In this document: positions 1 through 35,151 of the stretch, one piece after another
Layout: each line of letters starts with the position of its first letter
How positions within the stretch are numbered: the first letter of the stretch is position 1
Source of the DNA: Myxococcales bacterium
GTDB taxonomy: Bacteria > Myxococcota_A > UBA9042
Reading direction: 5' to 3'
Assembly: GCA_037441385.1 (NCBI GenBank)
Contig: JBBISH010000065.1
Coordinates: 1 to 35,151, forward strand
Length of the DNA: 35,151 bases
Made by a program: the position numbers and the translations under genes
The notes under the pieces: generated by a model
The model's database searches: none
What the model was told of the DNA's origin: nothing
The model's input: the letters and a program-made list of their open reading frames with translations, nothing else

Positions 1-2
1 CG

Positions 3-3000
3 GAAATTGCCCAGCTGCAGCTTGCCCTGATCCGCTTCGACCAGCACGTACAGCTTGCCGCGCGCCTGCACGTCCTGCACCTGGGTCGAGGCGTCGCCAT
101 AGACCGGGTAGAAGCGCGTGGGATCGATGAGGTTGGTGGCAAAGTCGGTGGTCGCCGGATCCTTGGCCGTGTCGACGTGCGCGGTGAAGCGCAGGTTGTC
201 CAAGCCCAGGTACTTGCCGGCGATGCGGCCCTTCAGGTAGACCGCGCCGCGGCCCATGATGTTGACGCTGTCGCCCGCCTGCCACACGCCGTCGCGCCAG
301 CCCTTGTCGCCGCCGCCGCGCTCCGTCTCGACCAGGTGCGCGCCCACATGGCTGACCGACGTGTCGGCGATGGCCAAGATGAACAGCGCCCGATCGCGGA
401 CCGTGAAGTTGCGCTGCAAGGTGGCCTTGTTGCCCGCCGGGTCCTTGCTCACCACCGTCAGCGTACTGCTGCCGACTGGCATGGGCGTCAACGCGTAGAA
501 GCGGCCATCGCGGCCTACCGGCACCGGGTTGCCCTGGATGGTGATGGTGTTGCCAGGCCGGGTGATGCCGCGCACCGGCAGCTCCAGCGCAGCCAGCTCC
601 TTGCCCGCGGGCGGCAGCCACACCTGCAACTCGGCCGCCGCCGGCAGCGCCGTCTCGGTCGACCCTTCGGCCAGACTGATCGGTTGCAGCGGCGCTCCCG
701 CCACGCTGGGTTGCCGCGGTTTGCCGCTTTCGGCCGCGCGCACGTCTTGCGCCAGGCTGTCCAGCAGTTCGCCGCCAAAGCTGGCCACGTCGCGGCTGGC
801 CTCTTGCGGCACGCCGGCCGTCGCCACGCCGCCCGGGGGCTTGGCGGGCTGACCAAAGCGGTGCAGCCAGATCGCGGCCGGGCCCTTGCCGCGCTCGTAG
901 ACCACGCGGTTGTTTTGCCCGGACTTGATGTTGAGCTCGCTGGGCAGCGCTCCGGCGCCCGCACGCACATCGTCGACCCACACACCTTGCGGCACGGCAA
1001 AGTCCTCGGTCGACGGATCGGACGAGCCGCTGTTGGCGCTGCGCCAACGCAATTCCACGCGGTGCGGCCCCATGGCCTCGCGGCTGGGCTTGGCATCGGG
1101 CACCAAGTTGCCCACGCCGACGACAAGAAGCCGCTCGCGGGCCACCCCGGCGCCCAGCAGCGCCTTTTCGACCACCTTGGCGGCGTTGGCGGTGCGCTGC
1201 ATGGCATCGGCGGCGCCGTCGTCGTGGACGCTGACCACCGCGATCTTGTCTTTCTCGGCCGAGAGCGAAACCGCCAGCTTGCCCAACCACTCCCAAGTCG
1301 ACTCGGTGGGCTGACCAGCGGCGTCGAACAAGGTGGCGCGCACGAACTTATCGGGTTCGCCCGCCGGCAGCAGTGCCGGCCCGCGATCCGCCAGCAGAAT
1401 GGTCTTTGGCACGGTTCGGTAGCCGGCCAGGTGGTCGCCTTCGGCCCACAACACTTCCAGCGCCATGCCATAGCGGCCGGGCTGCAAGTTTTGGGCGTTG
1501 GGCGCCCACAAGAAGCTAGACGGCACCGGCACTTGCAGCGTCTTGCGCGCCAGCACCTCGCCGTCCTTGTTCAAGAGCACCACGGCCGCGTCCTTGGCCT
1601 TGTCGGGCAGCTGGCGGGCACTGAGCATCAACTGACCCAGCACCTTGCCACCCGCCAGCGCCAACGGCTGCGACGGCACCAGCAACTCGGCGTTGCCCGA
1701 ACGTGGCACCAATTCCTGGCCAGCGACGCGCAGTCCCTTGGCTGTGGGCGCCACTAGGACGGGTCGGATCTCGGCGGCGGCCGCAGGGGCCGGAGCTGCA
1801 ACGGGGGGCGGATCCGAGGCCGGAACCGGAGCCCGAACCGGAACCTGTGCTGGTGCGGGAGCCGGAGCCGCAACCGGAGCCGGTGCTGGTGCGGGAGCCG
1901 CAACCGGAGCCGGTGCTGGTGCGGGAGCCGGAGCCGGAGCCGCCACCGGAGCCGGCGCAACGGGCGCACTGGCCTTGGGTGGTGGAGCGGCGCCCCAAAC
2001 CGGCTTGATGACGGCGTCTTTGCTGGCCTGGGCCGGCAAGGTCATGAATTCATCGCGGCCGCTGCCATCGGCGCCGCGGACGGCGACCAGCAGGCGTCCG
2101 TCGTCGGGGCGCAGGACGCGCGCCAGACCGCGAACTCCGGCCAGCTCCAGCGGATGGCCGTTGATCAGCCAGCCCGCCCGGCGTTGTGTGCTGTGCCAGG
2201 TGCCCACGGTGGGGGCGCCGCTAGCCTTGACTTCGAACGGCAACGGCGCCGACCACGCCCGGCTGCCAAAGCTGGTCTCGGCGCGCAAAATCACGGCATA
2301 GCGGCGTCCCGGCTCCAATTTGGCCAGCACCTGGCCGCCGCTGCTCAACTTGAACGTGACTTGCCGCGTGACATCACCGGTGCTGACCGACTCGTACATC
2401 AACTTGCCGCGGCGGCCGGTGTCGCCCACTGCACGGATCTCCAGAGTGTGCCGCGAGAATCCGCCGGACGAGTTGGTCCACACGCTCAGCTCGCCGTTCT
2501 GCGGGAGCACGACGGCGGTGGGATCGCTGGGCAGGTCGCGCGGCCGCTCGCCGGTCGTGACCATGGCCGCCTGCACGCGCCGCGCCTGCAGTTTCTTGCC
2601 GTCCACCGCCACGTCCAGCGTCGCCGAGTCCGCCTCGACGAGCACTACGCCCGGACCGGGCGTCACCGGGGTGACGTCGGCCCCCGGCACCACTTCCAAC
2701 TGCCCAGGCCCCACGGGCTCCAGGGCGCAGCGCACCGCAAAAGTCAGGCCTTGGGTCAGGCCCGGCGTCAGCAGCAGCGCCTGCTTGCCGTCTTCGACAA
2801 AGGTCGAGCCGGGCGGCAGCGTGTCGGGATCGACCTTGAACAGGTGCGTCCCGGCCGGCAGATTGACGAAGTGCGCGCGACCAAAGGCGTCCGCCGCGGC
2901 GTACTCGCCCGTGTCCACATAGATCCGCGCGCCGGGCAGGCCGTCCTCGCCCTCTTGCTGCACGCCGTCGCCGTTGCCGTCGCAGAAGATCTTGGTCAGG

Positions 3001-6000
3001 ACGCCGGCGCGATCAAACAGCGGATCCGCCTGCACCTGCAGCGCTGCCGTGGCGCGGTCCGACAAGGCGCCGCCGCCCGTGTCATACAACTGCGCAATCG
3101 TGCTCAGGTTCGCCCCAACCGCCGCCGAGGCCCCCACCGCCGCCAAGACCTTGAAGGTCAGCTCGCCCCCAGCCGGCAGTTCCAAACCCAGCGGCTGCCC
3201 GCCCGGCCCGGCCGCCCGCTTGATCGTCAGCAAAGTCCCCGAGATCGGCGCCAACGGCACGTCCACGGTCGGGCCGCTCGGCCGCACCAGCGTCATGCGC
3301 GCCGTGCCCGGCACCAGCGCCATCCCCGGCGGCAGCACTTGGCGCAGCTCGGCGCCGCCCTGGCCGGTCAACAGGTCCGGCGCCAGCGCCGTGGTCGAGC
3401 CGTTGACCACCTTGACGGTGATCCCCACCATCTCGCCCACTTGTGCAGACGTCTTGCTCAGTTGCAGCGACACGTGCACCAGCGACGCGATCTTGTCGAC
3501 CGGGATGTGGTTGTGGCGCGGCAGCGGCGGCGCGTTGTCGCCTTGGCGAGTAAACCGCTGCAAGTACTTGGGCAGGCTGGGGGTCAGCTTGGGCAGCGCC
3601 GCCTCGACCACAAAGCCGCCACTGTCCAGCATCACCAGGTTTGCTTCCGGAGCTTTGGCGGTCGACGGGAACGAGCGACCGATCGACGCCGCCGCCACGT
3701 CGATGCGATACGCGCGCCCAGGCGCCGCGGCAAAGATGTAAGCACCCGTCGCGTCGGTCTTTTGGCCCTGCTGGCCGGCCGGCAGCTCGTCTTGGGGCAC
3801 CGTCTGCCCTGGCGCAAGCGGATCGGCCGCGTCGTAGCTCAAGAACACCTTGGCACCCGCCACCAGCTCGCCGGTGCGCGGATCGTACAGACGTCCGGTC
3901 GGTTTGATGGGCAGATCCAGCGTACCGCCCGCGGCCCCCGGAGCGGTCCACTCCGTCTCATAGAAGACCACGCCGTTGGCGTTCAGCACGCGGAGCTTGC
4001 GTTTGCCTTCGGGCACTTGCATCAGCTTGTAGGCGCCCTTTTCGTCCGCCAGGGCGCTGGCCACGGCGCCGTCGCCGCTCAGCGGCAGCAACTGCACTTG
4101 GAAGCCCGGCAGCGGCAGATCCAGATTGCTTTGGAACACGCCATCTTGCGCGCCCACGTCCTCAAAGACGCTGCCGCGCACCATGCCTTCGCCCACGATT
4201 GCGCCCACGGTGACGCATGCGGCCTTGCTCGACCAGCCTGTGCTGCCCGGCAGGGTCGCATCGGCGACATTGCACAACACGGTCCCTTCGCTGACCTTTT
4301 CGCCCACCCGCGCCCGCACGGCCACGGTCGCGCTCTCGCCACCCAGGATGTTCAGCCCATTCACCGCCAGGACGACCGGCTTGGTCGCCTGTGTGCCGGC
4401 CCAACTGACTTGCGCCCCCTCGGGAACCAGCAGGTCGCCCGCGCCGGTGCCGGTGTCGGCGGTCGGCTGCAGACCCACGGGCAGCGGGTCGCGCAGCAGC
4501 AAGTTCTCCAGCGGCTTGGCGCCCAAATTCTTGATCTGAATCGTGTAGCGCAGCACGTCGCCGATCTGCACTTGGCCGCCGTTTTCGTCTTGAACGCTCT
4601 TGCTGACTTGTGCGACCTGGGCCTGGGCGCCCACCGCCACCACCGTGGGCTGGTTGCCGTTGCCGTCGTTGCCGTCGCTGTCGGTCAGCTCGGGGCTCAC
4701 GCCCTTGGCCTGCACAGTCGCTTGGTTTTGCGCCAGCGGACCGGCCAGAATGCGCGCCCGCAGCACCAGCACCCGGCTCTGGCCCGGTGCGATGTCGCCC
4801 AGCTTGGCGTGGACGGTGCGCGTGCCCACCTCGAACCAGCCAGCGTCCGCGTCTTGGGCCTCGGTCAGGGCCACGCCGTCCAACTGCAGGCTGGCACCGA
4901 CAAATTGCAGGTTCTGCGGCAATGGATCGTCGAGCGTGGCCGCGCTGGCCGTCGTGCCGCCGGTGTTTTGCACCGTGATCACATAGCGCAGCTCTTCGCC
5001 CACATCGGCGACGCCATTGCCGTTGCTGTCCTGGATTTCGGCCAGCTTGCTGGCCGTCTTGAGCGAGGCGCCCTTGCCCACGGTCAGCGCCGCCGGCCCC
5101 ACCGGCGTGGGCGGCACGCCCGTAGCCGTGGCGGTAGCCAAGTTGGTGATCAGCGTGCCATCGGCGACGTCGGGCCGCACGCGGGTCTGGAAGGTCAGGA
5201 TCGCCGCGTTCTCGATGCCGGCTTGCAGGGCACCTGCAGCCATTCCAGGGCCTTGGACGGTCTGGCCGGCCACGAGCGGCAGCGTGCCCCCGGCGCCGTC
5301 GGCCAGGGGCTGGCCATTGAGGCGCGTCGAACCCGGCACGTAGTCGGTACCCGCCGGCACACCATCAAACACCTTGACACCGCTCAGGTTGGTGTTGGCC
5401 GTCGCCACCAACGCCAGCTTCCAGGTCACGGTGTCGCCGGGCAGCAGCGCACCACCGTTGTCGTCGGTTGCCAGCTTTTGCGAAGCTTCCAGGGCACTTT
5501 GCACGCGCACCACCACGAGCGTGGGGTCAGCGTTGCCACTCGGGCCAGGATCGTCCGACAGCAGCGGCTTGGCGAGCGATTTGGCGGTCGCCTCGGCCTG
5601 GTTCGGGATGGTCAGGTTGTCGGCCACCGCGGCCTTGATCCGCACATCAAAGTGCAGAGCCACCGGCTTGCCGGGCAGCACGACCGCCAGGCCGGGCGTC
5701 GAGCTCGGATTCCAGGTCACTGTGCCGCCGGCAAACGTGCCACCACTGTCGGCCGAGACAAATTCCAGATTGTTGTCCAGCGGATCGCTGACCACCACGC
5801 CTTGCGCCGCGGCCGTGCCGTCCACCGACACGAGCAGTTCGTAGCGCAACACATCCAGCGGATTGGCCTTGCCGCCGTTCAGGTCCTTGACCGTCTTCTG
5901 CACCTTCAGCAGCGGGTGCGACGCAATCGGCACGCTCTGCGGCACGGCGCCGTAGGCCAGACCAGTCTCGCCTTCGCGGGCCAGGGCCGTGAACTCGGCC

Positions 6001-9000
6001 TTCTTGCCGTCTTCGGCCGTCGCTTTGACTTTGAGCCCCGCCAGCAGCACCACCGGCTTGCCCACCGCAATGTTCGCCAGCGCCGCAGAATCACTTGCTT
6101 TCCAGGTCAAGGTCTGGGTCTTGGCGTCGTAGCTCGCGCCCTGCAGCGCCGTCACGTCGAACACGCTGGCGTCCAAAGTGGCTTGCACCTGCACGCCGGA
6201 AGCGGGCTGATTCTGAGCCGTTACCTGCACTTGCAGCGTCACGGTGTCGCCGGGCTGGAGCGGCAGCTTGGCCGGCGCTTCGGGCAACAGCCCCAGTTGC
6301 ACATCCAGGGTGGGGTAGCTCACCGGCACCTGCAGGGTGTTCGAGCTCACCTCGGCCACGCCGTCGGCCTTGACGATCGCTTGATTGACGATCGTCGAGC
6401 CGCTGGCAACTCCGCCTGCGATCTTGGCTCTTACCGCAACGGCCACACTTTGGCCGGCCTGCAGGCTGGGCACGGCCCACACGACCTGCTGGCCGCTCAC
6501 GGCGCCTTGGCTCTCGGCCTGGATGCCGGTCAAACTGACCGCCAAAGTATCGGCAATCACAAGGTTGTTGGCGGTCGCGTTGCCCAGGTTGGCCGCAGTC
6601 AGCACAAACCGCACGGTGTCGCCCGGGAACAGGTGCTTGCCCGTCAAGTCTTCGTAGGTCTTGGTCAGTTTCAGAATCGGCCGCAGCGTAACGGTGGCCG
6701 TCGGCCCGCTGATCGGCGTCGGCGTTGCCAAGGCCGTGGCGGCCACGCTGCCAGAAAACGCAAGGACTTCTCCATCCTTGGCGCCGGCCGCAACCACCAC
6801 TTTGTAGATCAGCTTGGTCTGGCCACCCGCGGCCAGCGCCGGCAGCGACCACACCAGGTTCTGCCCCTGCTGCACGCCGCCGGGCGTCAGCATCTGGACC
6901 TGCCCGACCTTGTTCGGCAACGCCAGCGTCACTACCAAGCCGTCGGCCAGCGCCTTGCCCGAGTTCTTCAGCGTGGTCTCTAGCCGCAGCGTATGGCCGG
7001 GCGCCGTCTGGCCCACTTTGGCGACCCAGCCGCTTTCGTCTTCGATGGCCATCGTCGAGGTGTCGAACTTGGGCTTGGCCTGCACCACCAGCTTGGCTTG
7101 CGGCGGGTTGGCGACGCCGGGCAGCGTACCCAAAACCGTTACAATCTGGCCATCTTGCAGGCCAGCCGCCAAGGTCGCCTGCAGCGTCACGGCCACGTCG
7201 CCGGTCGGCGACAGGCCCACGGTCGGCACCGTCCAGTTCACCGCGTCGGTACCCAGCTTGCCGCCATCGTACGACTTGACGTCGCTGAACGTGCCCGCCT
7301 GCAGCAGCGCCTGCACCGGCACCAGTTGGCCCAGGCCGTCGCCGGTGTTGCGCACCGTCAGCCGCAGCACGACCGCGTCGCCGGGCTCGAAGGCGCCGCC
7401 GTTGATGTCCTGCACGGCCCAGCTCGACGTGGCGTAGTCGGGCGCGGCTTTGACCGTAATCTTGGTCACTTCGCGCACTGGGGTGCTCAGGTCCGCGTCC
7501 GTCAGCATCGGCACTTTGAAGCCGGCCGCGGCCAGCTGCCCTTGCATCGCCACCACCGAGCCGTCGGCCAACGGCTTCTTGAGCACTGACTTCAGGGTCA
7601 GGACAAAGCTGCCGCCGGGCGCCAGGGTACCCAGCTTCCAGATCGCCATGCCGGGCGTGACTTGGCCGTTGTTGTCGGCCACCAGCTGCTCCAGCTTGGG
7701 ATCCAGGGGCAGCGTGACGGTCACATCCTTGCCGCTGCCATCGCCGTCGTTCTGCAGCTTGAGCGTCCAGGTCAGGCTGTCGCCAGGGCGAGCGTCGCCG
7801 CCGTTGTCGTCCACCACCGTCAGGGTCGCCTTGCTAAAGTCGACGTTCGACTGCACTTGCACTTGCGTGGCGTCTTCTTTGGCGGCCGACAGTGGGTCGT
7901 CCGACTTTTGCGGCGCCGGCAGGCCGCTGTAGACCAACTGCGCTTGATTGGCGATGACCAGCGCGTTTTCAGCGCCCGCGAGCACGGTTGCGTCAAAGCG
8001 GAACACCAACTCGTCGGTCGCCGCCACGCCCAGCGACGCCACCACCGGCCAGGTGATGGTGTTCAAGGTCGCGTCGAACTTGCCGCCGTCCAAGGGCACG
8101 ATGTCCGTCAGGCCTTGCGGCAGCGGGTCGCTGACCACGACCGATTCGGCGTTCGCGTTGCCCGCGTTCTTGACGCGCACCACCCAGCGCAGCACCTGCT
8201 TGGGTTTGACGGTGCCGCCGTTGAGTTGGGCATTGGTCTTTTGGTCGAACACGTCTTTGGTGAAAGTGAGCTTGACCTGACTGTCCACCGCAAAGCAGGT
8301 GGCCGTGCCGCCCGGTTTCGGCGTGGTGCCGGGTGGGTTGGTCTGCACCGGGGTCGTGTTCTCGGTCGCGGTAATCGTAGCCTGATTGCAGACTTGGCCG
8401 CCCTTGGTCAGCGGCTTCTTCAGCTTGGCCTGCACGGTCAGGACTTTTTGCGCGCCGGCCGCCAGGCTGCTCAGCGTCCACTTGGCGACGCCGCTGGCGT
8501 CGACCACGCCGCCGTCCGACAGCTGGATCTGCTCGACTTCTTTGGGCAAAGCGTCCGTGACTACCACACCGGTGCCGGCCTGGTTGCCCGAGTTGACGAT
8601 CGTCAAGGTCCAGGTCACCGGGTCGCCGGCCTGCACGGTCGCGGCCGACACCGCCTTGGTCGACGCGCCAAAGTCGGGCAGGTTCACCACCTGGAAGCTG
8701 ACGGTGTTGGTCTTGCCGTTCTTGGGAGCCTCGATAAAGGCCAACTCGGCAAAATTGCTAACATTGGTGCCGCTTGCAGTGGCCTTGTCAACCACAGCGG
8801 TCAGCGCCACTTCGGTGGGCTTGCCGGGCTCCAGGCTGGCGATGCTCCACTTGGCTACGCGGCTGGCAGCGTCAAAACTACCCCCAGTCACCACCACTTG
8901 CGTGAGCTGAGTCGCCAGGGTGTCGCTGACGGTGATGCCGGTAGCCGGCGCGTTGCCCGTGTTGACCAGCGAAATCTTGTACTGGATCTGGTCGCCGCCC

Positions 9001-12000
9001 TGCACTTGGCCGCCGTTCAGATCCACAAAGCTCTTGACCGACGTCACCAGGTTCGGCGCGGAATTCACTTTGAAGCTGGTGGGATCGGTCTTGCCGGGCA
9101 GCGCCGGGTCGTCGGACAGCGCCGGCGCACCCAAGCCGTCGCCGGTCAAGCTCGCCTGGGCCGATACCACCTGATTCTGGGCGATGACCGCCGCCAGCTT
9201 GCCACTGAACGTCAGCGTGACTAAGGCGCCGCCCTTCTGCAAGGTGCCAACATCCCAGGTAATCTTCTGACCAGAGACCGTCCCGCCCGCGGTGGCCTGC
9301 AGACCGGTCAACACGGGATCCACGTCGATGCTGACCTTGCCCGATTGCACCGCGCCGCTGCCAGTGTTCTGCAATTTCAACGCGTAAGTGACCGTGTCGC
9401 CTGGGCTGAAGGTCGCGCCGCCGCTCGATGTGGCCACCAGGCTCCAAGTGCTGATGTTCGGCTGCGCCTGCACCTTGATCGTGGCCGAGACGGGCACCGG
9501 CTTGGGCAGCTCGCCGCCCGACGCTGTGGCGTTGTTGCCGATGGTCGTGCCGGTGGGTACCAGCGGGCCGACCTTGGCCTGGAATTGCAGCACCGTTTGC
9601 CCGCCCGCGGCGATCGACGGCACCTTCCACGTGATCTGCTTGGCGGCCGCGTCAAAGGCCCCCGCGCCGGTAATGGCGCTCACGTCCTGCAAATTCGGGT
9701 CGATCGGATCGACCACACCAAAATCGCCGCTGGGCAGCTTGCCACTGTTCTTGAACGTTAGCGTGTACTGCAGCGTGTCGCCGGGTTCGAGATCGCCGCC
9801 ATTGACGTCGACCACGGTCTTTTGCGACGTGCTCAGGTCGGGGCCGCCCACCACCGTCTGCATGGGCGTCTGCACCACCACCGCGGGGCTGTCGCTGGGG
9901 CTCAGGGTCGCCACGTTGGCAAACGTCGAGCCAGCCTGCGTGTCGGCCTTGACGAGCGCGATGAAGCTGAGGGTCTGGGTGGCGCCGGGCTTGATGACCA
10001 CGTCCTTGGCCTGCACCGTGCTGCCGACCAGGGCGAGTTCGGGCGATTGACTCGAAACAAAGCTAAGTTGCGACGGGATCGGGTCGGTGATCGTCACCAG
10101 GCCCACCACCGGACCCGAGTTCACCAAAGTGATGTCGAAGCGGACCTGGTCGCCGGCTTCCAGCGGCGTGTTCGGGCTAAGGTCGGTGACGGTCTTGCTG
10201 GAATTAACAAAGCTGGACGCGGCGTTGAGCGTCAGTTTGGTGGGCTCGCCGGTGCCGCTGGTCGCGGGGTCGTCGGTGAGGAAGGTCTTGCCCGCCACCC
10301 CCACGCTGATTTGGGTCGAGACGACGTGGCCATTGATCGGCGAAACCCCGGCAGCCGCAAGGGCTTGTGCGGACAACACTGTGGCTGTCCAGGTGCAGAC
10401 GGCCGTCTTGCCTGGGTCAAGCCCAAGGTTGGTGCCGGCGATTTGGCCGGTCTTGTTGGCGCCGCCGCCTGGGCTCACGACCCAGGTGTTGCCCGGCAGG
10501 CCCTGCTGGTACGAACAGTTGACCGCGCCGAGCTGCACTTCTTTGGGCGCATCCCAGGTGAAGTTGACCAAGTCGAGCGCCGACGAGGTGTTTTGCACGG
10601 TGAAGGTGTAGGTGACCGTGTCGCCCGGCTTGGCGTTGGTGGGCGCGACCGACAGCTTGGGCTCTGCGATCGCCGCCGCGACGATGGTCACGGTGACGCT
10701 ATTGGTCGCGTAACTGTCGTTGTAAACAGTGGTCGATCCCTTGGTGCCCACATAGGTGAAGGCCAAGTTGCCCGTGCTGGTCGAGGTCGTGGTCCCTGGG
10801 TTGGCGGCCACTTGCAGCTTGAAGGCGATCTTGCGCACCGAGTTGCTGCCGGTCCAGGTGATGGTGCCCAGCTTGAGGCCGGCGGCGAGCGGGCTGGTGC
10901 CAGGGGCCGGATCGGCCACAGAAACGCCGTCGACTACCAGCGAATTGGCGACCCACTGCATGCCCGCGGGCGGAAATTGGTCCAGCTTGAGGACATTGTT
11001 GTCGGCATCGAGCTGCCCGTTGTTCTGCAGATCGATCTGATAGGTGAGAACTTCGCCCGCCGAGGCGGCAACGGCTTCCTTGGAGTTGACGGTGTAGTGG
11101 CTGACGATGTTCTTGTAATTGGGCGCCTTGCGGTTGATCTGCAGGATCGTGTAGGCGTAGAAGAACAGTTCGCCGTCGCCGCCCAAGTTCGAACCGTTTG
11201 GGTACACATAGGTGTTGTCGGCCAGGCTGCCGTTGCCCGAACTGACCAGGAAATACGCCTGCGTATCGCCCGCTTTGACGCGATCCGATACGTCAAACGT
11301 GTCCAGGTCGATGCCGGCCTGGGGCGTGGAGTTCATGATGTTGTGCGGCTCGTTGTTGCCCGCGCCGCCGATGAGGTCCTGCATGTTCTTGGGATCGTTG
11401 CCAAACTGCACAAAGTCCCAGCAGTTGGTACAGCCGGCCGAGTACCCGGTATCGGTGTCCTGCTCAGGATTGCCCAGGTGCTGGTCGCCTTCCAACGCGT
11501 AGTACGACAGCTTGGCCTCTGGCGGGTCCGCGACCAAGAAGCCGCTGATCGGGAAGCTGATTTGACCAAGCGTGGTCTGTTGCTCGTCCAGGAGCACAAA
11601 GCCGTCGTACAGCAAGACGTCGCGCTTCATGAATTCGCTGGTCGACTCGTACACCACCACCAGCGACCAACTGGCATGGCGGGCCTGGCAGTATTCGTCG
11701 GCGTCGGGACCGGCGGTCTGGCAGCAGTAGGGGGGGTAGAAGGGTGGCGCCGGCGGCGGAGGATTCCACAGCGCCGGGCATTTTTCCGCGTCGGTACCCT
11801 GCCTTAGGGCGCCCGCTTTGGCCGCGACATCACCGACGGTGTAGGTGCCGTTGTAGTTGCCGGCGCTTTTCGGGTGGGCGGCCACCAGCTTGGTCACGTC
11901 AGCGCGACACAAAAAGTGAGTACCCGAGCCGCCTTGGCCACCCGGCACGCCCGGATCCGTCAGGGCGCGGCACAGGTCGGCGGTGACGGTGTGGACGCTG

Positions 12001-12356
12001 CCGTCCGCCAAAGTGAAGGTGGCGGTGTCGTCGGGACCGTTCAGGGCCGAACCGCCCCAGTACAGCAGCGCATCCTTGATGACGGCATCGCCGGGCAGCT
12101 TGTTCTGGGTGTTGTCCGAACTTTGCGACAGCAGTTTGTCGTTGATCTGCGCGTAGGTGAAGTTGGTCATGAGCGAGGCGCCGAATTGCTGCGCCCCGCC
12201 ATACACTTGGCGAGTCAAGAACGGAGTCTGCGAGTAGTTGCCAACCTTGAGCGCGAGCGCGGGCCGGGCGGTGATCAGCAAGGTGACCAGGCCGGAAAAA
12301 AGCACCAGCGCGCGCCAGATGGCGGTGTTCCTCATGCAGGGCAATGGCTTTGGCAC
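3..12356 (-). CDS. Giant (>=4118 aa, 3'-truncated by window edge) exported DUF11-repeat adhesin-like protein with SdrD-B-like domains, degenerate OmpA-like domain and probable C-terminal OM beta-barrel
   Basis: Manual translation of most of the region reads in one minus frame, and the ORF track lists no stop-bounded ORF in that frame. GTG at 12356 lies 7 nt after AGGAG (alternative ATG 12335). Signal peptide [31 protein letters not shown]. Head has [32 protein letters not shown] and LEGD motifs. Repeats such as [28 protein letters not shown] span ~4200-11125. [29 protein letters not shown] at ~2920-3000. OmpA-like at ~1050-1340. [34 protein letters not shown] at 1-260. Confidence 0.92.
1820..1960 (-). 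repeat. Imperfect 30/36-bp tandem repeat encoding an Ala/Pro linker ([12 protein letters not shown])n in the giant protein
   Basis: About three copies of GGTGCTGGTGCGGGAGCC(GGAGCC)GCAACCGGAGCC on the + strand, with variable numbers of GGAGCC hexamers. Confidence 0.9.
4200..11125 (-). repeat. 17 tandem ~125-150 aa DUF11/conserved-repeat Ig-like domains (an 18th at ~3020-3480)
   Basis: Recurring K-x-x-x-D-x-NGG-x-x-x-PGD-x-(L/V)-x-(Y/W/F)-x-(I/L)-x-x-x-N-x-G ... (S/T)DPLP ... NQA pattern about every 370-450 nt. Divergent at the DNA level. Confidence 0.85.
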
Positions 12357-12516
12357 GAGCGAACTCCTAGCGACCGCGGGCGCGCGACCACCGATTGTGC
12401 CGAATCGCTAGCCGTTGTGCGAGCGCCAAACGCTCAACCGTCTCCTGCGCGTCGGGCGCCACTCTGCAAATCGGGACGGCGGGTGGGGCGCTCGGCCCCC
12501 CTCCTCTAGCTAGCGA

Positions 12517-14307
12517 CTAATACTGCGGATTCCAGAGGGCCACGGAACTCTGTCCAATCAGCCCGTCGCTGGTCGTGCCCACGCCGCCCAGAAGCAGCAC
12601 GTGGCCCGTGTTCAGCGTGATCGCCTGACCCAGCGAGCGCCCACCGCCGGGCATTTCATTATCAACCATCGGCACTTGAATGGTAGTCGGCGGATCCTGG
12701 GTGGGGTCAACCCGCACGTAGATGGCCTCGGCCGTAGACAAGTGTATGGTATCACTGGCGCTTCCGCCGGCAACAAGAATCTGCCCTTGGGTCGTCGGGT
12801 GCGGCACGGCCGCCACCATCGGCGCGCCGCGGCCGGTCGACAGCGCGTAGCCATCGCCGTTGATGTAGTTGCCCTTGCCCACGTCGAACACGTCGAAGCG
12901 AGCCAAGGCCTTGGTGTGGTCCTTGTCGGCAAAACCACCCACGAAGTAGACGTAGCGGTAGGTGGGGCTGCCCGAGCCGCGCGGGACCGACACGTACGCC
13001 GCACCGGGCAGCGTGCGCGCTACCGGCATGCCCTGAGTGAGCGGCTCCCACAAGAAGGCTTCGCACTTGCCGTCGAACAGATCCGAGCGGCAGCCCTGGC
13101 CCTTGTTCGAGATCACGCCGCCGCCCGCCGAGGTGAATTGCACGACTTCAAAGGTGTCGTGGACCTTGTCGTCGTTCTCGCCGCCGATCAGCATCACGTA
13201 GCCGCCCCCTGCGCCTGGGATCACCGCCGCGGCGTGGTTCCAGCGGGCAGTGTTCAGCCGGCCCTGTGCCAAGTTGCCGCTGACGGGGTGCCAGAGCTCC
13301 CACGTATTGCCGGCGCAGTCCAGGTCGTTGCCTTGGTCATCCTTGCATGGGGTGTCGCCCTTGCCGCCCAGAATCAAGAAGAAGTCGTCGCTGGCGAACA
13401 TCTGTACGGCCGTGGCGCCGGCGCGAGCGAATTTGAGGTCGGGGACGGGACCGGCCGAAGTCTGAACCTTGCCGTTCTTGTCGATGTATTCGATCGTGTT
13501 GGTGATTTTGGGGCCCGCGTCGCCTTTGATGTAACCGCCCGCGATGACGATGGCCGACTTGCCGGCCGCCGAAGCGTGGAAGGCGCGCGCGGTCTTCAGC
13601 GCGTACTCTGGGCCGGTTTGGCTGAGCGGGCTCAGCACGCGGGTATTGGGGTCGTACAGCGTGACGGCGTCTGAGAATTCGCCGTACGAGGTTGGGTCAA
13701 AGGCCTTCTTGGCGCCTTGGTTGGGAACCGCGCCGCCCACGATGATGACCCGCCCTTCGTTGCCCGGCAGCGTAACCGCGCTGGAGCCGGCGCGGCCGGC
13801 GCCCATGTCGGCGGCCCCGGCGGAGCTGATGGCCGGAGCGAATCGGTTCATCCGCGTCACGTAGGGCGTCAGCGTGGACGCAGAGCCGTTGACCAGCGCG
13901 TCGTACGGGATGCTGCGGCCCCGCCCAAGCGGCAATTCGGGCTGGCCAGAGGCCCCCTTGGACCAAACCTCGACCCGAACTTGCTGGCCGGTGCCATAGG
14001 TGATGCCGCCGCAGCCGCCGCCGGACGTGCAGTTGAGGTCCAAGCTCATGCCGGCCGTATACGGACGGATGAGCTGGAACGAGTTGTCGGCCACGCCCGG
14101 AAGCTCGGCGGTGATGGCCACGAACTTGTCGCCGGCCAGGCCAAACGGGTCGTCCTCGGTCGAGGTGGGGTGGGCAATCTGCAAGGTGACCCTGGTCGCC
14201 GGCGCCTGGGTGCCCGACGAGCAAGCGGCCGCCGCCAGGGCCAACAGCATGGCCGCGGTCGCAGCGGCGGGCCAAGTGCGGCGCAAGCGCGAGGTGGGAG
14301 CAAACAT
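12517..14307 (-). CDS. Kelch/galactose-oxidase-like beta-propeller lipoprotein (596 aa)
   Basis: ATG 14307 preceded by GGAGGA. Lipobox MLLALAAAA|CSSG. Repeated R-x-x-H/S...(V/L)(I/L)xGG blades (ARAFHAS..VIAGG, ARWNHAA..LIGG, GRSLGQA..LLLGG). The first 315 aa of the 911-aa track ORF are spurious. Confidence 0.85.
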   Translation of the reverse strand: MFAPTSRLRRTWPAAATAAMLLALAAAACSSGTQAPATRVTLQIAHPTSTEDDPFGLAGDKFVAITAELPGVADNSFQLIRPYTAGMSLDLNCTSGGGCGGITYGTGQQVRVEVWSKGASGQPELPLGRGRSIPYDALVNGSASTLTPYVTRMNRFAPAISSAGAADMGAGRAGSSAVTLPGNEGRVIIVGGAVPNQGAKKAFDPTSYGEFSDAVTLYDPNTRVLSPLSQTGPEYALKTARAFHASAAGKSAIVIAGGYIKGDAGPKITNTIEYIDKNGKVQTSAGPVPDLKFARAGATAVQMFASDDFFLILGGKGDTPCKDDQGNDLDCAGNTWELWHPVSGNLAQGRLNTARWNHAAAVIPGAGGGYVMLIGGENDDKVHDTFEVVQFTSAGGGVISNKGQGCRSDLFDGKCEAFLWEPLTQGMPVARTLPGAAYVSVPRGSGSPTYRYVYFVGGFADKDHTKALARFDVFDVGKGNYINGDGYALSTGRGAPMVAAVPHPTTQGQILVAGGSASDTIHLSTAEAIYVRVDPTQDPPTTIQVPMVDNEMPGGGRSLGQAITLNTGHVLLLGGVGTTSDGLIGQSSVALWNPQY

Positions 14308-14369
14308 CAGCGAGTCCTCCGCGCTGGGGGCCGCCATGGCAGCCAACACCCAGCAGGAACAAGAAAAAC

Positions 14370-15986
14370 TTAGAACTGCACGTGGGCCGAGTAACCCGTG
14401 GCCGCAGCGCCCGACTGCGTGCCGGCGTAGATGCCCGCACCGGCGCCACCCACCACCACCACACCGATGGCCGTCCAGAACCACCAGGTCTTGTAGACCG
14501 GCGTGCTGTCCTTGTCCTTGTCGGGGTCCAAGAGCTTGGCGTACGGGTCCTCGGGCACCGGGTCCTTGACCTTGACCCTGGGTTCGACCTTGGGCTCCAC
14601 TTTGGGCTCGACCCTGGGCTCGACCTTGGGCTCGACCTTGGGTTCGACCTTGGGATTGTCGTCGGGCGGCGGGGCCACGATGTCGGGCGCATCGGGCTCG
14701 GGCTCGGGCGCTCCGGCGTAGCAGGCCGGCGTCACGGCGACGTCGCTGGCGCAGCTCTGCAGGGCGGCACGCACCTTGCTCTCGGCATCCAGCGTCTGCA
14801 TCTGCAGGTTGCTCAGGTTGGCCGCATACTCGATCTTCTCGATCGAACAGGTCTTTTTGGTCTTGGCGTTGTACAGGAACAGGTACAGCTCCAGCGAACT
14901 GGGCCGCTTGCTGACCAGACCGAACAGCAGGTGGCTGGCACCGACTTGGCGGGCAAACATGCTTCCGGAATTCTTGAAGATCTTCTCGCCAAAATTGCCC
15001 TTGTTGGCCATGTCCTTGATGTCGTCGGCACTGACGCCCACGGCGATCTCGTCCTGGGGAGCCACCTCGATCTGCAGCACTGCGCGAACCGACAACGGCT
15101 TGCCCTTGAGCGCGATCGCCTGACCCCAGGGAGCCGCATTGCTTTTGCGTACTTGCAGGTAGTGGGTGCCGGTGAGCAAGTCCTTGGCCGTTGCGGGTGC
15201 CGTGCCGATCTTGACGCCATCGACGTAGACCTCCGAGTTCTCTTCGCGGCACTCCACGGTCACGTCGGCGCGGGGCTTGGCTTCCAGGGCTTGGCGGGTC
15301 TTCTCTACGAATGCCTTCAGATCCTTGTGCTTGCGGGCATCCACCACCAGGCTGGGTTGAATGACCAGCGCCTTGGTCAGCCAGTCGCCCGCCGTCTTCT
15401 GGTCCCCGGCGTCGTGGGCCAGGCCAGCCAAGGCCACGTAGGCGTCGCTCAGCTTAGAAAAGTCGACCAATTCAGCGAAGTTCTGTTCGTAACGGTCGGC
15501 CGCGGCGGTGATCAGCTTGACGGCGTCCGGAGCGTTTTCGCCACTTTCGGCCAGCATGTCGCGGGCCGCCGCCATCAACTTGTCGGCCTTTTCCAGGGCC
15601 TTGACGGCCGGGCTCGCCGGACGATCGCGCGGGGCGCCGTTGCTGCCGCCGCCGACGGCTTTGCCCGTTTCGGTGGCCTTGGCGGGGATCATCTTGACGT
15701 AGCCGGCGGCGTCCAGCATCTGCCGCAGGTATTCCTCGATGCGTTGCACAGATAGGGCGCCGACTTCGCCGCGCTTGACAAAGTGGACGATCCCAAGGGA
15801 GTTTTTCTCTTCGTCCGCCCAGGCCTTGCTGCCCAACTGCGACCCGGCAGGCAGCGCCGCGGTCAGCCAGCAAAGTGGCAACAGCAGGGCGACAGCGACG
15901 GGACGCAAGATGGTCCTGACGCGGGCAAGGGCAGCCGTGGACGGAGGCAGGGCGGCGCCGGCTCGGGCGGCTTTGATCGCGAACAT
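14370..15986 (-). CDS. PEGA-domain exported protein with TPR-like region, (PKVE)n spacer and C-terminal PVYKTWWFW hydrophobic segment
   Basis: PEGA motif SEVYVDGVKIGTAP..LLTGTHYLQVRK. N-terminal hydrophobic signal-like stretch. C-terminal WWFWTAIGVVVVGGAGAGIY typical of myxobacterial PEGA proteins. Start codon uncertain (15986 or slightly upstream). Confidence 0.8.
   Translation of the reverse strand: MFAIKAARAGAALPPSTAALARVRTILRPVAVALLLPLCWLTAALPAGSQLGSKAWADEEKNSLGIVHFVKRGEVGALSVQRIEEYLRQMLDAAGYVKMIPAKATETGKAVGGGSNGAPRDRPASPAVKALEKADKLMAAARDMLAESGENAPDAVKLITAAADRYEQNFAELVDFSKLSDAYVALAGLAHDAGDQKTAGDWLTKALVIQPSLVVDARKHKDLKAFVEKTRQALEAKPRADVTVECREENSEVYVDGVKIGTAPATAKDLLTGTHYLQVRKSNAAPWGQAIALKGKPLSVRAVLQIEVAPQDEIAVGVSADDIKDMANKGNFGEKIFKNSGSMFARQVGASHLLFGLVSKRPSSLELYLFLYNAKTKKTCSIEKIEYAANLSNLQMQTLDAESKVRAALQSCASDVAVTPACYAGAPEPEPDAPDIVAPPPDDNPKVEPKVEPKVEPRVEPKVEPKVEPRVKVKDPVPEDPYAKLLDPDKDKDSTPVYKTWWFWTAIGVVVVGGAGAGIYAGTQSGAAATGYSAHVQF
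14578..14654 (-). repeat. 12-bp tandem repeat, 6 copies, encoding (P-K/R-V-E)6
   Basis: GG(C/T)TCGACCTTG-type units on the + strand; protein NPKVEPKVEPKVEPRVEPKVEPKVEPRV. Confidence 0.92.
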
Positions 15987-15998
15987 CAGAAAAACCCC

Positions 15999-16019
15999 AT
16001 GCAAGATAACACCTTGCAT
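15999..16019. promoter_or_regulatory. Perfect 7-7-7 inverted repeat, candidate operator upstream of the PEGA gene
   Basis: ATGCAAG-ATAACAC-CTTGCAT, 13 nt upstream of ATG 15986 in an AT-richer intergenic stretch. Confidence 0.4.
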
Positions 16020-16152
16020 CATGTCTAGCGCGCTCAGCACGGCGCAAGGGCTGCGCGCGTTGCCGGCTCGATCCTGTAGTTTGCCTCAATTGCACAGCAG
16101 ATCAAAACCTCTGGCGGTTCTGCAAAGCAATTTCATGACGCGGCGGTCGCGT

Positions 16153-16944
16153 TCAAGGCTGTCCGCGCGCCACCACCACCAAGCCCACCGGCACTTCGAC
16201 GGCCGTGGTCACCACTGCGTTCGTGCCCGTGAGCGGCGCCGCCAGCATGGCCGACGAGCCGCCGTCCAGGTTCAGCGCGTCGCGCAGCCCCGGCCCCCCA
16301 ACCGGCTCGGACAGCGCCAAGGCACGGGCAAATTCGTCAACGCCCATCACACCTTCACTCACCGCAAGAACCACACGACCCAGCGAGTCGTGGCCGATGG
16401 CCACCCGGCGCGCCAAGTCGGTCCGGCGGAAGCGCGGTCGCTCGCCCGCCACGAGCAGCCGCGGCCCGCACTCCACGGCAAATTCCAGGTCGGGCGGCGC
16501 ATGAAACGTGCGCGCATGGTCCACCAGGGGCCGCCCGCCAGCGATCGCAAAGACACCGTGGTCGACACGGCGCAGGGGGGCCAGCTCGCGCCCGCCGCTG
16601 ACCAGCAGCCCCAGCGGCCGGTATTCCGGGTCAAAATAGCCGGCGTTGATGGCCGCCAGCGCGTGGCTGTAGCTGCGAAACTCCTCGGCCGAAGCCAGCT
16701 TTTTGCCCAGCGCCGTGGCCAGCACCACCCGCAGCTCGTGGCGGCGCAAGTCCAGGCGCAGCAAGTGGATGACCACGCTGGCGCGGTCCGTGCCCAGCGG
16801 CACATCGGTGCGGGCGTATTCCAGACCGGACGGCTCGCGCTGCCAGTGCAGCGGCCGCATCGGCGCGGGGTGGCGACAGGCTGCCAGCGCCGCCAGCCCA
16901 AGCGAACTGGCCAGCAGCGACCGGCGGCTGCGAGCGGTCATCAT
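16153..16944 (-). CDS. Phosphodiester glycosidase (NAGPA/DUF2233) family protein, probable Tat lipoprotein
   Basis: AINAGYFD, ARRVAIG and ALNLDGGSS family motifs; N-terminus SRRSLLASSLGLAALAA|C. Confidence 0.85.
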   Translation of the reverse strand: MMTARSRRSLLASSLGLAALAACRHPAPMRPLHWQREPSGLEYARTDVPLGTDRASVVIHLLRLDLRRHELRVVLATALGKKLASAEEFRSYSHALAAINAGYFDPEYRPLGLLVSGGRELAPLRRVDHGVFAIAGGRPLVDHARTFHAPPDLEFAVECGPRLLVAGERPRFRRTDLARRVAIGHDSLGRVVLAVSEGVMGVDEFARALALSEPVGGPGLRDALNLDGGSSAMLAAPLTGTNAVVTTAVEVPVGLVVVARGQP

Positions 16945-17075
16945 ACGGAATCCGTTCGAATCGAATCGCAAAGCCTGGAAGATCCGCGGGCCCGAACCGG
17001 GGTCCCCGCATGATTCTCGCCAGTTGCCGGACGGGTTACGGTAGCAATACAGGCGTGAATCGGGTGGGGTGCATA

Positions 17076-19571
17076 TCAGAGCAAGCTAGCGATGGCGTCG
17101 CGCAACTTCTGCAGCTGCTCTTCGGGCTTGAAGCCGGTGTCGTAGAAGCGCACCACGCCCTGGCGGTCGATGAGGAAGGTCGCGGGCATCGAGTACACGT
17201 TGAACTTGCCCATCAGCTCGTTCTCGGCGTCGGCGATGATGCCCCACGGCGCCTCGAAGCCCTTGGCAAATTCCAGCGAGCGGCCCTCTTCGCGGTCTAC
17301 GCCCACGCTGATGACCTGGAAGCCCTTGGCCTTGTGCTCCTTTTGCAGGTTGACCAGCTCGGGGAACTCCTTCTTGCACGGGCCGCACCACGAGGCAAAG
17401 AAGTTGATCAGCGTGACCTTGCCCTTGAACTGCGCCGAATCGACCTCGGCGCCGTTCGAGTCCTTGGCCTTGAACGGGGGCACAGGCTTGCCGACCAAGT
17501 CGGTGTCGCCACCCTTCAAATCGCTTGCGCTCACCTTGCCTTGCGCCACGTCCTTGTCGGCGCAGCAGCGGAAGCCGGTGGTCTGGTTGCGGTTGCCAAT
17601 GCCAAAGCTGGCCGACCGCTGGTTGCAGGCGGCGCGCTCGCCCGAGTTGTTGTGGCCGCCCATCAGGCCGGCGGTCTCTTTGGTCACGCCCGACCACTCG
17701 CCCATGTTGCCGGCCAGGTCAAACAGCCCCGACGGCGTGCGGCAATTGGCCTTGGTGCCGGTCTTTTGCGCCTTGCCCTTGTACTTGTCTTCTTGATCGA
17801 CGCAGTTGCCAGCTTCGTAGAACGTGCCGTAGGGGTACATGTTGCCCTCCACGTCGTCGTCGGCAAACTGCTGGTTGTTGTTGTTGTCGACCTGCAGAGC
17901 GCCGGCGCAGGCGCTGACCCACTCTTCTTCGCTGCACAGGCGCTTGCCGGCCTTGGCGCAGGCGTCGGTGGCCTCCGTCCACGAAGCGATGGCCGGCTCG
18001 ACGTCGGGCAGGCTCACGGCCTTGCCGTCCTTGGTCACCGCGGCTTCGTAGGGATCGATGTAGAACGCGCCCTTGCTGGTCTTGGCGGCGATCATGTGGC
18101 TGCCGTCGGGCTTGGGCGCCATCGCCACCGGCTGCTGCGCGGCGGCCGAGGTGGGATTCTCGAGCGCCTTCTGGATGTAGTACTCCAGGATCGCCGTCGA
18201 GGCCGAGCCGGTGACCATGCGACCGTTGATGTAGGTACGCGGCGCGCCATAGATGCCGGCGGCGTAGGCGGCGTCGATGTCTTTGTTGAACTTCGCCTGC
18301 ACGCTGGGGTCCTTGAGGCACGCGTCGTACTTGGCCATGTCCAGGCCCAGCTCCTCGGCGGCCTTGCGGTCGGTCTCGGCGTCGAGCTTGGGCTGGTTGG
18401 CGTACAGCTTGTCGTGCATGTCCCAGAACTTGCCCTGGCGGCCGGCACACAACGCCGCAGCATGGGCAAAGCAGGTGTTGGGGTGCTTGTCGTAGCCCGC
18501 CATGTACTTGTTGCAGCTGGGGTTCATGGGGAAGTGCTTCATGATGAAGCGGACTTTGTCCTTGTACTTGGGCTTCAGCGGCTCCATGGTCATGGCCAGG
18601 TAGCGGCAGTACGGGCACTCGAAGTCCGAGTACTTGACCACGGTGACCTTGGCGTCCTTGGCGCCGTAGGCATCGCGGATGTCTTCTTCGTCCAGGCAGG
18701 GTTCGTAAATGGTCCAGCCGTCTTCGGTCTTCTTGCCCATCGGCTTGCCGCACTCGCCGGTGGGGCGGGCGGCGGGCGCTTGGGCGGCCTGGGCAGCTTG
18801 CGGGGCGACGTTGTTGGCGCCGGCCTGGGCGGTCGTCGGCGAGCCGGCGTCGGGCTTGAGGGCTTCGTCGCCCTTCTTGAACGCCTCGTCGATCTTGGCC
18901 TTGTACTCGGCTTCCAGCGACGCGCGGCTGTGGTCGTAACCCAGCCAACCCGCGCCCGCGCCGATGACCAGCACCAGCAGGGCCGTCGTCACCGGCTGGT
19001 CGAACGAGACCAACAGCGCCAGCGCGCGCTGAATGGCGTTCTTGACCGTCTTGGGGCCGGCGGCGATGGCCAGCGCGGTGACGCAGAAGTTCACGATGTA
19101 CAGCGAGATGCAGTACAGGCAGTAGGCCTCGACCACCGCCGAGCTGTACAGGGCCAAGAAGAGGGAGTAGCCGCTGGTCAACAGGCCGATGCCGGCGACG
19201 GCGTCCAGCGCCTTTTCGCCCACTTTGGCCAGGTCGTGCGAAGTGCGACCGCGCAGGGTCAGCACGGTCAGGTACAGCTGCACCAGGTAGGTGGGGATGC
19301 CGTAGAAGCTGATCGGCATGCCGAACAGCTCGCTGGCGCCCGAGACGTTCACCTTGTCACAGTTGATCGCGCCGCCCAGATTGCAGCTGGAGGTGTAGGT
19401 GGGGTCCAGCGTGATGTGCAACTTGTGGCGCAGCAAGTAGATCGACACGCCAATACCCACCGCCGTCAGCAGCAGGATGCCGTACAGCAAGTTGGTGTTG
19501 GCCGCCGGGGCTGCGCCAGCCGGCAAAGGTTGGGGCGACGATTGGGGCGAATTGCCAAGGTCTTTGGCCAT
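17076..19571 (-). CDS. VKOR + DsbA-like thioredoxin + FGE-sulfatase (SUMF1-fold) + TlpA/ResA-like thioredoxin fusion (831 aa)
   Basis: ATG 19571 with AGGAG RBS. VKOR: SSCNLGGAINCDKV..S.LFGMP, YCLYC, ~5 TM segments. DsbA: YSDFECPYC, GKFWDMHDKLY, GIYGAPRTYING. FGE fold: FYIDPYEA, GKRLCSEEEW, YPYG, GLFDLAGNMGEW, GFRCC. TlpA: GKVTLINFFASWCGPCKKEFP, SMPATFLID. Confidence 0.9.
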   Translation of the reverse strand: MAKDLGNSPQSSPQPLPAGAAPAANTNLLYGILLLTAVGIGVSIYLLRHKLHITLDPTYTSSCNLGGAINCDKVNVSGASELFGMPISFYGIPTYLVQLYLTVLTLRGRTSHDLAKVGEKALDAVAGIGLLTSGYSLFLALYSSAVVEAYCLYCISLYIVNFCVTALAIAAGPKTVKNAIQRALALLVSFDQPVTTALLVLVIGAGAGWLGYDHSRASLEAEYKAKIDEAFKKGDEALKPDAGSPTTAQAGANNVAPQAAQAAQAPAARPTGECGKPMGKKTEDGWTIYEPCLDEEDIRDAYGAKDAKVTVVKYSDFECPYCRYLAMTMEPLKPKYKDKVRFIMKHFPMNPSCNKYMAGYDKHPNTCFAHAAALCAGRQGKFWDMHDKLYANQPKLDAETDRKAAEELGLDMAKYDACLKDPSVQAKFNKDIDAAYAAGIYGAPRTYINGRMVTGSASTAILEYYIQKALENPTSAAAQQPVAMAPKPDGSHMIAAKTSKGAFYIDPYEAAVTKDGKAVSLPDVEPAIASWTEATDACAKAGKRLCSEEEWVSACAGALQVDNNNNQQFADDDVEGNMYPYGTFYEAGNCVDQEDKYKGKAQKTGTKANCRTPSGLFDLAGNMGEWSGVTKETAGLMGGHNNSGERAACNQRSASFGIGNRNQTTGFRCCADKDVAQGKVSASDLKGGDTDLVGKPVPPFKAKDSNGAEVDSAQFKGKVTLINFFASWCGPCKKEFPELVNLQKEHKAKGFQVISVGVDREEGRSLEFAKGFEAPWGIIADAENELMGKFNVYSMPATFLIDRQGVVRFYDTGFKPEEQLQKLRDAIASLL

Positions 19572-19628
19572 TGGGAACTCCTGACAGCGCAAAAGGGCAG
19601 AGGCCGCGCCATGGGCACGCGGCGGGCA

Positions 19629-19656
19629 ATTCTAAGGAGAAACCGCGCCCGCGCAA
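19629..19656 (-). promoter_or_regulatory. Candidate sigma70-type promoter for the VKOR fusion gene
   Basis: Minus strand TTGCGC-N16-TAGAAT, about 58 nt upstream of ATG 19571. Confidence 0.45.
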
Positions 19657-19708
19657 GGGGCACCCCGTGCAAGGCCGCTCGATTGTCGATTATTCCCGGC
19701 GGGCGGAC

Positions 19709-19951
19709 CTACAAAAGCATCGAACCGGTGGCTTTTTTGCCCGCTTCGGTCAGCGCAAAGGTGCCGGCGTCGTAGCTCACCAGCTCGTCGGCCACCAGCG
19801 CCTCCATCAGCTCGCTGAACTCACGGTGGCCGCGACCAAACCGCAAAGTACTGAATTCGTGCAAATCCTTGATATGCATCGCCCCGCCTTGGCGGGCCAG
19901 TTGCTTGAGCACGCCCTTTTTGGCGGTGGCTTCGTCGCTCATCGCGCCCAT
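19709..19951 (-). CDS. Small (80 aa) hypothetical protein, winged-helix-like
   Basis: GGAG 6 nt before ATG 19951; sequence pattern ..GVLKQLARQGGAMHIKDLH..FSELMEALVADELVSYDAGTFALTEAGKK. Confidence 0.65.
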   Translation of the reverse strand: MGAMSDEATAKKGVLKQLARQGGAMHIKDLHEFSTLRFGRGHREFSELMEALVADELVSYDAGTFALTEAGKKATGSMLL

Positions 19952-20017
19952 GTGTCGCTCCAACCGGACCGCGCCGGTAACTCGGACCATTTTGGTCCAA
20001 GATTCACTATCGCGCAA

Positions 20018-21364
20018 CTACTTGCCGATGCAGAAGCTGGAAAAGATCGACCCCAGGACGGCGTCGGGCGCAAGATGCCCCAGCATTTCGGCCAGTTCAT
20101 CGGCGGCGTCGTGCAAATCGGCCGCCACCAACTCCAGCTCGCGGCCTTCGTGCAGCCCTTGGTGCGCCCGCTGCAGCCCCTCGCCGGCGCGGAGCAAGGC
20201 GTGGCGATGGCGCTCGCGGCTGATCACCACCTCGGCGCCGCGCGGGCCGCGAGCCAATTCGCGCACTTGCGCCACCACCTGGTCCCGCAGTTCGCTCACG
20301 CCCAGGCCGGTGGTGGCCGCGACGGGCCATTGGCCAGCTGGCGCGACGGCGACGTCCACCTTGGTCGCCACGGCGATCACCTGCGCCTGGGTCGGCGGCA
20401 GCGGCAAGTCAGGCCGGCCAGTGGCGCTGGCGTCGCGACACCACAGCACCACGTCGGCGCGCTCCACTTCGCGGCGGGCCCGCTCGGTGCCGGCGCGCTC
20501 CACCGGATCCTCGGCCTCGCGCACGCCGGCCGTGTCGATCCAAGTGATGAGCACGCCGCGCGGCGCGGTCTGCACTTCCAGTGTGTCGCGCGTGGTCCCG
20601 GGCCGGGCGTCGACCAGCGCGCGATCGTGCTCGACCAGGGCGTTGAGCAGGGTCGACTTGCCCGCGTTGGGCGCGCCGAACAGCGCCACCCGCGCACCGC
20701 GCAGCCGCACCTGGCCGGCGCGGGCAGTACCAGCCAACTCGGCTATGGAACTGCGCAATTCAGCAAGATGCGCCAACAGCGGCGCCGGGTCCAGGTGCGC
20801 CAGGTGCGGCTCGGCGGCAAAGTCCAAGCGCGCCTCGACTTGGGCCAGCACGTGCAGCAAAGGCGCGCGCAGCCTGGCAATTCGCGCCGACAGGCCACCG
20901 TCCAGCTGCTGGAGCGCGGTTTGCCGCTGGGTCTCGCTTTGGGCCGAGATCAAGTCGGACAGGGCCTCGACCTGGAGCAGGTCCAGCTTGCCAACCTCGT
21001 AGGCACGCCAAGTGAATTCACCCGGTTCGGCCAGGCGAGCCCCCAAAGCGGCGCAGGCGTCCAGCAGCTTGTCGATCACCGCCGGCGAGCCGTGCACCTG
21101 CAACTCGGCCACGTCTTGGCCGGTAAAACTGCGCGGTGCCTTGAAAAAGACCACATAGCCGCGGTCGATGCGCTGGCCATCGCGCGGATCAGTCAGGGCG
21201 CACAGCTGCAGCTGGCCCGGCGGATCGGCTGGGCGTGCGCTAAGTTGCGAGGCAATGGCGTGGGCCTGCGGGCCGGATAGGCGCACCACCGCCACCCCGG
21301 CCGGCCAGACGGGCGTGGCCGGGGCAACGATCGTGTCGCGTTCGGCGGGCGGCAGCACCTGCAA
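20018..21364 (-). CDS. mnmE: tRNA uridine-5-carboxymethylaminomethyl(34) synthesis GTPase MnmE (TrmE)
   Basis: DTIVAPAT..GVAVVRLSG, PRSFTGQDVAELQVHG, GAPNAGKSTL, PGTTRD, DTAG, C-terminal FCIGK. Start (TTG) approximate. Confidence 0.97.
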   Translation of the reverse strand: MQVLPPAERDTIVAPATPVWPAGVAVVRLSGPQAHAIASQLSARPADPPGQLQLCALTDPRDGQRIDRGYVVFFKAPRSFTGQDVAELQVHGSPAVIDKLLDACAALGARLAEPGEFTWRAYEVGKLDLLQVEALSDLISAQSETQRQTALQQLDGGLSARIARLRAPLLHVLAQVEARLDFAAEPHLAHLDPAPLLAHLAELRSSIAELAGTARAGQVRLRGARVALFGAPNAGKSTLLNALVEHDRALVDARPGTTRDTLEVQTAPRGVLITWIDTAGVREAEDPVERAGTERARREVERADVVLWCRDASATGRPDLPLPPTQAQVIAVATKVDVAVAPAGQWPVAATTGLGVSELRDQVVAQVRELARGPRGAEVVISRERHRHALLRAGEGLQRAHQGLHEGRELELVAADLHDAADELAEMLGHLAPDAVLGSIFSSFCIGK

Positions 21365-21383
21365 AGGGCAGTGAACGACGGGC

Positions 21384-22352
21384 TTACGAGCGGACAGCCT
21401 TGATCTTGCTGACCAGCTCGGGCACCGCGGTAAAGGCGTCGGCGACCAGACCGTAGTCGGCCACCTTGAAGATCGGCTCGTCGGCGTTCTTGTTGATCGC
21501 GACGATGGTCTTGCTGTTCTTCATGCCGGCCAGGTGCTGCACGGCGCCCGAGATGGCAATGGCGAAGTACAGCTGCGGCGCGACCACCTTGCCGGTCTGG
21601 CCGATCTGGTAGTCGTTCGGCGCAAAGCCGTCGTCCACCGCCGCGCGCGACGCGCCGATCGCACCGCTCAGCAGGTCGGCCAGAGGCTCGGTGATCGGGC
21701 CAAAGCGATCCTTCAGGCCGCGACCGCCGGCCACGACCACGGCCGCTTCGGTCAGGTCGGGGCGGCTCGATTGCGTGCCCTCAAAGCGGACGAACTTGGC
21801 GCGGCTGGCGCCCGGATCGGCGGCAACGTTTTGCACCGGCGACGCGCCACCGCTGGCGGCCACCGCGTCAAAGGCCGACGAACGGACGGTGACCACATGG
21901 ACGGGGCTGTCGATGACGACGTCGCCGACCAAGTTGCCGGCCCACATCGGGCGCCGGTAGGCCACCGCGCCACCGGCGTCGACCAGGCCGATCACGTCCG
22001 AGGCCATGCCCGCCTGCAGCCGAACCGCGACGCGCGGCATGGCGTCTTTGCCCAGGCTCGAAGCCGACATCGCGACGACGTCGGCACCCGCGGCCTTGGC
22101 CAGGTCCGCCACCACCTTGGCAAATCCTTGCGCCAGAGGGTGCGCCAGTTCGGCGTGCTCGGCCACGTAGACCGCGCCCGCGCCGTAGCCGATCAGGCCC
22201 GCGGCCACGCCCGCGCAGCCGTTGCCGATGACAGCGATGTCAAAGCTGCCGCCCTTCTTGGCGATCAGCTGCTTGGCAAAGTCGATGGTGTTGAGGGTGA
22301 TCTTCTTGGCCGCCACGTTGTCGTGATCGGCGATGACCAGAATCTTGCTCAT
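21384..22352 (-). CDS. etfA: Electron transfer flavoprotein alpha subunit
   Basis: [66 protein letters not shown]. Confidence 0.97.
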
Positions 22353-22412
22353 GATTTGGACTCCGTGCCCGCAGCGGGGCAGGTGCGAGTGCGAGTGGTG
22401 TAGAGTTGCCGA

Positions 22413-23171
22413 TCAGATGACGCGGGCTTCGCCGCGCAGCTTGGCCACCAGGTCGTCCACATCCTTGACCAGCACGCCGGCCTTGCGGCCGCTTGGCGTC
22501 GACATCTTGGCGATACGCACCTTGGGAGCGGCGTCGCCCAGGTCCAGGTCGTCCAGCTCGTACTCGTCCAGGGGCTTCTTCTTGGCCTTCATGATGCCGG
22601 CCAGCGAGGCGAAGCGCGGTTCGTTCAGGCGCAAGTCAGCGGTGATGACGCAGGGCAGGCTCAGCGCGATCACTTCCAGACCGCCGTCGACTTCGCGCGT
22701 CACTTCGACCTGGTCGCCCTTGATCTCGACCTTGCTGGCAAAGGTGGCCTGCGGCCAGTCCAGGTATTCGGCCAGCAACTGGCCCACCTGGTTGCTGTCG
22801 CCGTCGACCGACTGCTTGCCGATCAGCACGATGTCGGGCGACTCTTTCTCGACGATCTTTTGGTAAACGCGGGCGATCAGGTCCGAGTCGATGATCGCCT
22901 CGTCGGCCGCCACCACGATGCCGCGATCGATGCCGCGGGCCAGCGCGCCCTGGCGAACAAAGCGACCGGTCTCGTCGGATTCGCCGACGCCCAGGGCCAC
23001 CGTCTCGACGTCGCCGTGCTCTTCGGCCAGCGCCAAAGCGCACTCGATGGCGTTCTCGCAGAAGTAGTTCATCACGTATTCCACGTCGCCTTCCACCCAC
23101 TTGCCGTCACCCGAAATGGCGAGCTTGGCGTTGGGGTCGCTGACGCGCTTGGCAGAAACCAGGATCTTCAT
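22413..23171 (-). CDS. etfB: Electron transfer flavoprotein beta subunit
   Basis: MKILVSAKRVSD, GKQSVDGDSNQVGQLLA, VTREVDGG, DLRLNEPRFASL; GGAG RBS. Confidence 0.97.
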   Translation of the reverse strand: MKILVSAKRVSDPNAKLAISGDGKWVEGDVEYVMNYFCENAIECALALAEEHGDVETVALGVGESDETGRFVRQGALARGIDRGIVVAADEAIIDSDLIARVYQKIVEKESPDIVLIGKQSVDGDSNQVGQLLAEYLDWPQATFASKVEIKGDQVEVTREVDGGLEVIALSLPCVITADLRLNEPRFASLAGIMKAKKKPLDEYELDDLDLGDAAPKVRIAKMSTPSGRKAGVLVKDVDDLVAKLRGEARVI

Positions 23172-23295
23172 GGATGACTCTCCGTGCGGTCTGTTTGTGC
23201 ACCGCGGACTAGTACTTGAGCGCGGGCTGCGCGGTCGACTGTGTCACGACATTGGGCCCGAATAATCGCCACTTGAGCAGATGATCCGCTCGAAT

Positions 23296-23308
23296 GACGC
23301 AGTGCGTC
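23296..23308. promoter_or_regulatory. Palindrome just downstream of the etfB promoter, candidate operator
   Basis: GACGCA-G-TGCGTC. Confidence 0.35.
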
Positions 23309-23326
23309 GCAAACGGACCGCAGGGT

Positions 23327-23355
23327 ACGCTAGCGACCTCGCGCGGCGCTGTCAA
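23327..23355 (-). promoter_or_regulatory. Candidate sigma70 promoter for etfB-etfA(-mnmE)
   Basis: Minus strand TTGACA-N17-TAGCGT (consensus -35, canonical spacing) in the 23172-23380 intergenic region. Confidence 0.6.
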
Positions 23356-23380
23356 CGTGTTGCGTCCGCCGTGGCTTAGG

Positions 23381-26002
23381 TCACGGTCTCAGCTTCGTCA
23401 CGCCCGTTGGCAGGCCCACGGCCGGGGTAGGCTGTCTGGGCAACGCCACCCCTGGACGAGCGGCGGGCGTGGGCATCGCTTGGCTCGCGGCGGCGACATG
23501 CTCGGCCAGCGCCCGGACTTGCGGCTGGTTGGGGAAGATCTCGGTCAGGTGGTTCGACAGCTCGGTCAGCTCGCCGAACAGCATCTCGCGCTCCAAGGCT
23601 TCGGCCAGCAAGAGGGCCGCCTCCAAGTTGCGCGGTTCCAGGCCTGTGGCATTGCGAAGGGCATCCACGGCTTCGCTGTTGTCGCCCACGGCCATCAGGA
23701 CCGCGCCCAAGTGGGTGTACCAGATCGTCGCCCAATTGGGGCCCACGCGGAAAATCGGCGCGACCGAGCGGATGTACTCCAACGCCGCCTGCGGCCGCCC
23801 CATGCCGCGCGCAGCTTCGATAGCCGTGCGGCACGTCCCCAGGTCCTTGGTCTTGCCGCACAGGTACTTGAAGACGTGGTGGGCCTCGTAGAACTTGCCC
23901 TCGCGCAGCAAGATGTTGCCTTGGACACGCCAGCCATCATCGGTGGTCGCTTCGTTGGCCATCAGGGCCGCCGCAATCGCCTTGGCGGGCTCCATGGCGC
24001 CCCGTTGCAGGTACAGCTCGGCGCGCATGACCTCTACGCCAAAGACCTGACCCGGGTAGCGCTTGCGCAACGCCACCGCCACCCGTTCGACCAAATCGGG
24101 CCGGGAATCGCGGAAGTGCAAGGCCAGCTCGTAGCTGCGCTGCGGCACTTTGGGCATGACCTCCAAGAGCAGCGCCTCGGCCTTGGCCGAGCGAACGCAA
24201 ACATCCAGGGCCCGCTGCACGGTGGTCGCGTCCGCGCCAAAGAGCCAGATCAAGTCTTGGGCCGCGCCTTCGACTTGCCCCGCATCCAGGCGAGCCGCAA
24301 AGCGGAACAGGTGCAGCTGGGCACCCGCAGGACGCAAATTGACGGCCGCGTCCAGCGCCTTGAGTGCTTTGTTGGGTTCCTTGGCGTCTAGCCACTTGCG
24401 GGCGACCACGTACAGGGCGTGCTCGTCGGTCGCAAACAGCGAGCCCACGGTCTCGGCCGCTTGCCCGGCCGGCATGGGCGCGAGCATTTCGTCGATGCCG
24501 CGCACCAGTCCACCGTCGACCCGCCAGTGCAACAGTCCCGCCGTCGTCAGCAGCGCCAACCCAGTCATGGCCATGCTGCGGCGGTGACCCCGGCCGGTGT
24601 GGCGCTCGGCCTGAGCCGCTTCGGCCGGCGTGCGCACCCCCGCAAAGCCAAAGGCCGCGCCAATCATGGCAAACAGCACCAAGGGCCCAAGAACTTCAAA
24701 CGAGAAGTCGACCAGGTTCGACACCAAGAACGCGCACCAAGCCACCGCGAACGTTTTGCCGTCCAGGACCGTCGCGACCCGCAGCAGGCCGCGCCGGGTC
24801 GACCAAGCCAGGCCGATCAAGATCGCCAGGCCAACCAGAAGACCCGAGGCAAAGATGCGGTCAAGCAGGAAGTTCTCAAAGAAATCGAACCGCACCGGCG
24901 AGGCCACGACCTGGCCCAGCTGCACGGCGACGCCGCCCGGCCCCCAACCCAGCACCGCCACCTTGGGGAGCACGCCCCAGACCTTGAGCCAGATGCCCAT
25001 CTTGGGATCGGCGGCAAGTTGCTCGGGAGCCGCCATCTCGCGTTCGATGATGGGCAACGCCAGCACCACTACGACCAGCAGCACGATGGCCCCAAGCACC
25101 GCCGACCGCAGCCGGGCGGTCGCCTGGCGATCGCGTGGATTGACGCGCATGTAGGTCGGCGCGGTGGGCGAGGCCAAAATCGTCCCGAGCAGCGTGCCAC
25201 CGGCGACGACGATGCCGCCACGCGAGCCGGTGGCCACCGCGACCGAGGCCAAGAGCAGCGCCGCCAGGCCAAACAGGACCTCTTGGGTCACATTGCGCGA
25301 GTGCACGCTGTTGCCCAAGGCGATGGCCAGGCCCAAGACGCTCACCGCAGCGACGTGGTTGGGGTTGATCAGGCGGACCAGTTCCAGGTGGGACCGCAGC
25401 GACTCGGGGAGGTAGCCCTCTGGGATGAGTAGGGCGTCGCAAAGGTACACCAGGCTGGACAGCACGGGCAGAAGCACCAAAATCAACGTGACATAGCGCA
25501 GCCACAACCGCCCCTGGCTGCCCATGAACAGCGTGCTGGTCAGCACGCCCGTAACGCCCGCCAGCAAGTAGACACACGCCTGCAGCGCCGCCTCGCCGGG
25601 CGCGATCGCCATCGCCACCAGCGGCGCAGGCGGCAGGCTCAACGCCTCGCGCCCCTGGTCCCACATATGCAGCGACTGCGGCGCCACCAGCCCGGTCAAG
25701 AAGCGCGGCAAGGGCAGCGCCTGCAGCGCCGTCCAGGCGCCCAGGCCGATCAGCAGCCAACCACCGATAAACGACGGGTTCTTGTGCGGCTGCGCGGGCA
25801 ACGTGAACAGCCAGACCAGCGCCAACAAGGCCGCCACCGCGGCCACCGACTCGGGATGCGCGCCCCCCTGGTAGGCCAAGGCCGCAGCCGGTACGCCCAA
25901 CATGAGGATACGGGCCGCCCAGCGCAGGCGTTGCCGCCGCCGGGTCGACGGATCCGCGTGCAGGCTGGGGCCGGCGGCTTGGCTGTTCGGGTCGGGCGCC
26001 AT
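23381..26002 (-). CDS. O-antigen ligase (Wzy_C)-family polytopic membrane protein with C-terminal TPR region
   Basis: About 12 hydrophobic segments; INPNHVAA, TGSRGG, LGWGPGG, NLVDFS motifs; C-terminal helical repeats (EAVDALRNATGLEPRNLEAALLLAEAL). Confidence 0.8.
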   Translation of the reverse strand: MAPDPNSQAAGPSLHADPSTRRRQRLRWAARILMLGVPAAALAYQGGAHPESVAAVAALLALVWLFTLPAQPHKNPSFIGGWLLIGLGAWTALQALPLPRFLTGLVAPQSLHMWDQGREALSLPPAPLVAMAIAPGEAALQACVYLLAGVTGVLTSTLFMGSQGRLWLRYVTLILVLLPVLSSLVYLCDALLIPEGYLPESLRSHLELVRLINPNHVAAVSVLGLAIALGNSVHSRNVTQEVLFGLAALLLASVAVATGSRGGIVVAGGTLLGTILASPTAPTYMRVNPRDRQATARLRSAVLGAIVLLVVVVLALPIIEREMAAPEQLAADPKMGIWLKVWGVLPKVAVLGWGPGGVAVQLGQVVASPVRFDFFENFLLDRIFASGLLVGLAILIGLAWSTRRGLLRVATVLDGKTFAVAWCAFLVSNLVDFSFEVLGPLVLFAMIGAAFGFAGVRTPAEAAQAERHTGRGHRRSMAMTGLALLTTAGLLHWRVDGGLVRGIDEMLAPMPAGQAAETVGSLFATDEHALYVVARKWLDAKEPNKALKALDAAVNLRPAGAQLHLFRFAARLDAGQVEGAAQDLIWLFGADATTVQRALDVCVRSAKAEALLLEVMPKVPQRSYELALHFRDSRPDLVERVAVALRKRYPGQVFGVEVMRAELYLQRGAMEPAKAIAAALMANEATTDDGWRVQGNILLREGKFYEAHHVFKYLCGKTKDLGTCRTAIEAARGMGRPQAALEYIRSVAPIFRVGPNWATIWYTHLGAVLMAVGDNSEAVDALRNATGLEPRNLEAALLLAEALEREMLFGELTELSNHLTEIFPNQPQVRALAEHVAAASQAMPTPAARPGVALPRQPTPAVGLPTGVTKLRP

Positions 26003-26044
26003 CGTGTCCTTTGGCGGAACTGCCGCCGTCCGCGGCCAGTGAAT

Positions 26045-26689
26045 CTAGCCCGGCACCTTGGCCCAATCCTTCAGGAATTGCTCGTTACCCAAGTCCGTAA
26101 GCGGGTGATTGAACAACTGATCCAGCACCTTGAACGGCACCGTACACACGTGCGCGCCCATCTTGGCGGCCTGCAGGATGTGCACCGGGTTGCGTACGGA
26201 CGCCACCAGCACCTGCGTGCCAAAAGAATAATTCCTGTAAATTTGTACGATGTCCTCGATGAGGCGCATCCCGTCCATCGAAATGTCGTCCAACCGGCCG
26301 ACAAATGGCGAGATGTAGGTCGCACCCGCCTTGGCCGCGAGCAACGCCTGATTGGCCGAAAAACACAGCGTCACGTTGGTGCGAATCCCTTCGTCCGTCA
26401 GCGCCTTGCAGGCGGCGATGCCCTCGCGCGTCAGCGGCAGCTTGACCACGACCTGCGGGCCCAGGGCGGCCAGCGCGCGGCCTTGGCTCAGCATGCCTTC
26501 CAGAGACATGTCGGTCACTTCCAGCGACACGGGGCCAGTGACCATGCCCAAGATCTCGGCCCGCACGTCTTCAAAGCGGCGGCCGGTCTTGGCGACCAGC
26601 GACGGGTTGGTGGTCACGCCGTCCAGGATGCCCCAAGCCAACGCCTTGCGGATCTCGGCAGTATCTGCAGTATCAACAAAGAATTTCAC
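26045..26689 (-). CDS. tal: Transaldolase (small TalC/FSA-like family)
   Basis: GTG 26689 after [54 protein letters not shown]. The Glu (SLEV) and Phe (SPF) positions favour transaldolase over FSA. Confidence 0.93.
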
Positions 26690-26759
26690 AACTTCCCCCT
26701 TCCCGTGCGCACCGCTCGCGGAAAGCGCCCAGCAGGCGGCGAGCCCGGCCGATCTTGCG

Positions 26760-28049
26760 CTATTTGTGCCCGAGCAAAAGCCAAGCCGCCGCCGCCACGA
26801 CGACCACACCGACCAGAGCCGCCGGGATCAGCCACGCGGGGCGGTCGCCGCTGGCTCGTTTGGCAATCTGCGACTTGGCCTGCGCTTCGGCACCCGGCTC
26901 AAAGCGGTCCGCAAACCCACCGGCAATCGCCGGGTCGGCCAGATCGTCCAGAACTTCGCCGTCCAGCCGATCGAGCAGCTTGCCGGCATCCAGCTTGCTG
27001 ACGGACCGCGCCTTCAGGTCGGTGCCCTTGAGCGGCACCTGTCCCAAGGTGGCATCGAGTTTGCCGACCAGCTGCAACTCCTCCAACTCGTTGTGCAACA
27101 AGGTGGGGATGTCGATGGTCTCGGCCTCGATGTCGGCATCCAGCAGCTCGCGGACAAAGTTGGCCAGGTCGCCGCTGGTTGCGCGCCAGCCCTTCTTGGC
27201 CAGATAGCCCGCGACTTCCTGCTCGAATTCCCGGCAAGTTTGCACGCGCCGCTTGGGGGCCTTGGCCAGCGTCCGCTGGATGATCTTGTCCAAATCTTCG
27301 TCAATATCTTCGCGGAGTTTGGTGAGCTTGAGCACTTCGCCCTTGCGCACCAAGTCCACGGTCTCCATGTCGGTCTTGCCCGAAAACAGCCGGCGGCCGC
27401 TCAGCATCTCCCACAGGATGATGCCGATGGCATAGATGTCGGCGCGGGCGTCGGGCTCTTTGCCGTCGACCACCTCGGGGGCCAAGTAAGCAAACTTGCC
27501 CTTGACCACGTCGTTTTCGGACACGGACACGTTCGAGCGCGCCTTGGCCAAGCCGAAATCGGTCACCTTGACTTCGCCCTGGCGCGACAGCAGCACGTTG
27601 GGCGGCGACACGTCGCGGTGCACGATCCCCAGCGAGTGGCCCTTGGCGTCGATCTTTTCGTGAGCGTAGGCCAGCCCTTTGGCCATCTCCATGGCGATGA
27701 AGCAGGCGACGTTGACCGGAAACGGCCGGCCCATGTCCAGCGAGCGCTGCATCAGCTTGCGCAAGTTGGCTCCATCCACCAACTCCATGGTCATGAAGTA
27801 GGTTTCGCCAATCTTGCCCAGGTCCAAGATTTGCACGATGTTGGCGTGGGTCAGCTGCATCGACAGCCGCGCCTCGTCCAAGAACATCGTCACGAATTTC
27901 TGGTCTTGGGTCAGCGAGGGCAGGATGCGCTTGATCGCAACCGACCGCTCAAAACCGTCCATCGAGACGGCCACGCCGCGGTAGATCTCGGCCATGCCGC
28001 CGGCGTCGATCTTGTCGATGATGCGATAACGCTGGTGAACGGATGCCAT
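26760..28049 (-). CDS. Hanks-type Ser/Thr protein kinase with C-terminal membrane anchor
   Basis: [46 protein letters not shown]; terminal [24 protein letters not shown]. Confidence 0.95.
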
Positions 28050-28278
28050 GACCTGCCCGTAGGGTCCCTTGGCCACACCGCCGCCTTGTGGGGCATGGCC
28101 ATGGAGGCCCCGAGTATGAATCAGCCGGCGCAGTTTGCAAAGGCCGGTTCCAGGCCCGTACGCCTTGGGAAAAGGCCCGGCCCTTGTGGCGCGAGGTGCA
28201 ACCGGCGAGACTCGGGCGGCGACCTCGCGGTGGGTCCAGCTCGCCGCACGCCGGCGCCACACAGCCACCTGGATCCCC

Positions 28279-29193
28279 ATGTCTCGACCCAATTCCCACC
28301 CACTGGCGGCGCCGAGCGTCGCCCAGGCGGCGCTGGCCCTGCTCAGCGTGCAACTGGTGATGGGCGTCTGGCCCGTGGTTGGGGTCTTGGTCTTGCGCCA
28401 TTTGTCCCCGCAAGTGCTGGTGGGGGCGCGGATCCTGCTGGCGGGTCCGCTGCTGCTGCTGCTCACGCGGCCGTGGCGAGCCGGGATGACCGGGCGCGAG
28501 ATTGCCCAGTGCGCGGGCCTGGGCCTGATCGGCGTAATCCTGAATCAGACGCTGTTCGTCGAGGGGCTGGCGCGCTCCACTCCGATCAACTCAGCGGTGC
28601 TTGGCTGCCTGATCCCGGCCTGGACGCTGCTGGTGGCGGCGGCACTCGGCCACGAAAAACTAGAACGCACCAAGACTTTGGGGGTGGCGGTGGCGATGGC
28701 GGGCGCGCTGCTGCTGATCGGTGCCGAGCGGCTGGATCTGGGCGCCCAGCGCAGCCTGGGCAACCTGCTCATGGTGGCCAACGGTCTGATGTACTCGACC
28801 TATCTGGTGCTCAGCCGGCCGCTCATCGCCCGCTATGGCGCAAGACCGGTGGTGGGCTGGACTTTTGGGCTGTCTACGCCGCTGATTCTGCCCTATGCCG
28901 GCGGCGCGCTCGTGCACACGGCTTGGCTGCAGCAGCCGTCCGAGGTGGGCTTGGGCCTGGCGTACATCGTGCTGGGGGCAACGGTCGTGGGCTATCTGCT
29001 GTCCGGTTGGGCGATGCTGGTCTTGCCGGCCTCGACGGCGGCGGCGTTTACCTATGTTCAGCCGCTGATCACGGGCGTGGTGGCCGGCGGGCTTCTTGGC
29101 GAGCGGCCGGGTTGGCAAGTGGCCGCTGCCGCTGCGCTGATCTTCGCAGGCGTGGGGGTGCTGACTTGGGGGCCGCGATCGCAGCCGAGTTGA
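28279..29193 (+). CDS. EamA/DMT family transporter
   Basis: About 10 TM segments in two halves; GLIGVILNQTLFVEGL, LGHEKL, GNLLM, FTYVQPL, LLGER motifs. Confidence 0.92.
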   Translation: MSRPNSHPLAAPSVAQAALALLSVQLVMGVWPVVGVLVLRHLSPQVLVGARILLAGPLLLLLTRPWRAGMTGREIAQCAGLGLIGVILNQTLFVEGLARSTPINSAVLGCLIPAWTLLVAAALGHEKLERTKTLGVAVAMAGALLLIGAERLDLGAQRSLGNLLMVANGLMYSTYLVLSRPLIARYGARPVVGWTFGLSTPLILPYAGGALVHTAWLQQPSEVGLGLAYIVLGATVVGYLLSGWAMLVLPASTAAAFTYVQPLITGVVAGGLLGERPGWQVAAAAALIFAGVGVLTWGPRSQPS

Positions 29194-29202
29194 ACCAGGA
29201 CC

Positions 29203-31263
29203 CTACTCGCCGCGCAGGGTCAGCACGATCCGCCTTGCCATTTCTGGACCAATCCCAGGCACTTGCGCAATATCGGCCTCGGGCGCGCGGGTGACCCCGG
29301 CCAGCGAGCCAAACGCCTCGAGCAGCGCTTTCTTCCGCTCGGGTCCCACGCCCGGGATCTTTTCAAGCTTGGACTTGAGCGTCCGCTTGTTGCGCCGCTT
29401 GCGGTGCAGGCTGATGGCCAGGCGGTGGGCCTCGTCGCGCAGCTGGGTGAGCAGGTAGATCTCGTTGGAATTCTGCGGCATGACGATCGGGTTCTTGATG
29501 CTGGGCAAGAACACGCGCTCGTCGCTGCGGACACTGGGCCCTTGATCGTCGCTGTCCTGCGTGCGCGCCTTGGCCAGGCTGCACAGCTCCACGTGGTCCA
29601 CGCCCAGGTCGCGAAAGACCTCTTGCGCCATCTTGAGTTGGCCCTTGCCGCCGTCGACCATCACCAGGTCGGGCAGCGGCCAGCCGTGGCTTTGCACGCG
29701 CTCGAAGCGCCGGCTGAGCACCTCGTACATCATCGCGAAATCGTTGGGCGTATCCATCGACGTGATCGAGAACGTCCGGTACTCGCGCGGGGCCAGTGCC
29801 CCGTCGATGGCCACCGACATCGAGCCGGTCGCGTCGGTACCCGAGATGTTCGAGATGTCGTAGCACTCGATTCGTCGCGGCAACTTCTGAAGATGCAATC
29901 GCTTCTGCAGCCCCTGCAGGGTGGCACCCTGGCTGGCGGCCTTGCGGGCCTGCTCCTCGAAGGTCTGGCGGGCATTGTCGGCCGCGGCCTGCAAAAGCTT
30001 TGTCTTGATGCCCCTTTGCGGCGTGATCACCTGCACCTTGCCGCGCCCGCGCTCCTGGCCCGACAGGGCGGCGCGCTGGCGGGCCAGGTCGCCCAGCCAT
30101 TCGCCAAGCACTTCGGGATCATCCAGCGCCACCGGCACCAGCAGCTCGTCGGGCACGCTGTGGCCCGCGTCGTAGAGCCACTGACAAAAGCCGGCGATGA
30201 CCTCGGCGTCTGGCCACTCCTGATCCTTGAGCAGGTGCCCTTGGCTGCCGATCAACACGCCCTCGCGAAAGGTGAGCACGGCCACGCAAGCCCTGGCACC
30301 CTCTCGGTAAAGCCCCACAGCGTCGATGGCTTGCGCGCTCTCGCCGATCGACACGTTCTGCTGCTCCACACTGGTCTGCAGCGCCTTGATATGATCGCGG
30401 TAGCGCGCCGCCCGCTCGAAGTCCTCGCCCTCGGCCGCATCGACCATGCGCTGCTTCAGACGGCCCAGCAATTCGCTGCGCCGTCCCGACAAAAACAGCG
30501 AAACATCGCGCACATGACCGTGGTATTCCTCCACGTCGACCGGCAGCACGCACGGCCCCAGGCAACGGCGGATCTGGTACTCCAGGCACGGCCGCACCCG
30601 GTTCTTGAAGATCGAGTCCGGGCAGGTGCGCAGCTGGAAGTGCCGATTGATTTGCGCCAACGCCTGCCGCGCCATGCTCGCCGAAGCGTAGGGGCCAAAG
30701 TACTGCGCCCCGTCGCGGGCCGGCCGCCGCACCACCTGCAGCCGCGGGTAGTCCTGGTCCGTGGCCAGCCGCAGGTGCAGAAACCGCTTGTCGTCCTTGA
30801 GCTTGACGTTGAAGCGCGGCTGATGGCGCTTGATCAGCTCGTTCTCCAAGATCAGTGCTTCTTTCTCGCTGGCCGTGACGATGACGTCGATCCCGCCCAA
30901 GACCTCGGCCAAACCTGGGACGAAGAAGCGCTCGTCTTGGCCGGCGGCGTACTGACGCAGCCGGCTCTTGAGCGAGGCGGCCTTGCCCACGTAGACGATC
31001 GCGCCGCGGCGATCGCGCATCAAGTAACAGCCGGGCCGATCGGGTGCAGTCCGCAGACGCTCTTCGAATTCAAACGGTTCCGCGTCGATGGCATCGGCGA
31101 CCTGGCCCGGCAGAGCCGCATCGTCGGGTTCCCACACCCACGCGCCGTCGCTCAGCACCACGGAATCCCCGTCGGTGCTGACCGCATCGCTGTCGTTGTC
31201 CAGGAGGTAGCCGCGCAAGTCGGCCGGATCAAACGGCCTGTCCTCGCCGTGCTTGCGCGCCAT
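29203..31263 (-). CDS. uvrC: Excinuclease ABC subunit C
   Basis: PGCYLM..IVYVGKA..LKSRL (GIY-YIG), EALILENELIK, YFGPY, RPCLEYQIRRCLGPC, RIECYDISN, LPDLVMVDGGKGQL, LRDEAHR, HhH IPGVGP/VPGIGP. Confidence 0.97.
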   Translation of the reverse strand: MARKHGEDRPFDPADLRGYLLDNDSDAVSTDGDSVVLSDGAWVWEPDDAALPGQVADAIDAEPFEFEERLRTAPDRPGCYLMRDRRGAIVYVGKAASLKSRLRQYAAGQDERFFVPGLAEVLGGIDVIVTASEKEALILENELIKRHQPRFNVKLKDDKRFLHLRLATDQDYPRLQVVRRPARDGAQYFGPYASASMARQALAQINRHFQLRTCPDSIFKNRVRPCLEYQIRRCLGPCVLPVDVEEYHGHVRDVSLFLSGRRSELLGRLKQRMVDAAEGEDFERAARYRDHIKALQTSVEQQNVSIGESAQAIDAVGLYREGARACVAVLTFREGVLIGSQGHLLKDQEWPDAEVIAGFCQWLYDAGHSVPDELLVPVALDDPEVLGEWLGDLARQRAALSGQERGRGKVQVITPQRGIKTKLLQAAADNARQTFEEQARKAASQGATLQGLQKRLHLQKLPRRIECYDISNISGTDATGSMSVAIDGALAPREYRTFSITSMDTPNDFAMMYEVLSRRFERVQSHGWPLPDLVMVDGGKGQLKMAQEVFRDLGVDHVELCSLAKARTQDSDDQGPSVRSDERVFLPSIKNPIVMPQNSNEIYLLTQLRDEAHRLAISLHRKRRNKRTLKSKLEKIPGVGPERKKALLEAFGSLAGVTRAPEADIAQVPGIGPEMARRIVLTLRGE

Positions 31264-31278
31264 CGCGGGTCGAGTCGG

Positions 31279-33414
31279 CTACTTGGCCGGGGCAGCCGGC
31301 GCTTCGGGCTTGCTGGGCGGCGGCAGGTCGATCTTGATCGGCGCGCCCCCAGCCGGGGCGCCGGCCTTGACGTTGCCCAGATCGATCTTGATCGGCTGGC
31401 CCGCGCCGGCCGGCTGATCGCCCATCTTGACTTCCAGGCCACCGGGAGCGGCGGCCTTGTCGCCCTTGTCGCCGGCCTTCTTCTGCTCGTCGGCCAGGCG
31501 GGCGGTCTCTTCCTTGATCTTCAGCGCCAGGGCCGAGGTCGGCTTGACCTTGCCCGCGGCCGTGGCCTCGGTGACCAGCTTGACCACGTAGGCGCGGTAG
31601 GCTTCGCGCCGGCGCAGCTGGGTCAGGCTCTTGCCAAGCATGTCCTTGGACTTCTGCTCGGCGGCGGCGTCGGTGGCCTTGGCGGCGGCCAGGCGCACCA
31701 CGTAGCGGGTCTTGCCGTCTTCGCTCTTGAACACTTGGCCAGCCAGCGGCGCGCTGTCCTTCAAGGCCCAGGCGGCCTTGGCCAGCTCGGGGTTGTGGCC
31801 CACGCCCGGCACATCGTCGGGGCTGTCGTTCTTGGGCAGCCCGCCGAACAGCGCCGACAGATCCTGCAGCGATTCCATCGGGCTCTTGCCCAGCGGCGGG
31901 GTCTCGCTGACGCTCAGCGCGTCCTCGCCCAGGCCCTGCTTCTTGGCGTAGGCCTTGACGACTTCGGCCAGGGGCGAGGTGGCGGTGGCCTGCGCGGCCA
32001 GCAGGACGGCGTTGGCGATGTTGTCCATCTCCTTCTCGCCCTTCTCTTTTTGCACCAGGCTGCGCGCGATCTCGCGGTTGGCGACGTCTTGCGGCGTGAC
32101 CTTGCCGGGCAGCTTCTTCTCCACGACCAAGAGCCACCAGCCCTTTTTGCCCTGCACCGGGCCCACCAATTGCATCTCGCCAGCGGCCGAGACCGCGTCG
32201 CGCACTTCGGGGCCAAACGGCTGACGCGCCAGACCTTCGGCGTCGTAGTCGTCCACGTACTTGCCACCCTCGTCCTTGTAGATCGAATCTTCGGACTTCT
32301 CTTTGGCGACCTTGCTGAAGTACTGGAGCAAACGCTGATTTTTCTCGTCGCCCGTCACCTGTGTGGCCGTCTTGGGCTCGCCCACCGCTGGTGCCGGCTT
32401 GTCGGGATCGTCGCTCTTGGGCGCAACGGGGTCCAGCAACACGTCGCCATTCCAAGCCTTTTGCAGGTCGGCCTTGATGGCTTCGGCCGCGCCGCGCTTG
32501 GCCGCGAGTTGGTCGGCGGCTTCCTTCTTCTTCGCCTCGTCGGCGCCTTCGTCGGCAGCGGCGGCGGCGACCAAGATGCCGCGCACGTTCCACTTATCCG
32601 GCACTTTGTACTTGCCTTCCTGGGCCTTGTACTCGGCCGCGATCGCATCGGCATGAGCGCTCGCGTAGGCATCGGCCTCGGCGTCGGTCACCGTCACGGC
32701 CTTGGCCGCGCTGGCGGCGTCCAGGGCCAGCACTTCCAGGCGCGGACGCTTGGCATCGGCGTTGTACAGCGCCTCCACCTCTTGCGGAGCGGCAACGATG
32801 CCCTGGGTCACGACCATCGCCATCTTGTCGCGCAAGATCTCGCGGCGCAAAAAGTCCTCCAGCGCGCCCTTGCTGGTGCCCAGACCATAGCGCACAAAGC
32901 GATCGTAGCGCTGGGGATCGAAATTGCCGTTCTCGTCGGCCATGTCCGAGCCGTTGGCCCGCTGCAGGGCCACCACGCGGCGCGCGAGTTCGATGTCGCT
33001 GACCGACAGCCCGTGGGCCTTGGCGTCCTGGCTGACCAGCACCGACTCCACCAGCTCGGCCATGACCTTCTCGATCTTGGTGGCCGGCACGGTCTGGTGC
33101 GGCGTCAGCGTCACCATCTCGGGCATGCCGCCCGAGCGCCAAAAGCGTGTCCCTTCGTAGGTTTGCTTGGCCTGGAACTTCTGGAACTGGTCCAGCGCGG
33201 CCGGCGGCGGATCCGCCGACAGCAGCATCGCCAGGTTCAGCTCACCGTTGTCGACGGTGGTGCCCGCGACGTCGGCCATCGGTTCGTTTTCGATGTCCTT
33301 GGCTGCGCCGACCCGCGAGGCGGTGTTGAAGGTCAAGATGAACACGGCAATCAGGATGCCAAAAAGCACATAGATCAGCGTAGATCGACTGTGCCGGCGC
33401 ATATCCTCGAGCAT
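31279..33414 (-). CDS. PpiD-like membrane-anchored periplasmic chaperone (SurA N-terminal domain + degenerate parvulin)
   Basis: AAGGAG RBS; MLEDMRR..LIYVLFGILIAVFILTF; GLSVSDIEL; NGNFDPQRY; FSKVAKEKSED..DEGG; VGPV. Confidence 0.85.
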   Translation of the reverse strand: MLEDMRRHSRSTLIYVLFGILIAVFILTFNTASRVGAAKDIENEPMADVAGTTVDNGELNLAMLLSADPPPAALDQFQKFQAKQTYEGTRFWRSGGMPEMVTLTPHQTVPATKIEKVMAELVESVLVSQDAKAHGLSVSDIELARRVVALQRANGSDMADENGNFDPQRYDRFVRYGLGTSKGALEDFLRREILRDKMAMVVTQGIVAAPQEVEALYNADAKRPRLEVLALDAASAAKAVTVTDAEADAYASAHADAIAAEYKAQEGKYKVPDKWNVRGILVAAAAADEGADEAKKKEAADQLAAKRGAAEAIKADLQKAWNGDVLLDPVAPKSDDPDKPAPAVGEPKTATQVTGDEKNQRLLQYFSKVAKEKSEDSIYKDEGGKYVDDYDAEGLARQPFGPEVRDAVSAAGEMQLVGPVQGKKGWWLLVVEKKLPGKVTPQDVANREIARSLVQKEKGEKEMDNIANAVLLAAQATATSPLAEVVKAYAKKQGLGEDALSVSETPPLGKSPMESLQDLSALFGGLPKNDSPDDVPGVGHNPELAKAAWALKDSAPLAGQVFKSEDGKTRYVVRLAAAKATDAAAEQKSKDMLGKSLTQLRRREAYRAYVVKLVTEATAAGKVKPTSALALKIKEETARLADEQKKAGDKGDKAAAPGGLEVKMGDQPAGAGQPIKIDLGNVKAGAPAGGAPIKIDLPPPSKPEAPAAPAK

Positions 33415-33495
33415 GGGACGCTCCTTGAAGCGAAGGTGCGGCGGGCGGCAAGCCCTCCGCGAGGCGCGATATTGAAACGCAAAGTTGTCGCAGGG

Positions 33496-33702
33496 TCAAT
33501 GCGCCGACGGATCGCGGTCGTGGCCGGGATCCTTTTCGGCATCCGACGAGGGATCGCCGCGCAGGATCGCCGCCACTTCGGCCAATTCGGGGGGCAGGTC
33601 GCCAAACACCACCCGGCCATCGTCCAGAATGTGAATGGCCACCTGGGTGCGCGGGCCTGCGGGCGGGGTGTCGCGATCGCCGTCGGTCATCTTGCGGTCC
33701 AT
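33496..33702 (-). CDS. Small hypothetical protein translationally coupled to the L,D-transpeptidase
   Basis: Start overlaps the upstream stop (GTGATG). Ordered core VAIHILDDGRVVFGDLPPELAEVAAIL. Fills the gap between two minus-strand genes. Confidence 0.6.
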   Translation of the reverse strand: MDRKMTDGDRDTPPAGPRTQVAIHILDDGRVVFGDLPPELAEVAAILRGDPSSDAEKDPGHDRDPSAH

Positions 33703-35150
33703 CACAGGCCGCGGGTCGAGCCGGCCTTGTATTCTTTGGCTTCTTCTACCGGCAGCACGCCGTCAAAGAAGGCTTGATCGTAGCCGTAGATATCGGCGCC
33801 AAAGATCACGTTGCCTTCCTCGTCCACCCCCGCCGAAGCGTAGTCGATGTGGACCGACAGCGGGGTCTTCAACTTGACCTCCTTCTCTTCTCTTTCTTGA
33901 ATGATGTCGCGAATTTCTCGACCACTCATCCCTTTGTCGCGCCCCAGGATCAGCTCGGCCAGTTCGACCGGTTTGTGGACGCGGACGCAGCCGTGAGAGA
34001 AGGGCCGACGCGCAAACGAGAATTTCTCGCGGAACGGCGTGTCGTGCAGGTAGATGTTGAAGGCATTGGGGCCCTGGAATTTCACATCGCCCAGCAGGTT
34101 CGACTTGCCCGCCTTCTGGTACCACTTTTCGGTCCCGTCGGCCTGCACCTCGCGGACGTAACCTTCTTTCTCCAAGAAACTTGGGTCCTTGGCCAGCTTT
34201 GGCTGCAGTTCCAGCTCGACCACGCGCGAGGTGGGGAACCACTTGGGCGCCAGGATCACCCGCACCATCTTGTGCGAGAACATCTTGGTGCGGTTGATCT
34301 TGCCCTTGACCGCGCTGACTTGATCGCTGTCCGTGTCGTTGTTGCCCACGATCACCTTGTGCTTGTCGACCACCGCGCCGTGATCGTAGACCCACAGCAT
34401 CTGGAAGGCGATGTTCACGAAAATGTAGAAGTCGTCGTCTGCCGCCATCTTGCCTTCCGACTCGCGGTAGCGCTGCATCGACAACTGAATGAGCTTCAAG
34501 CGCTTCTCGGCGCTCACGTCCAGCTCTTTGTGCACCGTCGCCGTGATCACCCCATCCGGATCCAGTTGGTGGCGGCCCTGGAACAGCTTGACCGCCGCCT
34601 CCAGATCGTCGTCGAAGCGGTCGCCGCTGCCCACGTCGTAGCCTTCGGTCTGCAACCGCTGGCGCAGCGCCACGATGTACGGACCGATCTCGCCCTTCTT
34701 GACCTGCTTGGCCGTCAGCTTGGGCAGCGCCGCCCAGCCACCCGCGTCCACCAGCTTCTTGTAGGTGTCGTAAGCGCCCAGGAGCAAAGCGTATTGCGGA
34801 TGATTCGGCCAATGCTTCTTCAGGCCGTCGCCCAGCTTGCCGTGGTTGTCTTTGAGCACCTTGGCGATCGCTTCGGCATTTTTCTCGGTCATTTTGCGCA
34901 CTTCGGCCGGTGCCGTGTACTTCAGGGGGTGCGCGGGCGTGGCGTAGTCCAAGTCGACCACATAGCGCGCCGTTGCCCGCAGCAATTCCTGATCGGCGGC
35001 GACCAGGGCCTCGCGCGACTTCTGCACCGCTGGCGCCAGCGCCGGTAGGGCCGCATCCAGGGCGCGCAGTCCGTTGTCGCCCAGTTGCTCGGCCCCGGCG
35101 CGCGACAGCGACACCGCACTGCCCTCGCCACCGCGGAGCCACAGCGCCGC
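33702..35150 (-). CDS. L,D-transpeptidase (YcbB/LdtD-like) with peptidoglycan-binding domain, 5'-truncated
   Basis: PG-binding motif LRQRL..FDDDLEAAVKLFQGRHQLDPDGVI; YIFVNIA, VIVG, LGDVKFQGPN, IYLHDTP, catalytic FSHGCVRV. Frame open to the window edge. Confidence 0.93.
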   Translation of the reverse strand, partial: AALWLRGGEGSAVSLSRAGAEQLGDNGLRALDAALPALAPAVQKSREALVAADQELLRATARYVVDLDYATPAHPLKYTAPAEVRKMTEKNAEAIAKVLKDNHGKLGDGLKKHWPNHPQYALLLGAYDTYKKLVDAGGWAALPKLTAKQVKKGEIGPYIVALRQRLQTEGYDVGSGDRFDDDLEAAVKLFQGRHQLDPDGVITATVHKELDVSAEKRLKLIQLSMQRYRESEGKMAADDDFYIFVNIAFQMLWVYDHGAVVDKHKVIVGNNDTDSDQVSAVKGKINRTKMFSHKMVRVILAPKWFPTSRVVELELQPKLAKDPSFLEKEGYVREVQADGTEKWYQKAGKSNLLGDVKFQGPNAFNIYLHDTPFREKFSFARRPFSHGCVRVHKPVELAELILGRDKGMSGREIRDIIQEREEKEVKLKTPLSVHIDYASAGVDEEGNVIFGADIYGYDQAFFDGVLPVEEAKEYKAGSTRGL

Positions 35151-35151
35151 C

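Follow-up and report, generated by a model that had tools for sequence, protein, structure and literature searches.

In type V systems (Va; Ve, as in intimin/invasin), a single polypeptide carries both a passenger of repeat domains and its own barrel, and Ve proteins also hold a wall-binding-type periplasmic domain within the chain. The classical Va autotransporter has a C-terminal barrel of 12 strands of the Autotransporter family (PF03797), with a linker helix in the pore. Barrels also act together with lipoproteins, as in LptD-LptE, SusC-SusD, BtuB-BtuG (8BLW) and SprA with its plug and PorV. Large C-terminal barrels are likewise found in the tethers SlpA of Deinococcus (7ZGX/8AE1) and OmpM of Veillonella (8BYM), in which SLH domains and a coiled coil precede a barrel of 30 strands (SlpA) or smaller, and all parts N-terminal to the barrel are periplasmic.

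Among fibres, the DUF11/CLIPPER fibrillar adhesin B9T28_05395 of Acinetobacter silvestris (PDB 9IFR; Protein Sci 2025, PMC12617251) has 2,129 aa, which include cadherin-like repeats and CshA-like tip domains. Its report describes the triad Lys715/Asp748/Asn806 of 9IFR as forming an intramolecular isopeptide bond, and such stalks as occurring in surface adhesins, one of them with an OmpA-like anchor. Concerning barrel size, outer-membrane barrels of 38 and 40 strands have been predicted (Solan et al., PNAS 2021, PMC8346858), as have three 38-strand barrels in D. radiodurans (bioRxiv 10.1101/2022.05.18.492506).

Here, a window of 35,151 nucleotides from an uncultured Myxococcota bacterium was analysed, and one of its frames probably encodes the first 4,118 of the 4,928 residues of a giant secreted, barrel-anchored, fibrillar adhesin-like protein. 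No description of its barrel anchor, or of the trio of PEGA, Kelch and barrel genes to which it belongs, was found in searches of the literature.

The giant gene and its integrity

The window starts at base 1 of contig C65, and an ORF list with open ends allowed revealed on its minus strand a single stop-free frame of 4,118 codons (3..12356), with a GTG start at 12356-12354 and an open 3′ end. Frames that leave the edge of the source are listed only under that setting, and the gene had been absent from the ORF list only because its frame runs off the contig end. A Shine-Dalgarno-like AGGAG (12364..12368, minus strand) was read from the sequence 7 nt before the start. The long frame with a good ribosome-binding site, claimed in an earlier, sequence-only reading of this DNA, is confirmed. 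Scans for promoters and terminators, at the start and beyond the stop, yielded no usable result, and two terminator-like sites at the gene start were rejected as lying inside signal-peptide codons.

The left end of the window shares an identical overlap of 126 nt with contig C10 of the same assembly (G000; locus L004), on which bases 134-2561 supply 810 further codons before a stop at 2562-2564. The extension to a stop codon that had been proposed was achieved in this way, and the joined product has 4,928 aa, the window frame being the first five-sixths of it. In the same-genus genome G005, one contiguous ORF matches this product in a single BLASTP alignment (residues 1-4928 against 55-5010, 81.9% identity), and many genomes of family f1 hold open frames of about 4,400-5,100 aa, the C-terminal module being present in 24 of 24 f1 genomes. 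Moreover, a Logan contig of 2,608 nt extends 2,457 nt past the left edge of the window and showed no differences over window positions 1-1500. An in-frame stop or a frameshift, named beforehand as grounds for abandoning the single-gene reading, was seen neither in the G005 alignment nor in the Logan contig. Loci with DUF11 subunits as separate genes, with which a comparison had been suggested, were not found, each complete relative examined being one ORF.

It is extremely improbable that contigs C65 and C10 are unrelated or that the organism carries a broken gene. It is true that its two parts lie on separate contigs, in a metagenome-assembled genome of 221, and that the first few bases of C10 mismatch the window; nevertheless, the overlap occurs with C10 alone, G005 and over 15 further genomes have single ORFs collinear with the product, a separately assembled contig spans the C65/C10 junction, and all 4,928 codons are free of stops. 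The giant gene is intact, and its single-ORF form is conserved.

Signal peptide, tip domain and stalk

The protein begins with a Sec-type signal peptide assigned by eye (12252..12356, minus strand; residues 1-35), which has a basic n-region, a hydrophobic core and A-L-A before L36, and lacks a lipobox. The N-termini of the orthologues all begin alike, with a conserved mature end x-V-x-G-T-Y-P. A tip (head) domain with 8 Cys follows (11109..12251, minus strand; residues 36-416), in agreement with the signal peptide and Cys-rich head originally described. Its ~380 aa were modelled by AF2 as jelly-roll beta-sandwiches (pLDDT 82.4, pTM 0.87). Foldseek returned double jelly-roll capsid proteins and PNGase F at TM 0.17-0.25, and VIA gave a best Z of 6.1, with weak matches to carbohydrate-binding modules for model residues 208-375 (Z 4.2-4.7); no specific structural relative was found at these levels (Foldseek TM ≤0.25; VIA Z ≤6.1), and a PDB sequence search with the head gave no matches. 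PF11824 matched 9 of 22 orthologous heads (best E 3.8e-4) and did not match the head of the giant protein itself. The domain is DUF3344-like, and the Atlas lead was to archaeal and Bacillota surface proteins.

Residues 417-2713 (4218..11108, minus strand) comprise 17 tandem Ig-like DUF11 (CLIPPER) repeats, delimited with a profile made from the protein's own repeats. The stalk scored 409.8 bits against Pfam PF01345 (cut-off 24.6), 313.3 against TIGR01451 (cut-off 24) and 134.6 against TIGR04226. The Lys-Asp-Asn isopeptide triad was complete in nine of the 17 repeats and partial in two, while six lacked both Lys and Asn; at the level of sequence, the triad-bearing repeats match the CLIPPER isopeptide triad of 9IFR. 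This entry was not recovered when a single stalk repeat was searched by phmmer against the PDB. A designed armadillo protein, the sole PDB match of one DUF11 repeat, was discarded as spurious.

The chain continues on the same strand with weak CarboxypepD_reg/SdrD_B-like beta-sandwich modules (3480..4217; residues 2714-2959), for which CarboxypepD_reg reached 35.6 bits in one piece (cut-off 32.3) and SdrD_B 17-24 bits (cut-off 29.7). These are followed by a degenerate 18th DUF11-like repeat (3042..3479; residues 2960-3105; domain E 0.0035 with the own-repeat profile), by an SdrD_B-like domain containing Cys3125 and Cys3210 together with further beta-rich modules (1995..3041; residues 3106-3454; weak fn3, E 0.016), and by an Ala/Pro low-complexity spacer (1773..1994; residues ~3455-3528), with 90% Ala+Pro in its best 40-residue stretch. 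The 17 repeats and the module order up to the Ala/Pro linker had been proposed before and hold, with the CarboxypepD_reg and SdrD_B matches mostly under the Pfam cut-offs. Pro-rich spacers of different sequence occupy the equivalent position in most f1 orthologues; as a hallmark of the wider family the spacer was rejected, being present in only 1 of 12 wider relatives. None of the 16 Cys of the mature protein falls within the barrel; they form pairs or clusters inside single domains.

OmpA-like domain, Ig-like domain and barrel

Between the spacer and the OmpA-like domain lies a conserved region (1332..1772, minus strand; residues 3529-3675) with a weak FlgD_ig match (E 0.07). The OmpA-like domain itself (1032..1331, minus strand; residues ~3676-3775) is divergent, scoring 14.5-16.4 bits against PF00691, under the gathering cut-off of 27.2. 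Among the orthologues, PF00691 matched 15 of 19 at E ≤1 (best 2.4e-4), none of those listed being over the cut-off. An orthologue profile searched against the PDB gave 35 matches, the 27 best of which were all OmpA-like domains (OmpA family, MotY, Rv0899, YfiB, Pal, RmpM; best E 3.2e-4). In OmpA-like domains, a conserved Asp and a conserved Arg bind the peptide stem of peptidoglycan. The Asp of the 'TD' motif is retained here (HDD), and the canonical Arg of 'LSxxRA' is Ala in the protein's own copy and in the orthologue consensus, with an invariant Arg four residues upstream. The assignment of an OmpA-like domain is thus upheld at the level of the orthologue profile, which finds solved OmpA-like domains, but the PF00691 score stays under its cut-off and the canonical Arg is replaced. 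Some relatives carry a bona fide OmpA domain (71-81 bits) in the same order of OmpA, Ig and barrel. The Ig-like domain that had been placed after it is present (402..629, minus strand; residues 3910-3985); it resembles Glucodextran_B (26.4 bits, cut-off 27) and Big_6, and throughout the family it invariably adjoins the barrel.

The barrel module starts at residues ~4005-4118 (3..344, minus strand) with the motifs GRG..Y.KG, YPVYGD and GN, which are kept in the family consensus; this motif set had been taken to mark the start of a barrel. The last 853 residues were predicted by AF2 to be all-beta (pLDDT 80.9, pTM 0.77), with ~38 long strands counted from the DSSP string, from which barrel closure and lumen were likewise judged; this model lacks the first ~70 residues of the module, and up to three more strands are likely upstream. 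The C-terminal module is modelled with confidence as a very large outer-membrane-type barrel of ~38 or more strands, and the objection that the missing C-terminus might hold no barrel fails for this reason. Foldseek listed SprA first, with LptD, MtrB, TonB-dependent transporters and SlpA, at TM values of 0.15-0.23 that are generic to large barrels, and the best VIA match was SlpA (7zgx_A; Z 14, 426 residues aligned, rmsd 11.8).

Neither Pfam nor NCBIfam recognised any family at E ≤0.1 in these 853 residues. The barrel family nevertheless comprises 2,291 representative relatives at 50% identity, some of which match Porin_4 or OMP_b-brl. In 140 of 142 relatives no more than 30 aa follow the barrel module, and 118 of 121 have Y, F or W as their final residue; the barrel of the giant protein also ends in an aromatic residue. 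N-terminal extensions range from ~0 to 4,400 aa, and 40 of the best 150 representatives bear a fused stalk, of up to 4,400 aa. At the other extreme, minimal members consist of a signal peptide, Ig and barrel, and others, among them P0247 and P0128, of no more than OmpA, Ig and barrel. The constant core of this large and widespread family, for which Pfam and NCBIfam have no model, is the Ig domain with the barrel. The fusion in one chain of a DUF11 stalk and tip to the OmpA-like, Ig-like and C-terminal modules, the central proposal of the sequence-only reading, is supported.

Conserved partner genes

Two genes that the earlier reading did not mention are conserved upstream. The gene immediately before the giant one, on its strand (12517..14307, minus strand), encodes a Kelch-repeat beta-propeller lipoprotein, recognised by Kelch matches, with a likely ATG start at 14307, 596 aa and a lipobox-like A-A-A-C. 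The first gene of the trio (14370..16040, minus strand) encodes a protein whose PEGA domain lies between a hydrophobic N-terminus and a (KVEP)n spacer, with a hydrophobic helix at the C-terminal end. The Kelch gene was found in 22 of 23 head loci, in 8 of 10 loci of short family members and in none of four head-only loci, and both partners remain upstream even of short members without a stalk. This gene order suggests a partnership of the Kelch and PEGA proteins with the barrel. A complex prediction run without controls, pairing the Kelch propeller (497 aa) with the spacer-to-Ig cassette (446 aa), gave no answer (score 0.00). Three ORFs downstream on C10 (2895-4811, 4808-6166 and 6182-7018) were dropped as candidate partners because they have no family and no synteny in G005.

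Comparison with described systems

The predicted architecture has the layout of a fibrillar adhesin, namely a tandem-repeat stalk, a distinct terminal domain and an anchor. In contrast to B9T28_05395, for which the available part of its report describes no giant barrel (PMC12617251), the OmpA-like domain here precedes an Ig domain and a barrel of ~38 or more strands, and the protein has a DUF3344-like tip and two conserved partner genes.

As in type V systems, passenger and barrel share one polypeptide, and a linker would cross the barrel; as in Ve, a wall-binding-type domain lies within the chain. The differences are that the passenger contains Cys and is probably cross-linked, that OmpA-like and Ig domains stand between passenger and barrel, and that lipoprotein and PEGA partners are conserved at the locus. 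The barrel has ~38 strands in the model against 12, Autotransporter (PF03797) gave no match at E ≤0.1 in a Pfam scan of the last 853 aa, nor was the intimin barrel family matched in Pfam scans, and the view that this is not a classical type Va protein was right. The placement of a wall-binding-type domain N-terminal to a large C-terminal barrel is shared with SlpA and OmpM; unlike these, the giant protein lacks a coiled coil, its domain of this type is a divergent OmpA-like one preceded by 3,500 residues of stalk and tip, and Pfam scans of the whole window part and its pieces matched no SLH domain. In strand number the barrel may resemble those of Solan et al. (PMC8346858), which are also predicted single-chain barrels bigger than the 36-strand SprA. 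Its gene stands beside a lipoprotein gene as in the known barrel-lipoprotein pairs, a likeness of gene order with no sequence relation; among these lipoproteins, BtuG is also a beta-propeller. No type 9 sorting domain (Por_secre_tail) was matched, the C-terminus being barrel.

Location and role

In the reading that we prefer, from which we infer adhesin function, surface display and the export route, the protein would be exported by Sec and its barrel inserted by the BAM machinery. The OmpA-like cassette would remain periplasmic near the cell wall and the spacer would pass back through the wide barrel, and the cross-linked stalk, of some tens of nanometres, would keep the tip extracellular, the protein acting as a fibrillar adhesin. 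The Kelch lipoprotein may serve as plug, lid or assembly factor of the barrel. The DUF3344-like head, with its lead to archaeal and Bacillota surface proteins, the occurrence of CLIPPER stalks in surface adhesins, one with an OmpA-like anchor (PMC12617251), and the position of all mature Cys outside the barrel point to an extracellular location.

DUF11-containing chlamydial OmcB has been placed in the periplasm, and the N-terminal 4,000 residues of the giant protein, stalk included, might likewise be periplasmic, linking the outer membrane to the cell wall and perhaps to the inner-membrane-tethered PEGA protein, as a giant counterpart of SlpA and OmpM. This scaffold or tether is considered rather unlikely, albeit with several points in its favour: a wall-binding-type domain followed by a barrel is the order of SlpA, the top structural match in VIA; in SlpA- and OmpM-type tethers everything ahead of the barrel stays periplasmic, as the stalk could; members with just OmpA, Ig and barrel need no export step; both partners look like envelope proteins, one being a lipoprotein and the other having a C-terminal membrane helix and a Pro-rich spacer; and Pfam scans found no export signal of a known outer-membrane secretion system. 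Yet a rod of 17-18 DUF11 and ~8 other Ig-like modules is estimated at several times the width of the periplasm, the domain types of stalk and tip are those of extracellular monoderm and archaeal proteins, and isopeptide-locked stalks are described for surface adhesins (PMC12617251). Alternatively, the barrel might serve above all to pass other cargo, as a channel or translocon that the Kelch lipoprotein gates, much as propeller BtuG sits on BtuB, SusD on SusC and the plug on SprA; the N-terminal fibre would then have an accessory role, the capture of substrate or prey material. The Kelch gene does follow the barrel rather than stalk or head, minimal members are little but Ig and barrel, SprA, the 36-strand type 9 translocon, heads the Foldseek list, and the second half of the head weakly resembles carbohydrate-binding modules. 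However, those fold matches are of a kind common to large barrels, the trio shows no evident cargo, energy source or genes for transport, and stalks of up to 4,400 aa in 40 of the best 150 representatives are left unexplained; a channel is judged distinctly improbable.

Within the preferred reading of a surface fibre, display would resemble type V self-display, but with a pore whose width would let disulfide- and isopeptide-locked domains pass. A bolder and rather doubtful proposal is that the inner-membrane-tethered PEGA protein, the Kelch lipoprotein and the Ig domain with its ~38-40-strand barrel form an undescribed display and export system of the outer membrane, in which cargo fused at the N-terminus passes through its own pore as folded, disulfide- and isopeptide-locked Ig-like domains and the lipoprotein gates or plugs the pore afterwards.

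Significance

How very long pre-folded or cross-linked fibres reach the surface of diderm bacteria that use no type 1, type 5 or type 9 machinery for them is an open problem, for which this barrel family offers a defined, testable case, with a single-chain barrel that may exceed every solved one in size, a constant Ig domain, an OmpA-like domain in many members and two conserved partner genes. Its natural series from short to giant members could be used to test surface display, the width of the pore and what the lipoprotein does. Moreover, the family extends isopeptide-type CLIPPER stalks to environmental Myxococcota. Were the stalk periplasmic, the giant protein would be an unusual envelope scaffold; if the proposed display system is real, the trio would represent a new branch of self-secretion beside type V, in Myxococcota and their relatives.

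The giant gene and its contig junction

When open ends were allowed, the ORF list revealed a minus-strand frame at window 3..12356, running for 4,118 codons from a GTG start and open at the left because contig C65, which the window spans entirely and which is one of the 221 contigs of the assembly, ends there. The sequence-only reading had described this single frame, with its GTG and a good ribosome-binding site, as a gene hidden from the ORF track, and both points were borne out: its translation contained zero stops, AGGAG was placed 7 nt 5′ of the GTG, and the track, being restricted to closed ORFs, omitted a frame cut by the contig end. The G+C content of the window (63–70%) accounts for long chance frames on the opposite strand; it is the minus frame that codes for protein, as shown by a DUF11 match of 409.8 bits and conservation in relatives.

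The continuation was found in contig C10 of the same assembly, whose bases 8–133 were the exact reverse complement of window 1–126; among the contigs compared, none besides C10 shared the window's left end. There the frame proceeded to a stop at 2562–2564, the end that the sequence-only reading had proposed to seek by extending the contig, and the joined product had 4,928 aa after removal of a 41-residue overlap. This join was supported by a same-genus genome (G005) carrying a single contiguous ORF (one BLASTP match, 1–4928 vs 55–5010, 81.9% identity), by the presence of the C-terminal module in 24/24 same-family genomes, many within open frames of ~4,400–5,100 aa, and by a Logan contig of 2,608 nt, from a separate assembly of run X1, whose last 151 nt lay on window 1–151 and which extended 2,457 nt past the edge. 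Over window 1–1500 this Logan assembly showed neither differences nor indels; it does not represent independent DNA, because run X1 was probably made from the source sample itself. With an intact frame, a collinear ORF in G005 and a modelled barrel, none of the features that the sequence-only reading had named as counter-evidence (stop, frameshift or lack of a barrel) was encountered. C10 differs from the window in its first 7 bases, and its bases 1–12 resemble the end of an Illumina adapter, a remnant of which may have caused the assembler's break inside the gene.

The ORFs downstream of the giant gene on C10 were not conserved in the neighbourhood comparison. About 5 kb downstream, C10 7557–12815 (+) encodes a 1,752-aa fusion of CheB (methylesterase), CheR (methyltransferase), several PAS, histidine kinase and receiver domains. 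In the window, two ORFs of 424 and 921 aa without a Pfam family, at 15739–17013 (+) and 17010–19775 (+), diverge from the giant gene and its two upstream neighbours, and 20018–35114 (-) holds housekeeping genes for MnmE, electron-transfer flavoprotein alpha and beta, a TPR protein, UvrC, a SurA/PpiD-like chaperone and a YkuD L,D-transpeptidase. A 1,504-aa ORF at 29263–33777 (+), opposite the UvrC and chaperone genes, was set aside as probably a high-G+C chance frame.

Tip and stalk

Residues 1–35 of the product look, by eye, like a Sec signal peptide, and the mature N-terminus that follows was conserved among orthologues. The head (residues 36–416) was characterized by AF2, a Pfam scan of orthologues and structure searches. 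The giant protein's own head had no Pfam match; DUF3344 matched 9/22 orthologous heads (best E 3.8e-4), and the protein-atlas lead was likewise DUF3344. The AF2 model, built from 22 sequences (pLDDT 82.4, pTM 0.87), was matched by Foldseek to double jelly-roll proteins, such as viral capsid proteins and PNGase F, at a TM of only 0.17–0.25, and the Foldseek-independent VIA search gave a best Z of 6.1, with the second half matching carbohydrate-binding-module-like folds. The fold class is thus clear, but these searches single out no specific relative or ligand. Proteins of 800–2,000 aa at L057–L060 (G030:C71, G025:C75, G032:C1 and G037:C104) share the second half of the head at E 1e-4 to 1e-7, and as their genomes gave no match to the barrel module, the tip can be regarded as a shuffled module.

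With a profile derived from the repeats themselves, 17 DUF11 repeats were located at residues 417–2713, the number given by the sequence-only reading, plus a degenerate 18th at 2960–3105. In nine of them a Lys near the start, an Asp in the V-x-D-P-L-P strand and an Asn near the end were all present, while six lacked both Lys and Asn and two were partial. PMC12617251 describes a DUF11 ('CLIPPER') crystal structure with the triad Lys715/Asp748/Asn806, to which these residues correspond at the sequence level, and also reports some CLIPPER repeats from which the triad is missing. The NCBIfam isopeptide-domain model TIGR04226 scored 134.6 bits, and the stalk is of the CLIPPER type. The mature protein has 16 Cys, every one N-terminal to the barrel and grouped in pairs or clusters inside single domains; the last 853 residues contained none.

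From the stalk to the barrel

The stalk is followed by CarboxypepD_reg/SdrD_B-like modules (mostly under the Pfam cut-off), a beta-rich stretch, an Ala/Pro run of 74 residues, a conserved stretch, an OmpA-like domain, an Ig-like domain (Glucodextran_B, 26.4 bits vs a cut-off of 27) and the barrel module. The OmpA-like assignment of the sequence-only reading held for the fold and had to be qualified for the binding site. The protein's own domain reached 14.5–16.4 bits against the PF00691 cut-off of 27.2, and E 0.15 against the Rv0899 domain. PF00691 matched 15/19 orthologues at E ≤1, and with the profile of these 19 (alignment A2) the 27 best of 35 matches were all solved OmpA-like domains (best E 3.2e-4). 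The alignments retained the Asp of 'TD', replaced the Arg of 'LSxxRA' by Ala and contained an invariant Arg four residues earlier; consequently, the fold is predicted to be OmpA-like and the binding site non-canonical. Distant family members carried bona fide OmpA domains (71–81 bits) in the same order of OmpA, Ig and barrel, sometimes with Big_1/Invasin_D3 or SdrD_B domains N-terminal to OmpA. The position of this domain between passenger and barrel, which had puzzled the sequence-only reading, is therefore a property of the whole family.

The C-terminal module had no Pfam or NCBIfam model. Its AF2 model from 38 sequences (pLDDT 80.9, pTM 0.77) was almost purely beta; ~38 long strands were counted, and residues 97–180 of the modelled module (P0002) form a small insert of high conservation. 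Among the Foldseek hits were large outer-membrane barrels (SprA, LptD, MtrB, TonB-dependent transporters, SlpA), with the low TM that barrels of other sizes would be expected to give, and Deinococcus SlpA ranked first in the wide VIA search (Z 14, 426 residues aligned, rmsd 11.8). The modelled structure thus agrees with the barrel that the sequence-only reading had placed in the missing C-terminus, and the motifs it had named, up to 70 residues N-terminal to the modelled part, probably add further strands.

An exhaustive HMMER search recovered 2,291 representatives at E ≤1e-3, 508 of them at ≤1e-30. Among the 150 best, 40 had at least 4,000 aa, 41 had 2,000–3,999, another 41 had 1,200–1,999 and 28 were shorter; the module stopped ≤30 residues from the C-terminus in 140/142 relatives matched to its end, and the last residue was Tyr, Phe or Trp in 118/121. 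Ending in an aromatic residue is typical of BAM substrates. Complete short forms exist, such as one of 1,006 aa that comprises a signal peptide, Ig and barrel alone. Among 301 genomes sampled evenly across the phylum, 79 had the module, including 21/21 of the window's family. Public records name close relatives 'hypothetical protein' or 'uncharacterized repeat protein (TIGR01451 family)' in Myxococcota metagenome-assembled genomes, and ~1,700-aa members in Geomonas, Geobacter and allies 'OmpA family protein'.

Kelch and PEGA partner genes

A Kelch-repeat ORF lies immediately upstream of the giant gene; read from the start that is most likely the true one, it encodes a lipoprotein of 596 aa with a lipobox-like site (A-A-A-C). 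The ORF as listed (911 aa, window 12517–15252 (-)) overlaps the PEGA ORF, and its conservation starts far inside; the first ~315 codons are probably untranslated, with the lipoprotein-like start at 14307. A Kelch homologue was the immediate upstream neighbour, in the same orientation, in 22/23 loci with an orthologous head, and lay upstream of short members from other families in 8/10 regions, where the two misses may be misjudged gene starts; none was found next to the four loci with a head-like domain but no barrel. The Kelch gene is preceded by a PEGA gene (14370–16040 (-)), which was kept in 7/8 of the Kelch-bearing distant loci. Its product has a PEGA domain and, at the C-terminus, a hydrophobic helix preceded by a (KVEP)n spacer, which is reminiscent of TonB, whose Pro-rich rod spans the periplasm. 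In orthologues of the giant protein, PKPA or KPEPA runs stand at the place of the Ala/Pro run. Since this gene order is kept at short members, PEGA, Kelch lipoprotein and Ig-plus-barrel form a co-travelling unit to which stalk and tip are a variable addition.

The stalk type and giant predicted barrels are already known, and the giant gene has been called in public relatives. PMC12617251 describes a CLIPPER adhesin with an OmpA-like anchor, and single-chain barrels of 38 and 40 strands were predicted in PMC8346858 and bioRxiv 10.1101/2022.05.18.492506. In the literature searched, no description was found of a large family whose constant core is an OmpA-like/Ig/barrel cassette with ~38 or more strands, of the fusion of such a cassette to cargo of 0–4,400 residues, or of conserved Kelch lipoprotein and PEGA partners of a giant barrel protein.

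Proposed topology

The giant protein is fairly probably an outer-membrane-anchored, surface-displayed fibre. It would leave the cytoplasm by Sec, BAM would insert its barrel, and the OmpA-like and Ig cassette would remain in the periplasm. The main rival, in which the entire N-terminal part is kept in the periplasm as a scaffold, draws on the analogy with SlpA/OmpM and appears unlikely. For the surface fibre, passage of the stalk through the protein's own barrel is a tentative proposal, favoured less than surface display itself: the chain would return through a pore wide enough for folded Ig-like domains, leaving stalk and tip outside the cell, and the Kelch lipoprotein might plug, cap or help to assemble the barrel, a role comparable to that of LptE, SusD or BtuG at their own barrels. 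The SprA pore is ~7 nm wide, and from strand number that of the giant protein should be about as wide. This topology would be that of type Va systems, in which the segment before strand 1 crosses the pore. The giant protein would differ from these in its pore, whose width would also account for a passenger able, in contrast to classical passengers, to bear disulfides and isopeptide bonds.

Follow-up and report, generated by a model that had tools for sequence, protein, structure and literature searches.

DUF11 was described by Costa et al. 2025 (Protein Sci 34:e70342, PMC12617251) as the "CLIPPER" domain; they solved the structure of one from a fibrillar adhesin of Acinetobacter silvestris, B9T28_05395 (PDB 9IFR). 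An isopeptide bond between Lys715 and Asn806, with Asp748, was proved in this diderm (Gram-negative) adhesin; with the bond the domain melts about 35 degrees higher and is shielded from proteases, and the K715A variant is more protease-sensitive (PMC12617251). The bond was predicted in 11,756 of 25,913 AFDB DUF11 domains, and many DUF11 domains lack the triad (PMC12617251). For CnaA-like pilin domains, the introduction of that paper traces a shock-absorber idea to Echelman 2016. The isopeptide reading of DUF11 and the existence of bond-less DUF11 domains are already published and are not new here, and a mix of triad and triad-less stalk domains is an ordinary feature of this recently characterised family. 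Our analysis of a giant protein adds the positional orthology of its repeats, the constancy of the site in each repeat, the equal conservation of both kinds of repeat, and confident models of bond-less repeats.

The window analysed here is a 35,151-nucleotide stretch of contig JBBISH010000065.1 from a Myxococcales bacterium. Its giant ORF of 4118 codons is a single open frame cut by the contig end, with the last 853 residues on contig C10 of genome G000 (bases 3-2561); in orthologs, the two parts lie together in a single frame of ~5000 aa. Translation likely starts at the ATG at 12333-12335 (Met8). The N-terminal head domain is common to 30 homologs (27-74% identity) and gave a weak DUF3344-like lead. 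AlphaFold rendered the C-terminal 853 residues as all-beta, with ~30 long strands modelled as a large beta-barrel, and among the Foldseek matches listed all were outer-membrane barrels (MtrB, SlpA, LptD, TonB-dependent receptors), the model being only moderately confident (pLDDT 67, Foldseek TM-scores 0.15-0.3). No OmpA domain was found by Pfam in the giant protein; one is present in distant homologs. The gene product would be a Sec-exported fibrillar surface protein of ~4,970 residues, composed of a head of no known family, an 18-domain DUF11 (CLIPPER) Ig-like stalk, further beta-sandwiches and a large C-terminal outer-membrane beta-barrel (Table 1). In two sets of other genomes from this family, the protein was found in 22 of 24 and in 30 of 30, respectively.

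Table 1 Features of the giant ORF and its stalk repeats (positions in the window)
Feature	Position	Strand	Details
Giant ORF	3..12356	-	3' end missing at contig start; remainder on C10
Putative Sec signal peptide	12252..12335	-	residues 8-35, probable, ends ALA|LK; read from translation
N-terminal head domain	11136..12251	-	residues 36-407; no known family (no Pfam match at E<=0.01)
R1, degenerate	10737..11135	-	Y/D/S at triad columns; no site
R2	10287..10700	-	no site; W601 at Asp column, T681 at Asn column
R3	9864..10223	-	triad K721/D758/N814; D and N in 20/20 orthologs
R4	9483..9848	-	triad K846/D883/N941; LLE/LLA in eight-member ortholog clade, MQT in P0024
R5	9108..9467	-	no site; L973/I1010/A1066
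R6	8703..9062	-	triad K1108/D1145/N1201
R7	8331..8684	-	triad K1234/D1268/N1324
R8	7896..8285	-	triad K1367/D1410/N1470; KDN in 20/20 family genomes
R9	7494..7850	-	no site; L1512/L1549/M1604; KDN in 3/20 orthologs
R10	7083..7448	-	no site; W1646/A1683/V1741; WAV in 17/20 family genomes, KDN in none
R11	6705..7079	-	no site; M1769/L1811/F1867
R12	6336..6689	-	triad K1899/D1936/N1991
R13	5949..6329	-	no site; L (hand count)/A2059/F2122; first strand divergent
R14	5550..5924	-	triad K2154/D2191/N2252; top TIGR04226 match
R15	5094..5504	-	triad K2294/D2331/N2405
R16	4674..5069	-	triad K2437/D2477/N2544; Lys placed by inspection, kept in orthologs
R17	4221..4628	-	triad K2586/D2623/N2696
Non-DUF11 beta-sandwich region, CarboxypepD_reg-like	3510..4220	-	between R17 and R18
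R18, aberrant weak repeat	3057..3509	-	no site; Q3006/T3086 at Asp/Asn columns; i-E 1.3e-7
Post-stalk region	3..3056	-	SdrD_B-like domain, Pro/Ala-rich linker, Glucodextran_B-like Ig domain, start of C-terminal beta-rich region

Repeats were called with an HMM trained on the repeats of the protein itself, and the triad columns were set by glocal alignment. This yielded 18 DUF11-type repeats spanning residues 415-3098 of the minus-strand ORF (window about 3057-11135), with the same count and matching positions as in a preliminary description of this DNA. The repeats are mutually only 13-38% identical. Pfam DUF11 (PF01345) matched the protein with 409.8 bits, and DUF7507, DUF7619 and DUF7927 matched too; NCBIfam TIGR04226, 'isopeptide-forming domain', matched three stretches (E 3e-39), R14 best.

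Ten repeats (R3, R4, R6, R7, R8, R12, R14, R15, R16 and R17) carry K/D/N in the same three columns after glocal alignment, as the preliminary description had assigned them. In R8 the HMM chose K1373 (QKT) as the Lys, but K1367, the FTKDV Lys of the preliminary description, is kept in all 20 orthologs, and the AlphaFold model places K1367 in the first strand and K1373 in a loop. A profile of the ten triad repeats matched 9IFR (9ifr_A, E 1.5e-5), and the alignment places the K, D and N columns on the corresponding residues of that domain. Together with the DUF11 and TIGR04226 matches, this homology supports the earlier proposal of a real isopeptide site. By analogy with 9IFR, the ten domains would each form a self-catalysed Lys-Asn bond; given K-to-N spans of 90-111 residues, the bonds would enclose 992 of the 2305 residues of R1-R17. 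Conserved Cys residues immediately precede the Asn in R7 and R17, with a second Cys 30 and 18 residues downstream, respectively.

Given 10 Lys, 11 Asp and 10 Asn spread over the 18 repeats, the probability that the K and N sets coincide exactly is 1/43758, and the probability that the D set contains them is 8/31824. Across 356 domains of 20 orthologs, D/E and N occurred together in 191, neither in 140 and one only in 25. Where the Lys column was aligned, 158 domains had K with D and N, and 84 had a non-K residue with neither; the exceptions were four K with neither, eight non-K with D and N, and 17 with one of Asp and Asn. The all-or-none covariation first noted in a manual alignment therefore persists in the HMM-based one as near-perfect joint presence or absence. 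However, it is not strict: in R5 of 15 of the 20 orthologs, the Lys column is occupied by a polar residue (N, D or E), the Asp column mostly by S/T and the Asn column by N. That such a buried, Lys-free polar triple can be kept stably, and that bond formation in the giant protein is read from homology, would suit a reading in which no isopeptide bonds form and the conservation of K/D/N has some other cause, for example a network of buried salt bridges. We regard this as very improbable, given the alignment onto the bonded residues of 9IFR, the covariation, and the nine repeats that keep Asp and Asn in every ortholog holding them (20 orthologs; the sole exception is a truncated protein).

The other eight domains would share the fold, their buried reactive residues exchanged mostly for hydrophobic ones. 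The hydrophobic triples reported earlier for R5, R9, R10, R11 and R13 recurred in our alignment, and R1, previously ambiguous, keeps Asp alone. In R2, a Lys (EPKLSV), an Asp (WDAP) and an Asn (PINGHV) lie one or two residues off the triad columns, and there is a Cys pair that 7/20 orthologs also have; the repeat is nevertheless truly without a site, because its orthologs have W/F/L at the Asp column and lack the Lys. The absence of the triad from R2 and R18 stands. AlphaFold modelled R8-R11 with a mean pLDDT of 92.3; each of the four domains adopts the same all-beta sandwich, with the three triad columns at equivalent strand positions.

In repeat-by-repeat matching of six of the 19 18-repeat orthologs, every repeat had the same-numbered repeat of the giant protein as its best match, except for R17 of P0006; by sequence comparison, the 18 repeats are strict positional orthologs across 20 relatives. 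Seven repeats never carry D and N among the 20 orthologs, and R1, R2, R10, R11, R13 and R18 retain the triad in none. R4 and R9 switch state: on a tree rooted with distant homologs, nearly all KDN, but obtained by a quick search with SH-aLRT only and poorly resolved at its base (open forks, a long branch for P0024), R4 changes twice and R9 once, three changes in all. R9 is KDN in the basal P0024, P0010 and P0017 and hydrophobic in the clade of 17 (SH-aLRT 85), and in R4 the triad disappears twice, once in a clade of 8 (support 100) and once in P0024. Regain is nowhere needed on this tree, and all three changes are read as losses. For the six repeats without a triad in any ortholog, the term 'loss' rests on an ancestral triad in the wider family and not on a polarised tree. 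In an independent set of 20 family genomes, KDN was found in R8 of all 20, in R9 of 3, and in R10 and R11 of none. The order of triad and triad-less repeats is conserved among orthologs, apart from the changes in R4 and R9.

With triad columns excluded, mean ortholog identity was nearly equal in the two classes, at 52.5% (eight bond-less repeats) and 52.1% (ten triad repeats); bond-less repeats are as conserved as triad repeats, so they are not decaying. Such equal conservation is also expected under selection for a specific mechanical role. The preliminary description had proposed a programmed stalk with R9-R11 as a shock absorber, and bond-less repeats, especially the mid-stalk R9-R11 and R13, might have been selected as an extensible element or force fuse between inextensible locked segments, along the lines suggested for CnaA-like pilins. 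R10, R11 and R13 are bond-less in 20/20 orthologs, down to about 45% identity, the bond-less repeats modelled are confidently folded, and by arithmetic ~115 residues per bond-less domain could unfold under load, compared with ~20-30 outside a bonded loop. However, conservation of the bond-less state is already predicted by common descent with an irreversible three-residue loss. Moreover, the run of three does not occur in every ortholog, R9 being KDN in 3/20, and a run of at least three bond-less repeats is expected by chance (P 0.39-0.67). Other losses are scattered and lineage-specific (R4, separately, in one clade; R5 in this protein), and a related subfamily is bond-less at different places (9th, 14th and 17th of 18 in P0026). 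We therefore did not retain the programmed design, which we consider unlikely.

Bond-less repeats could also have acquired a different function, for example in binding a ligand, in contacts between proteins or as a protease-sensitive site by design, with bond loss as a side effect. Single bond-less repeats do have (near-)invariant residues of their own, such as W1646 in R10 (Trp retained in 19/20 family genomes) and the GWVAKVGQ insertion in R11, and the protease sensitivity of K715A in 9IFR fits a cleavable site. Pfam, however, found only DUF11-type families or motifs in these repeats, their conservation is at the level of the other repeats, and the residues conserved at the three columns are core-filling hydrophobics and not surface residues, which makes a new role improbable.

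The most likely explanation, in which we have reasonable confidence, is an inherited mosaic of homologous isopeptide domains and irreversibly bond-less domains in an outer-membrane-anchored surface fibre. The mosaic would have arisen by position-specific, practically irreversible triad loss: after one partner disappears, the other buried polar residues would be replaced and the core back-filled. Regaining the bond would need three coordinated changes, and the pattern would therefore be inherited, with losses accumulating lineage by lineage. The polar triple conserved in R5 of most orthologs argues against a quick slide to hydrophobic residues. Under the inherited mosaic, bond-less domains are still folded, constrained stalk modules, which should withstand heat and proteases less well and extend fully under force; these properties are a consequence of loss, not a demonstrated purpose.

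The stalk resembles that of the A. silvestris adhesin in its Pfam family, in the columns of the Lys (first strand), Asp and Asn (late strand), in K-to-N spacing (91 in 9IFR), in its tandem arrangement within a giant diderm surface protein, and in that only some repeats of the A. silvestris protein bear the bond-forming mark (Fig. 5a legend, PMC12617251). In contrast, the Myxococcales protein is more than twice as long (2,129 residues in A. silvestris), has an unlike head without annotation, ends in a predicted large beta-barrel with no OmpA domain by Pfam, and has no CTTC disulfide motif, having instead the Cys beside Asn and downstream Cys of R7 and R17. With Gram-positive CnaA/CnaB pilins and MSCRAMM-type adhesins (Spy0128, RrgB D2 = TIGR04226, Antigen I/II C-terminal domains) it would share, by homology, a self-generated Lys-Asn bond in the buried hydrophobic core of an Ig-like domain; TIGR04226 matches parts of it, and Foldseek places the R8-R11 model beside PrgB Ig-like and AgI/II C123 domains. 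Unlike those pilins, it has no sortase signal and no pilin polymerisation, belongs to a diderm host with a predicted outer-membrane barrel anchor, and would use Asp as the catalytic residue, as in CnaA-like E-set families (PMC12617251).

The protein encoded by the giant minus-strand open reading frame (window 3-12356, 4118 codons) matched the Pfam family DUF11 (PF01345) over 12 stretches with a score of 409.8 bits (E 1e-124), against a gathering cut-off of 24.6. The sister families DUF7507, DUF7619 and DUF7927 also matched, as did the NCBIfam models TIGR01451 (DUF11-type repeat) and TIGR04226 ("isopeptide-forming domain-containing fimbrial protein", E 3e-39). An HMM derived from the repeats themselves delimited 18 tandem repeats (R1 to R18 from the N-terminus) in residues 415-3098, the same 18, with the same numbering and coordinates, as in a preliminary description made by eye. 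That description had also divided the repeats into those with and those without a Lys-Asp-Asn triad, and the division was reproduced. In the alignment, R3, R4, R6, R7, R8, R12, R14, R15, R16 and R17 (10 of the 18) have Lys, Asp and Asn in all three columns, and R1, R2, R5, R9, R10, R11, R13 and R18 do not. The replacement residues listed earlier were found as well: in the order of the Lys, Asp and Asn columns, they are L/I/A in R5, L/L/M in R9, W/A/V in R10, M/L/F in R11 and L/A/F in R13 (its L placed by hand). The columns read Y/D/S in R1, gap/W/T in R2 and gap/Q/T in R18.

The Lys column was gapped in R2, R8, R13 and R16 in the plain HMM alignment, and these cases were settled by inspecting 20 orthologs. 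The Lys of R8 is K1367 (FTKDV), which is conserved in the orthologs and lies on the first strand of the structural model; the Lys picked by the HMM lies in a loop. A shifted triad in R2 was considered and rejected, as the orthologs show W, F or L in the Asp column and no Lys, and the nearby K, D and N of R2 itself are off the homologous positions in the same 20-ortholog comparison. The coincidence of the three residues is far beyond chance. By simple arithmetic, the probability of an exact overlap of the Lys and Asn sets is 1/43758, and that of the Asp set containing both is 8/31824. Across 356 domains of the 20 orthologs, Asp or Glu and Asn occurred jointly in 191, neither occurred in 140, and one occurred alone in 25.

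The available text of Costa et al. 2025 (PMC12617251) renames the DUF11 domain CLIPPER and describes its structure (PDB 9IFR), solved from a 2129-residue adhesin of Acinetobacter silvestris, in which Lys715 and Asn806 are joined by an isopeptide bond beside Asp748. The K715A variant of this domain melts near 45 °C rather than 80 °C and is more protease-sensitive (PMC12617251). A profile made from the ten triad repeats matched 9ifr_A (E 1.5e-5) with its K, D and N columns on the K, D and N of the structure, the aligned Asp being, by our own count, one residue off the published number. The Lys-to-Asn distance is 91 in 9IFR and 90-111 in the present protein. The triad is thus an isopeptide site by homology, from which we infer that the bond forms. 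The preliminary description, which had proposed that a diderm adhesin carries a genuine isopeptide site, was right about the site, but such a site had already been published and is not new.

A search with R8-R12 returned 39 proteins, of which 19 were clear orthologs with 42-87% identity over R8-R12; 16 of these have 18 repeats and three are truncated. In the six 18-repeat orthologs examined (six of the 19), the best match of each repeat was the repeat of the same number, except for R17 of the ortholog P0006, which matched R14 best. Since repeat-to-repeat identity within the present protein is only 13-38%, these same-number matches indicate that the repeat array is old and has not been homogenised. 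Repeat comparison did not establish which positions correspond in the distant homologs P0020-P0032, and these proteins therefore served as a general outgroup only. Among the 20 proteins, Asp and Asn were found in R3, R6, R7, R8, R12 and R14-R17 of every ortholog holding these repeats, with a truncated protein as the sole exception, and never in R1, R2, R5, R10, R11, R13 and R18. They were present in R4 of 11 and in R9 of three. The order of triad and triad-free repeats, which the preliminary description had suggested comparing between orthologs, is therefore kept, with nine positions always and seven never carrying the site. An independent set of 20 species-level family genomes gave the full triad in R8 of 20, in R9 of three, and in R10 and R11 of none.

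A phylogeny of the N-terminal domain was rooted on the distant homologs, whose repeats almost all carry the triad; it comes from a quick search, leaves some forks open and contains one long branch. The three proteins with a triad in R9 (P0024, P0010 and P0017) lie at its base, and the loss in R9 maps to the branch leading to the remaining 17 proteins (SH-aLRT 85). The loss in R4 maps to the stem of an eight-member clade (support 100), with a second loss in P0024. Regain of the triad is required nowhere on the tree. Every change that can be polarised thus appears to be a loss of all three residues, with polarity shown for R4 and R9 only. Our literature search, too limited to exclude such a report, found none of positional conservation of bond-less CLIPPER repeats.

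R5 departs from the strict all-or-none covariation claimed earlier. In 15 of the 20 orthologs it has a conserved triple, with N, D or E in the Lys column, mostly S or T in the Asp column and N in the Asn column; it is fully hydrophobic in P0001-P0003 only. The polar triple, predicted to be buried, is neither an isopeptide triad nor hydrophobic.

The bond-less repeats show neither decay nor special status. Outside the triad columns, the orthologs share on average 52.5% pairwise identity in the eight bond-less repeats and 52.1% in the ten triad repeats. An AlphaFold model of R8-R11, based on an alignment of 20 genomes, had a mean pLDDT of 92.3 and showed all four domains as the same all-beta sandwich with roughly 8-11 strand segments each. 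A secondary-structure comparison of the model placed the replaced residues at the same strand positions as the K, D and N of R8, and the W-A-V of R10 is kept in 17 of the 20 family genomes. The hydrophobic triples may represent back-filling of the buried reactive site. Foldseek searches with the four domains together gave generic multi-Ig adhesin-type matches (PrgB, AgI/II, integrins), indicating little beyond "Ig-like"; 9IFR was absent among the matches listed.

R7 and R17 each have a Cys adjacent to the Asn and a second Cys 17-30 residues after it, and the pair is present in all orthologs compared (20/20 for R7 and 19/19 for R17). If oxidised, it would link the C-terminal and isopeptide strands and form a double clamp. 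These pairs are unlike the CTTC motif of 9IFR. A Cys pair also occurs in R2 (window 10287-10700) of P0001 and six further orthologs (7/20), and is absent from the rest; it may offer this bond-less repeat another kind of cross-link.

By prediction, 992 of the 2305 residues of R1-R17 lie within the ten isopeptide loops and would be protected from force, and each bond-less domain could unfold fully under load. By analogy with K715A, lower heat and protease stability is also expected of the bond-less domains. The run R9-R11 had been suggested as a possible shock absorber in a programmed stalk, an idea that exists for CnaA pilin domains (Echelman 2016, as cited in PMC12617251). Conservation of the bond-less state is the one observation in favour of this reading, but descent already accounts for it: a three-residue site, once replaced, would very unlikely be regained, so that descendants would keep the bond-less state whether useful or not. 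Furthermore, the run is not universal, since R9 keeps its triad in the basal relatives, and in simulations a run of at least three is expected by chance (P 0.39 for 6 of 16, or 0.67 for 8 of 18) and clustering of bond-less repeats along the stalk was not significant. The other losses are lineage-specific (R4 in other branches, the fully hydrophobic R5 in three proteins), and in a related subfamily the bond-less repeats occupy different places. The shock-absorber reading is thus unsupported and improbable. We likewise consider it improbable that the order of triad and bond-less repeats is a selected mechanical code, conserved across the whole family of uncultured Myxococcota-type bacteria, in which rigid clamped segments would flank an extensible mid-stalk cassette (R9-R11 and R13, ~40 nm per domain under load), R7 and R17, doubly clamped by isopeptide and adjacent disulfide, would be hard stops, and the N/D-S/T-N triple that R5 has in most orthologs would add a third core state not yet described.

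The open reading frame lacks its 3' end because the window begins at the first base of its contig. The missing end was found on another contig of the same genome (C10), whose bases 9-2561 correspond to the last 852 residues of P0002, the closest full-length ortholog and our reference for this match, with 92% identity. The gene is divided between contigs by the assembly: single open frames of ~5000 codons in related genomes contain both parts, which puts the whole protein at ~4,970 residues. Searches of other family genomes detected the gene in 22 of 24 when R9-R11 served as query and in 30 of 30 when the C-terminal part did. Of five neighbouring ORFs searched, four had no Pfam family.

Features of the stalk protein and its neighbourhood (window positions unless stated otherwise)
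Feature	Location	Strand	Remarks
Head	residues 36-407, 11136-12251	minus	conserved, without Pfam family
R5 triad columns	9159-9440	minus	polar triple in orthologs among P0004-P0019
R7 Cys-Asn	8385-8390	minus	Cys directly before predicted bond-forming Asn; second Cys downstream
R17 Cys-Asn	4269-4274	minus	Cys directly before predicted bond-forming Asn; second Cys downstream
Region after R17			CarboxypepD_reg-like and SdrD_B-like sandwiches, aberrant R18, Pro/Ala-rich linker, Glucodextran_B-like domain (Pfam and sequence)
C-terminal 853 residues	contig C10, bases 3-2561 (L021)		start of contig C10
Kelch/beta-propeller-repeat ORF, 911 aa	12517-15252	minus	directly upstream, same strand (Pfam)
ORF	15739-17013	plus	without Pfam family
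ORF	17010-19775	plus	without Pfam family

The hydrophobic N-terminal leader, ending in ALA, looks like a Sec signal. Residues 1-411 gave no Pfam family, and the head within them is common to all 30 homologs tested. A language-model search linked the head to clusters named DUF3344 (0.92-0.94), a weak lead as the recognition value was below the tool's threshold. The C-terminal 853 residues, also without a Pfam family, were modelled with ~30 long antiparallel strands (pLDDT 67), and all Foldseek matches listed were outer-membrane barrels, with MtrB as the best (E 6.8e-8) and with low TM-scores. We predict with moderate confidence that this part is a large beta-barrel anchor of the outer-membrane type. 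Of the features of a fibrillar adhesin, the protein has a repeat stalk with a predicted export signal and a predicted cell-envelope anchor; for a recognisable adhesive head there is the weak DUF3344-like lead. In distant homologs, including P0020 and P0025, Pfam recognises an OmpA domain that separates the stalk from the barrel, whereas the equivalent place scores nothing here: OmpA (PF00691) was undetected over the entire protein at E ≤ 0.01 and also over residues 3453-3719 when the limit was relaxed to E ≤ 1. By eye, window ~1200-2000 (residues ~3452-3719) resembles what we take to be the OmpA peptidoglycan-binding motif, and this stretch may be a degenerate OmpA domain.

The most useful feature of the present stalk is its tidy evolutionary series of site losses. 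The main addition is evolutionary, in that triad and triad-free positions are fixed over family-level divergence. R9 and R4, with and without the triad in different species, and R5, with its polar intermediate, provide a natural series for the contribution of the bond to a stalk domain, which also bears on whether core repacking compensates for site loss. The protein probably exceeds the size limit of the AlphaFold database, and we presume that it was therefore outside the source of the 2025 survey. The isopeptide interpretation of the DUF11 triad was known already and is correct here, and the two-class observation is confirmed. Since the idea of the triad as a lock was proven and surveyed in 2025, our result is a confirmation rather than a discovery. 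In the available text of that study, some DUF11 domains lack the bond, with 11,756 of 25,913 in the AlphaFold database predicted to be bonded, and bonds are indicated for only some of the repeats in its drawing of the Acinetobacter adhesin (PMC12617251). That adhesin is OmpA-anchored, whereas no OmpA domain was detected by PF00691 in the present protein. A stalk mixing bonded-type and bond-less repeats is an ordinary property of the DUF11 family.

Follow-up and report, generated by a model that had tools for sequence, protein, structure and literature searches.

A gene of a Myxococcales bacterium was found to encode, on one polypeptide, a VKOR domain, a DsbA-like thioredoxin domain, a shortened FGE-type (C-type-lectin-like) fold and a TlpA/ResA/DsbE-like thioredoxin domain. 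With moderate confidence, we propose that this protein acts as an inner-membrane, periplasm-facing thiol-disulfide machine in which a quinone-driven disulfide oxidase is joined to a tethered reducing/isomerising thioredoxin; the parts are defined by sequence, structural models and comparison, and from these we infer the mechanism. In the textbook view, the oxidative (DsbA/DsbB) and the reductive/isomerising (DsbC/DsbD) pathways of bacteria are separate, kinetically insulated systems. A widespread oxidising module that carries a probably reducing thioredoxin on the same chain provides a direct test case for how a short-circuit is avoided.

Gene Structure and Domain Organization

The gene lies on the reverse strand of the window, by which we mean the whole stretch of 35,151 nucleotides that was analyzed (contig JBBISH010000065.1 of assembly GCA_037441385.1). 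The open reading frame can be extended to an upstream TTG at 19592 (17076..19592, 838 aa), and residue numbers are given throughout in this longer frame. The ATG at 19571 is the likely start, as the sequence AGGAG stands 6 nt upstream of it (Table 1). No internal stops were detected in the translation, and neither Rfam nor folding returned a result for a 90-nt repeat located after the stop codon. The gene bounds of the original prediction coincided exactly with the likely 831-aa protein, encoded by one intact gene. Its placement of the four domains on a single frame was borne out by Pfam matches and by homologues, and the three CXXC centres that it had described (CLYC, CPYC and WCGPC) were all found intact inside its stated ranges, at the positions listed in Table 1. 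Conservation was counted over 62 members of the family, and retention of the redox cysteines (Table 1) far exceeds what chance would give. The full-length AF2 model had a pLDDT of 87.2 and a pTM of 0.62.

Table 1. Features of the four-domain gene in window coordinates, with residues numbered in the 838-aa TTG-start frame.
Feature	Position	Strand	Residues and basis
Whole gene	17076..19571	-	831 aa from ATG at 19571; ORF list and translation
Stop codon	17076-17078	-	
TlpA/ResA/DsbE-like thioredoxin domain	17079..17495	-	Residues 700-838
TlpA-like active site W-C736-G-P-C739	17376-17390	-	Both Cys in 59/62
Shortened FGE-type (C-type-lectin-like) fold	17553..18125	-	Residues 490-680
DsbA-like thioredoxin domain	18171..18671	-	Residues 308-474; Pfam DSBA/Thioredoxin_4 (PF01323 / PF13462), E 7e-23
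DsbA-like active site C326-P-Y-C329	18606-18617	-	Both Cys in 62/62
Low-complexity Ala/Gln/Pro linker	18768..18881	-	Residues 238-275; predicted disordered; pLDDT <50 at 238-240 and 242-275
Predicted fifth transmembrane helix	18927..18992	-	Residues ~201-222; hydrophobic windows 190-219; AF2 helix 201-239
VKOR domain	19068..19478	-	Residues 39-175; Pfam PF07884, E 1.5e-22, 80.6 bits vs cut-off 27.5
VKOR active site C158-L-Y-C161	19110-19121	-	Both Cys in 62/62
VKOR loop Cys C78	19359-19361	-	Conserved in 62/62
VKOR loop Cys C70	19383-19385	-	Conserved in 59/62
Ribosome-binding site AGGAG	19578..19582	-	6 nt before ATG at 19571; read from sequence

VKOR and DsbA-like Domains as a Putative Oxidising Module

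The VKOR domain was recovered with identical coordinates in a genome-wide scan. According to PMC4555120, VKOR proteins are recognized by four conserved cysteines, two in a loop and two in CXXC, together with a Ser/Thr conserved in the loop. This hallmark was present in the four-domain protein, in which S84 and S87 of the loop were kept in at least 90% of the family. In the AF2 model, the VKOR part was composed of helices 33-62, 94-117, 119-154 and 159-178, followed by a further helix at 201-239. Direct comparison with the solved VKOR-like protein 6wv9 gave a weak match (E 0.0047) in which both cysteine pairs aligned. Searched as a whole, the model drew Foldseek and VIA matches that were taken up by the two thioredoxin folds, and the VKOR part was not among the matches listed. 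For topology, the VKOR-Trx fusions with a fifth helix, as presented in PMC4555120, served as the model. By analogy, a four-helix VKOR core plus a fifth helix would put all downstream domains on the periplasmic side, and on these grounds the chain is predicted to face the periplasm.

The DsbA-like domain covered the complete Pfam DSBA profile (positions 1-191 of 191, 81.8 bits). In addition to the active site, it was found to have a cis-Pro loop (G-A-P451; G-[TA]-P in the family), four more invariant cysteines (360, 374, 382 and 425) and, in the AF2 model, a helical insert in the thioredoxin fold (helices 373-444). The closest structural matches were 3gyk (Z 21.9), BdbD (Z 21.1) and ScsC (Z 20.6). 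ScsC and BcfH are isomerase/reductase-type proteins of DsbA fold, and both scored nearly equal to the top matches (Z ~20), so that oxidase function cannot be deduced from this fold by itself. The fusion itself, together with the complementation of E. coli dsbA dsbB by a Clostridium sp. VKOR-DsbA fusion (reported in PMC12453122, where a Synechococcus VKOR fusion is also mentioned), suggests that the domain is the oxidase partner of VKOR.

The C-terminal Thioredoxin Domain

Residues 700-829 matched Pfam Redoxin/AhpC-TSA (E 2e-27), with scores of 96 bits for Redoxin (PF08534; cut-off 26.6) and 92.9 bits for AhpC-TSA. The peroxidatic cysteine of peroxiredoxins stands in a T-x-x-C context, and the site examined here reads A-S-W-C-G-P-C, a CXXC of thioredoxin type. 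This motif and the closest structures, which are thiol-disulfide oxidoreductases, rule out a peroxiredoxin, and the AhpC-TSA match reflects the shared fold. The structures in question were 3gl3 (Z 23.5, rmsd 1.3 over 140 residues), ResA (Z 20.6) and CcmG (Z 18.8). The cis-Pro loop was located at M802-P803. Within the family, the active site was WCGPC in 46 and WCGSC in 11 of the 62 members; its cysteines were lost in 3/62, and the centre therefore appears dispensable in some lineages. By NCBIfam scoring, the domain fell under the curated cut-offs for ResA (90.8 of 170), DsbE (74.9 of 123.15) and TlpA (65.2 of 230), so at the level of sequence it is placed in the broader Redoxin/TlpA-like superfamily and not among the ResA/DsbE/TlpA equivalogs. 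Thioredoxins of the ResA/DsbE/CcmG type are normally reduced through DsbD/CcdA. The original prediction had assigned this domain to a probably reducing TlpA/ResA class, and the structural likeness to 3gl3 and ResA agrees with that assignment. The genome encodes homologues of both DsbD and CcdA, the former as a protein with DsbD_TM and a thioredoxin domain, the latter as a CcdA-like ORF.

The FGE Fold Lacks the Catalytic Cysteine Pair

The domain between the two thioredoxin folds matched the Pfam FGE-sulfatase profile over residues 530-634 (E 1.3e-9) and only at positions 89-189 of 255. The N-terminal part of the profile was missing, and the domain spans ~190 aa compared to ~270-300 aa in solved FGEs. 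Modelled on its own it reached a pLDDT of 92.5 and a pTM of 0.90, with TvpA (Z 17.0), CalU17 (16.0), pFGE (15.6), Mtd (15.4), EgtB (15.1) and PorK (15.1) as structural neighbours and a Foldseek match to human FGE at E 4.8e-8. By sequence, the closest solved structure was the inactive paralogue pFGE (E 1.1e-11). When the profile was aligned to human FGE, the position of catalytic Cys336 was occupied by Ser/Asn and that of Cys341 fell in a deletion, which rules out a formylglycine-generating enzyme. The FGE-sulfatase-fold domain originally predicted was thus upheld as a fold; because the catalytic pair is absent, the domain is more readily viewed as a binding or spacer module and not as an enzyme. 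That it binds substrate is only a guess.

Eight cysteines of this domain (545, 553, 562, 597, 617, 656, 676 and 677) were conserved in 61-62 of the 62 members each, six of them in 62/62. Cys656 aligned with structural Cys346 of human FGE, and four of the eight aligned with human FGE cysteines outside the catalytic pair, which we take to be those of its two structural disulfides. It is very improbable that the fold performs formylglycine or C-S bond chemistry on cysteine, through the vicinal Cys676-Cys677 or another site, with the thioredoxins servicing it. The eight conserved cysteines with their adjacent CC pair would suit such chemistry, and FGE and EgtB/OvoA-type enzymes have this fold and act on thiols. 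This idea is opposed, however, by the loss of both catalytic counterparts, by an inactive protein as nearest sequence relative, by the profile match that begins only at position 89, by top structural neighbours that bind or build (TvpA, Mtd and PorK) and by the pairing of four cysteines with non-catalytic, presumably structural, cysteines of human FGE. Nearly all of the top 50%-identity representatives retrieved with a profile of this domain were of VKOR-DsbA-FGE architecture, with or without Redoxin.

The Architecture is Authentic and Widespread in Myxococcota

All four domains were present in 101 of 120 homologue clusters among those listed. Of 401 genomes sampled from the phylum, 64 had a match that spanned DsbA to TlpA (counted by hand), and in 3 more the gene was cut by contig ends; the four-domain gene is thus present in about 64-67 of the 401. 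Within the window's own family it was carried by all other genomes (28/28). A 9943-nt contig from a run of a different study covered 17075-19798 (219 differing letters, 26 gaps), and a contig re-assembled from the probable source run covered 16999-19800 with 0 differences. The domain junctions, for which the original prediction had left room for doubt, are real, as contigs from both sources span the gene. The assembly is of metagenome type and in 221 contigs, but the chance of a chimera or gene-calling artefact is negligible: the same gene was found on long contigs in many genomes, it lacks internal stops, and its AF2 models are confident. The homologue clusters, the genome sampling and the contig of the independent study rule out an assembly chimera.

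The original prediction knew of no description of the complete architecture. In public data of uncultured Myxococcota it proved to be common, labelled generically, for example as 'redoxin family protein', whereas no description was found in the literature searched: a full-text search of open-access papers returned none that combines a VKOR with either an FGE fold or a TlpA-type domain. Disulfide systems of Myxococcota are little described in this literature. A large section of the phylum is marked by this family, and Myxococcota have big secreted proteomes.

A Three-domain Sister Form with a Neighbouring TlpA-like Gene

New here is a three-domain sister form, which in most of the loci fetched neighbours a gene for a secreted TlpA-like protein. 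This form (~620-660 aa) terminates with the sequence GFRCC, where the FGE fold also ends. Eight such loci were fetched. In five of them, a TlpA-like gene was located 3-70 nt upstream on the same strand and encoded a protein that has a signal peptide and shares the SWCGPC motif; in the other three, no TlpA gene was detected within two ORFs. When the five genomes were searched with the window's TlpA domain, the split gene ranked first in three; in a fourth it was a near tie, behind that genome's own four-domain copy. This adjacency connects the TlpA module with VKOR-DsbA-FGE by a route other than fusion. In the tree, the eight three-domain rows fell together to one side of a branch with SH-aLRT 88, so the five adjacencies represent one evolutionary event and not five.

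When the split TlpA was modelled in complex with the DsbA-FGE part, the median score was 0.55 (runs 0.39, 0.69 and 0.55; best of 3 controls 0.00), a range in which scores of 0.60 or below belong to only 18 of 157 solved complexes and to both of the mismatched pairs that passed. The mark itself was reached by 116 of these 157 complexes and by 2 of 215 mismatched pairs. Contact agreement in the runs was at least 86%, and partner pLDDT was at least 86. These models lend weak support to docking of the split TlpA on the DsbA-FGE part.

Genome Context

No DsbB was matched in the window's genome (90.9% complete), which has two VKOR genes. The second VKOR is a plain protein of 467 aa. Its C-terminal region contains CPHC and resembles a DsbA domain; Pfam assigned this protein a VKOR domain only. 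In the loci examined, no DsbD/CcdA gene was found beside the four-domain gene except for one DsbD_N ORF (locus L006). The conserved downstream genes (NAGPA, PEGA, Kelch and a giant DUF11) encode proteins of 0.4-1.2% Cys; Cys-rich neighbours were therefore rejected as clients, and no evidence was seen for the Cys-rich exported clients of the original prediction. No RNA data set was listed as containing the stretch. As BLAST of 594 non-overlapping ORFs revealed this synteny to be kept only inside the window's own family, it may be due to descent alone. Outside the family, the flanking genes were heterogeneous, and a scan of 132 ORFs from the flanks, with nine long ones omitted, detected no conserved neighbours.

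Proposed Function and Alternatives

In the mechanism that we favour, the VKOR domain would form disulfides while reducing membrane quinone, and these would pass via the VKOR loop cysteines to the fused DsbA domain and on to exported proteins, as in known VKOR-DsbA fusions. The C-terminal thioredoxin, which the cell's DsbD/CcdA pathway would keep in the reduced state, would undo or reshuffle unwanted disulfides such as wrong pairings or those of CXXCH-type motifs, and the whole enzyme would be a PDI-type oxidase with a proof-reader. The FGE fold would serve as a non-catalytic platform that docks the thioredoxin module, binds something, or both, and it may keep the oxidising and reducing centres apart and thereby avoid a short-circuit. 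On thermodynamic grounds, any thioredoxin-type centre that touches an oxidised DsbA centre would itself become oxidised; because of this, the reduced TlpA domain would need kinetic isolation. Precedents for the two activities were found in the literature. In M. tuberculosis, a VKOR mutation removes the need for the ResA-like CcsX (PMC3781833), which suggests that VKOR oxidation and ResA-type reduction share clients there. The H. pylori CcmG HP0377 is a reductase plus isomerase that works with an oxidase (PMC5909903, PMC4491210).

The genetic antagonism of VKOR and CcsX, as described in PMC3781833, would also suit a dedicated maturation factor, a reading that we consider unlikely. The TlpA/ResA-like domain would then be a reductase for apocytochrome c (CXXCH) or copper-centre proteins, as are CcmG, ResA and TlpA, tethered to the oxidase that would lock those cysteines, and not a general isomerase. 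We retain a CcmG-type role as a rival because the window's genome has no better DsbE-like match: the best hit to DsbE/CcmG (TIGR00385) was this very domain (75.7 bits; next 45.7). In addition, the CcmABC, CcmF and ResB-CcsA loci fetched had no thioredoxin gene alongside within the stretches examined. The four-domain gene is near a ccm operon in one clade (divergent and adjacent in L013 and L101, ~3 kb off in L115), and a cytochrome c gene (L107) or a di-haem peroxidase gene (L108) lies upstream of the split TlpA gene. By contrast, the ccm operons of L013 and L101 hold their own CcmG-like gene after ccmF, and a role as sole CcmG of the cell was thus not upheld. The 17 Redoxin-domain matches in the window's genome could supply a ResA, the domain is under all three curated cut-offs, ccm adjacency is limited to 3 loci of one clade among ~39 outside the window's family, and a maturation role leaves unexplained an FGE fold that is linked to VKOR-DsbA with or without a fused TlpA domain. 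Somewhat less probable still is a two-headed oxidase or relay, in which VKOR would oxidise both thioredoxin folds, directly or via the DsbA domain, for different client sets and with no DsbD input. Electron flow from a thioredoxin-type to a DsbA-type centre would be downhill, the locus shows no linked DsbD/CcdA gene, and the confidently modelled FGE-to-TlpA linker (pLDDT 86-94 in the full model) also fits a fixed relay geometry; moreover, the solved Synechococcus VKOR fusion reportedly has a plain thioredoxin-like domain and not a DsbA with helical insert. Such a relay is difficult to reconcile, however, with CGPC, the classical reducing thioredoxin motif, with closest structures that are reductive ResA/CcmG/DsbE-type proteins, and with the ~370 residues and two folded domains between the TlpA domain and VKOR. 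In the split form, moreover, the TlpA-like protein is secreted unattached, and such a protein would have no need of a tether to act in a relay.

Returning to the oxidase with a tethered reducing thioredoxin, we offer tentatively a more specific version, in which the protein would be a one-polypeptide bacterial counterpart of Ero1/VKOR-PDI. Disulfides made at the quinone site would be delivered by the DsbA head and proof-read by the reducing ResA-type head, and a rigid, disulfide-knotted, lectin-like domain would bind clients or dock the reducing head and insulate the centres. If true, a spacer would here prevent the short-circuit that is prevented in E. coli by dimerisation of DsbC, and the non-catalytic FGE/lectin fold would gain a role in redox biology. 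The sister form with its neighbouring thioredoxin gene provides a second test case and raises the question of a PDI-like single-enzyme solution in bacteria. The enzyme could also serve as a compact tool for disulfide-rich proteins in E. coli.

Comparison with Known Systems

The VKOR-Trx/DsbA fusions of Synechococcus sp. and Clostridium sp., as described in the sources cited above, share with this protein the VKOR core with loop Cys pair and CXXC, the extra transmembrane helix and the fused periplasmic thioredoxin fold with CXXC; compared to those described, two more domains are found here, the FGE/C-type-lectin fold and the ResA/DsbE-type thioredoxin. The VKOR, DsbA and CcsX of M. tuberculosis provide the same three activities, which are inferred for our protein, in one compartment and in competition for the same cysteines (PMC3781833). 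In that organism the genes are separate and CcsX is fed by CcdA/DipZ, whereas here one chain or adjacent genes are used and an FGE fold intervenes. Similarly to ResA, CcmG (DsbE) and TlpA, the C-terminal domain has the thioredoxin fold, WCxxC and a cis-Pro loop; by contrast, it has a CGPC dipeptide, scores below the curated family cut-offs and is fused C-terminally to an oxidase, whereas those proteins are anchored by an N-terminal helix of their own. The FGE fold is shared with pFGE/SUMF2 (1y4j), PvdO, PorK and the DGR variable proteins TvpA and Mtd (Z 14-17), which likewise lack the FGE catalytic pair, but it differs from them in its shortened N-terminal part, its four extra family-specific cysteines and its constant linkage to a DsbA domain. 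Where eukaryotic PDI is served by an oxidase (Ero1, or VKOR together with membrane thioredoxins), two catalytic CXXC folds flank a non-catalytic domain and are coupled to a de novo disulfide maker. The likeness to PDI is one of functional analogy only: the middle domain is an FGE/lectin fold and not the b/b' thioredoxin folds, the catalytic domains come from different subfamilies, and the oxidase is part of the same chain.

Domain organization of the fusion protein

Read from a TTG, the target gene was found to be one uninterrupted frame of 838 codons (17076..19592, minus strand; ORF list and translation), and residues are numbered in this 838-aa TTG-start frame throughout. An AGGAG motif stands 6 nt upstream of the ATG at 19571, so the protein most likely starts there, with 831 aa; this ATG-start frame is the gene (17076..19571) of the original prediction. 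The four domains that had been assigned to one chain (VKOR, DsbA, FGE-sulfatase and Redoxin) were all detected by Pfam, and the three CXXC centres lie where they had been placed. By NCBIfam, the last domain was closest to the ResA, DsbE and TlpA models and scored under all three curated cut-offs.

Domains and motifs of the four-domain protein, its neighbours in the window and related genes elsewhere (C, contigs of the window's own genome; L, fetched loci).
Feature	Position	Strand	Remark
VKOR	residues 39-175	-	Pfam E 1.5e-22
DSBA / Thioredoxin_4	residues 308-474	-	Pfam E 7e-23
FGE-sulfatase	residues 530-634	-	Pfam E 1.3e-9, profile positions 89-189 of 255 only
Redoxin / AhpC-TSA	residues 700-829	-	Pfam E 2e-27
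CLYC (VKOR)	19110-19121	-	
CPYC (DsbA-like)	18606-18617	-	
WCGPC (TlpA-like)	17376-17390	-	
102-aa ORF	19709-20017	-	directly upstream of target
NAGPA-type phosphodiester glycosidase	16153-16971	-	downstream of target
PEGA-domain protein	14370-16040	-	downstream of target
Kelch lipoprotein	12517-~14091	-	downstream of target
DUF11-repeat protein, >4118 aa	3-12356	-	downstream of target; runs off window
Tandem DsbA ORFs, ~690-780 aa	C15:22332-24095, C17:62216-64663, C92:9266-11122, C106:16056-17783		3-4 Thioredoxin_4 domains
Additional TlpA-like thioredoxin gene	L013 10706-11017, L101 6249-6548, L016 10637-10984, L115 9607-9975, L116 4369-4722		just downstream of four-domain gene, one clade

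The redox centres are intact and conserved. Among 62 aligned members, C78, C158, C161, C326 and C329 were kept in all 62, C70 in 59, and C736 together with C739 likewise in 59. The active-site dipeptide of the DsbA domain was variable (C[PGA]YC), the TlpA motif read WCGPC in 46 of the aligned sequences and WCGSC in 11, and the cis-Pro loop was retained in both thioredoxin folds. Four additional cysteines of the DsbA domain were invariant, and eight cysteines of the FGE-fold domain were kept in 61-62 of the 62.

The whole-protein AlphaFold2 model had a mean pLDDT of 87.2 and a pTM of 0.62, with disorder confined to the N-terminus and an Ala/Gln/Pro-rich linker (residues 238-275); the 20-residue linker from the FGE fold to the TlpA domain was modelled at pLDDT 86-94. 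The model has five long helices, which fit a VKOR core followed by one further transmembrane helix; hydropathy concurs, and with five membrane passes all of the protein beyond residue 222 should be periplasmic. The C-terminal domain matched a putative Chlorobium tepidum DsbE (3gl3; Z 23.5, 140 residues at rmsd 1.3) as well as ResA (Z 20.6) and CcmG (Z 18.8), and the DsbA domain matched 3gyk (Z 21.9), BdbD (Z 21.1) and ScsC (Z 20.6). The VKOR part was supported by Pfam, by its four cysteines and, weakly, by sequence similarity to 6wv9, the structural lists being of thioredoxin folds.

Distribution and novelty of the architecture

A word-indexed search of 5.8 billion proteins returned 165 matches. 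All four of VKOR, DsbA, FGE-sulfatase and Redoxin/AhpC-TSA were present in 101 of the 120 matches listed; 12 lacked VKOR alone and, being short, are probably fragments, and the remaining listed matches comprised 2 shorter forms and 5 unrelated multi-DsbA proteins. The MAGs behind the named homologues among the matches listed bore the labels Myxococcales, Deltaproteobacteria, Myxococcota or Binatia. Among 401 sampled genomes of the window's phylum, a full-length copy was detected in 28 of 28 other genomes of the window's family, and 64 genomes had a match that starts in the DsbA domain and covers the TlpA domain to its end (hand count of listed rows). Contig ends interrupted the homologue in 3 further genomes, and several genomes had two paralogues.

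The whole gene was covered by a 4598-nt Logan contig from the probable source run (16999-19800, 0 differences) and by a 9943-nt Logan contig from a freshwater run of another study (17075-19798, 219 differing letters, 26 gaps). These contigs, which span the domain junctions, add to the evidence of the homologues: the fusion is not an assembly artefact, and the probability that an artefact explains it is negligible.

VKOR-thioredoxin and VKOR-DsbA fusions, the ResA/CcmG/TlpA class and non-catalytic FGE folds are already known. In the full-text literature (main texts of non-subscription journals), we found neither the four-domain union on one chain, nor the constant DsbA-FGE pairing, nor a split form with an adjacent TlpA gene. 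The novelty raised by the original prediction holds for this literature but not for the public databases, where four-domain proteins are already numerous under generic names ('redoxin family protein', 'thioredoxin domain-containing protein'). We regard the target as a real, conserved and uncharacterised variant of the VKOR-DsbA disulfide oxidases, with a presumed oxidase role.

A non-catalytic FGE-fold domain paired with DsbA

Modelled alone, the FGE-fold domain had a pLDDT of 92.5 and a pTM of 0.90, and this model matched human FGE by Foldseek (E 4.8e-8). A VIA search against representatives gave a near tie of TvpA (Z 17.0), CalU17 (16.0), pFGE (15.6), Mtd (15.4), EgtB (15.1) and PorK (15.1); by sequence, the closest solved structure was the inactive paralogue pFGE (E 1.1e-11). 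The domain was aligned from 51 copies in the fetched loci. In profile alignment, the position of catalytic Cys336 of human FGE is Ser or Asn in the target family and Cys341 falls within a deletion. With counterparts of both catalytic cysteines missing, the FGE active site is absent; a catalytic FGE was rejected, and we consider it highly improbable that the domain is catalytic. FGE cysteines 218, 235, 346 and 365, which we take to form its two structural disulfides, have their counterparts in family cysteines 545, 562, 656 and 676, and Cys553, 597, 617 and 677 are particular to the target family. The domain is thus an FGE/C-type-lectin fold that is shortened and rich in disulfides.

When 1.84 billion representatives were searched with a profile of this domain, 116 scored at E 1e-30 or better. 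Pfam scanning of 74 of these identified 18 four-domain proteins, 10 of VKOR-DsbA-FGE form and about 11-13 pieces of one or the other form truncated at the N-terminus; tandem copies of the FGE fold and other fusions made up the remainder. The top-scoring representatives were nearly all of the VKOR-DsbA type, so this fold subtype is tied to a DsbA domain.

The Cys-rich short subtype was also observed in 3-10 tandem copies in proteins of up to 6477 aa (P0137, P0161, P0162, P0160, P0178 and P0179) and, in P0170, joined to a PEGA-bearing Ser/Thr kinase; these proteins are without a thioredoxin domain.

A split form with a separate TlpA gene

A shorter form, matching residues ~260-680, was detected in 17 of the 401 genomes. 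In all eight fetched loci, this three-domain protein stops with the final FGE-fold strand, GFRCC. In five of the eight (L104, L106, L107, L108 and L111), the gene immediately upstream, in the same orientation and either overlapping or 3-70 nt distant, is TlpA-like and encodes a 150-aa Redoxin-family protein with a signal peptide and an SFWASWCGPCR motif. When whole genomes were searched with the window's TlpA domain, this split gene came first in three of the five genomes, was nearly tied behind the genome's own four-domain copy in the fourth, and ranked second in the fifth. The eight short forms made up one side of a single branch (SH-aLRT 88) in a tree built from the DsbA-FGE part, so this is one fission or fusion event kept across two GTDB families and not five separate events. 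The TlpA module is thus evolutionarily linked to VKOR-DsbA-FGE.

When the complex of the L108 DsbA-FGE part with its separate TlpA protein was predicted, the median score was 0.55 (runs 0.39, 0.69 and 0.55; best of 3 controls 0.00), in a range (0.60 or below) that holds only 18 of 157 solved complexes, yet both passing mismatches; the score mark itself is passed by 116 of the 157 solved complexes and 2 of 215 mismatches. Contact agreement and partner pLDDT were at least 86% and at least 86, respectively, in these runs. The prediction weakly supports docking of the split TlpA protein on the DsbA-FGE part.

Gene neighbourhood and genome context

Fourteen loci of the window's family retain the NAGPA-PEGA-Kelch-DUF11 order behind the target, with target identity as low as ~50%; this order may reflect an operon or merely shared descent. 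The upstream genes (the 102-aa ORF, MnmE and EtfAB) were retained in the closest relative only, and beyond the family gene order is lost and flanks are heterogeneous; in L006, a DsbD_N ORF follows the target homologue. Cys-rich exported clients had been proposed; this idea found no echo in the conserved neighbours of the target, which are not Cys-rich.

Several other features were observed around the gene. The 102-aa ORF had no Pfam match and, among fetched loci, was conserved only in L084, that closest relative (84% identity). Right behind the target stop codon (16987-17078) lies a dispersed repeat of ~90 nt with at least 41 copies (83-93% identity; 40 scored, from 315 first-look candidates) spread over many contigs of the window's genome and very high contig depth in several metagenomes; it had no Rfam match, and its fold was unremarkable (z 0.14). 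Four contigs with the Myxococcota-type gene (L006, L012, L016 and L017) are labelled Nitrosopumilus sp. or Rickettsiales; since the tree places L006 inside the window's family, these labels are probably binning or naming errors.

The window's genome (6.6 Mb) is 90.9% complete, and no DsbB was found in it at this completeness. DsbD-like and CcdA-like proteins are encoded there. A second VKOR of 467 aa is encoded beside a kinase-like ORF (L002, on contig C86, 1447-2850, plus strand); Pfam gave its VKOR domain only, and its C-terminal region, with a CPHC, reads like a DsbA domain. There were 17 Redoxin matches and 19 Thioredoxin_4 domain matches, some of the latter in proteins with tandem DsbA domains; this number suggests that the periplasmic DsbA repertoire is unusually large.

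Proposed function

We propose, with the chances about evenly balanced, that the protein is a quinone-driven oxidase with a DsbD/CcdA-reduced ResA-type head on an FGE platform. By this mechanism, VKOR would reduce quinone and oxidise the DsbA head, which would then oxidise exported proteins, and DsbD/CcdA would keep the ResA-type head reduced for stripping or reshuffling disulfides. The FGE fold would bear or dock the reducing head and perhaps hold it apart from the oxidising head.

Alternatively, the chain could be a reductase dedicated to cytochrome c or copper proteins and tethered to an oxidase, which we consider unlikely. Genes for cytochrome c maturation by System I and by System II are both present in the window's genome, no thioredoxin gene was found beside them within the stretches examined, and the fused TlpA domain was the best match to the DsbE model there (75.7 bits; runner-up 45.7). 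A ccm operon is divergent from and adjacent to the target homologue in L013 and L101 and ~3 kb off in L115 (tblastn identified ccmA, ccmC and ccmF; Pfam identified ccmB, only in L013), and the split TlpA gene is preceded by a cytochrome c gene in L107 and a di-haem peroxidase gene in L108. The ccm operons of L013 and L101 carry a CcmG-like gene of their own. A two-headed oxidase or relay seems to us quite improbable.

The quinone-driven oxidase with a reducing head would have precedents for its parts. The predicted topology is like that described for proteobacterial VKORs that have a fifth helix and end in a thioredoxin domain (PMC4555120). In M. tuberculosis, a VKOR active-site mutation suppresses loss of the ResA-like CcsX (PMC3781833), so oxidising and reducing activities share clients in that organism, and HP0377 of H. 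pylori, a CcmG-type protein, is reported as an isomerase beside an oxidase. Oxidation of the DsbA head by VKOR would work as in the Clostridium sp. VKOR-DsbA fusion, which complements E. coli dsbA dsbB (PMC12453122).
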